This document shows, piece after piece, positions 1-64,000 of a stretch of DNA of 64,000 nucleotides. Origin of the DNA: an uncultured Gammaproteobacteria bacterium (GTDB lineage: Bacteria; Patescibacteriota; Patescibacteriia; VMEV01; CAZAJQ01). The notes beneath the pieces are model-generated. The model made no database searches. It had not been told where the DNA came from and saw only the letters and a program-made list of their open reading frames with translations. Position numbers and translations under genes: made by a program. Position 1 is the stretch's first letter; each line of letters begins with the position of its first letter. The DNA lies in NCBI GenBank assembly GCA_964485795.1, contig CAZAJQ010000001.1:78014-142013 (forward strand). The letters are read 5' to 3'.

Positions 1-1370
1 ACGGTGAGCATTCCCTGCGAAATGTGAGGTTTGAACCCCAGAGACGCAAGAATTTCGCTGATTTGCGATTCCGGGATGGCGATACCGATTTTTTTTCGGA
101 TCATCTCGAGCGAAAGCGTCATTGACAAAGCCTTTTCTTTTTCGGGGGCGCGCATATCCGCGATGCGCGATGCCACGACCGCTTGCGGAATATGTTCGGT
201 GATCAGGGCTATGGCGCGTAAAAGCGCCAGACGAGTCGTTTCCGGATCAAGATTTTTTTCAAAACGCGAAGACGCTTCGGAACGCAATGCAAGCCGTTGT
301 GAAGTTTTTCGAATTTTTTTTGGATCAAAATGAGCGGCCTCGATGACAAGCGTGCGAGTGCCTTCATGCACTTCAGTATTTTTGCCCCCCATGATACCCG
401 CCAAATCAACCGTTGTATCTCCGACTGATATGACCAAATCATCGGCGAAAAGCGCATACGACTTGCCATTGATGGCTTCAAAATTTTCTCCGTTTTGCGC
501 CGTATGCACGGCGATCGTCTCTCCGCCCAATAAGTCGAAATCGTACATATGCAACGGCTGTCCGGTTTCCAGCATGACGAAATTTCCGATATCCACCAAA
601 ATGTTTTTCGGTCGCACGCCCAAAACGCGCAAACGCGAAGAGAGCCACTTCGGCGACGGACCAACCGAAACGTTATTGATCTTTACCGCCATGAAACGTT
701 CGGATAACGACGAATCCGAAATCCGCACCTCGAGAGGTTCTCTTCCCGCCGCGGCGGGTTCCTCCGCACGATAGTCTTTCAGAGAAGTTTTCAGGACGGC
801 CGCAAGCTCTCTTGCCATGCCGTAATGCCCCCAAAGATCGGGTCTATGCGTAATCGCCTTATGGTCCACCGTGAGAATGATATCGTCGAGTCCCAAAGCG
901 TCCGCGACCGTGCTTCCCACAGTCGCTTGCGACTCCGTAATATCCAAAACCGGTCTCTCGGACAAGGCTTGCTCGTCCATGCCAATCTCGCTTGCCGAGC
1001 AAATCATGCCCGAGCTCATGACGCCGCGAATCTTCGTTTCGCGGATTTCGACGAGCTCCTCTCCCCGCTTGACCTTGGCGCCGATATCGGCAAAAACCAC
1101 GAGCATATCCAAGCGCAGATTATCGCCTCCGCAAACGACTTCAACGGTCTTTGACGGTCCGATTTCCACGGAAACCACCTGCAGTTTATCCGCGTCCGGA
1201 TGGGGTTTGATCTCTACGGTACGGCCGACGACCATATGCTCGAGATTGGCTCCGAGCTTTTTGACATGATCGATCTCAACGCTTTTGGTCGTCAAAAACG
1301 TGGCGATTTCACCTGCCGTGAAATCGCCCGTATCGACGAATTGTTGGAGCCATTTGAGGGAGAGCAACAT
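1..1370 (-). CDS. pheT: phenylalanine--tRNA ligase beta subunit, N-terminal ~456 codons; gene runs off the window start. It is absent from the ORF track because no stop lies inside the window.
   Basis: Reverse-strand frame opens with ATG at 1368-1370 and reads MLLSLKWLQQFVDTGDFTAGEIATFLTTKSVEIDHVK. Further in, ...KIRGVMSSGMICSASEIGM is the tRNA-binding motif typical of PheT. The frame stays open to position 3 and lies directly downstream of pheS. Confidence 0.8.
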   Translation of the reverse strand, partial: MLLSLKWLQQFVDTGDFTAGEIATFLTTKSVEIDHVKKLGANLEHMVVGRTVEIKPHPDADKLQVVSVEIGPSKTVEVVCGGDNLRLDMLVVFADIGAKVKRGEELVEIRETKIRGVMSSGMICSASEIGMDEQALSERPVLDITESQATVGSTVADALGLDDIILTVDHKAITHRPDLWGHYGMARELAAVLKTSLKDYRAEEPAAAGREPLEVRISDSSLSERFMAVKINNVSVGPSPKWLSSRLRVLGVRPKNILVDIGNFVMLETGQPLHMYDFDLLGGETIAVHTAQNGENFEAINGKSYALFADDLVISVGDTTVDLAGIMGGKNTEVHEGTRTLVIEAAHFDPKKIRKTSQRLALRSEASSRFEKNLDPETTRLALLRAIALITEHIPQAVVASRIADMRAPEKEKALSMTLSLEMIRKKIGIAIPESQISEILASLGFKPHISQGMLT

Positions 1371-1444
1371 AGATAAAGCAGTACGTTCACCGTTTGGGGG
1401 CCACCATACGCTGATAATACTCACGCAGGGGAAGGCCGGACGAT

Positions 1445-2506
1445 TTAAAACTGCTGCAAAAATCGTATATCTCCGGAATTGAGGAGACGAATATCCGGTA
1501 TCCCGTACCTGAGAACCACGAGTCTCATCAAACCCAGCCCGAAAGCAAATCCCGAGTACTTGATATGGTCAATGCCGGCGTTTTCCAAAACTTGCGGATG
1601 AATCATGCCGCAACCCAAAGTCTCGACCCATCCGGAATGTTTGCATACTTGGCAACCTTTACCGCCGCAGATGAGGCAATCAATGTCCAGCTCAAAACCC
1701 GGCTCGACAAAAGGAAAGTAGCTCGGGCGAAGTCGCATCTGCACATCGCGCTTGAATATGCCCGACAGCATAGTCCGGAGCGTGCCGATCAAGTCCGTGA
1801 TGGAGATATTCTCATCCACGACGAATCCTTCGAGCTGATTGAGCGTATGCTCATGCGATGCGTCGGTGGCCTCATAACGGTACACGCGACCCGGAACAAT
1901 GCCGCGAAACGGAACGCCGTATTCGGTCAAAGCTCTCACCTGCATGGCCGACGTATGCGTGCGCAAAAGCAATGTATCATCGATCCAAAACGTATCATGC
2001 ATATCCCTCGCCGGATGCAAGAGAGGGATGTTGAGCGAGGTGAAATTCGCGTATTCGGAATCCACTTCCGGTCCGTCCAGCACGAGAAACCCCATGGACG
2101 TGAAGATGTCTTCGATCTCGTACTGAACCTGACTCAAAGGATGCAGATGTCCGAGCTCCTGCGGCACCATCCCCGGTAAGGTAATGTCCAATCGCTCACT
2201 CAGCCCGGCAATCGAAATCGCGGATAATTCGTCATGCTTATCCGCCAAAGCTTTTTCCAAAATCTCACGGGTTTTATTGGCGGCCGAGCCAATGGATTTT
2301 TTTTCTTCCGCGGAAAGATCTTTGATTTTTTTTAATATCTCATTGAGCTCTCCCTGTTTCCTACCCAAATATCGAGTATGAATATCCGAAAGCTCCGTCT
2401 TGGCAGCGGCTTTTTTGATCGCGAGCAGTGCATTTTTCTGGATTTCGGCAATGGATTCAAGCATAAGTATGACGGCCAGTATACCAAGGGAGGTTGGTTT
2501 TGACAA
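1445..2506 (-). CDS. pheS: phenylalanine--tRNA ligase alpha subunit
   Basis: 353-aa ORF with the class II aaRS core (FPFVEPGFELD, GLGLMRL) and a typical PheS N-terminal coiled region. Confidence 0.95.
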   Translation of the reverse strand: MSKPTSLGILAVILMLESIAEIQKNALLAIKKAAAKTELSDIHTRYLGRKQGELNEILKKIKDLSAEEKKSIGSAANKTREILEKALADKHDELSAISIAGLSERLDITLPGMVPQELGHLHPLSQVQYEIEDIFTSMGFLVLDGPEVDSEYANFTSLNIPLLHPARDMHDTFWIDDTLLLRTHTSAMQVRALTEYGVPFRGIVPGRVYRYEATDASHEHTLNQLEGFVVDENISITDLIGTLRTMLSGIFKRDVQMRLRPSYFPFVEPGFELDIDCLICGGKGCQVCKHSGWVETLGCGMIHPQVLENAGIDHIKYSGFAFGLGLMRLVVLRYGIPDIRLLNSGDIRFLQQF

Positions 2507-2540
2507 TATGGAATCCGTACGATAACGTGAAAAGAAGTCG

Positions 2541-2643
2541 AGTACTTAGTTCTCAGTTCTCAGTTCTCAGTACTCAGTACTTACTGCTGAGTACTTACTG
2601 CTGAGAACTGACTGCTGTGAACTTACTGCTGAGTACTGACTAC
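2541..2643. repeat. palindromic heptanucleotide repeat array, (AGTTCTC/AGTACTC)n switching to (ACTGCTG/AGTACTT)n. Family member 1 of 3.
   Basis: Seen directly: about 14 tandem 7-nt units built around CTCAGT/ACTGAG. CTCAGTACTGAG is self-complementary. The array sits between the divergent starts of pheS and trpS. Confidence 0.8.
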
Positions 2644-2653
2644 TTTCCCTCAT

Positions 2654-3640
2654 ATGAAACGCATCCTCAGCGGCATACAAGCCAGCGGAGATCTCCATAT
2701 CGGCAATTACTTGGGAGCCTTGAAACATTGGGTATCGCTTCAAAATGAACATGAGGCCTTGTACGGCATCGTGGATCTGCATGCCATCACGGTAAGTCAA
2801 AATCCGGAAGCCTTGCGAAAAAATACGATGGAAGCGGCAAAGATTTTTCTCGCTTGCGGAGTCGATCCGAAAAAAAGCGCCATATTCGTGCAATCCCATA
2901 TCCTTGAGCATGCCAATCTGGGATGGATTTTCACCACGCTCACCAAAATGTCGGAGATGAGTAAAATGACGCAATTCAAAGATAAATCGCAAAAGCACAG
3001 CGAAAACATCAATGTCGGACTTTTCTCCTACCCGATTCTCATGTCTGCCGATATTCTTCTGTACCGGGCCGATCTTGTTCCCGTGGGAGACGATCAGACC
3101 CAGCATCTTGAGTTTTGCCGCAATATCGCCGCGCGATTCAACCGCATCTATGGGAACACCTTTGTCGTCCCCGAGCAATACACGCCAAAAACCGGCGCAA
3201 GGATCATGGGGCTTGATGATCCGTCGGTAAAAATGTCAAAAAGCGCGTCATCGCCCAATAACTTCATCTCATTGCGCGACGATGCCGACACGATACGCAA
3301 AAAAATCGGCAGAGCCGTCACCGATTCGGGAAATGAAATTCGCGCCGGAAAAGATAAGCCGGCGATGAGCAATCTTGTCAATATTTACAGCGGATTTTCC
3401 GATCTTTCGGCTCCTGCCGTTCAAAGCCGATTTCAAGGGAAAACGTATAAGGAGTTCAAAGACTCCCTTGCCGAGCTTCTCATCGAAAACCTTTCCCCCA
3501 TCCAAGCGAAAATGGCCGACTATGATCGTCATGAGGACGCCGTGTTTGACGCGTTGAAAAAAGGCGCCGCAAAGGCCTCGGAGATCGCGACGAAAACGTA
3601 TGAGGAAGTGAAAGAAAAGATGGGATTTTTACCTTTATAA
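2654..3640 (+). CDS. trpS: tryptophan--tRNA ligase
   Basis: 328 aa with HIGN (HIGH) and KMSKS motifs, class I aaRS; the sequence is TrpS-like throughout. Confidence 0.95.
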   Translation: MKRILSGIQASGDLHIGNYLGALKHWVSLQNEHEALYGIVDLHAITVSQNPEALRKNTMEAAKIFLACGVDPKKSAIFVQSHILEHANLGWIFTTLTKMSEMSKMTQFKDKSQKHSENINVGLFSYPILMSADILLYRADLVPVGDDQTQHLEFCRNIAARFNRIYGNTFVVPEQYTPKTGARIMGLDDPSVKMSKSASSPNNFISLRDDADTIRKKIGRAVTDSGNEIRAGKDKPAMSNLVNIYSGFSDLSAPAVQSRFQGKTYKEFKDSLAELLIENLSPIQAKMADYDRHEDAVFDALKKGAAKASEIATKTYEEVKEKMGFLPL

Positions 3641-3661
3641 AAGAAATTTATCGTCAATGCA

Positions 3662-3695
3662 TAAAAAAAATCCTGCGCATGCGGGATTTTTTATT
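3662..3695. terminator. bidirectional Rho-independent terminator between trpS (+) and the histidine kinase (-)
   Basis: A-run, then an 8-bp stem aatcctgc / gcgggatt with loop gcat, then ttttttatt. Confidence 0.7.
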
Positions 3696-3708
3696 GATAA
3701 AAACATAC

Positions 3709-5679
3709 TTATGAAATTTTTGGCTTCAAAGGTATGCGAAACACAAACTTCGATCCTTTTCCGATGCCTTCACTCTCCGCCCAAATGCTCCCGCCATGGG
3801 CTTCTACGATTTTTTTGCCGACAAAAAGCCCCAGCCCCGTTCCCTCGGTGTGAACCACATGAATGCCCGAGCCTCGGGCGAATTTTTGAAAAAGTCGTCC
3901 GATATCCTGAGGTTCGATGCCGCGACCCGTATCTTGGCAGACAAACTCGATTTCAGATCCGAGCCGATTCATAAAAATGTCTATTTTCCCTTTGTCCGTA
4001 TATTTGACGGCATTGTCGATCACATTGAGGATCACCTGTCGAAGTTTTTGTTCATCCGCGTGAATCTTTGGCAATTTCTTTTTTGGAATATGGATTTCAA
4101 ATCCCAGTCCCTTGTTTTGCGCCATGCGATCCAGCCCTTCGGCCACGGATCGCACGAGTATTTCAAACGACAGCGGGGCAAACGAGTATTTCATGCGACC
4201 GCTTTCGATGCGTGAGATATCGAGCAGATCATTCACCAAGGCAATGAGCCGATCCGTGGATTCGACCACTTTTTGCAACACTTCCCGCAATTTTTGCGGC
4301 ACGACTCCAAAAAAATTCTCATTGACCATTGATAGGTATCCCTTGATGACGGTAAGCGGGGTTCGAAGCTGGTGGGACGCGATGGAGATGAACTCGGATT
4401 TCGCTTCGTCGAATTGTCGCAGCTGGTTATTCGCCGCCTCCAGTTCGGCCGATTTTTCCGCGAGTTCATTCACGTTTTTTTCGATTTGCGCGTACAGTTT
4501 CGTATTCTCAAGCGTCAGACCGAGATTGTTGGCGAAGTTGGTCACGATATCCTGATCTCTCTTCGTGATATCCGAACCGTTGCGACTGCAAACAAAAATC
4601 AATATCCCGACCGCAATGCCTCCGCGGGATCGCAGGGGCACGGCGATAACGCTTCGCGCCTTTGCGAGTTTTGCGATGGTTTCGATGATCCGAGACGAGA
4701 TGATGCCGGAAAAAGCTTTTGAAAAACCGTCGACGATATGGATCTCGTTTGACAAAAAGGTTTGAGCGAGAGGGTTTTTCGCATCTACCGGCAAGGTATA
4801 ATCGCGGAAATCCTTTTTGAGGAGTTTGAGGGATTTGTCCACGAGGTCGGATTTTGTGATGGCAAAAGCTCGGAGGTGATTGAGGTCTTTTTCATAAAGT
4901 GCTATGGTGGCGCTGGAATATTCCAAGTGCAAAAATTTCTGCGGCACGCTGTCCAAGATATTTTGCACGACTTCATTGGTTCTGAGGCTTGAGATGGAGA
5001 TTGTGGAAATTTGAAAAAGAGCTTGAAGGTCTTTGTTTTTGTTGTCGAGAGCCGTCACTTGCGACTCAATGCGTTCAAATGATTGAGCGTTGTTGATAGC
5101 TATGCCCGTAAATATAGAAAATGTATTAATTCCCCTTAGGTCTCGATGAGCTATTTTTCTAGAAAATGTAATTAATAGAACACCATTGATCTGATTTTGA
5201 AATTTTATTGGAAGACAAATACATGATTTAACATTGGAAATTTTTGACATTAGCCTAGCTGTAGTTATAGAAACAGTTGGAGATATAAAATCCTCCAGCT
5301 TATCACCAATAAAAATTTTATCTTTTTTTATGCACTCTCCTACATAATTTTTCGGATGAGCGTAATCAAAAAAATGTTCACGAAATGGTTTTCCTAAATA
5401 TTTTAAAGCATGCTTTACATTTCTATTAGAGGTCGTGACTGTATACGAAAAAGCCAATTGTTTGTTTTTATCAATTAAAAAAAGAACTCCACCAACGCCT
5501 CCAAGTCGCTCGTTCATTAAATCTACAATTTGTTGTGATAACAATCTAAAATCTAGATTACTAATGAGCAGCTGCCCAATTTCCTCAATCAAACTCAAAT
5601 AAGTATCGTCAAAATTTATACGACTATTTTTTTCAGAACTCAATTGAGTTTTTGATTTTTTGAAAAAATTAAAAAACAT
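3709..5679 (-). CDS. sensor histidine kinase with two GAF-like domains, a HisKA domain (SHQLRTPLT) and a HATPase_c domain
   Basis: 656 aa with ELEAANNQLRQFDEAKSEFISIASHQLRTPLTVIKGY followed by a DNAVKYT...DTGRGI...GTGLGL ATPase. The N-terminal ~195 aa are encoded in low-GC DNA. Confidence 0.9.
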   Translation of the reverse strand: MFFNFFKKSKTQLSSEKNSRINFDDTYLSLIEEIGQLLISNLDFRLLSQQIVDLMNERLGGVGGVLFLIDKNKQLAFSYTVTTSNRNVKHALKYLGKPFREHFFDYAHPKNYVGECIKKDKIFIGDKLEDFISPTVSITTARLMSKISNVKSCICLPIKFQNQINGVLLITFSRKIAHRDLRGINTFSIFTGIAINNAQSFERIESQVTALDNKNKDLQALFQISTISISSLRTNEVVQNILDSVPQKFLHLEYSSATIALYEKDLNHLRAFAITKSDLVDKSLKLLKKDFRDYTLPVDAKNPLAQTFLSNEIHIVDGFSKAFSGIISSRIIETIAKLAKARSVIAVPLRSRGGIAVGILIFVCSRNGSDITKRDQDIVTNFANNLGLTLENTKLYAQIEKNVNELAEKSAELEAANNQLRQFDEAKSEFISIASHQLRTPLTVIKGYLSMVNENFFGVVPQKLREVLQKVVESTDRLIALVNDLLDISRIESGRMKYSFAPLSFEILVRSVAEGLDRMAQNKGLGFEIHIPKKKLPKIHADEQKLRQVILNVIDNAVKYTDKGKIDIFMNRLGSEIEFVCQDTGRGIEPQDIGRLFQKFARGSGIHVVHTEGTGLGLFVGKKIVEAHGGSIWAESEGIGKGSKFVFRIPLKPKIS

Positions 5680-5946
5680 TTTATATGTTTATCTCCCCAG
5701 AACGTATCTCAACCGTAACAAAAGGACATCGAAACAGGCAAGGATATATGCTAAAGTTCAACTCCACTCCAGCAAAGATTTTTCAATGTCTGTAAAAATC
5801 GAGTCAATCTCTCTCCACCTCAATTTTGATGTATCATAATATCGATAAGAAAATTCTTCATGTTCGCATACCCCGAGTGAAGGTTTAGTTATTTTTTTAA
5901 CACGACTAAAAAGGCAAGACACTACATGCGCTGAATTTAGAATCTT

Positions 5947-7011
5947 TCAATATATCTTTAATAACTTATATACACGTTCTTTTACGAGAACATAGTTACT
6001 TGGAAATAAATCGGCATAGTAGAGGCTTAAATATTTGCCAAACGAATACAATGAAGTGCAGACATTATTATTAACTTTATTGCATGAAATAGTAAAATCT
6101 TCAACTATATTTGCATAGTCAACATAAGTTAATTTTAATGTCCTAATATAAGACCAATCCCCCGTTACATCATCCTCAAATATATCAGTTAATTGATCCC
6201 CTGCTACATTAATAACTTTCAAAAGTAATAATATTTTTTTTATTTCTTTGAGATCATCCAGAGAAATATAATTTGGATGTGACTGAACCCATTCAATAAG
6301 TAAAAAATAAAAAATTGCAGCAAGGGGAGTATTTGCTACAATTTGACAAGCAGAAAAGTTTTCTACATTTACTTTATTACATATTGACCTTAATTGATGA
6401 ATCTCCTGTGCTAAGTAATCATTATTTTGAAAAATTTTCTGAGACATTTTTTCTTTATAAAGTAATCTGCTCTCCCCAGCAATAATTTGCATCTTGCAAC
6501 AATTCTCTATTTCAAATACATAATATTCCTCTAAAATCTTAATTAACTGATTACGAATCAATGGCTTCCAAATTCGCGCTTTCCAGACCCACCTATTTAG
6601 GACTTCATCAATACCACCAAAATATTTAGAAATCTCTTTTTCAACTTTAATTTTTTTTCCTTGTCTCAAAAACGGGCTCCCTAATATTTTTAGATATAGG
6701 TTATCTAAACACTTATAATCATTCAATTTCATTTTATCAATTATATCGTCCAAAAGATCAAATAAAAAAATATTGTAAGATATGAATGATATTATTTTTC
6801 TCTGAGTCTCCGTGTTATCGAATAATAAAGAAAAATAAGAGGTTACTTTAGGGTACGGCTTTTTTAAAATTAGCGACTCGTGAATAAAGTTATAGGTTCT
6901 TTCTAAGATTAGCCCTTTGATTACATCCCGTTCAAGGCAAAAAAGTTCATTTTGAATTATTAAATCCACTTCAGTATTAATTTCTTCAATATTAAAATTT
7001 GCTCTTGACAT
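5947..7011 (-). CDS. hypothetical protein (354 aa) inside the low-GC island
   Basis: Long AT-rich ORF, K/N/I/Y-rich. It starts 3 nt after the stop of the upstream GAF gene (operon-like). No motif recognised. Confidence 0.55.
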   Translation of the reverse strand: MSRANFNIEEINTEVDLIIQNELFCLERDVIKGLILERTYNFIHESLILKKPYPKVTSYFSLLFDNTETQRKIISFISYNIFLFDLLDDIIDKMKLNDYKCLDNLYLKILGSPFLRQGKKIKVEKEISKYFGGIDEVLNRWVWKARIWKPLIRNQLIKILEEYYVFEIENCCKMQIIAGESRLLYKEKMSQKIFQNNDYLAQEIHQLRSICNKVNVENFSACQIVANTPLAAIFYFLLIEWVQSHPNYISLDDLKEIKKILLLLKVINVAGDQLTDIFEDDVTGDWSYIRTLKLTYVDYANIVEDFTISCNKVNNNVCTSLYSFGKYLSLYYADLFPSNYVLVKERVYKLLKIY

Positions 7012-7014
7012 ATT

Positions 7015-7908
7015 TTACAGCTTTGCTTTCAAATCTTCTTTTCGACTTTTTAAAGTTTTACTAATCACATGATATAAACTCCTTACATATAGATTATATT
7101 GTTGGGAGATACAATCAAATTCCTCTTCAAGATTCTTTAAATCCACAATACTTGCATCTTTTAATTTTGCAGAATAATTTGATATGTAGTCGGAATATTT
7201 TTCAACTTCATCAATAAAACACGCAAAAGCGTGGTTTATTTTCGTGAATTTTCGCTCAAGATTTTCATAATTATACTTTAACCCCAAGAGACTTCCTTGT
7301 AGAGAACTAAATCTTTCAATAAACTTGATATCATTATCTCCAAATTTCACCTTTCCATGCACTTGAATGACACCAAAAAATTCTCCATTACAAAATAATG
7401 GTACAGCCAATATATCTTTTATCCCTATAAACTTATTAATCCAAATCGAAAATTTTTTATTTACAATTGGAGCAATAAATTCAGAAATATCACTTCCTCT
7501 CATTTCCCTCTTATAGGACACCACATCAATAAGCTTATTTTTAACTGTGTTATCAAGTGGAAACTTATGCTTTTGGAAAGTCATCGGAAGCCTACTACTC
7601 ACCAAGACACTTTTCTTCGTTCTTGAAAAAGCAAAAGATTGCAAACAATTCTGATCTTTGAGATGAATATAAAATATTATTCCTGCGTATTTCTTCGGTA
7701 TATTCTTTACAAGCAAATCAACAACAATTTGAGCCAATTCATCAAAACTCATGTCCGTTAGGATTTCCTGAGTAATTTTTTCCAAAGCCTCCGCCAGCTT
7801 CTCGCCGGTTTGGTAACTCATGAGCTGTGACTCCTTCTCTTGGAGCAACTCTACCAGCTGAGCTTTGGTGTAATGTTGATATTTTTGCTTTTTCATAGAG
7901 TCAATCAT
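7015..7908 (-). CDS. GAF domain-containing protein
   Basis: 297 aa. DILAVPLFCNGEFFGVIQVHG is a typical GAF ligand-binding core. This is the first gene of a three-gene minus-strand unit ending in the histidine kinase. Confidence 0.65.
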   Translation of the reverse strand: MIDSMKKQKYQHYTKAQLVELLQEKESQLMSYQTGEKLAEALEKITQEILTDMSFDELAQIVVDLLVKNIPKKYAGIIFYIHLKDQNCLQSFAFSRTKKSVLVSSRLPMTFQKHKFPLDNTVKNKLIDVVSYKREMRGSDISEFIAPIVNKKFSIWINKFIGIKDILAVPLFCNGEFFGVIQVHGKVKFGDNDIKFIERFSSLQGSLLGLKYNYENLERKFTKINHAFACFIDEVEKYSDYISNYSAKLKDASIVDLKNLEEEFDCISQQYNLYVRSLYHVISKTLKSRKEDLKAKL

Positions 7909-8002
7909 ACCATATTTTCCCTCTTTTTTTGCTTTTTATGAAATCCCGTGAGATGATTCTTTTCAAGACCTTTCATCTTATTTTTTTCAATTTTCAAAAC
8001 CT

Positions 8003-10300
8003 ATGAAATTCCGCGCCACCCTCTGCACCACTCTCCTCCTCGGACTTTTCTCTCTTCCCTTCATCCCGCCGCTCTCGGCTCAAACGAGTTCTCCGGATCT
8101 GTATGTCAAGACGCTTGCATTCAGTAACTCCCAAGGCTATGACACCCTCGAAGCCGAAATCTGCAACAATGGCGGAGCCACTTCTTTCAGTCAGGTGACG
8201 TACGTGCGATTTGCCACACCGACGACGGTGTCCGATCCGTATGAATCCGTGATTTATTACCCGATTTCAACCAACAAATGCACCAAAATCTATTCCAACC
8301 CTTCGCTTCTCAAAAACGAAAAGGCCGGGACGCTGGAAGTGCAGGTGATGGTGGATCCGCAGAACCTTATCAAAGAATCCAATGAAACCAACAATGTCAC
8401 TACGGCAACCGTCACGATCCCCATCCTTGCCGATCGAATCGACCTGATAGTAAAGAATTTCACCGCCGAAGGCAAGAGCCTTATCGTCGAGGTATGCAAT
8501 CAATCCCAAGTGGCCACGGTTTCGGAAAACACCTATGTTTCCCTGAGCGCCGAGCTTAATCATCCCTCGCATCCGACGATTTTCGGATCCACTTCCGTCG
8601 CCGAGCAGCTCAAACCTCAAGCATGCACCAATGCCATCATCGAATTTTTCGAAACCATCATACCCGATACCTATGAAACGACCCTGACCGTGGATGATGT
8701 GGGCATCATCAAAGAAGCGGACGATGAGAATAACACCCTCGTCAAATCAATCGTCTTTGCGCCTTCGTTACCGACGCTTTCCGATCTTGAATTGCGAAAC
8801 GTCACCTTTTCGGACACCAAATCATCGAACCCCTTTGCGGCAAGCGGCCCCAGAGTCAGCGCGGATATCTGCAATCTCGGCGATACGCTGTGGAATTATT
8901 TTGATATTTCCTTTTTCCTTGACGGTACCTTTCTCGCAAGCCAAAACTTTTCGCAATTTGCAGATCATCATTGCACGAATCTCTGGGAAAATCTGCAAAA
9001 TTTCGTACCCGCGGGCGATCATGAGATCCGAGCCGCGATCAGCTTTTACGACGGCAATGATGCAAACCCGAACAATGACTCGGCGAGCGCAAGCGTAAAA
9101 CTTTTGAGAGATTATGCGCCGGACGTGACCATCAAAAATGTCTGGTTTTCAAAAACCATCGATCCCATCATGCTTTCCACAGCCGCCGGTGGCGGATTTT
9201 CGCAAACCGGGCCCTATATGCTCGCGGAAGTGTGCAATATCGGTGAAACCGTGATCGCCTCTTCACTGGACGTCTCATTTTTGCTCGGATCCGAAAACAT
9301 CTCGATTTCCTATTATCTCGCCTTGCGTCCGGGACGATGCGCCACGTCTTTGGCGGATCTGTACGGCAAAAACATCCCCAAGGGCACATACGACATCGTT
9401 GCGAACGCCGATTCGTTTCAATTCATCGCCGAAAGCAATGAAAAAAACAATTCTTTGAGCAAGTCCATCACCATCCCAAATGACATACTGCCTCCAAAAC
9501 TTGCCAACCTGCTGATCAATGAAATCGGCTTTGGCGAGCTTCCGGGAAGCGCGGACAAGAAACCGACGCTCTACGCAAAAATTTGCAATGAAGGGAAAAT
9601 AGACGTTCCCGCAAGCAGCGATGGCGTACTCCCCAATCTTTCCACTGCTTTTACCATCAATGATGAAGCTTGGAAGCAGGTCATCGTCCCCACCACCTTT
9701 GGATTTGCCGTCGGCGAATGCCGTTACATCGGTGTCGACATCCATGCCAATCAAAATTTCATCCCGTATGACGACAAGCCGCATTCCATCTCGATTTTTA
9801 CCGATTATTATTTCCAAATTCCGGAAACCGATGAATATGACAATTTTCGCGATACGGTGATGAACTTTCCTTTTCTTGATGCTTCCCTCCCCCCGTTTCC
9901 TGAAGGATCACTCTTAAAAAGCATCACCGGACCCAAAATCTATAAGATTGAAAAAGGAAAAAAGCGATGGATCGAAAATGAAAACGCTTTCAACCTCAAT
10001 AAATTCAAATGGGACGCCATTGTCGAGGTGGATGATACTGTTTTGGAACAGTATCCGGACGGATACCCGATAACGACCAAGCTTTCCACGGAAAAAAATC
10101 TTATCAAGGTCAATTTCAATCCGGACGTCTATCTCATCGAAAACGGACAACGAAGGCATATTGAAGACGAAGGAATCTTTTATACCTATGGATTCCGTTG
10201 GCAAGATATCATCACCGTCAGTCCCGAAGAGTTGGATTCCTATCCCTTGGGGGAACCCATCAATTATTCCAATCCTCCGAAACCCATTGCAATAAGTTAA
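8003..10300 (+). CDS. secreted multi-CARDB-domain surface protein with two C-terminal ~50-aa repeats
   Basis: Signal peptide MKFRATLCTTLLLGLFSLPFIPPLSAQ. Repeated ...DL.V......(I/V)CN.G motifs (ICNNGGA, VCNQSQ, ICNLGDT, VCNIGET, ICNEGK). Tandem C-terminal repeats KIYKIEKGKKRWIENENAF...YPDGYPI and VYLIENGQRRHIEDEGIF...YPLGEPI. Confidence 0.75.
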   Translation: MKFRATLCTTLLLGLFSLPFIPPLSAQTSSPDLYVKTLAFSNSQGYDTLEAEICNNGGATSFSQVTYVRFATPTTVSDPYESVIYYPISTNKCTKIYSNPSLLKNEKAGTLEVQVMVDPQNLIKESNETNNVTTATVTIPILADRIDLIVKNFTAEGKSLIVEVCNQSQVATVSENTYVSLSAELNHPSHPTIFGSTSVAEQLKPQACTNAIIEFFETIIPDTYETTLTVDDVGIIKEADDENNTLVKSIVFAPSLPTLSDLELRNVTFSDTKSSNPFAASGPRVSADICNLGDTLWNYFDISFFLDGTFLASQNFSQFADHHCTNLWENLQNFVPAGDHEIRAAISFYDGNDANPNNDSASASVKLLRDYAPDVTIKNVWFSKTIDPIMLSTAAGGGFSQTGPYMLAEVCNIGETVIASSLDVSFLLGSENISISYYLALRPGRCATSLADLYGKNIPKGTYDIVANADSFQFIAESNEKNNSLSKSITIPNDILPPKLANLLINEIGFGELPGSADKKPTLYAKICNEGKIDVPASSDGVLPNLSTAFTINDEAWKQVIVPTTFGFAVGECRYIGVDIHANQNFIPYDDKPHSISIFTDYYFQIPETDEYDNFRDTVMNFPFLDASLPPFPEGSLLKSITGPKIYKIEKGKKRWIENENAFNLNKFKWDAIVEVDDTVLEQYPDGYPITTKLSTEKNLIKVNFNPDVYLIENGQRRHIEDEGIFYTYGFRWQDIITVSPEELDSYPLGEPINYSNPPKPIAIS

Positions 10301-10444
10301 TTATGCAAAGTTTTCCACAGCACCAATCAGTGTTCGTAAGAAAATCAATGCGAATAGCATGAAATAATGGTAAGAAATAGAGCCACCTTTCCATTGACTG
10401 ATGTTTTAAATACGCTATACTCAAATCAGTACTTCACAAACAGC

Positions 10445-10484
10445 ATCCCCCAATCGTAGGCAACTCTTGGGGGATTTTGTTTTC
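10445..10484 (+). terminator. Rho-independent terminator downstream of the CARDB protein gene
   Basis: ATCCCCCAA, a 13-nt loop, TTGGGGGAT, then tttgtttt. Confidence 0.7.
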
Positions 10485-10643
10485 AGCGATACCTTTTGAA
10501 CGTATAAGGTCTTCGCAATCGTTCATTGAAAAACTTCATCCTTTTTTCAATCTAAAGTCCTTCACTGTGATTCTTTACTTCCCCCAAAGGAATCAAAGAA
10601 AGTACTTTAACAATTTCATGGTTTTGCAGAAAGGAAATCTGCC

Positions 10644-11462
10644 ATGACAAAGAGCTCAATCGTTCTCGCGCTGGCGCTATGCGTCTTTGCGACACTTACC
10701 GAACAGGCGCAAGCAAAAGCCCGCTCTCAAAAAACTTCTCAAGGGAATACTTTTCAGGTTCCCAAAGACGAAGACATGCCCAAGTATATCGAAGGATCCG
10801 TGGATGCCATCTTCACGTCAGGTTACTCTGAAATTCACCTTTTGGTTCGAGGAAAATACGACTTATTCGAATCAAAGGGGTTTAACATGGTTCCCTACGC
10901 GGAAATTTGTCACGACATGATCAAAATCGACGAGGCATGGGAAATCAACGGCCTCAAAGCTCCCTCACTTTCCAATACGCTTATTCTCTCGGAAAGCACA
11001 TTTTCCGGAGGCGTTGAATTGCTGTTGTGGAAATCTTGGTCATTACGCATTCTCTGCGGCGTTTCTCACTTTGAAGATTCGGATTATCGCTCCTATGAAA
11101 ATCCGGATCAACAGTGGAAATTGCGGTGGAGCTTCAAAGCGACCTACAAGCATTCCAAAGCGTTTACATGGAGCGCTCATGTGAGCTACCATCATGCGTT
11201 GCCTCATGTTTGGACATGGAACATCAACGCTCGGCTGCTTCCCGTCTGGGCTCAATGGCAAAAACGTCAATTCTTCCTCATGAATATGTTTTACGAAGGA
11301 TTGAAAGTGGATTCCATCTCAGTGCATAAGTATGGGGTCGCATTCATGGGAAAATTTCTTATCCACGAATTCGGACTGAAAGGAGGCATGTATGTCCAAA
11401 AACACAAGCTAGCGAATCGCTCGGGATTGTTCATCGGTTTCTCTGTTTCGATCTTATTTTAA
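10644..11462 (+). CDS. secreted hypothetical protein, W-rich, ending in ...GFSVSILF (beta-barrel-like C-terminal Phe)
   Basis: Signal peptide MTKSSIVLALALCVFATLTEQAQA. AAAGGA RBS upstream. Alternating-hydrophobic terminal strand. Confidence 0.6.
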   Translation: MTKSSIVLALALCVFATLTEQAQAKARSQKTSQGNTFQVPKDEDMPKYIEGSVDAIFTSGYSEIHLLVRGKYDLFESKGFNMVPYAEICHDMIKIDEAWEINGLKAPSLSNTLILSESTFSGGVELLLWKSWSLRILCGVSHFEDSDYRSYENPDQQWKLRWSFKATYKHSKAFTWSAHVSYHHALPHVWTWNINARLLPVWAQWQKRQFFLMNMFYEGLKVDSISVHKYGVAFMGKFLIHEFGLKGGMYVQKHKLANRSGLFIGFSVSILF

Positions 11463-11486
11463 AAACCTCACACAAGGAGTAAAAAC

Positions 11487-14201
11487 ATGAAGAGAACATG
11501 TTTTGTACTGAATTTGTTGTTCTTGGTGCTTATCCCTCATGTGGCTTCCGCTTCCGGATACCTGAATATCACGGCGCGCGATCAAAGCGGGAAAAACCTC
11601 ACGCCCATCATTTACTTGAGCGGGATATTCAAAGGGTTTCCTCCTCAGCTGATGACCTTGCCGGCGGGAAATTACTCTCTCAAATTGAGCGTCATCAACG
11701 GCTATACGGAGCAATTTACCAATCCGCAAACCATTACGATTTCGGAAGGCAAAACTCTGACCGTTGATCTGCTGTACACCTCCACAAACCTCGGGACACT
11801 CAATGTCTCGGCCGTGGATACGACGGGAAAATTCTTAGGCGCGCCGTTTTCTCTTGCCGGAACGTCAAAAGGGTCTACCGCGCAATCGCTCTCCCTGAAT
11901 TCCGGCACCTATCGCGTTTCGTTTGGAACTCTTGCCGGATACTCGCTGATCAGCCAAAAAGATGTGGATGCTACGGTGTTACCCGGCATCCCCACCTCGA
12001 TCAAGGCGACTTACCAGATCCTCATGAGCTTTCAAGACGTCACCGGTCCGGATATCGTCTTTCATTCTCCCCTGCCTTTTGGCACCGTGAATCAAAGCAG
12101 CATCCTGATCAAAGGATCCATCACGGATCAAAGTCGCATTACCGCGTTTTCCGTGAACAATGTATCTTCCATCAACATTGATGCCGGAAACTGGGAATGC
12201 GGAGTGAACCTCGCGTACGGGACGAATTCCATCGCGTTCAACGCTCAAGATGAATATGGAAACAGCACGGTGAAGTACCTCATTCTCGTGTATTCGCCTC
12301 CGGACACGACGGCTCCTCTCATCACGATTGACTCGCCGTCAAACAATACCGCGCTCACCACGGATACGGCGGTCATCAAAGGAACGATCAGCGACGCCAA
12401 TGCCATCACGTCTTTTACGCTCAATGGCACACTCGGCGTGCTGCCAAACGGCAATAATTGGCAAGTGACTCACAAGCTCATGGAAGGAATCAACCTTCTC
12501 AATTTCCGAGCTGTCGATGAGTACAACAACATTTCCGAAAAGCAGCTGATCCTCTCATATACGAGACCCTTGCCGCCTTCGGGAAACGTCGAAGCCGTCA
12601 TTTCGGATGCCAATGTCACCTATCTGGTGCAGGAAGACAATGAATCCAATGCCAACGTCAAAAAAAATGACTTGCAGTGGAAAACCGCTAATCTCGTTTC
12701 CGAAACCGTACTGGTGCGTCAGGGAAGATTGATACGATTTTCCGGTTACGGGAAAAGCGCCACCGTATCTCCGATCACCGCCTATCAATGGTATGTCATG
12801 GATAACGGGAAAAAAATCGTGCTGTCGGGCAATGCCAGCTTCTCAAGTCGATTTTTACCCTATATCAATTACCAAAGCACGAATGCGGTGCTGACGGTGT
12901 TCTTCGAAGTGCGGGAAAATGCAAACACATGGTCATATCCGGCTTCCATCACCATCACGTTCAAAAGATTCGTGAAATTGTATCCGGTTTTTACGGAACA
13001 TTGGATCGCATCCGGAAATCGCTATGGAGATACCGGCGAAGATCCTAAAAACAATACGCATCTCAAATACTTCGGATCCAAAATCAATGATAATTTCGCC
13101 ATTGATTTCAACTACGGTTCCGATCGAGATGATTATCAGCGAATCCTGGTATGTCCCTTCAAAAAGGGTCAAATAACCAAGGCGGACAACTACAGCGGAT
13201 GGGGTCGTCGAGTCGGAATTACGCCGCTGGATGACTTTGACCAGCCCATTACCGATCATCTTGGAAATCCATTTCTGTACATGATCTGCCACTGTGCGGT
13301 CGTTTCCGTTTCCGAAGGTGATATCGTCTTTCTCGGCAATGAACTCGGCACTTGCGGAGCCACCAATGTCACGCAGCATAGCAATGCCACAGACAATGAC
13401 ATGAAACCCCATGTTCACGGTGCTCTCTATACCGTACGCGGCGATTGGCTGGTCAGTGTGGCGCAAGAGCCGCTGTTTCTCAATCCTAGCGATGACGAAA
13501 AAGTCGTGGATATGCTCATGGACAAGGAAACTCCGTATGAGTCACAAAACACGTTAAAAAGAAATCCGGGTATCATCGTTGTGGATGATGGCGCGGCATC
13601 CGGACTCGTCTATGATCCGCTCTACGTATATTTCGGTTACAATCGAAGCCGATATTTTTCCGAAACCTCGGTGACAAGCTCGACGGTTGAGCACGTTTGG
13701 ACGCCGACCGTCGCAAGCTCGGGATTTTACATGATCGAAGTCCTTATCCCCTATCTCAAATCCGACTCTGAAAAAGCCGTTTATGAAATCTTCACGTCCG
13801 AAGGAAAGATATATACGGCTCAAGTCAATCAGAATCTGTATGTGAACGAATGGGTGAGATTGAAAACTTCGGATCATCAATTCACTTTTTACTTCTCGAA
13901 AGGAGACAAAAACTTCGTCAAACTCACGAATAAGACGGGTGAATCCGGAAAGACACTCAGCTTTGACGCCATTCGCTTCATACAAATCAGTTCCAGCGAA
14001 TTTGGCGGCGGAAATGACGCGACCGGATCAAGCACGGACACTCGGCAAAAAAATCGCGGAGGATGTTACATGAATGCAAATGTCACATGCGACTCTCGCA
14101 ATCAAAGTGAATCGCTTGAGGACATCTTCGAAAACTTTTTTGCTCTCTATCTGCCTCTCGCACTTTTGATCTTTACTATGTACATTGTGAAAAAACGTTA
14201 A
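11487..14201 (+). CDS. large secreted protein (904 aa) with PEGA-like repeats, two tandem Ig-like repeats and a C-terminal TM anchor plus basic tail
   Basis: AAGGAG RBS 8 nt upstream. Signal peptide. Repeats SPLPFGT...IKGSITD / SPSNNTALT...IKGTISD. C-terminus FFALYLPLALLIFTMYIVKKR. Confidence 0.75.
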   Translation: MKRTCFVLNLLFLVLIPHVASASGYLNITARDQSGKNLTPIIYLSGIFKGFPPQLMTLPAGNYSLKLSVINGYTEQFTNPQTITISEGKTLTVDLLYTSTNLGTLNVSAVDTTGKFLGAPFSLAGTSKGSTAQSLSLNSGTYRVSFGTLAGYSLISQKDVDATVLPGIPTSIKATYQILMSFQDVTGPDIVFHSPLPFGTVNQSSILIKGSITDQSRITAFSVNNVSSINIDAGNWECGVNLAYGTNSIAFNAQDEYGNSTVKYLILVYSPPDTTAPLITIDSPSNNTALTTDTAVIKGTISDANAITSFTLNGTLGVLPNGNNWQVTHKLMEGINLLNFRAVDEYNNISEKQLILSYTRPLPPSGNVEAVISDANVTYLVQEDNESNANVKKNDLQWKTANLVSETVLVRQGRLIRFSGYGKSATVSPITAYQWYVMDNGKKIVLSGNASFSSRFLPYINYQSTNAVLTVFFEVRENANTWSYPASITITFKRFVKLYPVFTEHWIASGNRYGDTGEDPKNNTHLKYFGSKINDNFAIDFNYGSDRDDYQRILVCPFKKGQITKADNYSGWGRRVGITPLDDFDQPITDHLGNPFLYMICHCAVVSVSEGDIVFLGNELGTCGATNVTQHSNATDNDMKPHVHGALYTVRGDWLVSVAQEPLFLNPSDDEKVVDMLMDKETPYESQNTLKRNPGIIVVDDGAASGLVYDPLYVYFGYNRSRYFSETSVTSSTVEHVWTPTVASSGFYMIEVLIPYLKSDSEKAVYEIFTSEGKIYTAQVNQNLYVNEWVRLKTSDHQFTFYFSKGDKNFVKLTNKTGESGKTLSFDAIRFIQISSSEFGGGNDATGSSTDTRQKNRGGCYMNANVTCDSRNQSESLEDIFENFFALYLPLALLIFTMYIVKKR

Positions 14202-14328
14202 TTCTATCTTGGGAGTTGCCTTTATCAAAAGGTAACTCCCTCTTTCGCTTTGTCGCGATCGCATGGGCTTCTCATCGAGACGGATATTTGAAACCGTTTC
14301 ATAAAAAATCTCATCATCGAAAAAATAT

Positions 14329-15159
14329 ATGCAAACCACCTTTCTCAAAGTCATTTTTTTCATCACTCTCGCGCTTTCCACGGCCGTGGTTTTGGAGAAC
14401 ATGAAGAACAATTCGCCGGAAACCGATCGGAATGTCGCTGGAACCGAACCCGTTCAAAAAGTCGAGGAGTCAAAAACGCCTGCCGAAATCGCTCAAACCC
14501 CGCCTGATACCGCCTCTCCGACAACAGGTGCCTCGACGACTCAACCAGATCCCGAAAAAAAGGAAGAAACCGCTCCCAAAACGCAAGCCGAAGTGAAAAA
14601 ACCCATAAAAACGACATCACCTATCCCGACCAGAGAAACCGTGACCGAAATCACCAGAATATCGGATAAACTCATTGGAGATATAGCTTTCAGTGCCGAA
14701 GAAAAAAAGTTACTCGATATGTCAACATGGAAAAAATTCACGCATCCGGATTGGCATTATTCGTTGATGATTCCGCCATTTTTGGAAATAAAAGAATCGG
14801 ATAGCTCGGATATAACCTCGTGGCGGGATCCGCAAAAGCGAATTTCGCTTTTCATCTGGTATCTCCCTGACGGGTATGGACCTTCATTTGATACGCTGTC
14901 ATATTCCTTCGAATGGGATGCCGAGAAAAATTTTATTTTTAAAAATAAAAAAAGGTATATTTATCCCATAAACCAAGAACCGCCGGTTGATTATGTCTCG
15001 TACGGGGCTTATATGAGTGTTGACAAAAAGAGAGGAGCTACCATCGACATTTCGGCTGGAGTGAAGGATGATTCGAAATTCTATCAAAAAATATTCGAAC
15101 AAATTGCGTTTTCATTTCAGCTCAAAACCGATCTTCGAGATGTTCGAGAGGTACCATAA
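14329..15159 (+). CDS. secreted hypothetical protein with a Pro/Thr/Glu-rich linker
   Basis: 276-aa ORF with an N-terminal hydrophobic signal and a low-complexity PETDRN...TTQPDPEKKEET region. Confidence 0.55.
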   Translation: MQTTFLKVIFFITLALSTAVVLENMKNNSPETDRNVAGTEPVQKVEESKTPAEIAQTPPDTASPTTGASTTQPDPEKKEETAPKTQAEVKKPIKTTSPIPTRETVTEITRISDKLIGDIAFSAEEKKLLDMSTWKKFTHPDWHYSLMIPPFLEIKESDSSDITSWRDPQKRISLFIWYLPDGYGPSFDTLSYSFEWDAEKNFIFKNKKRYIYPINQEPPVDYVSYGAYMSVDKKRGATIDISAGVKDDSKFYQKIFEQIAFSFQLKTDLRDVREVP

Positions 15160-15180
15160 ACGATGGCACTCGAGCGAAAT

Positions 15181-15217
15181 AAAAAAAGAACTCTATCGTG
15201 TGACTGTGATAGAGTTC
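15181..15217 (-). terminator. Rho-independent terminator for the minus-strand gene 15248..16180
   Basis: Perfect 10-bp inverted repeat GAACTCTATC / GATAGAGTTC with a 10-nt loop. On the minus strand the hairpin is followed by UUUUUUU (the A-run at 15181-15187 on plus). Confidence 0.7.
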
Positions 15218-15247
15218 CTGAAAGGGCAGATGAATGAAATCATTATT

Positions 15248-16180
15248 TTATTGTCTTTTCCCCCTGAAAAAGAATTCGATATTGATTCCCAAGAAAAAAT
15301 TGACCTCCTTGCCACTATCCTTGGGATTAGATTCGATGGTGAAACCAGCATAACTGAAAACATTGAATGCCGGAGTTTCAATCCGACATACCGCTTTCAG
15401 AACAAAGGAACTCGTTGCCTGAGGAATGTGGCTATACCCTGCCATTAATCCCCCCATTATAATTGATTTTTTTCCGGCGCATAGTCCGCCCTCCCAGCTG
15501 TAAAGATTCGGAATTTTTATGGTCGAGAACCCTTCCCCGAATATGGAGAAGTCGAGTCCACCAAGATTTCCCAAGTGAAAACTTAAGTTTCCACGGATCT
15601 CAGTAGTCTCAGCATTGGATGTTCCATATTTGTGTTCATCATTTTCATCACCCTGAACTATGGACATCCAGCCAAAAGTGCAATCCAGTCGGATTCGATG
15701 AGACTCTCCTCCCAAGGAAATTCCCCCCAAATATGAAACCCTTCGGAAGTCTTTCTTTTCATCACTTCGGGCGCTCCAGTTCACCACTTGAGCTCTTAAC
15801 CCCACTGGCAAATCCCCGAAGAAAAGAGAACTACCAAAATAATTTTCAAGGCTTCCGATTTTCTTTGAGATCTTCAGTTTAGATCCCGCAGAAACTTCAA
15901 GGATGTTGGAGTCCATTTCTCGCTCAAACTCCTTCAACCTCCTTCTTAGGTTTTCATTTTCCTTCTTTAATTTAGGAAAATGTTTCCTATAAAGTTCAAC
16001 TTCCTTTTTCTTGGTTTCTTCTTCAGCTCCCTCATCTTCCTCTTCAAAAGATTCAGAAGGTTTAGCTTTCTTCGCCGTTGAGTTGGCCTTTTTCACAGGA
16101 TTCTCCTCTTGAGCGAAAAGGGGTGATAAAGGAGAGATGGAAAACACAAGAATGAGAACCAGCACCAGTAAATTTTTCAT
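15248..16180 (-). CDS. secreted hypothetical protein with an acidic/coiled N-terminal region
   Basis: Signal peptide MKNLLVLVLILVFSISPLSPLFAQ. 310 aa. Confidence 0.6.
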   Translation of the reverse strand: MKNLLVLVLILVFSISPLSPLFAQEENPVKKANSTAKKAKPSESFEEEDEGAEEETKKKEVELYRKHFPKLKKENENLRRRLKEFEREMDSNILEVSAGSKLKISKKIGSLENYFGSSLFFGDLPVGLRAQVVNWSARSDEKKDFRRVSYLGGISLGGESHRIRLDCTFGWMSIVQGDENDEHKYGTSNAETTEIRGNLSFHLGNLGGLDFSIFGEGFSTIKIPNLYSWEGGLCAGKKSIIMGGLMAGYSHIPQATSSFVLKAVCRIETPAFNVFSYAGFTIESNPKDSGKEVNFFLGINIEFFFRGKRQ

Positions 16181-16368
16181 TGTTTAGCTCCTTTTTTTGC
16201 TAAATAATGTTGATAGATATAAGTTACAACCAATTAAAGAATGCAAAAACTTATCATATTTAGTGGTATTTGTCAAATAAATGTACTGCGGGGTCACTTT
16301 TCCTCTCCCTTGAAAAAAAACACATCTTCTTTTTTATGGCTAAAAACAAACAAAAATTCATTATTTTG

Positions 16369-16397
16369 TTGACAAATTTGTATTAATGTGATATTAT
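16369..16397 (+). promoter_or_regulatory. near-consensus sigma70-type promoter (TTGACA, 17 nt, TATTAT)
   Basis: TTGACA at 16369-16374, a 17-nt spacer, TATTAT at 16392-16397. It lies about 135 nt upstream of the lipoprotein gene, which has an AGGAAGGA RBS. Confidence 0.55.
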
Positions 16398-16534
16398 AGA
16401 TCGTAAGTAAACGATACCTTTTGATGGCCGACCGCTCATTACAATAGTATCTTAACGACAATATTCGATGCTTTCGAAACTTGTAGTTTGGGTTCTATTG
16501 TTTTTTTTATTTCCGTTTTAGGAAGGATACTCAA

Positions 16535-16885
16535 ATGGAAAAGTTATTGATCGTGCTCGCCCTCATCAGCCTCACCGGATGCTCCACTACTCAAACTCCC
16601 GTAACACCTATTGAATCATCAGCTCCAAAAATCGAACGATTCAAAAAGGGTTCATTTATTACTCAAGCATCAGAAGTTTTAACAAAAAATGGCATGAACT
16701 CAACTGCCATTGCGATGATGAATATCGAGCAAAGAGCATCGACGGTTGGTGAATATCTCGAACTGCTTGAAAATTTCGAAATGTTTTTTCTAAAAACAGG
16801 GAAGCTTGCAAACGCTTACGGAAACGAAATTTTTAGAACCAGAAACGAAGCAAAAAAATTCGGTAGGGAATATCCTGCTGAATAA
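16535..16885 (+). CDS. small lipoprotein, hypothetical
   Basis: Lipobox LISLTGCS after the signal. 116 aa. Confidence 0.6.
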   Translation: MEKLLIVLALISLTGCSTTQTPVTPIESSAPKIERFKKGSFITQASEVLTKNGMNSTAIAMMNIEQRASTVGEYLELLENFEMFFLKTGKLANAYGNEIFRTRNEAKKFGREYPAE

Positions 16886-17006
16886 TCAAAAAAATCTCAA
16901 AGTAAACCTCCTCCTATATCACCACAATTGAATAGATGAGACGGATTTACTATCATTCTTAAACAAACACAACAAACTTTACATCGTATTCCCCCGCCTC
17001 GACACA

Positions 17007-17405
17007 GTGATGTCTCCGCGAAGCTCATCTTCTCGGCAACATCGTTGTACCGAGAATTGGTCTTGGTACATGTTCTTAAGAAAAAGTGAGGATCAATTTC
17101 TGGAACTTTTCCCCTGCGATATCTTTAATGAGGGATGGAATCGATTTGGCCCATATGGTCAAGATCTCATTGATACGTTGTTAAAGGTACTGGAATCACC
17201 TCATGGCAAGGATGTATGGTTTAAGGTTGAAAAAATCTCTCAATCGTACGGAACTATGAGAAAACTCAATCTTGTTCATCCGCTCCTAAAGTGCGATGTG
17301 ATTATTGAGGATTCTTTTGAACACTATATCGATCGATCTGGCAAAATCAGCATTTATCCAGAAAAAATGATGAATTCACAAGAACTGGAAGAAGAATGCC
17401 TGTGA
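17007..17405 (+). CDS. hypothetical protein; the start is probably the internal MFLRKSEDQ
   Basis: ORF only; no motifs. Confidence 0.4.
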   Translation: MMSPRSSSSRQHRCTENWSWYMFLRKSEDQFLELFPCDIFNEGWNRFGPYGQDLIDTLLKVLESPHGKDVWFKVEKISQSYGTMRKLNLVHPLLKCDVIIEDSFEHYIDRSGKISIYPEKMMNSQELEEECL

Positions 17406-17509
17406 TAAAAATCGATCAATCCAAAGGTGCTCGTAGCATGCACTTCAAATTATGATGCTACAAAAAAAAGTTACGAGTATCTTCGGATTCTTATAACTTG
17501 GGGTTGTTT

Positions 17510-17548
17510 TAAAAAAAGCATTTCATATGACAGAAATGCTTCTCGATA
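17510..17548. terminator. bidirectional hairpin terminator. On the minus strand it is followed by a U8 run, ending the mevalonate operon after the DUF35 gene.
   Basis: AGCATTTC, loop atatgaca, GAAATGCT, flanked by A7 (plus strand), which reads as T-rich on the minus strand. Confidence 0.55.
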
Positions 17549-17654
17549 CTATTTTTTTCTTGAGAGCGGATTCATTCGATCTCCCAAGGGGTGCTTCATA
17601 AGCGGCCTCTTTTTTTTTATAAAAATTATTTTTTTATAACTGCCATAGTAGTCG

Positions 17655-17915
17655 TCATGAAGGAACTTTTATTGCCTTCACTCCATAGAGAATCAACCCT
17701 TCCTCGCTTTTTGAAATCTTTCTCTTCATCAATGTTACCTCCTGCCCGATTTTCACGTCTTCACCATCCGCAACCGTAACCATGATCCGCTCATGGGAAT
17801 CGGCCAGCTCAATCAAGGCAACCGTATACGGCGTTTCGGCAACCATTCCGCTTGGAGCTGAAAAGAGTTTTGAAAACGTCAAAACCTTTCCTTTTTTCCC
17901 GAGGAAAGCCCGCAT
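17655..17915 (-). CDS. DUF35-type OB-fold protein, the thiolase/HMG-CoA synthase partner. It lacks the usual N-terminal Zn ribbon.
   Basis: MRAFLGKKGKVLTFSKLF...PYTVALIELADSHERIMVTVADGEDVKIGQEVTL matches the DUF35 OB-fold. The ORF-track extension to 18047 contains no Cys and overlaps the repeat element, so the ATG at 17913-17915 is preferred. Confidence 0.65.
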   Translation of the reverse strand: MRAFLGKKGKVLTFSKLFSAPSGMVAETPYTVALIELADSHERIMVTVADGEDVKIGQEVTLMKRKISKSEEGLILYGVKAIKVPS

Positions 17916-17990
17916 TTTTTTATGCTGCCGCCATACAAAAGGCGGGGTATGAAAAAGTGTCATAGAAAAAATACGTAATGGTATGAATTT

Positions 17991-18260
17991 CCTCCCCTTG
18001 GACAAGGGGAGGTGGCCGAAGGCCGGAGGGGTGAGCTTCGTGAACATGGCGTTTACCGTGTCCGAAGCGGAGGGGTGAGCTTCGTGAACATGGCGTTTAC
18101 CGTGTCCGAAGCGAAGGGGTGAGCTCCGCGAAAATGGAGCTTACCGTGTCCGAGCCGGAGGCCTGGCTCTGGCAGGGGGGTGCTTCATGAGTAAGTGCCT
18201 ATTCAATGTTCCCGCCCCACCCCTCTGCCCTTCGGGCATCTCCCCTTGTCCAAGGGGAGA
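17991..18260. repeat. composite repeat element: a 22-nt hairpin CCTCCCCTTGGACAAGGGGAGG (17991-18012), a 3 x 44-bp tandem direct repeat (18025-18156; copies 1 and 2 identical, copy 3 diverged), and an inverted copy of the hairpin TCTCCCCTTGTCCAAGGGGAGA (18239-18260)
   Basis: Read directly from the sequence. Unit: GGAGGGGTGAGCTTCGTGAACATGGCGTTTACCGTGTCCGAAGC. Confidence 0.85.
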
Positions 18261-18270
18261 ATACGCAACG

Positions 18271-19416
18271 TTATACCTTACCCAAAAGATGCATCACACA
18301 TGTCGCGCCGCTGCCGCCCACATTATGCGTCAATGCATATTTCACGTCCGGAGCCTGCCGCTTCCCCGCCTGCCCTCGAAGCTGCCATGCGGCTTCCGCG
18401 ATCTGTTTCACGCCGGTGGCGCCGACCGGATGACCGCACGCTTTCAAACCTCCGGACGTATTGAACGCCGGCTTCATATCGGAATGATTCATCATTTTCA
18501 TAAGCAACGCGCCACCTTCTCCTTTGTTTGCAAACCCGATATCCTCAAGCGCCATAAGACCCGCAATGGAAAAACAATCATGCACTTCGACAAGATCAAT
18601 GTCCGCCGGCTTCAAATTCGCGGTAGCGAATATTTTACGGCTGGCTTCTTGCGTTGATTTCAGACCGATCAAAGTTTTTCTGCCCGATAGCGAAAGCGTA
18701 TCGCAGGCGACTTCACTTGCGACTATGCAAACATCATTATCGGTTTTTCGCGCTTCCTCTGCCGACAATATCACGGCGCCCGCTCCGTCTGAAATCGGAG
18801 AGCACTCAAGCAAGGTCAAAGGGTCTGCGATCATCGAGCTTTCCAAAACGTCGTTAACTGAAATTTCTTTTTGAAACTGCGCCAACGGATTTTTCGCACC
18901 ATTCCGATGCGAAATGATCGAAGCTGCGGCCAGCTGCTCGCGTGTCGTTCCAAACGTTTCCATATGCTCCCTTGCCATCATGGCGTACAAAGCCGGAAAA
19001 GTAGCGCCGGCGAGACGTTCTTCGCTTGACGCGGCCTGCATCAAAAATGAAGCGACGGTCTCGGCCGAAAAGTCCGTCATCTTCTCCACGCCCACTACCA
19101 ACACTTTTTTATACTGCTTCGCCTCAATCGAAGTAACCGCCCGATGCACCGCAAGTCCTCCGGACGCGCAGGCTCCTTCGACGCGAAAACATGGGATGTT
19201 CACGCCGTATTGTTCACAGAGCAAGGCTCCCGCATGACTTTGCATGGCCGTTTCTCCGCAAAGCATCGTTCCGACGAAACACGCCTCAATCTCTGAAACG
19301 TTCATGCCGGAATCAAGCAACGCCAAATCAACGGCTTCTCGAAAAAGATCTTCAAAGCTTTTGTCCCAAATTTCTCCAAAACGCGTCATGCCGATGCCGG
19401 AGATGATCGTGTACAT
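18271..19416 (-). CDS. archaeal-type acetoacetyl-CoA thiolase (thiolase-like/SCP-x family)
   Basis: 381 aa; GMTRFGE...CASGG...NTSGGL...GHPVGATG thiolase signatures. Adjacent to HMGCS and DUF35 as in archaea. Confidence 0.9.
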   Translation of the reverse strand: MYTIISGIGMTRFGEIWDKSFEDLFREAVDLALLDSGMNVSEIEACFVGTMLCGETAMQSHAGALLCEQYGVNIPCFRVEGACASGGLAVHRAVTSIEAKQYKKVLVVGVEKMTDFSAETVASFLMQAASSEERLAGATFPALYAMMAREHMETFGTTREQLAAASIISHRNGAKNPLAQFQKEISVNDVLESSMIADPLTLLECSPISDGAGAVILSAEEARKTDNDVCIVASEVACDTLSLSGRKTLIGLKSTQEASRKIFATANLKPADIDLVEVHDCFSIAGLMALEDIGFANKGEGGALLMKMMNHSDMKPAFNTSGGLKACGHPVGATGVKQIAEAAWQLRGQAGKRQAPDVKYALTHNVGGSGATCVMHLLGKV

Positions 19417-19424
19417 AGGGGAAG

Positions 19425-19540
19425 AGGTAGGAGTAAGTAGTCAATTCTCAGCTCTCAGGAGTAAGTTCTCAGTGCGTAAGCATAACTGCAAAACGTCGAT
19501 TCGGCAGCTGAGTACTGAGAACTGACTGCTGACGCACTTG
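19425..19540. repeat. GAGTAAG/CTCAG(T) heptamer-palindrome repeat, family member 2 of 3
   Basis: ...gagtaagtagtcaattctcagctctcaggagtaagttctcagtgcgtaag...gctgagtactgagaactgactgctgacgcacttg, between thiolase and HMGCS. Confidence 0.6.
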
Positions 19541-19544
19541 TTCC

Positions 19545-20582
19545 CTAACGCGACAATTTGCCGCGCATTTTTACGTACTGCGGATATGAAACGTATTTTT
19601 TCTCTCGAATCTGCTCCTGCAACGTATGATTTCTCTTGAAATTTTCAATATTCTTCGTGACTTCAAAAATAAAACTGTCCGAGCCCGAGCCCGAGCCGTA
19701 GGAAGTCATGAGGATTGATTCCCCCGCTTTCGCATGATCCAAAACGTTCGCAAGGCCGAGCATGCTGCATGCCGAGTAGGTATTTCCTATCTCGGATACG
19801 ATCATCCCCGCACGCAGCTGCTTTTCGGAAACTCCGAGCGTTTTTGCGGCCATTTGGGGAAATTTACCGTTGGGCATATGAAAAATCACATGATCGAAAT
19901 CGGAAACGCTTTTACCGTTTTTTTTCAAAATCTTTTTGGTCGCGGATACGACATGCTCGAAGTATGCGGGTTCACCGGTGAATCTCCCTCCGTGAGCGGG
20001 GTACTCGGACTTTGGCGCTCGCCAAAAATCGGGCGTATCGGAAGCCATGGAAAACGTATCTTTCATCTCGCAGATGATTTCATCTTTTTTATTTCCAAAA
20101 AGAAACGCGGCCGCGCCGCTCGCCGCCGTATACTCGAGCATATCCCCCGGTGCTCCTTGAGCCGTGTCAGCGCCTACGGCAAAGCCATACGCTATCATAT
20201 TCGAGCGAACCATTGAGGCAACGATTTGCATGGCCGCGGTTCCGGCTTTGCACGCGAATTCCAAGTCTGCGGAAAAATAATCTCGCATGCCGAGAGCCTG
20301 TCCCACGAGCGTTCCGCTTGGCTTCACGGCGTACGGATGACTTTCGGAGCCGATGAACATCGCTCCGATATCTGCGGACGATATCGAAACGCTTTCCAAA
20401 GCGTATATGGCCGCGCTCAAAGCCAAAGTCACCGTATCTTCGTCCGCGGACGCTACGGCTTTTTCTCGTAAAAGAAGTCCTCTCTTGATGTTTTCAGGAT
20501 CTTTCCCGTGCGCTTGGGCTATTTCATCAGCGGTAATGCGAAACATGGGAATAAAAGATCCATAGGTGATGATACCGGACAT
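19545..20582 (-). CDS. hydroxymethylglutaryl-CoA synthase (short archaeal type)
   Basis: 345 aa; active-site Cys context DLEFACKAGT; HMGCS/FabH fold motifs. Confidence 0.9.
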   Translation of the reverse strand: MSGIITYGSFIPMFRITADEIAQAHGKDPENIKRGLLLREKAVASADEDTVTLALSAAIYALESVSISSADIGAMFIGSESHPYAVKPSGTLVGQALGMRDYFSADLEFACKAGTAAMQIVASMVRSNMIAYGFAVGADTAQGAPGDMLEYTAASGAAAFLFGNKKDEIICEMKDTFSMASDTPDFWRAPKSEYPAHGGRFTGEPAYFEHVVSATKKILKKNGKSVSDFDHVIFHMPNGKFPQMAAKTLGVSEKQLRAGMIVSEIGNTYSACSMLGLANVLDHAKAGESILMTSYGSGSGSDSFIFEVTKNIENFKRNHTLQEQIREKKYVSYPQYVKMRGKLSR

Positions 20583-20680
20583 GAACGTGAAAATTTATCT
20601 TTTGATAAACAGCCTGTCCCGCATATCGGTGAACGAAGGATGACAAGGATAATTCCGGACTTATGGCACTGATATCTTCG

Positions 20681-21829
20681 CTACGAACGTTCACGGTAAC
20701 TCTTATGCACACGAGCCAAATCCTGCGAGGCGAGGCATGCAAGCAGAGATATTTCGCCGGCCAAGACGGCGCCGGCGATGATTTCAACGAAGGCGTGATG
20801 AGCGCTGCCAGGGTTACCCTCGTCGATGGTGATTCCCATCATGGCCAGCGATTCACTTTGCTTGGGAAGTCCGGTGCCTCCGCCCACGACCCCGCATACC
20901 ACGCTCGGCAAAAAAACATTGACATAGACGCCGCCGTCCTTTTCCTTCTCGACGGATGTGATCCCGAGACTTCCTTCCACGACATGCGCCATATCCTGCC
21001 CCGTCGCCAAAAAAATCGCGGAAATGATGTTTGCATAATGCGCATTCATGGCCATCGAACCGGCGGCAAGCGATCCGGCAACGATCTTGCTCTGATACAC
21101 GTCAAAAAATTCATCGGCATCGGTCTTGAGCACGTTTTTCAAAACATCCGCCGTCAATACGACCTCGGCGTTCACGGAATATCCGCGGCCTTCAAGCATA
21201 TGGGTGAATGCCGCCTTTTTATCGCTGCAATAATTTCCCGACAATGAGCGACATCGCACTTTTGTTTCGGGTTCGATGATGTGAGAAATGAGATGGTCGC
21301 ACGCGATCACCGCCATATTCATCCCCATGGCATCTTTGGGATCAAAGGTGAATTTCACAAAAACATTTCTCCCGATCTGCTTGCAAAAAATGCCGACGAG
21401 CTCCAAAAATCGGCTCGTCTTGCGAATTTCAGCGCCGAATCTCTCTTTGTTTTTCATGATAAAATCCATGAAATCCTTTCCCTGCCGCTGATGCAGCACT
21501 CGAAAAACCGGAGCGCGCGTGATGCCGACATGATGCGCCCTCACAGTCGCTCCTCCGGACAAGGTGATCGCTTTGCACCCGCGATTGACACTGGCGACGA
21601 GGCACCCCTCGGTCGTGGACAGCGTCAATATCCTTTCGTCGTTGACGATGTCTCCGTTGATTTTCAGCGGCCCGGCGATGCCGAGCGGAACGCTCACCGC
21701 GCCGATCATATTTTCGCAGTTCTTTGTCGCGCATCCGAGATACTCGTCGCTTCCGGCAAGAATCTTCGCGGCACTCACGCGACCGTACGATAATATTTTT
21801 TCTAATTTTTCACGGCTCTTTTCCGACAT
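20681..21829 (-). CDS. HMG-CoA reductase, class I-like catalytic domain
   Basis: 382 aa; ENMIGAVSVPLGIAGPL and DAMGMNM motifs. Confidence 0.9.
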   Translation of the reverse strand: MSEKSREKLEKILSYGRVSAAKILAGSDEYLGCATKNCENMIGAVSVPLGIAGPLKINGDIVNDERILTLSTTEGCLVASVNRGCKAITLSGGATVRAHHVGITRAPVFRVLHQRQGKDFMDFIMKNKERFGAEIRKTSRFLELVGIFCKQIGRNVFVKFTFDPKDAMGMNMAVIACDHLISHIIEPETKVRCRSLSGNYCSDKKAAFTHMLEGRGYSVNAEVVLTADVLKNVLKTDADEFFDVYQSKIVAGSLAAGSMAMNAHYANIISAIFLATGQDMAHVVEGSLGITSVEKEKDGGVYVNVFLPSVVCGVVGGGTGLPKQSESLAMMGITIDEGNPGSAHHAFVEIIAGAVLAGEISLLACLASQDLARVHKSYRERS

Positions 21830-22839
21830 AGGTGATGGCTGTAAAGCTGTTGACTTCCGAGACTTTTGAGATCTTTTGATCCGGTGGCGAACATGGTGAT
21901 TTTGAGTTCCAAAATCAATCGTTCGATGGTTTTCATGACTTGTTCATGGGATATTACCGCGCTTTGCAAAAAAGGCAAGGCGCAAGACGCATACTTGGCT
22001 CCGAGCGCAATGCATTTGGCGATGTCAAGCCCGGTGCGCACTCCCCCTCCGGCTATCACGTCCACACCGCTCACCCTTGACGCCTCAAGCACGGCAATGG
22101 GAGTCGGGATTCCGAAATTTCGAAACGTCTCTCCGATATCGCGATAATCGCTCCGTCGCTTGCCTTCGATCCACGCCCATGAAGTTCCGCCGCTTCCGGA
22201 AACATCGATGATCGAGATGCCTATATCTTTTAAACGTTTCACCGTTGATCGTGAAATCCCGGCACCGACTTCTTTCGCCATGAAGGGAATATCGAGGTGA
22301 GCGACAACGCGCTCCATTTTTTCCAGCAAACCAAAATAATTTTTATCTCCTTCAAACTGAACGGCTTCTTGCAAAGGGTTCAGATGAAAACACAGAGCAT
22401 CGGCTTTGACAATATCAATGATTTTCTTTATATCTTCGAGTGTCACTCCATAGTTGAGCTGCACCGCTCCGAGATTGGCGAAAACGGGAATGGTGGGTGC
22501 GAATTTTCTCACGACCGCAAAGGTTTTCTTTGCGTCTTCTTTTTCCAGCATGATGCGCTGCGATCCCACGCCCATGGGCAATCTCAGCTTTTCAGCCGCT
22601 TGCGCCAAATTCGCGTTGATCGTCTCCCCGTGTTGTGTTCCTCCGGTCATGGATCCTATAATAAGGGGGGCGGAAATTTTTTTTCCCAAAAAAATCGTTT
22701 CCGCGGAGATTTCGTCAAAATTTATTTCCGGAAGCGCATTGTTTTCAAAAAAAAGATCATCAAAATATCGCTGCTTGGTATCAACTTCTTCCGAAAGACA
22801 AATATCAATATGATGTTTTTTCCTTTCCGATAACGACAT
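21802..22839 (-). CDS. fni: type 2 isopentenyl-diphosphate isomerase (FMN-dependent IDI-2)
   Basis: Begins MSLSERKKHHIDICLSEEV, with GSMTGG and GGVRTGLD TIM-barrel motifs. The ORF-track N-terminal 231 aa (to 23532) are a shadow of mvk on the other strand, so the start is set at 22839. The 3' end overlaps the HMGR start by 28 nt. Confidence 0.85.
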   Translation of the reverse strand: MSLSERKKHHIDICLSEEVDTKQRYFDDLFFENNALPEINFDEISAETIFLGKKISAPLIIGSMTGGTQHGETINANLAQAAEKLRLPMGVGSQRIMLEKEDAKKTFAVVRKFAPTIPVFANLGAVQLNYGVTLEDIKKIIDIVKADALCFHLNPLQEAVQFEGDKNYFGLLEKMERVVAHLDIPFMAKEVGAGISRSTVKRLKDIGISIIDVSGSGGTSWAWIEGKRRSDYRDIGETFRNFGIPTPIAVLEASRVSGVDVIAGGGVRTGLDIAKCIALGAKYASCALPFLQSAVISHEQVMKTIERLILELKITMFATGSKDLKSLGSQQLYSHHLCRKRAVKN

Positions 22840-23760
22840 ATGGCTCTTGCACTCGCCCCCACAAAACTCATTCTCATCGGTGAACATGCGGTTGTGTACG
22901 GATATCCGGGACTTTCTTTGCCTTTGCCGCTTCTCACCACCGCCGAAGTGCTCCATCATGGTGAGCCCGACATTCATCTGGAAGCGAATTTCAAACTTGC
23001 GGAAGAAGTGGTCGACTGGCTCCACAAGCTCCTCGACCCGCTTTTCGATATTTTTCCAAATAAAAACAATCTCCTCGTCCGTCTTCATGTGACGGCCGAG
23101 GCAGGTTCGGGGATGGGCGTATCCGCAAGCGTTGCCGTGGCTTTGATACGCGCATTCTTTGATTATTATAATAAAAAACTGGACCAAAAGACACTTTTTG
23201 ATCTGGCTCGGCAGATGGAAACCGTCTCCCACGGAAAACCAAGCGGAATCGATCATACCACGATCATTGAGAATGAACCACTTTTTTTCAAAAAAATCAA
23301 CGGAAAGCTTTCCATTCGAAAAATTCCAAAACTTTTCAATCCCATGATTTTCAAACATTGCGCCATACTCTTCAGCGGAAAACCTATCGAAAGCACGAAA
23401 ACGATGGTTGAGCTCGTGAAAACGCGTCATGAACGCGATGAAAACTTGGTCAATGAAACGTTTGAGAACATCGAAAATCTCACCTATGCGCTTTTTACCA
23501 GCCTCATGATTTCCGACGAAACGCTTTTTCACGAGACGCTCGCTTACGCCGGAGATCAGCTCACGGCATTGGGAGTCGTCTCACCGACCGCTTCCCGCTT
23601 GCGAAAAAAGCTTGAAACGCTTGGAGTCGCTTCCAAAATTTCCGGAGCCGGAGGAGCATGCGCCGGATCGGGTATCCTTCTCTGCCATCATGAAGATCAA
23701 AACATCATCACGGATTTCGCGAACCGAAACGATATCAAGTTTTGGACTCCATGGGCTTGA
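22840..23760 (+). CDS. mvk: mevalonate kinase (GHMP kinase)
   Basis: APTKLILIGEHAVVYG, SGMGVSAS and KISGAGGGA motifs. Its ATG directly abuts the IDI-2 start codon on the other strand (CAT|ATG). Confidence 0.9.
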   Translation: MALALAPTKLILIGEHAVVYGYPGLSLPLPLLTTAEVLHHGEPDIHLEANFKLAEEVVDWLHKLLDPLFDIFPNKNNLLVRLHVTAEAGSGMGVSASVAVALIRAFFDYYNKKLDQKTLFDLARQMETVSHGKPSGIDHTTIIENEPLFFKKINGKLSIRKIPKLFNPMIFKHCAILFSGKPIESTKTMVELVKTRHERDENLVNETFENIENLTYALFTSLMISDETLFHETLAYAGDQLTALGVVSPTASRLRKKLETLGVASKISGAGGACAGSGILLCHHEDQNIITDFANRNDIKFWTPWA

Positions 23761-24547
23761 TGAGACTTCCGATGCACGGTGCTCCTTTCAACGCCGAAAA
23801 AAATCGTTCCGGTTCATTGCCGTTGATGATGAGCGTTTGCACTCCAACGTCGGCGAGCGCGAGAGCGGTTTCAAGTTTGTGTCGCATGCCGCCGGTCACA
23901 TCCGCGACCGTCGGTTCATGAATAAAGCGAAAAATCTCTTTCTGATTTTCTCTCGTGATGACGGGAACGACCTCGCCGCGGTCATCCGTGATCCCGTCCC
24001 TATCCGAAAGCATCAGAATGGTTTTGACGGGATATTTTTTCGTCTCCGTCCATGATTGTGCCAAATATTCAAGCGTGATTTCATTTGAATTGATGCTCAC
24101 TCCGACGGTTTTATCCACGATGACATCCCCGTAGACGACGGGCAGAAAACCTTTTTCCAAAGCTCCGCAAAGAACATCATCAAACAATGCGACGATATTT
24201 TTTTTGTCGTTCACGGTAAACCCGGAAGGAGCGAAAGACATGGCCGGAATATTCGCGAGAAGCAGCTCTTTCATCACCAGCCGATTGAGTCGAGCGACCG
24301 CATCATGCACAAGACAAGCCCCGAGTCTCCCGTACGCGTCGTGAAAACCGTTCGCGGTTCCAAACTTTTTTGCGGCCGGATGACCGAAAGACCCGGCTCC
24401 ATGACCCAAAACAAGAGAAACGTCGGGATAAGCCTTCATAAACCGCGACAATACACCGGCCAAATTTCGAACGGATTCTTCTCGAAACACTTCGACGTCT
24501 GATTTGTCCGTGATGACGCTTCCTCCCAGTTTAATAAGAATCATCAT
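23735..24547 (-). CDS. isopentenyl phosphate kinase (amino-acid kinase family)
   Basis: LIKLGGSVITDK and GHGAGSFGH. 270 aa. The 3' end overlaps the mvk 3' end convergently by 26 nt. Confidence 0.85.
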   Translation of the reverse strand: MMILIKLGGSVITDKSDVEVFREESVRNLAGVLSRFMKAYPDVSLVLGHGAGSFGHPAAKKFGTANGFHDAYGRLGACLVHDAVARLNRLVMKELLLANIPAMSFAPSGFTVNDKKNIVALFDDVLCGALEKGFLPVVYGDVIVDKTVGVSINSNEITLEYLAQSWTETKKYPVKTILMLSDRDGITDDRGEVVPVITRENQKEIFRFIHEPTVADVTGGMRHKLETALALADVGVQTLIINGNEPERFFSALKGAPCIGSLIKPMESKT

Positions 24548-24555
24548 ACAAAATT

Positions 24556-25575
24556 TTATTCGTTGACGGCTTCCAAAACGATTTTCGCTCCTTCCGCCGG
24601 CTTATTTTCGATCAGGGTAATCACCCCCGGCACCGACGCAAGCTCATTCTTGACGTTCAAAACGCAATCGCCTTCGCAAATGACGTGAACATTGGATCCG
24701 GCGTCAATCGTCGCATAGGCGAGTATTCCTTTTTCACGAAGCTCCCTGACGCGATCGAGCACTCTCATGGTGGAATCGTTCCAATAAAATATCGGGGGCT
24801 TTTGCGTCATGGCGATGCAATGCATGCAGACGCTGTCTTCTTCGATCACGGTTCCCAAAGCGCGAATGTCTTTTTTTTCTATCGCCTCCCGGCATCTTCG
24901 TAATCGATCCGGTATCGCGGATATCCTCGAGGGAAAGTGCGGACTGGTCTCGGCGGCTCGGTGTCCGTCGCTTGAAGACACTTTCTTTTTATCCACGGCG
25001 ACCACGGCCACGATATCGGCCAGATCCCAATGCTCATGCGTCGCGATTTACACGGAATGACAAGTATCGCGGCAATAATCCATGCAAGATTCCACAAAAC
25101 CGCCGTGACTGGATCGCATGGCGGACACCGAGCCGCCGAGACGAATGAGCTCGGAAAGTCTTTTCCTGTCATTCACGTATTCATCCAGTCCGTACGCTTG
25201 ACACAAAGCGAGCGTCAAAGCCGCAAATCCCGAGGCCGATGATGCGATACCGACATCGGAGGGGAAATTGTTTTCCGAACGGATATTCGCGAATCTCAAA
25301 TCGTTTCCCAACGCTCGAATTCGACCGATATGCTCAAACATCAAACGCTGCTTGATATCGCCTTCGTTTTTGACCCGTTGAAATTCTTTCCCGAAAAATT
25401 TCACCCTCACGTCATCGTCAATAGATTTTTCCATGATTTCAACGCTCGTCACCGTGAAACAATTCGAAAGGGTCATGGAAATGGTATTGGTATAAGGCAA
25501 AAAAATGGTCTTGTCTTTTTGACCCCAATATTTGATAAACGCGATATTTGCCGGTGCCCATGCCGTCGCTTTCAT
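24556..25575 (-). pseudogene. diphospho-/phospho-mevalonate decarboxylase homologue (GHMP family) interrupted by one in-frame TAA at 25048-25050. Seen as two same-frame ORFs, 175 aa and 151 aa.
   Basis: N-terminal part APANIAFIKYWGQKD...SSASGFAAL...RLGGSVSAMRS. C-terminal part ...KKVSSSDGHR...PPIFYWNDSTMRV...YATIDAGSNVHVIC. Both ORFs share a frame (25575, 25050 and 25011 are all 0 mod 3). The 12 codons between them (IATHEHWDLADI) have no stop. Confidence 0.8.
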
Positions 25576-25584
25576 ATGTGCTTT

Positions 25585-26655
25585 CTAAACGTCTCGATGT
25601 ATCATAAAATCAGCCAAATCTTTGAAAAATCGAAACCCTTCTTCCGAAAAAAATTTTGGATTCAAGTGCTCGATCGCTTCTTTGTGAAGTTTTTTCGCCA
25701 ACCTTTTCGAATACTGCAGCGAACCGGTTTCTTCCACGATCTTTTTGACCTTTCGGGCATCGTCAGCCGTAATATCCGGATTTCCCAAAGTCTTTTCAAA
25801 AATTTTTCGTTGCGACGGCGAGCAATTTTGCAAAGCCTTGACGATGAGCAGGGTTCTTTTTCCCTGTCTGAGGTCGGAAAGCACGCTTTTTCCGATTTTT
25901 TTTTCGTCTCCGAACAGTCCCAAAATATCATCCTGCAATTGAAACGCCACACCCACCGGAATCGCGTATGCGGTGAGATTTTCCATCACTTTTCGCGGCG
26001 CGTTCGCAAGCATGGCTCCGATATGCAGAGGCGCTTCCACCGAATACTTTCCCGTCTTGTACGTATGCACTTTCATGACATGATTGCGTGTGGCATCTTC
26101 ACGCATTTCAAGAAAAATGTCCAGCATTTGACCGATATTCACTTCTTTGATCACGTCCAAAAGATGCAGCATAAGATGATTTTTCACGTCCGAAGAAAAT
26201 TTCGTCTTGAGCACCGCCTCTTTTGCCACTTCGGAAAGCAAAATGCCGGCGATGATGCCCATGGAATTTCCGAAATGTTCTCGATTTTTGGCCGCGTAAT
26301 TTTTCCGATTCATCTTGCTGTACCGATAATGTATCGTGGGACATCCGCGTCGTTTCGTGTCCCGATCCATGATATCGTCATGAATCAATAAAAAACTGTG
26401 GATCAGCTCCATAGCCATCGCGACTTGAAAAACGTCTTCATCGTGTCCCTTACCTCCGCAGGCGAAGTATCCGAAATACACCAAAGCCCCGCGCATCTTT
26501 TTTCCTTTTCCCACGCAAATATCCTTGATATGGCGAAAAAGCTCGGCTCCCAGTGGTGTAATGAGACGCGCTTCTTCCATCTTTTCATTCAAATACGTCT
26601 CAAGATCGGCATCCATCTTTTTTTTGAAATCTGCCAATTGATCGGGTATCTTCAT
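25585..26655 (-). CDS. polyprenyl diphosphate synthase (FPP/GGPP synthase family)
   Basis: LIHDDIMD and FQLQDDILG aspartate-rich motifs. 356 aa. Confidence 0.9.
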   Translation of the reverse strand: MKIPDQLADFKKKMDADLETYLNEKMEEARLITPLGAELFRHIKDICVGKGKKMRGALVYFGYFACGGKGHDEDVFQVAMAMELIHSFLLIHDDIMDRDTKRRGCPTIHYRYSKMNRKNYAAKNREHFGNSMGIIAGILLSEVAKEAVLKTKFSSDVKNHLMLHLLDVIKEVNIGQMLDIFLEMREDATRNHVMKVHTYKTGKYSVEAPLHIGAMLANAPRKVMENLTAYAIPVGVAFQLQDDILGLFGDEKKIGKSVLSDLRQGKRTLLIVKALQNCSPSQRKIFEKTLGNPDITADDARKVKKIVEETGSLQYSKRLAKKLHKEAIEHLNPKFFSEEGFRFFKDLADFMIHRDV

Positions 26656-26680
26656 AGACTACAAAACTCCATTGAAACAC

Positions 26681-26707
26681 AAAAAACCCTTTACCACGGG
26701 TAAAGGG
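26681..26707 (-). terminator. Rho-independent terminator for the surface-protein gene 26715..28148
   Basis: CCCTTTACC, a 3-nt loop, GGTAAAGGG. The minus-strand hairpin is followed by U6. Confidence 0.65.
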
Positions 26708-26714
26708 TGAAACA

Positions 26715-28148
26715 TTATTGTAAATATTTCAAGTCCTCTTCCAGAGAATCGTCATCCAGCTCGCTTTTCTTTTTTCCTTTTTTCGAGGGTGATTTTTTGA
26801 TATTCGCTTCTGTCTTGGCTTTCTCTTCGTCATTTTCTTCCTTTTGAGGAATCTTTTCTTTCACTTCCTGATCCGTATCTTCGGACGATTCAGTTTTTTG
26901 CATATCATCTTCTCTCCCCTTCTTTTTGAAAAAATCATAAGGGATGGTCCTTTTTTCTTTTGCCAAAAAAAGCAAATACAGGGACAAAAGGAACAGCCCG
27001 AAGAAAAAAAGGATAATCAGCCACAAAATCCAATTGTCGCCATCGAAGAAGCTGATGGATATCGGATACTTGGCTTCGATCTTATTGCCTTCCTTGTCAA
27101 AGCCGGAAAGCGTCACCGTATATTCGCCGTATTTGGGAAAACGATGATCGATTTCCTGGCCGTAAAACACGCCGGTCTTGTCTCCAAAGTCCCATTCATG
27201 TGTCAATTCCGGTATATCCAAAATGTCCTCCGCCAAAGAAACGAAACGATACTCTTTCCACGATTTTTTGCTCACCTTCATGGCGTCAACGGAAAAAAGC
27301 TGAAGCGTTTCCGATGTGAAGGTCTCGGAAATGCTGTTCGAATCTTGTGAACTTTCGGAAGGCGTCACCGAATTTTCTTCGACGATTTGCGCTTCGGAAA
27401 GTTTTGGCGCGGTCTCTTGAACGGGTTTTTGAGTTTCCGGCGGTGTTTTCGGAAGAGGTTTTTCCTCCGCGGGCTGCGAAACGGGTGTCGGTTCCGCCGG
27501 AAGCTCGCTTTCGGCATTCGGATCGCAAGCATCTCCCTTGCCGTCTCCGTCACTGTCCTTTTGATCAGGATTTTTCAGAAGCAAACAATTATCTTTACCG
27601 TCCATGACTCCATCTCCATCCGTATCGGGATTGTTTGGGTTTGAACCGAAATTTTTTTCTTGCGCGTCCGGAATGCCGTCATTGTCGTTATCGTCGTCTT
27701 CGCCGTCCGGAATGCCGTCTTTGTCGGTATCCGGAAGCGGAACGAAAACGCTTGATATGGCGACATTGTTGCTGGCATCTTCGTCCCTTGGATCGGCGTT
27801 GCGAATCTCGACGCGGATATTGAAACTTCCGCTGGGAGCCACCCAGTCCACATACACTTCATCCGCAAAACCGTTCGCCCGCACGGTCACCACTTGCGAC
27901 GCGCCGATGACGATATTGTCGCCTTGATAAAAAACCACCATGGCGGCCGTGTCTTTTTTCCCGAGATTGTGAATGCGCGCGTAAAGGCGGATTTTTTGTC
28001 CGGCGACGATTTTTGATTCCGAAAAAAATATGTCATTGGAATATATGGCGAGATCATACTCCAGCGCCTGCGCAAAACTCCCGGTCACGACAAAAAATGA
28101 TGAGAAAAGCATCATTCCCAGCGCCGCCATGAATCGTTTCGAAAACAT
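26715..28148 (-). CDS. membrane-anchored surface protein: CARDB-like domain, thrombospondin type 3 Ca-binding repeats, PKD-like domain, C-terminal TM and a charged cytoplasmic tail
   Basis: Signal peptide. [22 protein letters not shown] and [17 protein letters not shown]3 repeats. WDFGDKTG...YTVTL PKD motif. [25 protein letters not shown] followed by a K/E/D-rich tail. Confidence 0.75.
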
Positions 28149-28233
28149 AGGTATTGTATTTTTATTTTGACATCATCAGTATAGCATGCGAAATTTTCTT
28201 CAAGAAACGGAAGTCGATGTAATATCGCAAAAT

Positions 28234-29673
28234 TCACTGACGTTGAGCTTCAAAAAAATTTCCGACGGCAAGCACGGTCGCTTCTCCCAGTCTCGGTCCG
28301 ATGATTTGCATGCCGATGGGAAGACCGCCCGAATCTTTGCCGCAAGGAAGCGACAGTGCGCAGACTCCGGCCACCGATGCGGGACTCAAAAAAATGTCGG
28401 CCAGATACATTTGCAAAGGATCCGCGGCTTTTTCTCCGATGGAAAAAGGAGCGAACGGAGATACCGGAGTGATCAAAACATCGACTTGTTTGAAAATGTC
28501 GTCCATTTCTTTTTTTATCAATGTGCGCACGGCCTGCGCTTTTTTGTAATACGCGTCATAATATCCGGCGGACAGAGCGTAGGTTCCGATCATGATTCGC
28601 CGCTTCACTTCGTCGGGAAATCCTATCGCCCGCGTTTTCGCATACGTTTCCAAAAGATCTTTCCCCTCTTTTTGCACGCCATACCGCATGCCGTCGAGCC
28701 GCGCCAAATTCGCGCTGTCTTCGCAAGGAACCACGACATAGTACACGGATATCGCATATTCGGTGAGAGGCAAAGACACGTCCACGATTTTCGCACCCGC
28801 TTTTTGAAAAACTCGGATCGACTCCGCAATAGCATCCGAAATTTCCTTATCGAGAGTTTTTGAAAAATATTCTTTTGGCACGCCGATCGTCAGCTCCGAC
28901 GCGGGAAAGTCGCTTGCGAGAAGCATTTCGGTATAACGAGGCACGATTTCGTCATAGGTCGTCGCGTCTTTCGCATCATAACCCGCGATGGTTTCCATGA
29001 TCGCCGCGAGATCCCATACGGATTTGGCCATCGGACCGGCGGTATCCAGAGACGAAGCCATCGGCATCAATCCATAGCGAGAAACGCGTCCGTAGCTGAC
29101 CTTGAGCCCCGCAATCCCGCAAAAAGCGGCGGGTTGCCGTATCGATCCTCCGGTATCTTCGGCGATGGCGTACATCGCCATATCGGCCGCCACGCTTGCG
29201 GCCGCTCCACCGCTGGATCCTCCGGCGACGCGGCGCACATCATACGGATTTTTCACCGGACCATAGTGCGAATTTTCATTGGAAGCGCCATGACCGAAAG
29301 CGTCGCAGTTGGTTTTTCCCAGAATCACGCCGCCTTTTTCCTGGATTTTGGCTATGACCGAAGCCGAGTACGGCGCTATATAATCGTCCAAAATCTTCGC
29401 CGCACCCGTCGAACGCATATTCTCGACGAGAATGGCATCCTTCACGCTGTACGGGATACCGGTCAAAACGCCCTGTGCGCCGGCGGCGATCAGCGCATCG
29501 GCTTTTTTCGCCTGACGAAGCGCCTCCTTTTCCGAAACCGTGATAAACGCGTTGAGTTCGTCGTTTTTTTCACGAATTCTCCGCAAACACGCCTCGGTCA
29601 ATTCAATCGAAGAAATCTCTTTTTTCGCCAAAAGTGCGGAAGCTTTGCGTAACGTGAGATCAAAAAGTTTCAT
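28234..29673 (-). CDS. gatA: Asp/Glu-tRNA amidotransferase subunit A
   Basis: Amidase signature [13 protein letters not shown]. 479 aa. Confidence 0.95.
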
Positions 29674-29760
29674 AATTCATTCTTTCAAAAGGATGCTGTT
29701 GTTGATTTTTTAAACGTCTTCTCATGTTCAATGAAGTCTCTTGAAACATTTCGGCAAATC

Positions 29761-30078
29761 CTATGCTTCAAATACCCCCTTCACCTTCAAATACCCGTTT
29801 TTTTCATGTGGAAAATTTTTCTTGATGGCGGCGACCACGGCTTCAAGACACGGCAGCGCCTCATCATCTCGTAAACGATTTTTTATGCCGGTCACTTGCG
29901 ATGTGGGTTCGATGTTTTTCGTCGGAACTTCATCGAGCTTTTTCACAAACGTCAGAATCTCGGAAAGCTGTTTTTGAAACATCTCCACCTCGTCTGAAGA
30001 AAGCTCTATTCTCGCGAGCTGAGCAATGTGAATCACTTCATCGTAAGAAAGCTGCATAGGTTTATGGTATAAACTCAA
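29761..30078 (-). CDS. gatC: Asp/Glu-tRNA amidotransferase subunit C
   Basis: 105 aa with SYDEVIHIAQLARIELSSDEVE, typical of GatC. Confidence 0.85.
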   Translation of the reverse strand: MSLYHKPMQLSYDEVIHIAQLARIELSSDEVEMFQKQLSEILTFVKKLDEVPTKNIEPTSQVTGIKNRLRDDEALPCLEAVVAAIKKNFPHEKNGYLKVKGVFEA

Positions 30079-30165
30079 ACTGAGAGTATGGTATCAGAGA
30101 ACCGGACGGGATAAAAGTCGATATCGGTTTTTCGGCATACGTCGGCGAATACCGCCGGCTCATGA

Positions 30166-32259
<2,094 letters not shown>

Positions 32260-32270
32260 TCATAGCAAAA

Positions 32271-32370
32271 TACTGAGAACTGAGTACTGAGTACTGAGTA
32301 CTGAGCACTGAGTACTGAGCACTGAGAACTGAGCACTGAGTACTGAGAACTGAGTACTCTGTTCTCAGCG
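32271..32370. repeat. (TACTGAG)n heptanucleotide array, ~14 units with A/C/T variation, ending in an inverted unit. Family member 3 of 3.
   Basis: tactgagaactgagtactgagtactgagtactgagcactgag...tactctgttctcag, between the ligA start and the end of the pilus-operon tail gene. Confidence 0.85.
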
Positions 32371-32383
32371 AGAGCCAAACGCG

Positions 32384-33115
32384 CTATGGCAAACCGCTCC
32401 ATGGAGTCGTAGCGGGCACGGTAACACGCAAAGCCTTCTGCGAATTTTTATACACTCCTTTACTCGTCATCGTCACAGGAACCGGAACGCTCAGCTCATT
32501 GCCCGACGGCGCACCGTCGGCGGCGTAAAACCTGACATGCAGATCAAGAGCGTCATCGTTTTTCGCTCGAATGCGGATTTGATACGCTGAATCGGCGGAC
32601 AATGCGCTCTCCACGATGTCATTGCACGGCGTTACGCCTCCGCAAAAATAAGTAGTGACGCTTTCGGCCGCAAAGCTGACACCGTCCCAAGTCCGCACCG
32701 TGACTTCAAGCTGCACGCCGATATTCCATGAAATCCGAAACGATTCGATGCCGGCCGGGACTCCGGTAACGCTTCCGGGAACATACACCTCCACTATTTC
32801 AAATTCATCTTCCGCGATTGCGTCAATGCCTATATCCGATGCCTGATCGATGACATCACGCTCCCATCTCACTTGGTTGCCGTACTCACCGCTTCCGTTC
32901 AATTCCGCCGCACCTTTCCCCTCCTTTCGAAGTCCGTACAAACCGGTTTCAATGGCCGCGTCCGCTCCGTAATAAGCCAAAAAAGCGTTTTCTATTTTTT
33001 TCGTAATTTGGGTTTGGCGCACAATGATTTCAGACACGATGACGCCGCCGGTAAGAATCAAGGATGTTATGAGAAGTGACGCTATGAGTATCACTCCTCG
33101 TTGATTTTGGCGCAT
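32384..33115 (-). CDS. hypothetical protein with an N-terminal TM; last gene of the pilus operon, possibly a minor pilin
   Basis: MRQNQRGVILIASLLITSLILTGG N-terminal hydrophobic segment. 243 aa. No canonical prepilin motif. Confidence 0.5.
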   Translation of the reverse strand: MRQNQRGVILIASLLITSLILTGGVIVSEIIVRQTQITKKIENAFLAYYGADAAIETGLYGLRKEGKGAAELNGSGEYGNQVRWERDVIDQASDIGIDAIAEDEFEIVEVYVPGSVTGVPAGIESFRISWNIGVQLEVTVRTWDGVSFAAESVTTYFCGGVTPCNDIVESALSADSAYQIRIRAKNDDALDLHVRFYAADGAPSGNELSVPVPVTMTSKGVYKNSQKALRVTVPATTPWSGLP

Positions 33116-33174
33116 AACTCTGTGAAAAAAAATTCTTTTTTGAAAAAATAATGAAATTTCAAAAACGCGGCTCC

Positions 33175-33816
33175 TTACCGCTCATACACCCGAGACGAAA
33201 TCGTGTTTTGCAAAAACAACGTATGATCGCCTTTTGCCGTTTGAAACGCGGCCGTGATCGTCACTTCGGGTTGCCGGTTTGAAGCATACGCTCCCCCGCT
33301 TCTTTCGAAAGGATTTTGCTGCGGCATGATGAAAAAACGCAGCGACGGCAATCGTACCCCTCGGGACGTCGCCGCATTCCAGCTGACGCCCTGATCATAG
33401 CTCACTTCCAGACACGGTGAACTGGAAAGATCGGGACATACCGAATCTCCGCTCCGATACACCACCGTGCTTCCCTCGTCATCAACGAGCGCCAGCTCCG
33501 ATGCTGGCAAGGTCAATCCCCCCGAATACCCGGAATAGGCATAGTCGATCGTATGCGTCTTGATATCGTCGATGAAACGGCCAAACACATTCTGCGCATC
33601 GGCCTGCAAACGAGCAACATTCAGCGTCTTATTTTGCGCACCCAAGGATCGTATCATGATCCCGGTCACCGTCACGATGAGAAAGGAAAAAATGGACATG
33701 GAAACGATCACCTCAACCAACGTGAATCCCGCGCCGTTGACAAACGACGTCTTTTTTTTATAACAAAAATTTTTATCAAATCTCCACATACATTGACCAT
33801 TCAAAACATATTTCAT
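33175..33816 (-). CDS. type IV prepilin-like protein (minor pilin)
   Basis: Leader ...KKKTSFVNGAG then FTLVEVIVSMSIFSFLIV, the class III signal with G/FTLVE. Confidence 0.75.
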   Translation of the reverse strand: MKYVLNGQCMWRFDKNFCYKKKTSFVNGAGFTLVEVIVSMSIFSFLIVTVTGIMIRSLGAQNKTLNVARLQADAQNVFGRFIDDIKTHTIDYAYSGYSGGLTLPASELALVDDEGSTVVYRSGDSVCPDLSSSPCLEVSYDQGVSWNAATSRGVRLPSLRFFIMPQQNPFERSGGAYASNRQPEVTITAAFQTAKGDHTLFLQNTISSRVYER

Positions 33817-33942
33817 TCATGTACTCCGACGTAACGCTTTCGAAAAAATTTTTATCTCCTTCACTTCCAAGCCTTTGCTCCGGCTTCGAAACGTTAGGGT
33901 CTGCCCTGAAGGAGAGCTCCCGTTGGTCGCACCCTTCAGGAT

Positions 33943-34530
33943 TTACCGCCAATGATAGAGTTCCCCGATCGCCATCACGCTGCGTTCCTTTCCCTTTTCC
34001 GTCCATCGCACCTCGGAGGTGATTTTTTTGCGAAAATCCGTGCCTTCGGGATCGATGGTGATAAGCCGCCGAAAAACGGTTGCGTTTCCGGTTGCGCCGG
34101 CCGTACTTTGCCGATATACGCCTTGATCGCGATACACCACGGCTGCGGCATCGGAAAAACCGCTCGGCGCAAAATCCAAAGTCCAGCTCCCCGCCTCCGG
34201 GTCAAACGCGGGAATGGCCGTGGTATCCGCAATCCCGGACATACCCGTATCCCACGGCGATTGAGAAAGCCAATTGGAGTCGCGAATATTTCTCACGACT
34301 TCCACGCCTTCCCATGCCAATTGCGAACCGATCATCGAAGACTGCAGCTCCCCGCTCTGACCAAGCGTTGACAATACGAGGCTGAAGCTTCCCAGCATCC
34401 CGAGGCCGATGATCGTGAAAGCCACGATGGTCTCCATGAGCCCCTGGCCTCGGGGCGATGCACGGAAGGTATGCTTATTTTTGAATAATCGCTTCATAAC
34501 GTTTTTCGAATTCTCATTCAAGTACGGCAT
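33943..34530 (-). CDS. pilin-like protein with an atypical prepilin N-terminus
   Basis: ...ASPRGQG then LMETIVAFTIIGLGMLGS: conserved Glu+5 and a hydrophobic helix after a Gly cleavage context. Confidence 0.6.
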   Translation of the reverse strand: MPYLNENSKNVMKRLFKNKHTFRASPRGQGLMETIVAFTIIGLGMLGSFSLVLSTLGQSGELQSSMIGSQLAWEGVEVVRNIRDSNWLSQSPWDTGMSGIADTTAIPAFDPEAGSWTLDFAPSGFSDAAAVVYRDQGVYRQSTAGATGNATVFRRLITIDPEGTDFRKKITSEVRWTEKGKERSVMAIGELYHWR

Positions 34531-34531
34531 A

Positions 34532-35467
34532 TCAAACGAACGAAGAAAAAAAACTCAATATTCTTTTCCTCGGTTTCATTTTTTTCGACTTTAAAATCAT
34601 ATGATCGACAATGGCGCCGGAAATATCTGTTTCGGAAAATTCTTGCGCTCTGGGAAAATAGCAAGGCATATTGACTTCCGCTATATACGGCTGATCGTCT
34701 TGATCGATGAGTATATCCACCCCTGCAAATTCATATCCCAAAACATTTGCGGCTTTCACCGCCAATTTTTCAACCTTGGATCCAAACTTTTTCACTGAAA
34801 TGGACAGATCATCTCCCCTATTGCTACGAAAATCATCTTTGAGACGAACATATTCAATACTCGAAACAACTTTATTGCCCAAAACGATCAGACGGGCATG
34901 TTCCTTGTAATGCAAAAATTTTCTCAGAATATATTTGCCGTTTTGTTTCGATAAATAATCGCAAACCGAAATCAACGACTCGAAGGAATCGATCTTCATG
35001 ACACCGATGCCATGCGCTCCGCCGATGGCTTTCACAATGATCGGAAATCCATTGAGCGCTCGAACGTATTTTTTCAGAAGTGCCGTGTCGGTCGTGATAG
35101 AAAAAACAGTCCGGATAATCGGCAATCCGCACTTTTCGTGAAAGAGAGCGGAGCCGACAAAATAATCCCGTCTCGCCATGCAATCGGTGAAATTCCTATA
35201 TAACGTGATCACTTCGGAGTTGATCAAAAGCTTTTCCAAGAGTGAGGAAGCATATCCGGAAGCAATTCTGTAAAGGCCGTCTTTACCGGTGAGATGCAAT
35301 CTTTGCGAAAAATCAAAATGATTCGCGTCAAGCGTTTCAACTTTCAATCCGCGACTCTCAGCCGATTGCTTGAGATAATCATATGAAGGATCATCCTGCA
35401 TGACGATAAGAAAAATTCTTTCCAAAATATTTTTCATATCAAATATGAATTGTGGCGATGCGGCCAA
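34532..35467 (-). CDS. ATP-grasp ligase, RimK/alpha-L-glutamate-ligase-like, embedded in the pilus operon
   Basis: GFPIIVKAIGGAHGIGV, ARLIVLGNKVV, FAGVDIL and YIAEVN motifs. Confidence 0.8.
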   Translation of the reverse strand: MAASPQFIFDMKNILERIFLIVMQDDPSYDYLKQSAESRGLKVETLDANHFDFSQRLHLTGKDGLYRIASGYASSLLEKLLINSEVITLYRNFTDCMARRDYFVGSALFHEKCGLPIIRTVFSITTDTALLKKYVRALNGFPIIVKAIGGAHGIGVMKIDSFESLISVCDYLSKQNGKYILRKFLHYKEHARLIVLGNKVVSSIEYVRLKDDFRSNRGDDLSISVKKFGSKVEKLAVKAANVLGYEFAGVDILIDQDDQPYIAEVNMPCYFPRAQEFSETDISGAIVDHMILKSKKMKPRKRILSFFSSFV

Positions 35468-35508
35468 GAGAGCAAACAGATGGTCAGCCTTTTCGCCGGC
35501 TTTTGCAT

Positions 35509-36054
35509 CTACTCCACGGAAATCTGTCCCGTAAGCCGATGAATGCGAACTTCTTTGTTTTTTCCGCTTTTTTCATCGCGTATGTGAATCACGGCCACAT
35601 CTTCGGAGGCGCATTCCCCGCTTGCGCTTGATTTGAAACAGATAAAAGGCTTGGGCGGTTTAAACGTCACATGGAGCGGAATAAACGGATCGGCGGAAAC
35701 GATTCGAACGTTTTTGGGGGTGAAAAAAACTTCCGTGTCCATGGCCTCCTGCGCGCCGTCATAATGAAGATTTCCGTTGACGTCGGCAAAAAGCCGATAC
35801 TCGCACGGAGGCGCGCCGCAAGCTCCGATGAAAAAACCGTATCCCCCTTCGGGAACTGCGCCCAGATACGGCTCACCCGTAATCGCAAACGCCTGCGCTT
35901 TTCGAATCGCGGACGCGAGCGCTTCGACGCTCAGATCCAGATCCCGTGAAGCGCCGCGATAATTGATAACCACGATGGTGGATAATATCCCGATAATGGT
36001 GATCGTCACGATCATTTCCAGCAGCGTAAATCCGCGCTCGTTGCTTATGTTCAT
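35509..36054 (-). CDS. type IV pilin/pseudopilin (GspG/PilE-like)
   Basis: MNISNERG then FTLLEMIVTITIIGILSTIVVINY. Confidence 0.85.
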   Translation of the reverse strand: MNISNERGFTLLEMIVTITIIGILSTIVVINYRGASRDLDLSVEALASAIRKAQAFAITGEPYLGAVPEGGYGFFIGACGAPPCEYRLFADVNGNLHYDGAQEAMDTEVFFTPKNVRIVSADPFIPLHVTFKPPKPFICFKSSASGECASEDVAVIHIRDEKSGKNKEVRIHRLTGQISVE

Positions 36055-36129
36055 AAAACGAAAAAGGCTAAAAAAATCGTCAATACTGTCGCAGGTTCGC
36101 GGTAATGTTCCCCCTGCACGATCGACATC

Positions 36130-37098
36130 TCAATCGCCGAACAGCAACCATGATATATCTTTCATGCTGTTCGCCACGTCGATCCAAGCATCCCCGTACA
36201 AAAGCATAAATCCCGTTCCGACGGCCAAAAAAGTCCCCATCGGAACTTCGGATTTCATGCCTTTCTTCTTCATGGCAAGCAAAACGACGCATACCAAAGA
36301 TCCGATCACATAGGAGATCAGCAAGGCAGCCAAAACTTTCGGCCAGGAAAGCATGACACCCATCAGCGCGCCCATGCGTATATCCCCGCCCCCCACCCAT
36401 GCGCCTCCGGAAACGGCATACTGCAGGAAAAAAAATCCGCCGGCGACGATTGCCGCCAAAAGCATTCTTTGCCACGATATTCCAAACCATGCATTGCAGA
36501 AAAAAACAAAAAATATCGAAGGAATCGTGATGATATCCGGCAAAAGAAAATATTTGAGATCAAAGAGAAAAAGCGCCAGAAGAATCATGACGAAAACGAC
36601 ATTTCTCAAAGCATAGAGAAACTCAAAAAAACCGAAACCGTATTTTTGCGTGATGAAATCGGCGGTTGCAAATGAATCCAAGGAAAAATAAGAAAATGGA
36701 GCGAAGCATGCGGCCACAAAAACAAAACCGGTCAATAATTCTGCGGCGGGATATTGCAAAGATATGTTTTTTTTACAGGTGCGACATTTTCCCCGAAGAA
36801 GGATATAGCTGACAATGGGGATAAGATCATAAGCATAAAGATCATGCCGGCAATTCGGACAATGCGACCTTCCCCAAACGAAATTTTCCCCCCGATACAT
36901 CCTCTCAATCAAAACATTCAAAAAGCTTCCAAAAAACAACCCGATGATAAACACAAAAATCACGAGACTCATAATCTTTATGAAAAAAAATTCATATTCC
37001 TTTCCAGTATAGAGGCTTTGGGGGATAAAAAAAATACCCGCCTGCCATGCCGCTTCCCTGAGGTAAGCGGCATATCGGCCAGCGGTATTTTTTTCCAT
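36130..37098 (-). CDS. pilD: prepilin peptidase (A24 family). An alternative start at 36972 (MSLVIFVF...) would give 281 aa.
   Basis: GSFLNVLIER, CPNCRHDL...C..C Zn-binding tetrad, GGGDIRMGALMG. Multiple TM helices. Confidence 0.85.
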   Translation of the reverse strand: MEKNTAGRYAAYLREAAWQAGIFFIPQSLYTGKEYEFFFIKIMSLVIFVFIIGLFFGSFLNVLIERMYRGENFVWGRSHCPNCRHDLYAYDLIPIVSYILLRGKCRTCKKNISLQYPAAELLTGFVFVAACFAPFSYFSLDSFATADFITQKYGFGFFEFLYALRNVVFVMILLALFLFDLKYFLLPDIITIPSIFFVFFCNAWFGISWQRMLLAAIVAGGFFFLQYAVSGGAWVGGGDIRMGALMGVMLSWPKVLAALLISYVIGSLVCVVLLAMKKKGMKSEVPMGTFLAVGTGFMLLYGDAWIDVANSMKDISWLLFGD

Positions 37099-37158
37099 GA
37101 ATGATCAACATGGAGTCGGAAGAATATTCATATTTCAGACCATCCCAAGCTGTGTAAC

Positions 37159-37647
37159 TTATATCGTTCCTCCCGGACTGGCTGTGCGAACCCCGGTCGG
37201 CAAACCTCCGGTACCGGATTCCAAGTAAAACTTGATGGTATAGGATGTTCCGGTGGAAACAAATGCGTAATCGCACACGGCCGTTGATGCGTCCGTACAT
37301 ACCGAAGCGGCTCCCGATTTACTCGGATCGCGAGGCACGCCTTGCATATACAAACTGCTCCCCGTGCACGTAGCCTCAAACCCAACATCCGTCAGACACA
37401 GGGCGGTTCCGCTCCCCAATGCCAGAGGACTGCCACCGTCGGACGGGTAGCTGTTGGCTTGCAAATAATACAGCTCCAAGGCTCCGCGGATATTGGCGAT
37501 ATTGGCCACTCGAGACGAATCCCTCGCCTTGGTCCTCGCGGTACCAAGCGCCAATACGGCCAATGTGGAAAGCAAACCGATGATGGACACCACGACCAAA
37601 AGTTCGATCAATGTGAAGCCCCGCGAAGAGTCTTTTTGTGTATGCAT
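37159..37647 (-). CDS. pilA: type IV major pilin
   Basis: MHTQKDSSRG then FTLIELLVVVSIIGLLSTLAVLALG. 162 aa; C-terminal Cys pair. Confidence 0.85.
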   Translation of the reverse strand: MHTQKDSSRGFTLIELLVVVSIIGLLSTLAVLALGTARTKARDSSRVANIANIRGALELYYLQANSYPSDGGSPLALGSGTALCLTDVGFEATCTGSSLYMQGVPRDPSKSGAASVCTDASTAVCDYAFVSTGTSYTIKFYLESGTGGLPTGVRTASPGGTI

Positions 37648-37686
37648 ACGACAAAAAATTAGAAAAAGTTAGAAGTGAATATTAAA

Positions 37687-38160
37687 TTACAAGACTCCAT
37701 CGGGTTTTGCGGTGCGAATTCCGGCTGAAAGATTGGCCACCGAGCTTTCCAGATAAAACAACAAGGTAAAGTCGCTTCCGTCGCCGCTTTGATAAGAATA
37801 ATCGCATACCGAAACCGAAGACACGGTGCACGGAGCATCAGCGTCGCGCAGAGACGGATCGCGTGGAATCACCAGCATGAAAGGGTTGGTGCAGCCGGCG
37901 GTCTTGAATCCCGTGGAATCAAGACACTTCCCTACCGTGCCAAGCGTCTTTGCCGTCGATTCGATGGGGTATTTGCCGTTTTCATTGTAATACAGTTCCA
38001 AAGCGTTCATGATCTGCCTCACGTCATTGGCTCTGCGCACGTCTCTGGCCTTCACCCGCGCGGATCCAAGCGCCACGACCGCAAGCGTCGAAAGCAATCC
38101 GATAATCGACACCACCACAAGAAGCTCCACCAATGTAAACCCCTTTGTTTTTTTATGCAT
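37687..38160 (-). CDS. type IV major pilin paralogue, tandem to pilA. The ORF track extends it to 38226; the internal start MHKKTKG is preferred.
   Basis: MHKKTKG then FTLVELLVVVSIIGLLSTLAVVALG. Shares ...ALELYY...CDY... with the neighbouring pilin. Confidence 0.8.
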   Translation of the reverse strand: MHKKTKGFTLVELLVVVSIIGLLSTLAVVALGSARVKARDVRRANDVRQIMNALELYYNENGKYPIESTAKTLGTVGKCLDSTGFKTAGCTNPFMLVIPRDPSLRDADAPCTVSSVSVCDYSYQSGDGSDFTLLFYLESSVANLSAGIRTAKPDGVL

Positions 38161-38229
38161 AGGATGAAAAAATAAAAAAGAAACAAATGTATGTAGCCTC
38201 TCAAAAACGGTTGATGCGTTTTTCAAAGG

Positions 38230-39426
38230 CTAAAAAGATCCGGCGAGATTGTACATCGGAAGAATGATCGCGGCCACCATGACTCCCACGGCGATACCCA
38301 TAAGAATCATCACGATCGGCTCTATTAAAGTTACCAAATTGTCAACAAGGCTGTCAATTTCCCTTCGATAAAAATTCGTTATTTTTTCAAGCACCAGATC
38401 GATCTTTCCGGTCTTTTCTCCCACACTGAGCATCTGCGACACCATGATGGGCATATACGGACTTTTTTCAAACACGGTTGCGATTGGACTGCCATCCTCC
38501 ACCTCGCGGATGGTTTCGTTGATCAGCTCTTCGTAAACGCTGTTTCCCACCACATCCGAAACGACCCGCAGCGCTTCGCTCAAGGGAACTTTTCCGGTGA
38601 TCAAGGTCGAAAGACTTTGCGTAAACCGCACGATATAAATGCGCTTCATGAGATTGCCAAACAGCGGCAACCTCAAGAGAATCGTATCAAATATTTTTTT
38701 CCCGGAAGGGTAATTCCACGCCACCCGTATGCCGATGACGACGCCGATCAACGATGCGATCACGAGCCACCAGTAGCCAACAAAAAAATCGCTGACCGCA
38801 ATGAGCATTCGCGTGGAAACGGGCAATGCGGTTCCTGTTTCGCGGAGTATGGAAGTGATCTTGGGAACCACAAAAACCATCATGATGATTCCGACGGCCA
38901 AAAGCCCGGCCATGAGAAATACCGGATATATCATGGCACCCTTGATGCGACTCATGAGGTCATGGTCTTTTTCCAGCTGATCCGCGAGATAATTGAGCAC
39001 GTCGGCGAGTTTTCCGGAAGTCTCGCCCGAACGGATCATGGCCACAAAAAAATTGCTGAACACCTTGGGATATTTCGAAAGCGAAAGCGAAAGCCTCGCT
39101 CCGCCCTCGACATCATCCGCGATATGGGAAAGTATTCCCCGAAGCGTAAGATTCGCGGTTTGATCCACGAGGATTCTCATGGCTTCGACGATGGGAACAT
39201 TGGCCGACACCATCACCGAAAGCTGACGGGCCATGATCACCACGTCGCGACTCGGAACACCGGAAAGAATCTGCAATTGAAAAACGCTCGTTTTTTTCAC
39301 GGAAAGGCTGACCACGGTAAGCTGATTTTCCAAGAGTACGGATGCGGCTTCTTCTTCACTTTCGGCTTCCACGATACCGGAAATCATTTCTCCTTCGGGA
39401 TTTTTGGCTTTGTAGTTAAAATACAT
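38230..39426 (-). CDS. pilC: type IV pilus platform protein (GspF family)
   Basis: 398 aa; two GspF repeats and three TM segments. Confidence 0.9.
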   Translation of the reverse strand: MYFNYKAKNPEGEMISGIVEAESEEEAASVLLENQLTVVSLSVKKTSVFQLQILSGVPSRDVVIMARQLSVMVSANVPIVEAMRILVDQTANLTLRGILSHIADDVEGGARLSLSLSKYPKVFSNFFVAMIRSGETSGKLADVLNYLADQLEKDHDLMSRIKGAMIYPVFLMAGLLAVGIIMMVFVVPKITSILRETGTALPVSTRMLIAVSDFFVGYWWLVIASLIGVVIGIRVAWNYPSGKKIFDTILLRLPLFGNLMKRIYIVRFTQSLSTLITGKVPLSEALRVVSDVVGNSVYEELINETIREVEDGSPIATVFEKSPYMPIMVSQMLSVGEKTGKIDLVLEKITNFYRREIDSLVDNLVTLIEPIVMILMGIAVGVMVAAIILPMYNLAGSF

Positions 39427-39436
39427 ACATTCAAGA

Positions 39437-41161
39437 TCATACCTGCATCACACGCAATACTTCTTCGTACGTGGTTACACCGGTCAAGACTTTCAGGAGA
39501 CCGTCTTGTCGCATGGAAATGGCCTTTTGCGAAATGAGTTCTTCATCGACCTCCTTTTGCTGAAATCCGCGGGCGATAATGCTCTGCATCTTTTCGGTCA
39601 CAAGAATCACTTCCGCTATGACCGTCCGACCTTTGTACCCCGAACCGTTGCATCGCACGCAACCTTTTCCTTTGAAAAACTTCATCTCCTCAAACGAAAC
39701 ATATTTCAGGTACTCTTTGGGAACCGACGCGACCTCTTCGCGTATGAGACGAATAGTCTCGTCATGAAGGCTGATTTCAGACTTGCAATTGGCGCAGATC
39801 TTTCTCACAAGACGCTGAGCCACCACGCCTTTCAAGGTGCTTGAAAGCAAAAAAGGTTCCACGTGCATATCCATCAATCTCGGAAAAGCGCCGATCGCGT
39901 TGTTCGTATGCAGGGTGGAAAAAACGATATGTCCGGTCAAGGCCGAATGCACGGCCAATTCCGCGGTTTCATTGTCACGTATTTCTCCCACCATGATGAT
40001 GTCCGGATCCTGCCGAAGGATGGCACGCAATCCCGAAGCGAAGTTGAATCCCACTTCAGCGTTCACTTGGGATTGATTGATGCCTTTGATATAGTATTCC
40101 GCCGGATCTTCCAAGGTCACGATATTGACGCCTTCTTCGTTGAGCAGATTGAGTACGGAATACAGCGTGGTTGATTTTCCCGCTCCCGTAGGTCCGCATA
40201 CGAGTATGAGACCGTACGCCTGATGGATGGACTTGTTTATCTTTTCGACGAACACATCACGGAAACCGAGCTGCTCAAGGGTCAAAACCACGCCCGAAGT
40301 GTCCAGAATTCTCATCACGACCTTTTCCTGCCCCAGAAGCGGCAAAGTCGATACGCGAAGATCGGCTTGGGCGCCTTCAAAATCGATTTTTATGCGTCCG
40401 TCTTGGGGTTTTCTCGTTTCGTCAAGCTTGAGATTGGCGAGCACCTTGATGCGAGACACGATCGCCGAATGCACATACATGGGAAGCACGGTTTTGACGC
40501 GCAAAATGCCGTCGATGCGATAGCGCACCTGACTCCCCTCCACCCGAGGCTCGATATGAATGTCCGATGCGCCGGCATCCACCGCGTGCTTGATGATCAC
40601 CGAAACGATTTTTGACACCGGTGCGCTCTTGATCACCTCTTCCATGGACTCTTCTTTTTTTTCCTCCGTTTTGGCTTCAAACTTCTCTTTTGCGCGGCCG
40701 AGGACGGCTTCGACTTCTTTGCCGAGAATCTTGTATTTTTTTATCAATGACAAAAAAGCCGTTTTTGCGATAAGAAAATACTCTACTTTCAAATCATGAT
40801 CCTTGGCGATAAACGCGGCCGCCTCAACGGCTTTGAAATTTTTTGGATCCAAAACTCCGACGGAGAGAGTTCCGTTTTCTTTTTTGAGAGGAATGATCGC
40901 ATAGGTTTTGGCGACTTCTTCTGGAATCAATGCCAATACGTCCTGCTGCACGTCCACGCGCGAAACGTCAAAAAACGGAATGCCGTAAATTTCGGATTTT
41001 ATCTTCACCGCATCGGTTTCCGCGACAAATCCGGAGTCAAAAAGCACATCGTCTTCGTTTTTCATCTCCGAAGCGATCTTTCTGACGAGATCGGTATACT
41101 GCGCTTCGGTAAGAAGCTTTTTTTCCCTGAGGCGGGATAACACGGGATAGGGTGTCGGCAT
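39437..41161 (-). CDS. pilB: type IV pilus assembly ATPase (GspE family)
   Basis: Walker A GPTGAGKST. T2SSE N-terminal domain. C-terminal CANCK...CVRCNGSGYKGR tetracysteine. Confidence 0.95.
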   Translation of the reverse strand: MPTPYPVLSRLREKKLLTEAQYTDLVRKIASEMKNEDDVLFDSGFVAETDAVKIKSEIYGIPFFDVSRVDVQQDVLALIPEEVAKTYAIIPLKKENGTLSVGVLDPKNFKAVEAAAFIAKDHDLKVEYFLIAKTAFLSLIKKYKILGKEVEAVLGRAKEKFEAKTEEKKEESMEEVIKSAPVSKIVSVIIKHAVDAGASDIHIEPRVEGSQVRYRIDGILRVKTVLPMYVHSAIVSRIKVLANLKLDETRKPQDGRIKIDFEGAQADLRVSTLPLLGQEKVVMRILDTSGVVLTLEQLGFRDVFVEKINKSIHQAYGLILVCGPTGAGKSTTLYSVLNLLNEEGVNIVTLEDPAEYYIKGINQSQVNAEVGFNFASGLRAILRQDPDIIMVGEIRDNETAELAVHSALTGHIVFSTLHTNNAIGAFPRLMDMHVEPFLLSSTLKGVVAQRLVRKICANCKSEISLHDETIRLIREEVASVPKEYLKYVSFEEMKFFKGKGCVRCNGSGYKGRTVIAEVILVTEKMQSIIARGFQQKEVDEELISQKAISMRQDGLLKVLTGVTTYEEVLRVMQV

Positions 41162-41167
41162 AGTTGA

Positions 41168-41458
41168 TTATGGTTCTACGGCAAAAGGATCCTGCTTGCC
41201 TTTTTGACCGATATCAAGGGCTCCAAGCGACGGCACGAGTCGCAAAAAACGATCGTCTGATAAAATATCTTTTTTAAAATCCACTGGAAACGGTTGCGCG
41301 GCGTGCGCGGGAACATTCAACGTTTGCCCCGCTTGGCTGCCAAACAACGCTTCCGTCAAAACATTGCGAAGCAAAAGCAGTACAACGGTGAACAGGACGA
41401 TCACGATAAGAAGAATCGTCAACGATTTGTTTTTTTTGGTTTCTTTGGTAAGCATCAT
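41168..41458 (-). CDS. small single-pass membrane protein in the pilus operon
   Basis: 96 aa, one TM (LTILLIVIVLFTVVLLLL). Confidence 0.45.
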   Translation of the reverse strand: MMLTKETKKNKSLTILLIVIVLFTVVLLLLRNVLTEALFGSQAGQTLNVPAHAAQPFPVDFKKDILSDDRFLRLVPSLGALDIGQKGKQDPFAVEP

Positions 41459-41482
41459 ACTTTCAGATTTTGGAAGCGTGAT

Positions 41483-42064
41483 TTATTTTTTGTCTTGAAA
41501 ATACACCCTCATCTCCACATCCGCGGTATCGCCTTTTCTTTGCACGGAAAAAGAAGTCACATCCATAAGCCGTTGATGATCTTCCAGCGAAATGATGAAG
41601 CTCTTCAAGGAAGCATAATTGACGGGTGAGACGGTGACCTTCACGTTCATGACTCCAGCATCCCGCAGATCCGAGGCGGCCGCTCCCTTGAGCTTCGCCG
41701 TTGCCGCCTGATCCGTCATGGTGACGCCAAGCACCACGAGCCCGCTTGACTGCGCGAGTTTTTCGATCTGCGCCAAAAGCAACGCTTCATTGCGATTTTT
41801 GGGAATAAACGACTCGATTTTTTCCCGATCCTGATCGGAAAGGCTTTCAAAATTTTCTTTCAAAACTCCAAGTTTCAGAAGCTTCGTCTTCAAAGTTTGA
41901 AGTTCAACCTCCTTCGCTGAAACGTCATTGACATTACCATTATAAAAACTTTTTGCTTTGGGAATAAGCACAAAAAAAGCGTATACGCCGACGATGAGAC
42001 CGACGATGACGATCGATGAAGCCGTAAAATGTTTTTGAAAAAATCCCTGTTCTTGATGTTTCAT
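41483..42064 (-). CDS. pilO: PilO-like pilus assembly protein
   Basis: Single TM, coiled coil, C-terminal domain. Sits between pilN and pilB. Confidence 0.65.
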   Translation of the reverse strand: MKHQEQGFFQKHFTASSIVIVGLIVGVYAFFVLIPKAKSFYNGNVNDVSAKEVELQTLKTKLLKLGVLKENFESLSDQDREKIESFIPKNRNEALLLAQIEKLAQSSGLVVLGVTMTDQAATAKLKGAAASDLRDAGVMNVKVTVSPVNYASLKSFIISLEDHQRLMDVTSFSVQRKGDTADVEMRVYFQDKK

Positions 42065-42094
42065 AAATTCTTCTTTTGAACCTCACAATGACTA

Positions 42095-42805
42095 TCATTG
42101 CCCTTTGGCCGTTTCCTTACGCATGAGAATGTCGGGACGCAACGAAAGCTTGAGGTCTATTTTCACGAGACTCAATTCCTTTCCATCCACATTTTCTTTC
42201 ACTTGGTTTGCCTTGCCTATTCCCAGGCCGGCAATGGCTTTTTCGGATGTTTGAAAAAGCTGAATCTGACGGGCAACGGTTCGATACGTCGGCCCCGCCG
42301 CCACCAGACGCACGTCATTGCCGTCTATGGACATTTCCGTATAAAAAACGTCATGCAACGTATTTTGCTCCAAAAATTGAAAAAGAAACGACCAATTCAG
42401 GTGCGAATCCAAAAGTTTTTCGGCCGTTACAAATTGCTTTTGAAGCCTTTCCGCATCTTGCTTCGTCGCATCAAAAAGCCGAATCTGGTCGTTGATTTTT
42501 TGGATATCATAATTCAGACGGGAAATTTCAGCGGACGCTTTTTTCCCTTGAATATCCAAAAACAAATGCGCCCCCGCCGTAAGAAAAACTGCCAAAGATG
42601 CCCAGATAAACATCATCAATCCCTTTTTTCGATTTTGTTCCGGACTCATGACCAAAAAACGCTCGGGCATGAGATTCACCTGCGGAGTAAATTCGTTCAT
42701 TTCCTTTTTCGCTCGATATCGGACGCCTCCTCCCCGTACGGTCGTTCCGGACGAAACTTCACTTTGAATGGATGAGAGATGGTAAGCGTCTTTTTTCATA
42801 CGCAT
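42095..42805 (-). CDS. pilN: PilN-like pilus assembly protein; the likely true start is MNEFTPQVNLMPE at 42700
   Basis: The VNLMPE N-terminal motif matches the PilN INLLP motif. TM plus coiled coil. Confidence 0.7.
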   Translation of the reverse strand: MRMKKDAYHLSSIQSEVSSGTTVRGGGVRYRAKKEMNEFTPQVNLMPERFLVMSPEQNRKKGLMMFIWASLAVFLTAGAHLFLDIQGKKASAEISRLNYDIQKINDQIRLFDATKQDAERLQKQFVTAEKLLDSHLNWSFLFQFLEQNTLHDVFYTEMSIDGNDVRLVAAGPTYRTVARQIQLFQTSEKAIAGLGIGKANQVKENVDGKELSLVKIDLKLSLRPDILMRKETAKGQ

Positions 42806-42851
42806 GCTGATGTTTGTTTATGATTCTCCAAAAAAAACTTCAAAATCGTTG

Positions 42852-43964
42852 TCATGAAGAAACGATATTGCGGAGGCTGCATCCGATGGCGACGGAAAAT
42901 GAGGGCCCGAGCTCCTCGAGTACGGGACGCAATTCTTCGGGATAAGAAACTTTTGCGAAAGGGTCTCCGATTAAAACTTGAATATCCAATATCTTCGAAA
43001 GAAACTCCGGCATCCCAGAAAAATAAGCCACTCCGCCGGAGAGGATAATTTTCTGAATTCGCCTCTGCGCGTCATCGTCGGACAAGGTCAAGCTGTGACT
43101 TTCCGTCTGATAAAGGTTCAATATGTATCGAATTTCATTGACGATCGGCAAAAAGGCGTTCTCGAGAAGCTTGGGCATATCCTGCCCGGTCGGAAGCACG
43201 AAATCTTTTTTCACGACCTCGGAGTCAAGGAAATCAACGCCCAGCGTTTCGGCGATTTTTTCGGAAATCTGTCTTCCGGCCACATCAATGCTGCGATTGA
43301 GAACCGGAATACCCCTGTCGACGATCGAAATATTGGTCGTCACCGCGCCGATATCCACGAGCATGAGAATATCCGGATCATTGCCCACGAGAGCATGTAT
43401 CTGAGCGAACACCTCGCTTTCCAATATCATGAGATTGAGATTGGCTTTTTTGAAAATTTTCACATAGCGTTCCACGAGATCTTTCGGAGCCGACGTAAGC
43501 AACACTCGAATGTTTTTTTTCGACTCGGAAATGATAACGCCTTTTTCTTGTGGCCGGATCGACTTTTTTTCACCTTCATCCAACGGTTTGAGCGTTTTCC
43601 AATCCAGCACCATTTCTTCCAAAGGCAAAGGGATGACCTTTTTTGCCTCCCATTGCACCGCGGACGCGATGTCTTTTTGCGGCATGTCCGGCAAGGTGAT
43701 GATGGAACTGAAAACAGAAAAAGCGGGCAAAGCCGCTATGACGTTTTTTGACTGAATACGCGAAACCTTTACGATTTCTTTGATCGTTTTCGCGACTTCA
43801 TCTTCGGATAATTTTTTGTGTCTTTGTTCGCTGCTTTCCTGATCGGAAAATCCGTAGGAAAGAAGCTTGGCGGTTTTACCTTCGGAAGCGAGCTCAACGA
43901 TTTTCACGGAAGCCGTGCCCAGGTCAACGCCCACGATGCTTTGTTTTGGTGTAAAGAAGGCCAT
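42852..43964 (-). CDS. pilM: type IV pilus assembly protein PilM (actin-like ATPase). The ORF track starts at a TTG at 44000; the ATG at 43964 is preferred.
   Basis: SIVGVDLGTASVKIVEL N-terminus; actin/HSP70-fold motifs. Confidence 0.85.
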   Translation of the reverse strand: MAFFTPKQSIVGVDLGTASVKIVELASEGKTAKLLSYGFSDQESSEQRHKKLSEDEVAKTIKEIVKVSRIQSKNVIAALPAFSVFSSIITLPDMPQKDIASAVQWEAKKVIPLPLEEMVLDWKTLKPLDEGEKKSIRPQEKGVIISESKKNIRVLLTSAPKDLVERYVKIFKKANLNLMILESEVFAQIHALVGNDPDILMLVDIGAVTTNISIVDRGIPVLNRSIDVAGRQISEKIAETLGVDFLDSEVVKKDFVLPTGQDMPKLLENAFLPIVNEIRYILNLYQTESHSLTLSDDDAQRRIQKIILSGGVAYFSGMPEFLSKILDIQVLIGDPFAKVSYPEELRPVLEELGPSFSVAIGCSLRNIVSS

Positions 43965-44002
43965 ACAAAAACGATGTTCGGAGTATTGCGCCGTATGCAA
44001 AG

Positions 44003-44040
44003 ATTATACCACAGAAAACGATCCGCTCATAAACATATCA
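44003..44040 (-). promoter_or_regulatory. candidate promoter of the pilus operon with an extended -10 (TGGTATAAT)
   Basis: Minus-strand ...TTATGA, 17 nt, TGGTATAAT about 40 nt upstream of the pilM ATG. Confidence 0.45.
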
Positions 44041-44146
44041 CTCGGCATATCCGTGATTTTTGCTTCTCGGGACGTCTCATTGATCCGAGTACGATTTTGC
44101 GATATTCTTTCTTTAACCTATCCTTCATAGGCAAATCCCATTTTTT

Positions 44147-44524
44147 ATGCCAGAAAAATTTTCCGACACATTCGATCCGTCACGCGCGAATGAAACGCTT
44201 CATTCCGAGGAATCTTCCGAAAAAAAAGAATCTCCGGAAAAATCTCTCGAAAACTTGAAGCAACTTCTGGATACCCTCGAACCGCAAGCAGCTCGATTGG
44301 ACGACTTCATGAAAAAAGTCTCTTCCACCTTTGAAAAATTCTCCTCGCATATCGACCGTCTGGATGACAAGACGGATCAAGAACTCATCAACACCTATCA
44401 AGAGCTCAAAACCTCGTTTCAATCTTGTAAAAAACTGTTTGATACGTTTGGAGCATGGTGGTTTGACAACGTGTCTCACCCCATGAAAAAATTTTTACAC
44501 GAATCATGGCATGGGAAAAAATGA
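44147..44524 (+). CDS. hypothetical protein
   Basis: 125-aa ORF; acidic, helical. Confidence 0.4.
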   Translation: MPEKFSDTFDPSRANETLHSEESSEKKESPEKSLENLKQLLDTLEPQAARLDDFMKKVSSTFEKFSSHIDRLDDKTDQELINTYQELKTSFQSCKKLFDTFGAWWFDNVSHPMKKFLHESWHGKK

Positions 44525-44541
44525 AGACGGCCATCAAACGA

Positions 44542-44787
44542 TCATCTCGCCGGATATTCCGGTCGGATTTTTCGAATTTTTTCAAACAGTTTCTCAATCC
44601 TCTCTTGTATCTCGGGGTGCTCTGAAAGGAGCGCTTTTTCCTTTTCATCACCTACCATTTCCTCAAGCAATTTCAAAAAGCCGCTGAAATCTTTCCCAAA
44701 CAGCTTTGCATGACTCATGAGGAGTTCAATTTCATTTTTGAGCATGGGGATCGTCATAAAGAGTGCTGCGCCTTCACGACATAACAC
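44542..44787 (-). CDS. hypothetical small protein
   Basis: 81-aa ORF, convergent with the preceding gene. Confidence 0.35.
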   Translation of the reverse strand: MLCREGAALFMTIPMLKNEIELLMSHAKLFGKDFSGFLKLLEEMVGDEKEKALLSEHPEIQERIEKLFEKIRKIRPEYPAR

Positions 44788-45073
44788 GATGAACGTTCGA
44801 TATCTTTATAAAACCCCCATGGCTTATCGACTCTGGGCATGTAATTTTGTTACCGTTACTTGGAATGATAGCACGTTCGCAACAAGGAACCAGAAAAATT
44901 ATCAAGAGTATCCCTACATGACGCAAAGAGTTAGGGAAACCCTACGGGTTTTGTTATTATCTCTACACCTCATAAACTCAAAAAAATCGCTCAAACAAGA
45001 GAAAAGTTTGACTTTTTATGCTTTTTTTCTTATATTTTCCTTGATTCCGACTTCTTATCATTAACTTTTCCCT

Positions 45074-45625
45074 ATGTCAGGCATTATTTTTCTTATCATC
45101 ATCATTGCCATCCTCCTCTGGGGCATATCCATTTACAATGGCCTCATCACTTCGAAAAACCGGACCCAAGAAGCATGGGCCGACATTGACGTGCAGCTTA
45201 AGCGAAGGCATGATCTCATCCCCAATCTTATCGAAACCGTCAAGGGATACAGTAAACACGAATCCGAAGTCTTTCGCAAGGTGACGGAAGCGCGAGCGGC
45301 GGCTTTGGCGGCTTCGGGTACGGCCGCGAAGGCTCGGGCGGAAAATGCGCTCAATGAAACCCTCAAATCGCTTTTTGCCATCAGCGAAAATTATCCCGAG
45401 CTCAAAGCGTCGCAAAATTTTCTTGCTCTTCAAGACGAACTCTCGGATACAGAAAACAAAATTCAATCCTCGCGAAGGTTTTACAATGCCAATGTTCGCG
45501 ATTTCAATACTCTTCTTGAAGTGTTTCCGCAAAATCTGATCGCCGGCATGATCAATTTCAAAAAGAAAGAATTTTTTGAAATCGCGGATATCAATGAACG
45601 GGAAACACCTTCCGTAAAATTTTAA
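45074..45625 (+). CDS. lemA: LemA family protein
   Basis: N-terminal TM, then the LITSKNRTQEAWADIDVQLKRRHDLIPNL LemA signature. Confidence 0.85.
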   Translation: MSGIIFLIIIIAILLWGISIYNGLITSKNRTQEAWADIDVQLKRRHDLIPNLIETVKGYSKHESEVFRKVTEARAAALAASGTAAKARAENALNETLKSLFAISENYPELKASQNFLALQDELSDTENKIQSSRRFYNANVRDFNTLLEVFPQNLIAGMINFKKKEFFEIADINERETPSVKF

Positions 45626-45704
45626 ATGCCCCTCTTGGGCCTGTTTTCTTTATCTTTTATTCTTTTGACAATGTTCGCGGTGCGGCATTGTCAATTTTTT
45701 CTCC

Positions 45705-46592
45705 ATGTATAAAAACATAGACGCCAATAAAAGAAAAAGCGCCTTGCTTATGGCTCTCTTTATAGGATTTATCCTGATGGTGGGCTATGTGTTTGGGCAA
45801 ATCACGGACGCCGGAATCGCTCCGGTGTTTATCGCCGGTCTTTTTTCGTTTTTCATGACCGGGACAAGCTATTTTTATGGCGATGCGATCGCTTTGGCGG
45901 CATCCGGAGCGGTTCGCATCGAAAAACAGGATCATCCGTACGTTTATCGTATGGTGGAAAATCTCTGCATCACGGCCGGACTCCCCATGCCAAAAGTGCA
46001 TATCATCCCCGATAAAGCCATGAACGCCTTTGCCACCGGCAGGGATCCGAAACACGCTTCCATCGCACTGACGACAGGCATCATCGAAACGCTGAAAAAC
46101 GAAGAGCTCGAAGGCGTCATAGCGCATGAGCTTTCCCACGTGCAAAATTATGACATTCGCCTCATGACCGTCATCATCGTGCTTATAGGACTGGTCACGT
46201 TGCTCTCGGACTGGATGATGAGAAGTCTTCTCTTTCGGAGAAACGACGACCGAAACAATATTCATCCCGTTCTGGTTATCGTCGGTGTCCTCCTCATGAT
46301 TCTTTCGCCTATCATTGCTCAGCTCATCCAGCTCGCCGTTTCCAGAAAAAGGGAATTTCTCGCGGATGCGTCCGGCGCCTTACTGACGCGATATCCCGAA
46401 GGTCTGGCATCCGCTCTCGAAAAAATCGCCGCGCAAAACCGTCCCCTCATGACCGCCAATTCCGCAACCGCTCATCTCTTCTTTTCCAATCCATTCGCAA
46501 AAAAAACCAAATTTTTCTCAAAACTTTTTCAGACGCATCCGCCCATAGAAGAGCGCATCGCTGCCCTTCGAAACATGAACATTTCTTCATAA
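45705..46592 (+). CDS. htpX: M48 family zinc metalloprotease
   Basis: HELSH zinc motif, four TM helices. The LemA-HtpX pairing is common. Confidence 0.9.
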   Translation: MYKNIDANKRKSALLMALFIGFILMVGYVFGQITDAGIAPVFIAGLFSFFMTGTSYFYGDAIALAASGAVRIEKQDHPYVYRMVENLCITAGLPMPKVHIIPDKAMNAFATGRDPKHASIALTTGIIETLKNEELEGVIAHELSHVQNYDIRLMTVIIVLIGLVTLLSDWMMRSLLFRRNDDRNNIHPVLVIVGVLLMILSPIIAQLIQLAVSRKREFLADASGALLTRYPEGLASALEKIAAQNRPLMTANSATAHLFFSNPFAKKTKFFSKLFQTHPPIEERIAALRNMNISS

Positions 46593-46597
46593 TTCAT

Positions 46598-49081
46598 ATG
46601 TCCACGACTTCAAAATTCACAAAAAATCTTTCACGGGTCATCGAACAAGCCTGCCTTTTTGCGATGAAAAAAAACAAAAAAACCGTTGATCTGGCCGAGG
46701 TGGTGGATGCGCTTCTTTTTCAAAAAAAATCTCTCGCGTCGCAGATATTGCATCAGCATCCGGCTTTGATCAAAAAAACCGTTCTTTCGGCGAATCATGA
46801 AAATCTTCCGGAGCGCATCCCTGACTTTTCGGAAGAGCTCTCTCGAGCGCTTGGAAAAGCGACGATCATCGCCTATGTGTACGAGCACCGTTACTTGGGA
46901 ACCGAGCATCTTCTGGCCGCGCTTCTCGAACTCTTCAAGCCGAGCCTCGGAGCCATGCTCGGACTCGGCGTGTCCGACCTGCACTTTTTGGAACAAAAAA
47001 TCATCGCCGTGCTCAAAAACACGTCGAAATTGCCTGATTTGGAAGAAATCCTCTCGATGGCAAAAGAAAAGCAAACCCTTCGCAAAGAATATTCTCAAAA
47101 AACTTCGACTTCCTATCTCGATACCTGCACTGAAAATATCACGCAAAAAGCTTTTGAAAAAAAACTCGATCCTTGCGTGGCTCGAGACGCGGAAATCAAC
47201 CGCATCATCCAAATCCTCGGAAGAAGGAGAAAAAACAATCCCATCCTTTTGGGCCAGCCCGGGGTGGGGAAAACCGCCATCGTCGAAGGCCTTGCGTCTC
47301 GAATCGTCCGCGGGGACGTTCCCGATTTTCTCAAAAGGGGCAATATCCTGTCACTGGACACCAGCGCACTCGTGGCCGGAAGTTTTCATCGCGGGGAATT
47401 TGAATATCGTCTCAAGTATCTTCTCAATGAAATCCAAAAAAATCCGAACCTCATCCTTTTCATCGACGAGATTCACACCATTCTCGGCATCGGCTCTCAT
47501 GAAGGAAGCGTGGATATGGCCAATATCCTCAAACCATCATTGGCGCGAGGGGAGATACGCTGCATCGGCGCCACGACCTTTGACGATTATCGTAAATATT
47601 TCGAGCGCGACGCCGCATTGACTCGCAGATTTCAGCCCATCCATATTCATGAGCCGAGCACCGAGGAAACCGCGCTGATGCTCAAAAACATGAAAAAAGT
47701 CTATGAACAATTTCACAAGGTGAAAATTTCCGACGATGCCATTCAGAGCACCGTGAAACTCGCGGATTCTCATATTCCCGAAAGATTTTTTCCCGACAAG
47801 GCTCTGGATGTGATCGACGAGGCCGCATCGCAGCTCAAACTTTCGATGCCGCAAAGCGCGCTCGAAAGAAAGCTTTCGGAGCTCACCGCAAAAATGGTTC
47901 AAATGAAGGACAAAAAACGTGAGGCGTTACTGGCGGAAAATTTTCTTTTGACGAAAAAATTCAAAACGCAGGAAAAAAAAATGGAGATGCAACTGCAAAA
48001 AATATCTTCGCAAATCCAAAGCGCCCCGAGTACCATGCCTCTGCTTTCCAGCGATCATATCGGGCAGACGATTTCCATGATGACCCATATTCCTCTCGAT
48101 CATTTTCATGAAAAGACCGAAAACTCGTACCGAGATCTGGAAAAAAAGCTTCTAAAAAAAATCATCGGTCAAGAAAAAGCGATTCAAAACATCGCAAAAG
48201 CCGTGCGCATTCACAAGGCCGGCATTCGCGAGCAAGAGCGTCCTTTGAGTTTACTTTTTATCGGACCCGCCGGCGTGGGAAAAACCGCCGCGGCAAAAGC
48301 GGTTGCCGATATCCTCTATCCGAACGCATCCTCGTTTTTGCGTCTGGATATGTCCGAATACACGGAAGCCTTCCATGTTTCCAAGCTCATCGGCGCGCCG
48401 GCGGGATACATCGGATATCGTGAAAGCGGGCTGCTTTCCAATTTCATCTCGGAAAATCCGCATGCGGTCATCGTCTTTGATCGCATGGAAAAAGCGCATC
48501 CGGATGTGAAAAGCATCGTACTGCAGCTCATCGACGAAGGCGGATTGCGCGACGCAGCCGGGAAAAAGGTGAATGCCAAAAATTCGATATTCATCTTCAC
48601 GGTCGCCACATCCTCAAAGGAGGATTCCGTGATTTCAGGATTTGAAAAAAACGATGATCTTGGACGGACGAAAAAAATCAACACCTCCGCACAATCTTGT
48701 GAAACGGCGAAAAAGATATTTTCTTCGGAGTTTATGGACATGCTGGGTGAAATCATCGAATTTCGACCTTTTGACAAAAAAGATCTTCTGGCTTTCGCAA
48801 AGAACGCATTGGATCAGATTCGGAATCACCTTCTCACGCGCGGGAAAAATATCACCTTTGATGAAAAAGTGTATAATACTCTTATCCAGCACTCGGAGGA
48901 TACGAACATCAGCGTCAAAACGTTAAAAAAACACATCTCGGATCGAATCGAAGAATCGCTTGCCGACCTTTTGTTGACACATCATTGCGAGCATATTCAC
49001 GTCGGAGTGAAAAAAGAAAAAATAACGTTTAAGCTCAAGAAACATGACTCCAGAAGAAGCTCAAAATCAGGCTCTCGATGA
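46598..49081 (+). CDS. ClpB/ClpC-family AAA+ chaperone ATPase with two nucleotide-binding domains
   Basis: Clp_N-like N-terminus. Walker A GQPGVGKT and GPAGVGKT. Short middle coiled-coil. 827 aa. Confidence 0.9.
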   Translation: MSTTSKFTKNLSRVIEQACLFAMKKNKKTVDLAEVVDALLFQKKSLASQILHQHPALIKKTVLSANHENLPERIPDFSEELSRALGKATIIAYVYEHRYLGTEHLLAALLELFKPSLGAMLGLGVSDLHFLEQKIIAVLKNTSKLPDLEEILSMAKEKQTLRKEYSQKTSTSYLDTCTENITQKAFEKKLDPCVARDAEINRIIQILGRRRKNNPILLGQPGVGKTAIVEGLASRIVRGDVPDFLKRGNILSLDTSALVAGSFHRGEFEYRLKYLLNEIQKNPNLILFIDEIHTILGIGSHEGSVDMANILKPSLARGEIRCIGATTFDDYRKYFERDAALTRRFQPIHIHEPSTEETALMLKNMKKVYEQFHKVKISDDAIQSTVKLADSHIPERFFPDKALDVIDEAASQLKLSMPQSALERKLSELTAKMVQMKDKKREALLAENFLLTKKFKTQEKKMEMQLQKISSQIQSAPSTMPLLSSDHIGQTISMMTHIPLDHFHEKTENSYRDLEKKLLKKIIGQEKAIQNIAKAVRIHKAGIREQERPLSLLFIGPAGVGKTAAAKAVADILYPNASSFLRLDMSEYTEAFHVSKLIGAPAGYIGYRESGLLSNFISENPHAVIVFDRMEKAHPDVKSIVLQLIDEGGLRDAAGKKVNAKNSIFIFTVATSSKEDSVISGFEKNDDLGRTKKINTSAQSCETAKKIFSSEFMDMLGEIIEFRPFDKKDLLAFAKNALDQIRNHLLTRGKNITFDEKVYNTLIQHSEDTNISVKTLKKHISDRIEESLADLLLTHHCEHIHVGVKKEKITFKLKKHDSRRSSKSGSR

Positions 49082-49646
49082 TGAAAGCATGGCCGAGCAA
49101 ATCGCCGCCAATCAACGTTATGTGATGCAACAAAAGCAGCTGCAAAGTCAGCAAGCCGCGGCTCTCGCCGCCGAGCAAACTCCGAGCTATGGTGAAAATT
49201 TCCGAAAAAGGAGCAGAAATTTTCTCGGTACTCAAGGTATCGCCATGGTCACGAGCATGGGAATATCGTCCATCGTTTCATTTTTTTACATCATCTTTCA
49301 TTTTCTCTGCGCCGAAGTAGCCCATTCGTCGTATTTTTCAAAACTTGGAGAGGAATGGGTCGTGAAGCTGTATCCTACCGTTCGCGACGAAAAAGACATC
49401 AAGCGTCTCTCTTGGGGATTTCGTTATTTGGATTTTTTATTGCTCGGCATCACGGGAATGCTGATGATGATCATCATCGGGTTTCTCGTTGTCAATATTT
49501 CCCTGATTGTCGGCGTTTTTCAATGCATGCCGGAAATTTACAAGGTCGTCCCCATTCTCGGCTATATCCTTCGCGTCGCTTGCAGCGGTGTTCGCTTCAT
49601 TTATGATGCCGGCGTTTACGGATATGAGCTTATCAAGGGCGAATAA
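49044..49646 (+). CDS. hypothetical membrane protein
   Basis: 200 aa, Q-rich N-terminus, 3-4 TM segments. Overlaps the clp gene end by 38 nt. Confidence 0.45.
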   Translation: MTPEEAQNQALDDESMAEQIAANQRYVMQQKQLQSQQAAALAAEQTPSYGENFRKRSRNFLGTQGIAMVTSMGISSIVSFFYIIFHFLCAEVAHSSYFSKLGEEWVVKLYPTVRDEKDIKRLSWGFRYLDFLLLGITGMLMMIIIGFLVVNISLIVGVFQCMPEIYKVVPILGYILRVACSGVRFIYDAGVYGYELIKGE

Positions 49647-49708
49647 CACCCATTCATTTCTTTTAAAAACTCAATCATTCTCATACCCTTAGAAAAAAAA
49701 CAAACTCT

Positions 49709-50974
49709 ATGCCACGTTTCTCACTTCGTCAATGGGCGCTTATCGGACTTCTCATCCTCTCGGCCGCCTTTGTGGGTTTTCTCATCTATGTCATCTTTTT
49801 TCAAGCCGTGCCGCCTTCCGTGACGACTCAAATACCGATCACCCAAGCTCCCGCGCAAGCTCCGGGCGGCTTGCTGGGACTTCCATCGGCACCCGTCGGA
49901 GCGCCTACCGCGCTTCCGGGTGCGCCGGAAGCGCCGCTCACCCCCGAGAAAGTGCGCCGATTGCAAGAAACCAGCGCAAAGGCTTCAGAAATCGCGAGAG
50001 GAGGAGTGACGAAAATCGCATCTACAACAGCCGCAAAAACTTTGAGTCCAAAAATCTCAAATGGCGGTCGCACCATACAATACTACAATGCGAACGACAG
50101 TACGTTTTACAGCATGGACCAAAACGGCAAAACCGTGAAACTCAGCGAAAAAACTTTTTTCGGCGTCGACTCCGTCACATGGAGTCCGGATGGCGGCAAG
50201 TCGATACTCGAATTCCCCGACGGAGCCAATATCCTCTACGATTTTGCAACCCAGGAACAGGTAACGTTGCCCAAGCATTGGCAGGAATTCTCCTTTTCCG
50301 CGCAGGGGGATCGCATCGTTTTCAAAAGCATCCCGATTGATGAGGAAGACAATTGGCTCGCGGTATCAAACATAGACGGTTCAAAGACGAAACTCATCGA
50401 AAATCTCGGCGGCGACCCGGGCAAAGTAAACGTGGATTGGTCGCCGAACAATCTCATGATCGCCACCTATACCGAGAGTTTGGATTTTGACCGATCGGAA
50501 CTTTTTTTCCTCGGACTCAATCAGGAAAATTTCCGGCTTACCGTCGTGGAGGGGCATGGATTTGAAGGCAGCTGGTCGCCCGACGGCGATAAAATTTTGT
50601 ACAGCGTATACAGCGCTCGCGATGATTTCAAGCCGCATCTGTGGATGGTGGACGCATTGCCCGACCGTATCGGAAACAATCGCCGAGATCTGAACCTCGC
50701 CACATGGTCGGACAAGTGCACGTTTGCCGGCGACACCACCCTGTACTGCGCTGCGCCGCTGGAACTCACGGAAGGCGCGGGGCTGGATCGCAGCTTGGCT
50801 TCCGAAACGCCGGATTTGATCTACAAACTCGACGTGGCCACCGGCACTCGCCAGCTCCTCGCGGTTCCCGACACCGAAATCACCGTCCAAAGCCTGATGA
50901 TCAACGAAGATGAATCGATCCTCTACCTCGTGGATGCCAAGGATCAGTCGCTCAAGCAGGTGAATTTGAAATGA
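49709..50974 (+). CDS. membrane-anchored TolB-like beta-propeller protein
   Basis: N-terminal TM, Pro/Ala-rich linker, repeated WSPDG/SPN beta-propeller blades. Confidence 0.7.
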   Translation: MPRFSLRQWALIGLLILSAAFVGFLIYVIFFQAVPPSVTTQIPITQAPAQAPGGLLGLPSAPVGAPTALPGAPEAPLTPEKVRRLQETSAKASEIARGGVTKIASTTAAKTLSPKISNGGRTIQYYNANDSTFYSMDQNGKTVKLSEKTFFGVDSVTWSPDGGKSILEFPDGANILYDFATQEQVTLPKHWQEFSFSAQGDRIVFKSIPIDEEDNWLAVSNIDGSKTKLIENLGGDPGKVNVDWSPNNLMIATYTESLDFDRSELFFLGLNQENFRLTVVEGHGFEGSWSPDGDKILYSVYSARDDFKPHLWMVDALPDRIGNNRRDLNLATWSDKCTFAGDTTLYCAAPLELTEGAGLDRSLASETPDLIYKLDVATGTRQLLAVPDTEITVQSLMINEDESILYLVDAKDQSLKQVNLK

Positions 50975-51015
50975 AAGACGAAATGCCTTTTTGTGGAATA
51001 CCGTGAACCATATCC

Positions 51016-51780
51016 ATGCGTTTAAAAAAATTGTCACTTCTGTTCATCCCCTCTTTTCTCATCGTCTTCATCGGAATACTTTTTTTATTTTCCCGAAAAA
51101 CTTCGGCTTTGGAATTCCCCACCGATAAACTCTCGGTCCCCATCCCCACCCTTGAGCTCTCAACGCCCAAGGAATCCGGCGGACTCATCACCAATACATG
51201 GATTTCCGACTACCTCATCGGATTCTATCGTTTTTCATTGTACTTTGTCGGTATTGTCGGCGTCTTGTTTCTCATCGCCGGCGGTATTCTCTATACGACT
51301 TCCGGAGGTGATTCGGGGAAAATAGATTCCGCAAAAGAAATGATATTTGGCGCGGCGATGGGCATCATCATCATGTTCGGTTCTTATCTCGTTTTAAGCA
51401 CCGTCAACCCCGATCTGGTGAAATTCCCCGGACTTTCGATTTCGAAAGTGAAAGCAATTCCAAAATCATCGAAAGAAAAGTATCCGGGCACCGAAGGGTG
51501 CTGTCTCATATCACAATTTCTCTATTCAAAAACAGGAATCTCCTATTACGCACACTCATGCTATGCTCCTTCGGAAGAAACCATTTGCAATAATCTTGCA
51601 AATGGAAAAGGAAAAGAACCATTTGTGAAATACACATACCAACCGATCCGCCCCAAAGGTGATAACACTCCGGAATTTACATGCGAAAACGCTTCCACAC
51701 TTGAAAAAAAAGCATATCTCGAACAGGCGAAAGTAATCAATAAGGATTCTCAGCTCCGTTGCATGAGCACCATTGATTAA
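51016..51780 (+). CDS. TrbC/VirB2-like (T4SS-type) pilin domain protein with a Cys-rich C-terminal domain
   Basis: ...LSVPIPTL...YRFSLYFVGIVGVLFLIAGGILYTTSGGDSGKIDSAKEMIFGAAMGIIIMFGSYLVLSTVNPDLV (two TM helices with an AGG...SGGDS...AK loop), then GCCLIS... with 7 Cys. Confidence 0.75.
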   Translation: MRLKKLSLLFIPSFLIVFIGILFLFSRKTSALEFPTDKLSVPIPTLELSTPKESGGLITNTWISDYLIGFYRFSLYFVGIVGVLFLIAGGILYTTSGGDSGKIDSAKEMIFGAAMGIIIMFGSYLVLSTVNPDLVKFPGLSISKVKAIPKSSKEKYPGTEGCCLISQFLYSKTGISYYAHSCYAPSEETICNNLANGKGKEPFVKYTYQPIRPKGDNTPEFTCENASTLEKKAYLEQAKVINKDSQLRCMSTID

Positions 51781-51789
51781 GGCCTTCTT

Positions 51790-52530
51790 GTGAAGGTAAT
51801 GCCAAATGATTCCAACATGCAAACTTTTCTGCCCTACATTCTCTCCCGTTCGCTCGCACATCTGAAGTGGAAAATTCTTTTCATGTTTTTTTTCTTTTCC
51901 GTATTTTTTCCGCGTCATCTCTTCGCCGCCGCAAATATCGAAATCCCGACGCTTTCCGTGCCTTTCCTGTCCGACATATTGACAAAACCCGATGCCGGCG
52001 GTCGAATCACATGGATCACGGATTATGCGAGCGCTTTATACCGTTTCGGATTTTTGATCTGCGGGCTGGTGGCCGTGTTTTTTCTCATAGCGGGCGGCAT
52101 ACAATGGACGCTTTCCGCCGGAGACAGCGGAAGGGTCGAGCAGGCCAAAGAATACATTTCCGGAAGCATCATGGGCATGGTCATTCTTTTTTCTTCGTAT
52201 CTCATTTTGTATACCATCAATCCCGGGCTGGTAACCTTTGCTGGGCTTCGCATCCAAGGGCCTCCGCCTCCCGAAAAAGTAGAGGCAAAGGGTTGCTGTG
52301 CGCTCATTCATCCCCACCTTGCCGGAACCACCTATAAATGCGATGCAAATACCTACAGCAATAACTGCGAATATGTCGCAAAAACCGAAGGCTGGAGAAA
52401 TTGGTATTTTATCCCGGTCGGAAGCGAGAAAAGTATCTGCGTGGATAAAAAAACGAATCAACGTTCTGAATCATTTTATGTCTTATCCTCTCAAGGAGAT
52501 GTCACTTACACATGCGAATCCGTAAAATAG
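51790..52530 (+). CDS. TrbC/VirB2-like pilin domain protein with a Cys-rich C-terminal domain; paralogue of 51016..51780
   Basis: ...LSVPFLS...YRFGFLICGLVAVFFLIAGGIQWTLSAGDSGRVEQAKEYISGSIMGMVILFSSYLILYTINPGLV, then GCCALIHPHL...C..C...C...C. Confidence 0.75.
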   Translation: MKVMPNDSNMQTFLPYILSRSLAHLKWKILFMFFFFSVFFPRHLFAAANIEIPTLSVPFLSDILTKPDAGGRITWITDYASALYRFGFLICGLVAVFFLIAGGIQWTLSAGDSGRVEQAKEYISGSIMGMVILFSSYLILYTINPGLVTFAGLRIQGPPPPEKVEAKGCCALIHPHLAGTTYKCDANTYSNNCEYVAKTEGWRNWYFIPVGSEKSICVDKKTNQRSESFYVLSSQGDVTYTCESVK

Positions 52531-52533
52531 CCT

Positions 52534-54363
52534 ATGGTTTTTTTTTCAAAAAAAAATACCCTCAAACCCAATGAACGGCTCTTGCGATTCGCTCATAAGA
52601 GCTTCATCTTGACACTTTTGTTGGGCGCATTTTTTTGTTTTATCATACCCGCCCGAGCGCAAAATCAGGAAATCAAACTTTCCGTGCCGCTTTCGGATCA
52701 GCCGGTGAAAAATTACGGAGATTACATCTATTACAGCTTCCAATTTTTCACATTTGCTGCGAGCGTTATAGCGGTATTCATGCTCTTGGTCGGCGGAGTG
52801 CGCTGGATCGTGTCTGCCGGAAAAACCGATGAAATTTCCGAAGCGAAAAGCATGATATCCGGCGCCGTGGTGGGGCTCATCATTTTGCTGCTTGCCTATC
52901 TCATCTTGAATACGGTCAATGCGAATCTCGTCAAACTCCGAGCCCCCATCACCGGAGGCATATCGGAAGCCGAGCAAAAAGCCGCCGAATCGCTGACGTC
53001 GCAAGAAGCCGCATTAAAACTCATAAAAGAGGAGCAAAATCCAATCGAACCGCCTCGTGCGCTCGATGCCGGTGAAGCGGTTGCCCCCGCTACCAAAGGA
53101 ATTAAGGTCGCCGTGCCTTTTCCTTTTTTACCGGAAAATCTGCAAAACTTCGGACAGTATATCTCGGCTTTTTATCGATTCGGCTTTTTTGTCGCCGCCA
53201 TTATCGCGGTGTTGATGGCGATTTTTGGCGGGGTGCAGTGGACGCTTTCGGCGGGCAACAGCGAAAAAATCAGCGAAGCAAAGTCTTTTCTTGCAAACGG
53301 CCTCCTCGGGCTTGCTTTGCTTCTCTCCTCCTTTCTCATCCTCAATACGCTCAATCCCTCGCTTGTCAATGAATTCAGCCCTCTCAATATTTTAAACTCC
53401 CGCTCCCCCCTTCCCCCCACACCCGTTTTGACACCCCCAAAGGGGAACCAAATTCCCTTATCCGTACCGCTTCCAAACGCGCTTTATGTCTCGGATACGT
53501 TTGACTATATCGTCAAAATCTTTGAGTTCAGTCTCTACGCCCTCGCGATATTTGCCGTGCTCATGATCATCATCGCCGGATATATCTCCCTCACTTCAAT
53601 GGGAAGTTCGGAAGGAATACAAAAATCAAAAGAATTCATCGGCGGAGCCGTGATCGGCCTCGTCATCCTTCTTTGCGCGACCTTGCTTCTCAATACCATC
53701 GACACGGAATTGACGAGACTGGGCTTGAGCAAAGGACTGGCCGTGCCGGTGGTGGCGAAACGCTTCCTGTGCTGCAAAGATAAACTCGGAACCGTCAAGC
53801 GCGATCAATTTCACTATTCTTGCGCCGACCTCGGTCTCCTTGATGCCGATCCAAAGGAATGTTTTTCGGAAACGACGACCACCGGCTGCTGTCCGGTGCC
53901 AAAACTTGGAGGCCTCTATGATTGCAAGGATGGATATACCCGAGATATTTGCCAAAAACGCACGCTTGACGCCAGCGGCGCGGAAATCGTCACACAGTAT
54001 GACTTTTATCCCAAGCAGCAATGCAAAGACCTCGGCCGCATCTGCACAGGCGGCCAAAACGGTGACGTATGCGAAAAAAACAGCGACTGCGCCTCGTCGT
54101 TTTGCGTGGATGTGTGTGTCTTTCACAACCGAGCTTGGCTTCCGAATTATTTCAGATACTCGGGAAAATATTGCGCCCCATCCGAGGGTTTTCGATGCAT
54201 CAATTACAATCGCGACACCGAAACGCTCTCAAAAAATCCAAACTGTTCGTACGCTTTGCCAGTTATCGGAGAAGATGTGCTTTCAAAAGAACGATGTCTC
54301 GAATACTCAAAAGAAAACGATCCGACCATACCTGCAAGGATAAAGGCATGGAATCAGCTATGA
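52534..54363 (+). CDS. triple tandem TrbC/VirB2-like pilin-domain polyprotein with a ~210-aa Cys-rich C-terminal domain
   Basis: Three copies of the (LSVP..)-TM-[VGG/FGG][VRW/VQW][IVS/TLS]AG.[TDE/SEK]ISEAKS...-TM-LNT.NP.LV module at about aa 45-125, 190-275 and 300-385. About 25 Cys follow from FLCCKDKLG onward. The stop overlaps the radA start (ATGA). Confidence 0.8.
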   Translation: MVFFSKKNTLKPNERLLRFAHKSFILTLLLGAFFCFIIPARAQNQEIKLSVPLSDQPVKNYGDYIYYSFQFFTFAASVIAVFMLLVGGVRWIVSAGKTDEISEAKSMISGAVVGLIILLLAYLILNTVNANLVKLRAPITGGISEAEQKAAESLTSQEAALKLIKEEQNPIEPPRALDAGEAVAPATKGIKVAVPFPFLPENLQNFGQYISAFYRFGFFVAAIIAVLMAIFGGVQWTLSAGNSEKISEAKSFLANGLLGLALLLSSFLILNTLNPSLVNEFSPLNILNSRSPLPPTPVLTPPKGNQIPLSVPLPNALYVSDTFDYIVKIFEFSLYALAIFAVLMIIIAGYISLTSMGSSEGIQKSKEFIGGAVIGLVILLCATLLLNTIDTELTRLGLSKGLAVPVVAKRFLCCKDKLGTVKRDQFHYSCADLGLLDADPKECFSETTTTGCCPVPKLGGLYDCKDGYTRDICQKRTLDASGAEIVTQYDFYPKQQCKDLGRICTGGQNGDVCEKNSDCASSFCVDVCVFHNRAWLPNYFRYSGKYCAPSEGFRCINYNRDTETLSKNPNCSYALPVIGEDVLSKERCLEYSKENDPTIPARIKAWNQL

Positions 54364-55733
54364 AATCGCAAGAACCGTTTTATTCCTGCACGCATTGCGA
54401 CGCCCAATTTTCGAAATGGTCGGGAAAATGCTCGAAATGCGGACAATGGGGAAGTTTGCAAAAAGAATCGGAAGGAGCCGCTGCGGGAGTGAATCATGCG
54501 AAAGTCATGGCTTTCGATAAGATTGAGAAATCATTCTTGGAAAAAATCAGTACCGGCATTGCCGAGCTTGATACCGTACTCGGCGGAGGCATAGTCCCCG
54601 GAAGTCTGACACTGCTCGGCGGTGAACCCGGCATCGGCAAATCAACTTTGGTATTGCAAATCATGCACGGCCTTCTGCGCGATGCCGAAAATATGGTGCT
54701 CAAAGCTTCGGGTGAACGAAGCGGCCTCTACGTCTCCGGCGAAGAATCGGGTTTTCAGATCAAAACGCGCATTTCTCGACTCGGAATACCCTGCGACCGC
54801 ATGCTCTTCCTTGCGGAAACTCATATCGAAAGCGTTGCATCCGCGATCGTCAAGCTGCGTCCCGTGATCGTCATCATCGACTCGATACAAACCATGTATT
54901 CGGATCAGAACCCCGCCGAAGCCGGAAGCGTGAACCAGATACGCATCTGCACCGTGAAGCTGCTCGAAATCGCAAAACGCGAAAATATCCCGATCGTCGT
55001 CATCGGTCATATCACAAAAGACGGCGCCGTTGCGGGGCCAAAGACGCTCGAACACCTTGTGGACACCGTGCTGTATCTCGAAGGCGATCGGCATCATCTC
55101 TATCGCCTTCTTCGGGGGGTGAAAAACCGTTTCGGAGCGACGGATGAAGTCGGAGTCTTTGAGATGACGAAAAAAGGTCTCGCCGAAGTGCAAAACCCGT
55201 CCGCCATTTTTCTCGACCGTCACGAATCCCCGATACCGGGTACGGTGATTTCCGCGGTTTCTGAAGGCAATAAGCCGTTTCTCGTCGAAATCCAAGCTCT
55301 CGCGACGAAATCCGTTTTCGGCATACCGCAACGAAAGACTTCGGGATTTGACCTCAGCCGTTTTCAGATGCTGATCGCCGTGCTGTCAAAACGCGGCGGA
55401 CTGATGCTCCATGACAAGGATCTTCATCTCAATGTGGTGGGAGGCTATAAAATCAAAGATACGGGCGCGGACATGGCGGTATGCGCGAGCCTCATCCTCG
55501 CGGTAAAAAATACCAGCATGAATGAAAAAACCCTGCTTCTCGGCGAAGTGGGTCTGGGAGGGGAAATACGAAACGCGACGCATATGGCTCAAAAACTGAA
55601 AGAAGCCGAAAAACTCGGCTTCACAAAAGCGATTTTACCGCATAACCAGCATATCCGTTCAAAACTTCAACTTCTCACCATAAAAACTCTTGACGAATTG
55701 ATGTCAAAACTCGGAATTGAAGACGAAATATAA
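54360..55733 (+). CDS. radA: DNA repair protein RadA/Sms
   Basis: N-terminal C4 zinc finger CTHCDAQFSKWSGKCSKCGQW. RecA-like Walker A GEPGIGKST. KNRFG motif. Lon-like C-terminal domain. The ORF-track start at 54069 is an out-of-context extension. Confidence 0.9.
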   Translation: MKSQEPFYSCTHCDAQFSKWSGKCSKCGQWGSLQKESEGAAAGVNHAKVMAFDKIEKSFLEKISTGIAELDTVLGGGIVPGSLTLLGGEPGIGKSTLVLQIMHGLLRDAENMVLKASGERSGLYVSGEESGFQIKTRISRLGIPCDRMLFLAETHIESVASAIVKLRPVIVIIDSIQTMYSDQNPAEAGSVNQIRICTVKLLEIAKRENIPIVVIGHITKDGAVAGPKTLEHLVDTVLYLEGDRHHLYRLLRGVKNRFGATDEVGVFEMTKKGLAEVQNPSAIFLDRHESPIPGTVISAVSEGNKPFLVEIQALATKSVFGIPQRKTSGFDLSRFQMLIAVLSKRGGLMLHDKDLHLNVVGGYKIKDTGADMAVCASLILAVKNTSMNEKTLLLGEVGLGGEIRNATHMAQKLKEAEKLGFTKAILPHNQHIRSKLQLLTIKTLDELMSKLGIEDEI

Positions 55734-55818
55734 TATTTTCTGCCGACGTCAAAACGAGCAAAGTTGCTCTAACCCGTATCCTTTTTTCTCCTATGTTTCA
55801 AAAGCCTCAATACTTCTT

Positions 55819-56526
55819 CTACATTTTTTCATCAGGCGCCTCCTGTGGCTGTTCTTCCGGATGAAACTGACTTTCCCATGCTATGAAATCTTGATACGCT
55901 CTTTGCTCTCTCGCTCCCTTTCCTTTGATCTGCTGCGAACGTATCGGCAAGCCCGGCTGCTCGACATATTTGTTATTGTGCGACGAAAATCTATAAAACA
56001 GCAATTTCCGCATTGTATCTCCGGTGAAAAGATGATCTTTGTATTTTTCAAAATACCGCGGTTCGAGTACCATCTTGCCCATTTCCATGCGATTTGCATC
56101 GAGACTTTCGCCTTCTTTCAAAAAAGATCGGTCCAAATCTATCGACCATTCTTCAAGCGTTTTATATGGAATATTGGCCTTTGCGATTTCATGATGCGTG
56201 ATTCCTTGACGTTTTTCTTTTCCTTTCAGAAGGCTTACCATTCCATCCTCATTTGAGGTGACGGTCCATCCAAAGGTGCCCTCAAACATCGCGTTTTTCA
56301 TGTTTTTTTTCCCCAACATGTCGAGTATCTTTTCATGGTATCTCTTTTTCTCTTGCTCCGAAGGTCTCGCTGTTATGAACTCTTTCTTGAGCGCGTCAAG
56401 CTCCTTGAACGCACCAAGAGCTTTCAGTTTTTCAAGATTTTCTTGTATTTTTGCGAAAGGGTCATCTGATCCACTGGATTGGAACTTTTCAGCATCGGGC
56501 GGTATGTATTTTTCATCATCATGCAT
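55819..56526 (-). CDS. hypothetical protein
   Basis: 235-aa ORF; no recognised motif. Confidence 0.5.
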   Translation of the reverse strand: MHDDEKYIPPDAEKFQSSGSDDPFAKIQENLEKLKALGAFKELDALKKEFITARPSEQEKKRYHEKILDMLGKKNMKNAMFEGTFGWTVTSNEDGMVSLLKGKEKRQGITHHEIAKANIPYKTLEEWSIDLDRSFLKEGESLDANRMEMGKMVLEPRYFEKYKDHLFTGDTMRKLLFYRFSSHNNKYVEQPGLPIRSQQIKGKGAREQRAYQDFIAWESQFHPEEQPQEAPDEKM

Positions 56527-56664
56527 AAAAAGGCGTTAATAATTACGATTTCATAATATCATAAATAAATCTTGCCAAATAGTTGACATTTATATACTAT
56601 TCAGTCATAGTAGCACATCGTTATTTTTACCTATTTCTTTGTTTTTTTAAAAAAGGAGCTTTCC

Positions 56665-56991
56665 ATGGAAGAGCACTGGAAAGAGGACGGATTCGAATTT
56701 TTGCGCGATGACAAGCTCGGTGCGTTTCTGGATTCGATAAGAGTCAACCATGACCGTCCGAATGATGATACACTCACGATCGGCGTCAAGGATATGGTGT
56801 ATCGCATCGATTGCTCGGGATTGCGAAAGCGTATCATCGAGATCCTGACGCCGCTTGGGCATCAGGAAATTATGCTCTGCAAAAATCAGATTGAAAAAAA
56901 AATTGAAGGAGTCGATTCACAAAAAGAATTTGAATCCTCTTTTCTTTTTCAATACATACTCCGTCTCATAGAGATGGAATTTCATGTCTAA
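56665..56991 (+). CDS. hypothetical protein
   Basis: 108 aa; AAAGGAG RBS 7 nt upstream. Confidence 0.45.
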   Translation: MEEHWKEDGFEFLRDDKLGAFLDSIRVNHDRPNDDTLTIGVKDMVYRIDCSGLRKRIIEILTPLGHQEIMLCKNQIEKKIEGVDSQKEFESSFLFQYILRLIEMEFHV

Positions 56992-56995
56992 TATC

Positions 56996-57027
56996 AAAAA
57001 GACCCGTTACCAGGGTCTTTTCTTATT
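56996..57027. terminator. bidirectional Rho-independent terminator between the hypothetical gene (+) and recG (-)
   Basis: AAGACCC, loop gttacca, GGGTCTT, with A5 before and ttcttatt after. Confidence 0.7.
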
Positions 57028-57051
57028 ATCCCAATACTCACTCACTTGACG

Positions 57052-59175
57052 TCATTCCAGATGCAGATTTCGCGCTTTTGCCGCGATTCTTTTTTGCAAA
57101 GCGGGAAACGCATTCAAGTCCTTATCGATACGAAATATTTCCTCGGCTTCTTTTCTGCAGGTAAGAATCAAATCCGTATCCGAAATATCGGCGACTCTGA
57201 GCTCAATCGATCCGGATTGACGCATGCCCAGAATTTCCCCGGCTCCGCGAAACCGCAAATCCCGTTCAGCGAGTTCGAAACCGTCATGACAGTCGGCGAG
57301 AAGCTTCAACCGATAGACGTTTGAAACATCCTTTGACGGAAAAAGAAAGCAGTACGATTGATGATCTCCCCTTCCGACGCGACCGCGAAACTGATGCAGC
57401 TGCGCGAGGCCAAATCGCTCCGCTCCTTCGATCATCATGATGGTCGCATTCGGCACATCGATACCCACCTCGATCACGGATGTCGAAACCAAAATATCAG
57501 CCTCTTTTTTTTTAAAAACTTCAAGCTTTGAATTTTTTTCGCCATTTTTCATTTTACCATGCAAAAAATCGACTTTCAGCTCCGGGAAAATCTTCTTTTG
57601 CAAAAACTCATATTCTTTTGTGGCGGCTTTCACTCCCAGAGCGTCCGAATGTTCGATCAGAGGACATATGACAAAAACCTGCCGACCTTTTTTCACCTCT
57701 TGCCGGATAAATCGATACGCCGCGTCCCTCCCGAACTCGGCTACAACTCGAGTGAATACGGGTTTTCGATATTTGGGCATTTCACGAAGCGAAGTGATAT
57801 CCAGATCACCATACATCGTGAGCGCAAGACTTCTCGGTATCGGAGTCGCGGTCATGGACAGCAAATGCGGCTCCTCCGATTTTTCCTTGATCGCCTTACG
57901 TTGTTTCACTCCAAATCGATGCTGCTCGTCGATGACCGCAAGTCCGAGTTTTGTAAAGCAGACCTGATCCGTGATCAATGCATGCGTACCGATGACCACG
58001 TCGACATCACCGCTCCGTATCGCTTTTCGAACCGTTTCCTTTGAACAAGAAGTTTGCTTTTCCACATGCTCTTTTTGATCACGTTCATCTCTTTTTTGAC
58101 CGTCTAAACGGTCAAACGCGCATATCTCATGATTGCTCCCGGTCATCAGCGCGAGCCTCAAACGCGTATCGCAAAAGAAATTTTTCGCGTTTTCAAAATG
58201 TTGCCGAGCCAAAACTTCGGTGGGTACCATGAATGCCGCCTGAAATCCCGCAAGGCAGGCGTTCAGCATCGCCGCGAAAGCCACTACGGTTTTGCCGCTT
58301 CCCACGTCGCCTTGAAGAAGCCGATTCATGGGAACGTTTTTACTCATATCGACGGAGATTTCCTTGATAGCATTTTTTTGATCGTCGGTGAGAGTAAACG
58401 GAAGCTTGGTCAAACATTCCTGCGTTTCTTTATGAAAAAAATTCATCGCAAACGATGAAGACGATCGTCTCTCGATACGCATTTTTTGCATCAGGCATTG
58501 CATTTCAAAAAGTTCGGAAAAAGCAAACCTCTTACGAGCCCGCTCGGCTTCCACCATTGCATGCGGAACATGGATTTTTTTCAACGCATCAAAAAGAGAC
58601 AAAAAACCGTACTTTCGTACGATTTCATCCGGAAGCCACTCGTTTTCTTGTTGCGTTTGTTCCATGCCATACTGCACCAAAAAACGCATTTGCTTTTGCG
58701 TGATATTCGCGGTCGTATGATATATGGGTAATATTTTCCCGACCGTTTTCGCATTTTCCACGGACACATTCACCTCATAGAGCGGCGAAACGAATTGCTT
58801 GGCGAATGCGTCAATGCTGACTTCTCCGGAAACGATGATATCATCGCCCCTGTCGATGTAATGAGAAACATAAGGCTGATGAAACCAGACAAGCTTCACC
58901 TGTCCCGTATCGTCGCTTATGATCGCTTCGGTGATGATCATCCTTTTTTTTGCCGATCGGCGGCTCTCGATCATCTCGACTTTACCGACGACGGTGGCAA
59001 AATCACCGGCTTTGAGCTCGGAAACTTTCACGACGCGACTGTAATCTTCATAACGAAAAGGAAAATGGTAGACAACGTCTTCAATCGTGTGAATGTCCAG
59101 TTTCTTCAATCGCGAAGAGAATTTTTTTGCGATTAAGGGAATTTCAAAAAGCGGAGTTTGAGCTTGCAAGGGCAT
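57052..59175 (-). CDS. recG: ATP-dependent DNA helicase RecG
   Basis: 707 aa; OB wedge domain; helicase motifs GDVGSGKT and DEQHRFGV; TRG motif region. Confidence 0.95.
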   Translation of the reverse strand: MPLQAQTPLFEIPLIAKKFSSRLKKLDIHTIEDVVYHFPFRYEDYSRVVKVSELKAGDFATVVGKVEMIESRRSAKKRMIITEAIISDDTGQVKLVWFHQPYVSHYIDRGDDIIVSGEVSIDAFAKQFVSPLYEVNVSVENAKTVGKILPIYHTTANITQKQMRFLVQYGMEQTQQENEWLPDEIVRKYGFLSLFDALKKIHVPHAMVEAERARKRFAFSELFEMQCLMQKMRIERRSSSSFAMNFFHKETQECLTKLPFTLTDDQKNAIKEISVDMSKNVPMNRLLQGDVGSGKTVVAFAAMLNACLAGFQAAFMVPTEVLARQHFENAKNFFCDTRLRLALMTGSNHEICAFDRLDGQKRDERDQKEHVEKQTSCSKETVRKAIRSGDVDVVIGTHALITDQVCFTKLGLAVIDEQHRFGVKQRKAIKEKSEEPHLLSMTATPIPRSLALTMYGDLDITSLREMPKYRKPVFTRVVAEFGRDAAYRFIRQEVKKGRQVFVICPLIEHSDALGVKAATKEYEFLQKKIFPELKVDFLHGKMKNGEKNSKLEVFKKKEADILVSTSVIEVGIDVPNATIMMIEGAERFGLAQLHQFRGRVGRGDHQSYCFLFPSKDVSNVYRLKLLADCHDGFELAERDLRFRGAGEILGMRQSGSIELRVADISDTDLILTCRKEAEEIFRIDKDLNAFPALQKRIAAKARNLHLE

Positions 59176-59212
59176 ACGCGTTTCATCTTTCTCATAATCA
59201 CTTTCACATTTT

Positions 59213-59596
59213 TCACTTCATACTGTGCAATCCTATAAAATTGCCTTCGGAATCGACGATAAAGGCGATGAAACCGTTTTCACCGATCGAAAGCCGCCCC
59301 TTGGAGATTTTACCGCCGGCTTTTTCAGTTTTTTCCAGCACTTCATCGATCATTCCTTCGCAATTGAGATAAATCCTCACCCCTTGCTCTCCAGGTTCGA
59401 ATCCTTTTCCAAAATCGGGAGCGAGCAACGCTCCGCCAACGCCTTCTTTGCCTTCCATCGGGAAAAAGGCCATTTTCTTGCCCATGAAATCTTGGACATG
59501 AAATGCGATTCCCAAAATCTCGCCATAAAAATTCATGGCTCGATCGAAATTTTTCGTCGGGATCTCAAACCAGGTAATGACATTTTTGTGAACCAT
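59213..59596 (-). CDS. VOC/glyoxalase-family protein
   Basis: 127 aa; ITWFEIPTKNFDRAMNFYGEILG and a beta-alpha-beta-beta-beta module duplication. Confidence 0.7.
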   Translation of the reverse strand: MVHKNVITWFEIPTKNFDRAMNFYGEILGIAFHVQDFMGKKMAFFPMEGKEGVGGALLAPDFGKGFEPGEQGVRIYLNCEGMIDEVLEKTEKAGGKISKGRLSIGENGFIAFIVDSEGNFIGLHSMK

Positions 59597-59618
59597 ATGG
59601 GTGACAAAAAAATAAAAC

Positions 59619-60458
59619 TCACTTGGCGCTCAAACTCAAACGTTGGGCTTCAACGTTTTCTTTGTGAATGAATACGAAACGCGATTTTTTCAGTATCAAA
59701 AATACGGGATACAAAAGGATGGTCGTCATGACGTTAAACGGTATGATAAGCGTGATCAAGCTGGCGAAAACGGCCACCGCACTTGCGGAAGCCATCACCG
59801 CTTGATTGGGTACGAGATACTTCGCGTTTATCGACGCTATGGATTCATGCCAAGACGTTTCAATCTGTTTCTCGGCGGTTTTTCTTTCCGCGGGCGGCAA
59901 TTTATTCAGATTTGAATCTTTGCTCCACCCAATGATCTTTTGCTCGTACCTCGGCGAAACCACGATCTGATTTTGCGATGCGAGTTTCTCGACGCCGTAA
60001 TAAAAACCCATGCTGATGATCGCCAGAATGCCGATAAGCAACGGTATTCTGCCCGCCGACAACGATGTGACGGAAAAACGAATGCGCGACGATATTTCAT
60101 GGTCAACGCGTTTGAGCGTAAAGAAGGCGAAAACAAAAAGCACCACCGCACCGATGATATGAGGAGAAGCAAAAAACATCGCGAGAGATGAAAACAAAAA
60201 AATCGTCAGCGCATACGAAAAAGGTCTTACCACCGCCACGACAATATCAATGCTCATGATCAGGAGCATTTGCGCAATCGCAAAATGGATGACGATGGGG
60301 ATGATGGCGAAATCAAGGGCTCCTATCATGGCCGGTATGCCTTCGACCTTGCTGATGCTCCATCCGAAATAATACGCTAAAATGATGCACACGATACCCA
60401 AACTCACGATTTTTACGAGCGATTCGGGTGCCGGCTTTTGAACTTGTGTTTTTGACAT
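59619..60458 (-). CDS. hypothetical polytopic membrane protein
   Basis: 279 aa, about 6 TM segments. Confidence 0.55.
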   Translation of the reverse strand: MSKTQVQKPAPESLVKIVSLGIVCIILAYYFGWSISKVEGIPAMIGALDFAIIPIVIHFAIAQMLLIMSIDIVVAVVRPFSYALTIFLFSSLAMFFASPHIIGAVVLFVFAFFTLKRVDHEISSRIRFSVTSLSAGRIPLLIGILAIISMGFYYGVEKLASQNQIVVSPRYEQKIIGWSKDSNLNKLPPAERKTAEKQIETSWHESIASINAKYLVPNQAVMASASAVAVFASLITLIIPFNVMTTILLYPVFLILKKSRFVFIHKENVEAQRLSLSAK

Positions 60459-60476
60459 AGAAATATTAATTTTTGT

Positions 60477-61187
60477 TTAATCCAAATAAAGTCCTATTTC
60501 CGAGGCATATCGATCTTTATTCCAGCTTTCCGGAGATTTGAGCACGCGACTGCCGTTTTTGAGAAATACCTTGGTATGCTGATAAGCAATGCCAAATTCA
60601 CGCGCCACATTCTTTTCATCTTCATCGGTTTCATTGTCATTGAAATTCACTTGAAATCCGATGACCTGATCGGTGTCAAGCTCATTGAACGCCGGATACA
60701 ACGCCGTTGAAACTTCAGCCTTGCAAATGGGACACCAATTGGCGTAAAAATAAAGCACCACGATTTTCCCGGATTTGAGAGCCGCCTCATAGTCAACGCC
60801 ATTGAACTCCAGCAATAAGGTTCTTTTCCCGGCGATGACTTTGCCCGTGAAGAGTTGCTGCTCTTTTTTCGGTTCAACGATTTTTCCATCGGTATCCTTT
60901 GATTGCGTCGCTTCTCCGTCTGAGGGAGCGGGTAAGTTATCATCCTTTTTTTTCATCTCGGCGTTTGGATCGATCGGCTTCGCGTCGGTGCCGACGTTTT
61001 CCGTTTTTTCGATTGAAACAGCTTCGTTGCTCACCGATTTGTTTTTCTTTGCCTCATCACCAGACTTGTCAGCCACGCGACTTTGAAATCGGCTCAGACC
61101 ATAAGCTCCGGCCACAAAAACAACGGCTAGTATAATAAAAACAAGAAACATGGAACTCACGCCTTTTTGACGATATGAAAACATCAT
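60477..61187 (-). CDS. membrane-anchored thioredoxin-like protein (TlpA/ResA-like)
   Basis: N-terminal TM; WCPICK CxxC motif in a thioredoxin fold. Confidence 0.8.
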   Translation of the reverse strand: MMFSYRQKGVSSMFLVFIILAVVFVAGAYGLSRFQSRVADKSGDEAKKNKSVSNEAVSIEKTENVGTDAKPIDPNAEMKKKDDNLPAPSDGEATQSKDTDGKIVEPKKEQQLFTGKVIAGKRTLLLEFNGVDYEAALKSGKIVVLYFYANWCPICKAEVSTALYPAFNELDTDQVIGFQVNFNDNETDEDEKNVAREFGIAYQHTKVFLKNGSRVLKSPESWNKDRYASEIGLYLD

Positions 61188-61196
61188 AATGTTGTA

Positions 61197-62045
61197 TTAT
61201 ATTTCAAAAATTTTTGACATCAATTCATTCACAAAATCAAAATCCCCATCCCCTTCCAACAAAACGTCAAAATTTCTTTCATATTCGGTTTTGTCTTCAT
61301 CATAATGCGTATTCAAAAAACCGATTTTGAGAATCGTATTATGCGATCTTCCTTTCAACATCGCAAGATCAGACACACTGTCTCCCAGAAGCAGCACATT
61401 TTTTCTGTCCTCAATGATTTTTTTTATTTCCGGAACATTTTCAATGACCGCTTCGTCTTTATTGAAGGAATGAATGATCTCGCCTCGCGTTCGAACGGCA
61501 ATGCCTGCTTGATCCCAGACGAATCGATTGGTTATGAAATAAATATTGGCGTATCTCTTTCCGATTTTTTCAAACATCATCGCGATCGCATCCCCGCAAC
61601 CGCTTGCGGAAATGATAATGAGCGGGATGTTTTTTTCATGAAGCCGATCGAGAAAATCCGAAACTCCTTCCCGAAATTTCAGCTTCCCATTTTTCACGAT
61701 ATCCAAGAGATCAACCTTGCGCAATCCCGAAGCAATCAAAAGCTCATTATGCTTTTGCCACCATTCTTTCATGGCGCTTTTTCGTTCTTCAAAGGGAATT
61801 GGCAGATTGGCTTCAAACGGATGGTATTTTTCAAAAAGTTCATGGGCCTTGCGAGCGTAATCCGGAGTCAAATGATTGCCGTCGCGCAGCATGGAAATAA
61901 TCGAAGGCGTTTTTACGCCATCAACCGCGCCATACGTAAGGGTCCGATCAAAATCCGTGAGAACATAAAAATGATCGAGGCCTGCCGACTTCATGGCCGA
62001 CTTTTTCCGTAAAAATTCGGATTTTCTGGGAATATGAACAAGCAC
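61197..62045 (-). CDS. HAD-superfamily hydrolase, pyrimidine 5'-nucleotidase (UMPH-1)-like
   Basis: DFDRTLT motif I, IISASG motif II, GDSVSD motif IV. Confidence 0.75.
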   Translation of the reverse strand: MLVHIPRKSEFLRKKSAMKSAGLDHFYVLTDFDRTLTYGAVDGVKTPSIISMLRDGNHLTPDYARKAHELFEKYHPFEANLPIPFEERKSAMKEWWQKHNELLIASGLRKVDLLDIVKNGKLKFREGVSDFLDRLHEKNIPLIIISASGCGDAIAMMFEKIGKRYANIYFITNRFVWDQAGIAVRTRGEIIHSFNKDEAVIENVPEIKKIIEDRKNVLLLGDSVSDLAMLKGRSHNTILKIGFLNTHYDEDKTEYERNFDVLLEGDGDFDFVNELMSKIFEI

Positions 62046-62055
62046 ATCTAATAAA

Positions 62056-62490
62056 TCATCTGATCGATGCCAAAATCATCCCCATCACCAATAAAAGCAC
62101 AAGCCAATATCCTGCGTTGATAAACCACAGCTTCCATGGTCTTGCTTCCCAAAAAACACTCCCAACGGTAACAGGGACGATAAATCCGAGCCAATTCCAA
62201 AAACCGGTCTGCAACCCTGCGGAAATTCCCGATATCCGAAGATAGGTGGAAGCAAAAACCAAAGAATATGTAAGCACCGAGGCCATGAAAAGAGCGCCGA
62301 CAAAACTTCCGAGGTATCCGGGCATGGCTTTTTTCTGCATCTCTTTCATGGCTTCGGGAGGATCGATCTTATACCCCATCATTTTGGACCATGGTTTACC
62401 AAACAGCGGCCCGTACCAAAGGGAACCGAGGATAATGCTGGTAATTCCGCAAAGTAAAATCGCCCAATAATTGATGATGACTTCTGGCAT
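62056..62490 (-). CDS. DUF1761-like small membrane protein
   Basis: 144 aa, 4 TM, WYGPLFGKPW motif. Confidence 0.6.
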   Translation of the reverse strand: MPEVIINYWAILLCGITSIILGSLWYGPLFGKPWSKMMGYKIDPPEAMKEMQKKAMPGYLGSFVGALFMASVLTYSLVFASTYLRISGISAGLQTGFWNWLGFIVPVTVGSVFWEARPWKLWFINAGYWLVLLLVMGMILASIR

Positions 62491-62578
62491 AGAGTAAGAT
62501 TAAGAATAAGTTCCTAGAGTGTTCACGAGGTCATGATAACAGATTTACTGAACCTGTGCGTGTTCGCTTGAGCAAATA

Positions 62579-62665
62579 CGGAGAGGGTGGGATTCGAACC
62601 CACGGAACCCTTGCGGGCTCTCCGGTTTTCAAGACCGGTGCTTTCAACCGCTCAGCCACCTCTCC
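62579..62665 (-). tRNA. tRNA-Ser (anticodon UGA)
   Basis: The reverse complement folds as GGAGAGG acceptor, anticodon arm CCGGT-CTTGAAA-ACCGG (U33, UGA, A37), long variable arm, T-arm GTGGGTTCGAATCCCAC, discriminator G. No encoded CCA. Confidence 0.9.
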
Positions 62666-62673
62666 ATTTCATA

Positions 62674-62706
62674 GAGTCTAGAATCTAGAGCCTAGATTCT
62701 AGACTC
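62674..62706. repeat. perfect 15-bp inverted repeat GAGTCTAGAATCTAG-agc-CTAGATTCTAGACTC, followed by further TCTAGA copies. It lies 9 nt upstream of tRNA-Ser(UGA).
   Basis: Read directly. TCTAGA occurs 5 times in 62674-62730. Confidence 0.85.
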
Positions 62707-62934
62707 AAAATTTCATACTCTAGACTCTCGCTCAAATTCTTTGAAATGCTCATTGTTCGCAAGTGACTCAACCGAAATCATGCCATTCAAATCAACAGCT
62801 GCATTGTAGACCATTCACCTTCGGCATTCAAGCGTAAATTCATTGTATCAGACAATCATCATTGACACTCTGGAGCGGCATGGGATAAAGTCAATTTGAG
62901 CTATTTTAGAGCTTTTTTTATTCGAAAAATATGT

Positions 62935-63029
62935 GGAGAGGTACCCAAGAGGCTGAAGGGGGGAGTTTGCTAAACTCCTAGGTCGGGGTTTTTCCCGGCG
63001 CGAGGGTTCGAATCCCTCCCTCTCCGCCA
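62935..63029 (+). tRNA. tRNA-Ser (anticodon GCU) with encoded CCA
   Basis: GGAGAGG acceptor, anticodon arm GGAGT-TTGCTAA-ACTCC, long variable arm, GAGGGTTCGAATCCCTC T-arm, G73 then CCA. Confidence 0.9.
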
Positions 63030-63213
63030 AGTTTTACATTCAGTATAAAGTTTGAGCCGAAATTTTTAAAAAATGCGCGGATTTACTGGGCTATCTCTGA
63101 GACAAGGAGGGAACACATTCAAAGGACGATTCGTGGACTCAAAGAAGAAATACGACGCCCTTGTTGTTGGAAAAGTAGGTTAAGCTGTATTTATTACCTA
63201 TCAAAAATAACCT

Positions 63214-63699
63214 ATGAACAAAAGTTCAACAATATTTCTTCAGGTCGTCGTTGTACTTATCGGCATAGTGGCACTGGCCATTATGATCCGGTTTCCTTTG
63301 ACAGAAGGAAGAGCTACAAACTTAGACCTGTTTAGTATTTACGCTGATCCATTCATAATCTATGGGTATCTATCGTCTATCACATTTTTTGCCGCCCTCT
63401 ATCAGGCGTTCAAATTGCTCGGATATGTCAGGCAAAATAAAGTATTCTCACGAAGCTCTGCAAGGGCTTTAAGGAATATAAAATATTGCGCAATCATACA
63501 GAGTGTCTTAATTGTGATAGCGGCAATATACATAAGGGTATCCTTTAATGGTAACTCGGATGACGATCCTGCAGGTTTTATTGCTGTGTCTATTGTGGCT
63601 ACCTTTATTTCTATCGCAGTCGCCGCTACAGCGGCTGTGTTTGAAAGAACCTTGCAAAGTGCCGTGGATATAAAATCCGAGAACGACTTAACAGTATAA
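63214..63699 (+). CDS. DUF2975-family membrane protein
   Basis: 161 aa, 4 TM. This protein usually pairs with a YozG-like XRE regulator, which is the next ORF. Confidence 0.65.
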   Translation: MNKSSTIFLQVVVVLIGIVALAIMIRFPLTEGRATNLDLFSIYADPFIIYGYLSSITFFAALYQAFKLLGYVRQNKVFSRSSARALRNIKYCAIIQSVLIVIAAIYIRVSFNGNSDDDPAGFIAVSIVATFISIAVAATAAVFERTLQSAVDIKSENDLTV

Positions 63700-63709
63700 T
63701 CAAACCAAC

Positions 63710-63948
63710 ATGGCAATCATCATTAACATCGACGTCATGTTGGAAAAAGGAAAATGAGCGTCACCGAACTTGCCGAGAAAGTCGGTATCACAATGGCCAA
63801 TATTTCCATCTTGAAAAATGAAAAAGCACGGCAAATCCGCGGCGGCAGAACATCCCGGCGTTCCGCGAGAATGGCGTGTGGAAAATCGGTGAGAGTTTTG
63901 CGTATAAACGAGCAAGCGCAAAGTAAAGACGAGGGTGATCCGTCCTGA
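63710..63948 (+). pseudogene. YozG-like XRE/Cro-C1 HTH regulator with a homopolymer frameshift. MAIIINIDVMLEKGK (frame 2, stop at 63755) is followed by MSVTELAEKVGITMANISILKNEKARQIR (frame 1). The C-terminal part is also poorly conserved.
   Basis: The two pieces together match the family N-terminus MAIIVNLDVMLAKRKMS..ELAE..GIT..NLSILKTGKAKAIR. They are separated by a 1-nt change in the A-run GGAAAAAGGAAAATG (63742-63756). Confidence 0.55.
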
Positions 63949-64000
63949 TTATTTTATTCTTTTCACGTTTATGTTTTCAATAACGTGAAATAAGGTGACA

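Follow-up and report, generated by a model that had tools for sequence, protein, structure and literature searches.

VirB2-like pilin hairpins with cysteine-rich tails in three adjacent genes between clpC and radA of an uncultured Parcubacteria bacterium

Arrays of VirB2-like pilin genes have already been described in Patescibacteria (PMC12102498, PMC10633639, PMC12857230). In these T4SS arrays, of which that of Ca. Southlakia epibionticum ML1 is an example (survey in PMC12102498), each pilin has its own small gene of ~110–150 aa, usually near virB4. Both the T4SS and its array of pilins are essential in the one genetically tested species (PMC10633639). Among freshwater-specific protein clusters, T4SS_pilin is reportedly the most frequent Pfam domain (10.1101/2025.04.23.650224), and no experiment in any organism has shown a pilus built from this family (PF18895), according to PMC12857230. 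None of PMC12102498, PMC10633639 and PMC12857230 mentions tandem copies within a gene or fusions to ectodomains.

Here, we describe a locus of an uncultured Parcubacteria bacterium in which three adjacent genes, A, B and C, hold five copies of a VirB2-like pilin hairpin; the window, the whole stretch of DNA analysed, spans 64 kb. These genes share with the published arrays PF18895, the hairpin core, the side-by-side arrangement of divergent paralogues and a host-dependent CPR organism. They differ in product length (237–609 aa), in having three hairpins in one chain, in the Cys-rich ectodomains on all three products and in their location between clpC and radA, in a 64-kb window that lacks virB4. 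The pilin family and its gene arrays are known, but the fused multi-copy form is without description in the literature searched.

Five PF18895 hairpins in three adjacent genes

The first-pass annotation of this DNA gave the correct ORF coordinates for A, B and C and the correct counts of one, one and three hairpins, the 609-aa protein being the three-copy one (Table 1). Signal peptides were called by eye, from n/h/c regions and AxA sites rather than by a predictor. The probable start of gene B is the ATG at 51817 (237 aa), where a charged n-region is followed by the putative cleavage site ...HLFA/AAN. The modules of gene C are separated by linkers of ~50 aa (partly helical) and ~20 aa (Pro-rich), and the tails of the three proteins range from 92 to 210 aa.

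Table 1. Features of the clpC–radA interval, in window coordinates; signal peptides are putative and a slash marks the cleavage site
Feature	Position	Strand	Length	Description
clpC-type AAA+ chaperone gene	46598–49081	+		Upstream edge of the same-strand run
Membrane protein X	49044–49646	+	200 aa	Polytopic, unknown family; between clpC and propeller
TolB/Tricorn-like beta-propeller protein	49709–50974	+	421 aa	N-terminal membrane anchor
Gene A	51016–51780	+	254 aa	Signal peptide, 1 pilin module, Cys-rich tail
Gene A signal peptide	~residues 1–31			Cleavage ...KTSA/LE
Gene A pilin module	51124–51441
Gene A tail			113 aa	6 Cys; begins GCC
Gene B ORF	51790–52530	+	246 aa	From GTG 51790
Gene B pilin module	51946–52254
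Gene B tail				6 Cys; begins GCC
Gene C	52534–54363	+	609 aa	Signal peptide (...PARA/QNQ), 3 pilin modules, tail
Gene C module C1	52672–52953
Gene C module C2	53101–53388
Gene C module C3	53452–53736
Gene C tail			~210 aa	18 Cys
radA/sms	54360–55733	+		TIGR00416, E 3e-152

The proposal that the repeat is a VirB2-like T4SS pilin hairpin is borne out by both profile and structure. Gene C matches PF18895 over three stretches (E 2e-17, 63.5 bits) and gene B matches once (E 4e-7, 30.5 bits). Gene A falls under the curated cut-off of 26.6 bits (17.4 bits, E 0.0049); its module is 53% identical to that of gene B, and PF18895 is annotated in its homologues. None of the three matches the canonical TrbC/VirB2 profile, PF04956, at E ≤ 1, but more distant poly-pilin relatives do, down to E 1e-42. 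There are also weak matches to NCBIfam NF045849 Mbov_0395 (gene C, three stretches, E 2e-6) and to DUF6112, both of them pilin-like families from conjugative elements of monoderm bacteria. Type IV (T4P) pilin identity was rejected, since A, B and C have no match to PF07963 (N_methyl); true N_methyl pilins sit in a separate T4P cluster at 33–38 kb of the window.

The five modules align at 28–53% identity with 14 invariant columns, contain the loop motif GG..W..S.G....I..AK and share their core sequence with the small pilins of classical arrays. AlphaFold predicts a single helical hairpin for the module of gene B and for each of C1–C3 (pLDDT 80–95), with poorly confident tails (pLDDT 30–65), and the hydropathy segments are consistent with two-helix hairpins; the loops have no clear positive-inside pattern. 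Searching the PDB by Foldseek with the gene C model yielded nothing at E ≤ 0.001, a hairpin of helices being too simple a fold to inform, and a sequence search of the PDB with the module profile gave chance membrane matches only. Given the range of identities and the loss of all DNA-level repeats among the five modules, the duplications appear to be old and kept by selection. A recent duplication or an assembly artefact was rejected on the same divergence and on the recurrence of the gene in three independent assemblies.

Cys-rich ends, previously put at about 7, 7 and 25 cysteines and described as homologous, are indeed present in all three proteins, with lower counts. The totals are 6 in A, 7 in B (6 in the tail) and 20 in C (18 in the tail). 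BLASTP among the tails finds no significant similarity (best E 0.05), so the comparison was made through a Cys framework, CC-x10-18-C-x8-C-x20-32-C. This pattern, drawn up after the sequences had been seen, is common to all three tails and is found in none of the 85 Cys-rich tails from relatives; the tails are related by this framework. The tail counts are even, which we count as support for an extracytoplasmic location, with the cysteines probably in disulfides. In line with such a location, DsbA-like genes adjoin pilin-fusion genes elsewhere, directly upstream in loci L009, L017 and L020 and ~2 kb upstream in L007.

Relatives and gene neighbourhoods

A profile of the five modules matched 64,972 cluster representatives. 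About 80 of the 150 best matches, ranked by summed score, which favours multi-copy proteins, are multi-copy, with up to 11 copies per protein by Pfam and 15–17 by our own profile, and several combine 3–7 hairpin copies with a Cys-rich tail. The architecture is thus not unique to this locus. Metagenomes frequently contain proteins with 2 to at least 11 hairpins in tandem, and hairpin fusions to Cys-rich domains or cell-wall hydrolases are also frequent; in relatives the tail position is occupied by peptidoglycan hydrolases (SLT, YkuD, M23, VanY/M15, Amidase_2), which also supports tails outside the cell. Other 3-module proteins with a Cys-rich tail, in L025 and L026, are encoded far from virB4.

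As first noted, the window contains no VirB4, VirD4 or VirB6 gene, and it has no prgI; the genome's own VirB4 was not found among the 120 near-identical Parcubacteria VirB4 matches listed, the one candidate examined being from another genome. In related Parcubacteria, a propeller and pilin-fusion block homologous to that of the window lies directly downstream of virB4. Locus L005 has VirB4, two small proteins, a pilin fused to YkuD, four pilin modules fused to SLT and then a propeller homologous to ours (E 8e-26). In L022, PrgI, a TraC-like protein and VirB4 are followed by a pilin fused to YkuD, a pilin with a 12-Cys tail and then a propeller (E 2e-30 against that of the window). A pilin array also lies 2 kb upstream of VirB4 in L010.

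The window genes belong to a same-strand run, lemA–M48 peptidase–clpC–X–propeller–A–B–C–radA. The propeller gene is a conserved partner of the pilin-fusion genes. The end of clpC and the gene for X overlap over 38 nt; the X product has no similarity to the small proteins encoded after VirB4 in L005 and L022, to a 273-aa protein of the L005 locus or to a 984-aa protein in L009. A–C run into radA without a gap, and the reported ATGA overlap is present, the stop TGA of gene C (54361–54363) overlapping the radA ATG at 54360; an alternative radA ATG at 54348, with AAGGA 8 nt upstream, also overlaps gene C. No terminator-like sites were found between A, B, C and radA. Relatives preserve the same neighbourhood, the order clpC–X–propeller–pilins–radA being seen again in three other contigs.

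The overlap with radA and the conserved neighbourhood stand, whereas the link to radA is better explained by lineage synteny than by transformation: the block lies between clpC and radA, which are neighbours already in the Bacillus subtilis clpC operon. The pilin block looks like an insertion into an old clpC–radA linkage, and the greater age of that linkage argues against a device for DNA uptake.

Interpretation of the hairpin and tail architecture

We favour, with moderate confidence, an explanation in which A, B and C are paralogues within an ectodomain-carrying subfamily of the Patescibacteria VirB2-like pilins, and are Sec-exported membrane hairpins that display disulfide-bonded ectodomains within or beside a T4SS surface structure. 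A Sec signal peptide would export each protein. Each module would then enter the membrane as a hairpin of two helices, its ends outside and its GG..W..S.G..AK loop in the cytoplasm, and the even number of helices would place each C-terminal tail outside the cell, where its 6, 6 or 18 cysteines would form disulfides. The three hairpins of gene C, from old intragenic duplications, most likely remain covalently linked and would sit as neighbouring protomers, either in a pilin polymer or in a membrane pool or base. Together with the propeller, A–C would form the block found directly downstream of virB4 in other Parcubacteria, a placement suggesting that they are probably surface or contact components of the T4SS-like apparatus used by these host-dependent bacteria. 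The variable Cys-rich tails would then be exposed and evolve fast, and might serve in binding. Insertion of the pilin block into the old clpC–radA run would account for radA downstream of gene C. Against this explanation weigh the absence of virB4, virB6 and prgI from the window, the empty structure and PDB searches, the lack of a PF04956 match for A–C, the low-confidence tail models, the unclear charge pattern of the loops, the distance of the L025 and L026 proteins from virB4 and the lack of any observed pilus of this family.

The strongest rival, possible although we consider it unlikely, is that the PF18895 hairpin is a general membrane anchor that neither polymerises nor needs a T4SS and only tethers ectodomains, Cys-rich modules here and cell-wall hydrolases in relatives, with tandem copies anchoring more strongly or oligomerising. 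Such a tether would suit the fusions to many unrelated ectodomains, which lie N-terminal as well as C-terminal of the hairpin, and the resemblance of poly-hairpin proteins with almost no linker to ordinary polytopic membrane proteins. It would also suit the absence of virB4 within 10 kb at the window, L007, L009, L025 and L026. However, the hairpin shares a strongly conserved core with the small pilins of arrays, genes for pilin fusions and propellers are found repeatedly just downstream of VirB4, and the invariant loop motif would be needless for a simple tether. In the T4SS-associated display reading, A–C of this genome would depend on a T4SS.

A bolder version of that reading appears rather improbable. 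Covalently chained VirB2-type hairpins, three here and up to 11 or more elsewhere, might serve as multi-protomer building blocks of a conjugative-type filament or channel in a single-membrane bacterium, displaying disulfide-rich or cell-wall-cutting domains along the filament surface. If so, studied systems would offer no parallel for a T4SS pilus built and armed in this manner.

Processing of gene C was originally suggested by an (I/L)xLSVP(I/F)P motif before every copy. A motif of the form [DPI]x[LV][SA]VP[IFL] does precede all five modules (IKVAVPF in C2), but evidence for a role as a cleavage site was not found. In first modules it lies 4–8 residues past the predicted signal-peptidase site; across the family it precedes 59 of 161 first and 45 of 282 internal modules, against 11% in shuffles. 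Since internal junctions lack a consistent AxA site, we read LSVP as a mature N-terminus rather than a demonstrated processing site; on sequence grounds, it appears to be a subfamily feature copied along with the module. It is very unlikely that gene C, in the manner of TrbC/TraA maturation, encodes a polyprotein cut before each LSVP into three pilins and a free Cys-rich protein. Such cutting would fit the APA/TKG that precedes C2, the position of the motif in first modules and its presence ahead of each module here and in the close relatives P0002 and P0014. Against it, internal junctions also lack an h-region upstream, several of them show a Pro immediately ahead of the motif, internal modules of the wider family carry the motif in a minority of cases and many modules abut without a linker. 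Moreover, the locus has no TraF-like or extra signal peptidase gene, nearby peptidases being limited to M48 and a type IV prepilin peptidase. The gene C product is probably left unprocessed.

Finally, a role in natural transformation alongside radA and the nearby type IV pilus, which would account for the translational coupling, is most improbable for the pilins: the ATGA overlap, the pilin–radA adjacency preserved in L009 and L021, the presence of recG, ligA and the T4P cluster in the window and the T4SS that brings in DNA in Helicobacter (cited in PMC11665869) are outweighed by the occurrence of the same pilin-fusion and propeller genes in virB4 loci without radA (L005, L022) and beside unrelated genes (L007, L025, L026), the 20 nt that separate the L009 pilin gene and radA without overlap, and the attribution of Patescibacteria competence to T4P and ComEC (PMC12857230).

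Comparison with known systems

Canonical TrbC/VirB2/TraA pilins (PF04956) and archaeal Ced-type pilins (PDB 8dfu) have one hairpin per subunit and no large ectodomains. In contrast, A–C have no PF04956 match, carry such ectodomains and give no sign of cyclisation or C-terminal trimming. The Mycoplasma ICE pilin-like family NF045849 comes from a single-membrane conjugation system; at 27 bits against a 40-bit cut-off, gene C is a distant relative of this family rather than a member.

If chained hairpins with ectodomains make up a large share of the family, "pilin" may be too narrow a name, and the hairpin may serve to mount contact or cell-wall-cutting domains on a secretion apparatus. The hydrolase fusions could provide the VirB1-type cell-wall hydrolase, which is weakly associated with virB4 in the published survey (PMC12102498). 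The present locus, with one-, one- and three-hairpin paralogues and a common small tail domain, offers a compact test case.

The relatives, in turn, resemble the membrane-anchored VirB1-like hydrolases of Gram-positive T4SS (PrgK, TraG of pIP501 and TcpG). Domains of the SLT, M23, M15, YkuD or lysozyme-like type are fused to the hairpin in P0002, P0004, P0006/8, L005, L017, L018 and L022, and those relatives in virB4 loci place a membrane-tethered hydrolase beside a T4SS, as in Gram-positive systems. A–C differ from PrgK, TraG and TcpG in having small Cys-rich tails with no recognisable hydrolase domain, and in being anchored by a pilin hairpin where those proteins have a single TM helix.

Pilin-like modules in genes A, B and C and their relatives

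Genes A, B and C form a real, pilin-like feature of a family that is already known, as is the theme of pilin paralogue arrays. The window sequence matches contig JACQLO010000002.1 of GCA_016204025.1, a metagenome-assembled genome of the Parcubacteria group, and because the same genes occur in two independent Logan assemblies, the A–C structure is no assembly artefact. The pilin-like identity proposed in the first-pass annotation is borne out by matches to Pfam PF18895 (T4SS_pilin) in gene C (E 2e-17, three stretches) and gene B (E 4e-7). Gene A scores under the cut-off (0.0049); its module is 53% identical to that of B, and its database homologues carry PF18895. Alignment of the five modules spans ∼96 columns, 14 of them invariant, at 28–53% identity. 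Of their duplication only short remnants persist at the DNA level, which argues for ancient copies maintained by selection.

Features of the window and of related loci
Feature	Position	Strand	Remarks
Gene A	51016–51780	same as B, C	254 aa ORF
Gene B	51790–52530	same as A, C	246 aa; likelier start ATG 51817, giving 237 aa
Gene C	52534–54363	same as A, B	609 aa ORF
200-aa polytopic membrane protein	49044–49646		start overlaps clpC end by 38 nt
β-Propeller protein	49709–50974
T4P cluster	33175–44000	minus	complete-looking; 7 kb upstream of the pilin-fusion genes
PilM (T4P)	42852–44000	minus
PilB ATPase (T4P)	39437–41161	minus
PilC (T4P)	38230–39426	minus
Prepilin peptidase (T4P)	36130–37098	minus
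Thioredoxin-like protein	60477–61187	minus	membrane-anchored; active site WCPIC
Mevalonate-pathway block in a CPR bacterium	∼18200–26700		HMG-CoA synthase, HMG-CoA reductase, GHMP kinases, MVD-like decarboxylase, isopentenyl-phosphate kinase, FMN-dependent IDI-like enzyme, polyprenyl synthase
GC dip (0.30 vs ∼0.48 elsewhere)	5947–7908		two minus-strand ORFs, GAF-fragment matches only or none; possibly of foreign origin or evolving fast
Two large predicted surface proteins	8003–14201		765 aa, CARDB domains; 904 aa, Golvesin_C, glucodextranase-B-like and Ig-like domains
Hairpin–peptidoglycan fusions	L005 4429–7190; L022 13232–14855; L017 9797–10900; L018 9269–10960		loci of relatives
P0027 poly-pilin	L024 10001–15328		1,775 aa; adjoins ribosomal protein L39e gene

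The multi-hairpin, ectodomain-carrying form is widespread. A five-module profile, searched against 1.84 billion cluster representatives, matched 64,972 proteins at E ≤ 1e-3; at least two modules are present in ∼80 of the best 150 matches, a set ranked on summed score in which multi-copy proteins are over-represented. Up to 11 PF18895 stretches per protein are counted by Pfam in P0030 and P0027, and since TrbC/VirB2 (PF04956) is likewise matched by these poly-pilins, at E values as low as 1e-42, the PF18895 family is tied to canonical conjugative pilins. Hairpins per chain in P0027, P0030, P0029 and P0018 number 8 to at least 11 by Pfam and 15–17 by the five-module profile. From its L39e neighbour, the P0027 contig is probably archaeal, so poly-VirB2 proteins would not be restricted to CPR bacteria. 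Three to seven modules are combined with a Cys-rich tail in P0019, P0022, P0036, P0052, P0055, P0058, P0061, P0073, P0078 and P0124. PF18895 is matched by 88 of 97 relatives whose heads or tails are long, and the fused domains include SLT (8), Amidase_2, VanY, Peptidase_M15_4, M23 and PKD; the nearest homologue of gene C (P0002) joins four modules to an SLT lytic transglycosylase.

Proposed surface display and T4SS link

In the best-supported model, the A–C products would be exported by Sec, their hairpins would sit in the membrane with both ends outside, and their tails would be disulfide-bonded and displayed on the cell surface, acting within or beside a T4SS-like apparatus jointly with the propeller protein. 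As first noted, the whole 64-kb window lacks genes for VirB4, VirD4 and VirB6. Homologues of the window propeller lie in two virB4 loci of Parcubacteria. The first (L005; propeller E 8e-26), which adjoins dnaA, reads VirB4, 146 aa, 273 aa, GIY-YIG, pilin+YkuD, 4× pilin+SLT, propeller; the second (L022; propeller E 2e-30) reads PrgI, TraC-like, VirB4, 159 aa, 224 aa, pilin+YkuD, pilin + 12-Cys tail, propeller. Their VirB4 shows high conservation among Parcubacteria (8,000 matches at E ≤ 1e-20, the best 120 of these at 68–100% identity). Three-module, Cys-tailed genes also lie in small pilin-fusion clusters with neither virB4 nor radA nearby (L025, L026). That the hairpins act as a T4SS-independent membrane anchor is a tentative alternative, which ranks ahead of a processed polyprotein and, last, of radA-coupled DNA uptake.

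Cysteines total 6, 7 and 20 in A, B and C, rather than the 7, 7 and 25 first estimated, with 6, 6 and 18 of them in the tails. The homology claimed for the three tails is supported by a common cysteine framework (CC-x10-18-C-x8-C-x20-32-C) but not by BLASTP. This pattern, defined post hoc after the sequences had been seen, occurs in 0 of 85 Cys-rich tails of relatives, a contrast that supports a single small domain putatively shared by A, B and C. In 24 collected proteins the tail opens with GCC ∼15–25 residues past the hairpin. DsbA-like genes adjoin pilin-fusion genes (hairpin plus Cys-rich or hydrolase ectodomain) in relatives, directly upstream in L009, L017 and L020 and ∼2 kb upstream in L007, an arrangement consistent with Cys-rich domains that are extracytoplasmic and oxidised. 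The window carries, instead of this upstream gene, a more distant one (60477–61187) for the WCPIC thioredoxin-like protein, a candidate extracytoplasmic thiol-disulfide oxidoreductase.

Hairpins are also joined to peptidoglycan-active domains, both at the tabulated loci and in P0004, P0006 and P0008: Pfam identifies YkuD, SLT, M23, VanY/M15 and Amidase_2, while lysozyme-like and NlpC/P60-like motifs were recognised by eye. Such fusions could supply the VirB1-type hydrolase, whose association with virB4 in Patescibacteria was only weak in a published survey (PMC12102498).

The LSVP motif and the clpC–radA neighbourhood

The LSVP motif ([x]x[LV][SA]VP[IFL]) precedes each of the five modules, as the first-pass annotation stated, but its suggested role as a processing site finds no support. 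In the first modules it lies 4–8 residues beyond the predicted signal-peptidase site, marked here by a slash (A, ...TSA/LEFPTDKLSVP; B, ...LFA/AANIEIPTLSVP; C, ...ARA/QNQEIKLSVP); the subfamily consensus past the signal peptide is F-x-P-Q-[VI]-x-I-P-G. In the family at large, such motifs stand before 59 of 161 first modules and 45 of 282 internal ones, against 11% in shuffled sequence. We read it as a likely mature N-terminal segment, copied along with the hairpin. Cleavage of the gene C product into subunits is unlikely, since no consistent AxA site was found at internal module junctions and many poly-pilins have virtually zero linker between modules. The three hairpins of gene C, joined by linkers of ∼50 and ∼20 residues, most likely remain linked, in a filament or in the membrane.

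The genes lie in a single-strand run, lemA–M48 peptidase–clpC–200-aa membrane protein–β-propeller–A–B–C–radA, with short gaps or overlaps between genes, and no terminator-like site was found between A, B, C and radA. The described ATGA overlap is present, the gene C stop overlapping the radA ATG at 54360; a second candidate ATG lies at 54348, is preceded by a better Shine-Dalgarno-like sequence (AAGGA) and likewise overlaps gene C. The radA product is a clear RadA/Sms (TIGR00416, E 3e-152). Co-occurrence in relatives, set beforehand as a refutation test, was observed: the order clpC–X–propeller–(DsbA-like)–pilin-fusion genes–radA–(recG) is complete in a 775-kb contig (L009, CAYQCK010000001.1) and partial in L020 and L021. 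The pilin proteins of these loci resemble A, B and C in the hairpin only; each combines a single hairpin with a CCKC-type Cys-rich domain at the N-terminus and a large domain at the C-terminus. No family matches the 200-aa membrane protein, and no similarity was detected between it and the same-slot L009 protein or the post-VirB4 proteins of L005 and L022. In Bacillus subtilis, clpC and radA adjoin within the clpC operon, the paper on which is cited in PMC10633939. Read most simply, a propeller–pilin block was inserted within an old clpC–radA linkage. A radA-coupled role in DNA uptake is very improbable; the type IV pilus cluster, which also holds four N_methyl pilins, is more likely the organism's competence or motility organelle.

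Comparison with described pilin systems

Intragenic tandem hairpins and Cys-rich or hydrolase fusions are not mentioned in three open-access papers (PMC12102498, PMC10633639, PMC12857230). The architecture, first presented as undescribed, is so in the open-access literature searched, but its family is known and its multi-hairpin form is common. A recent review regards a possible pilus as "intriguing" but unproven (PMC12857230). A survey drawing on 3,035 Patescibacteria genomes reported arrays of 2–11 separate VirB2-like genes in 383 assemblies, with pilin genes near virB4 in 1,135 of 1,948 genomes (PMC12102498). The T4SS of Ca. Southlakia epibionticum is essential, as is its pilin array (PMC10633639).
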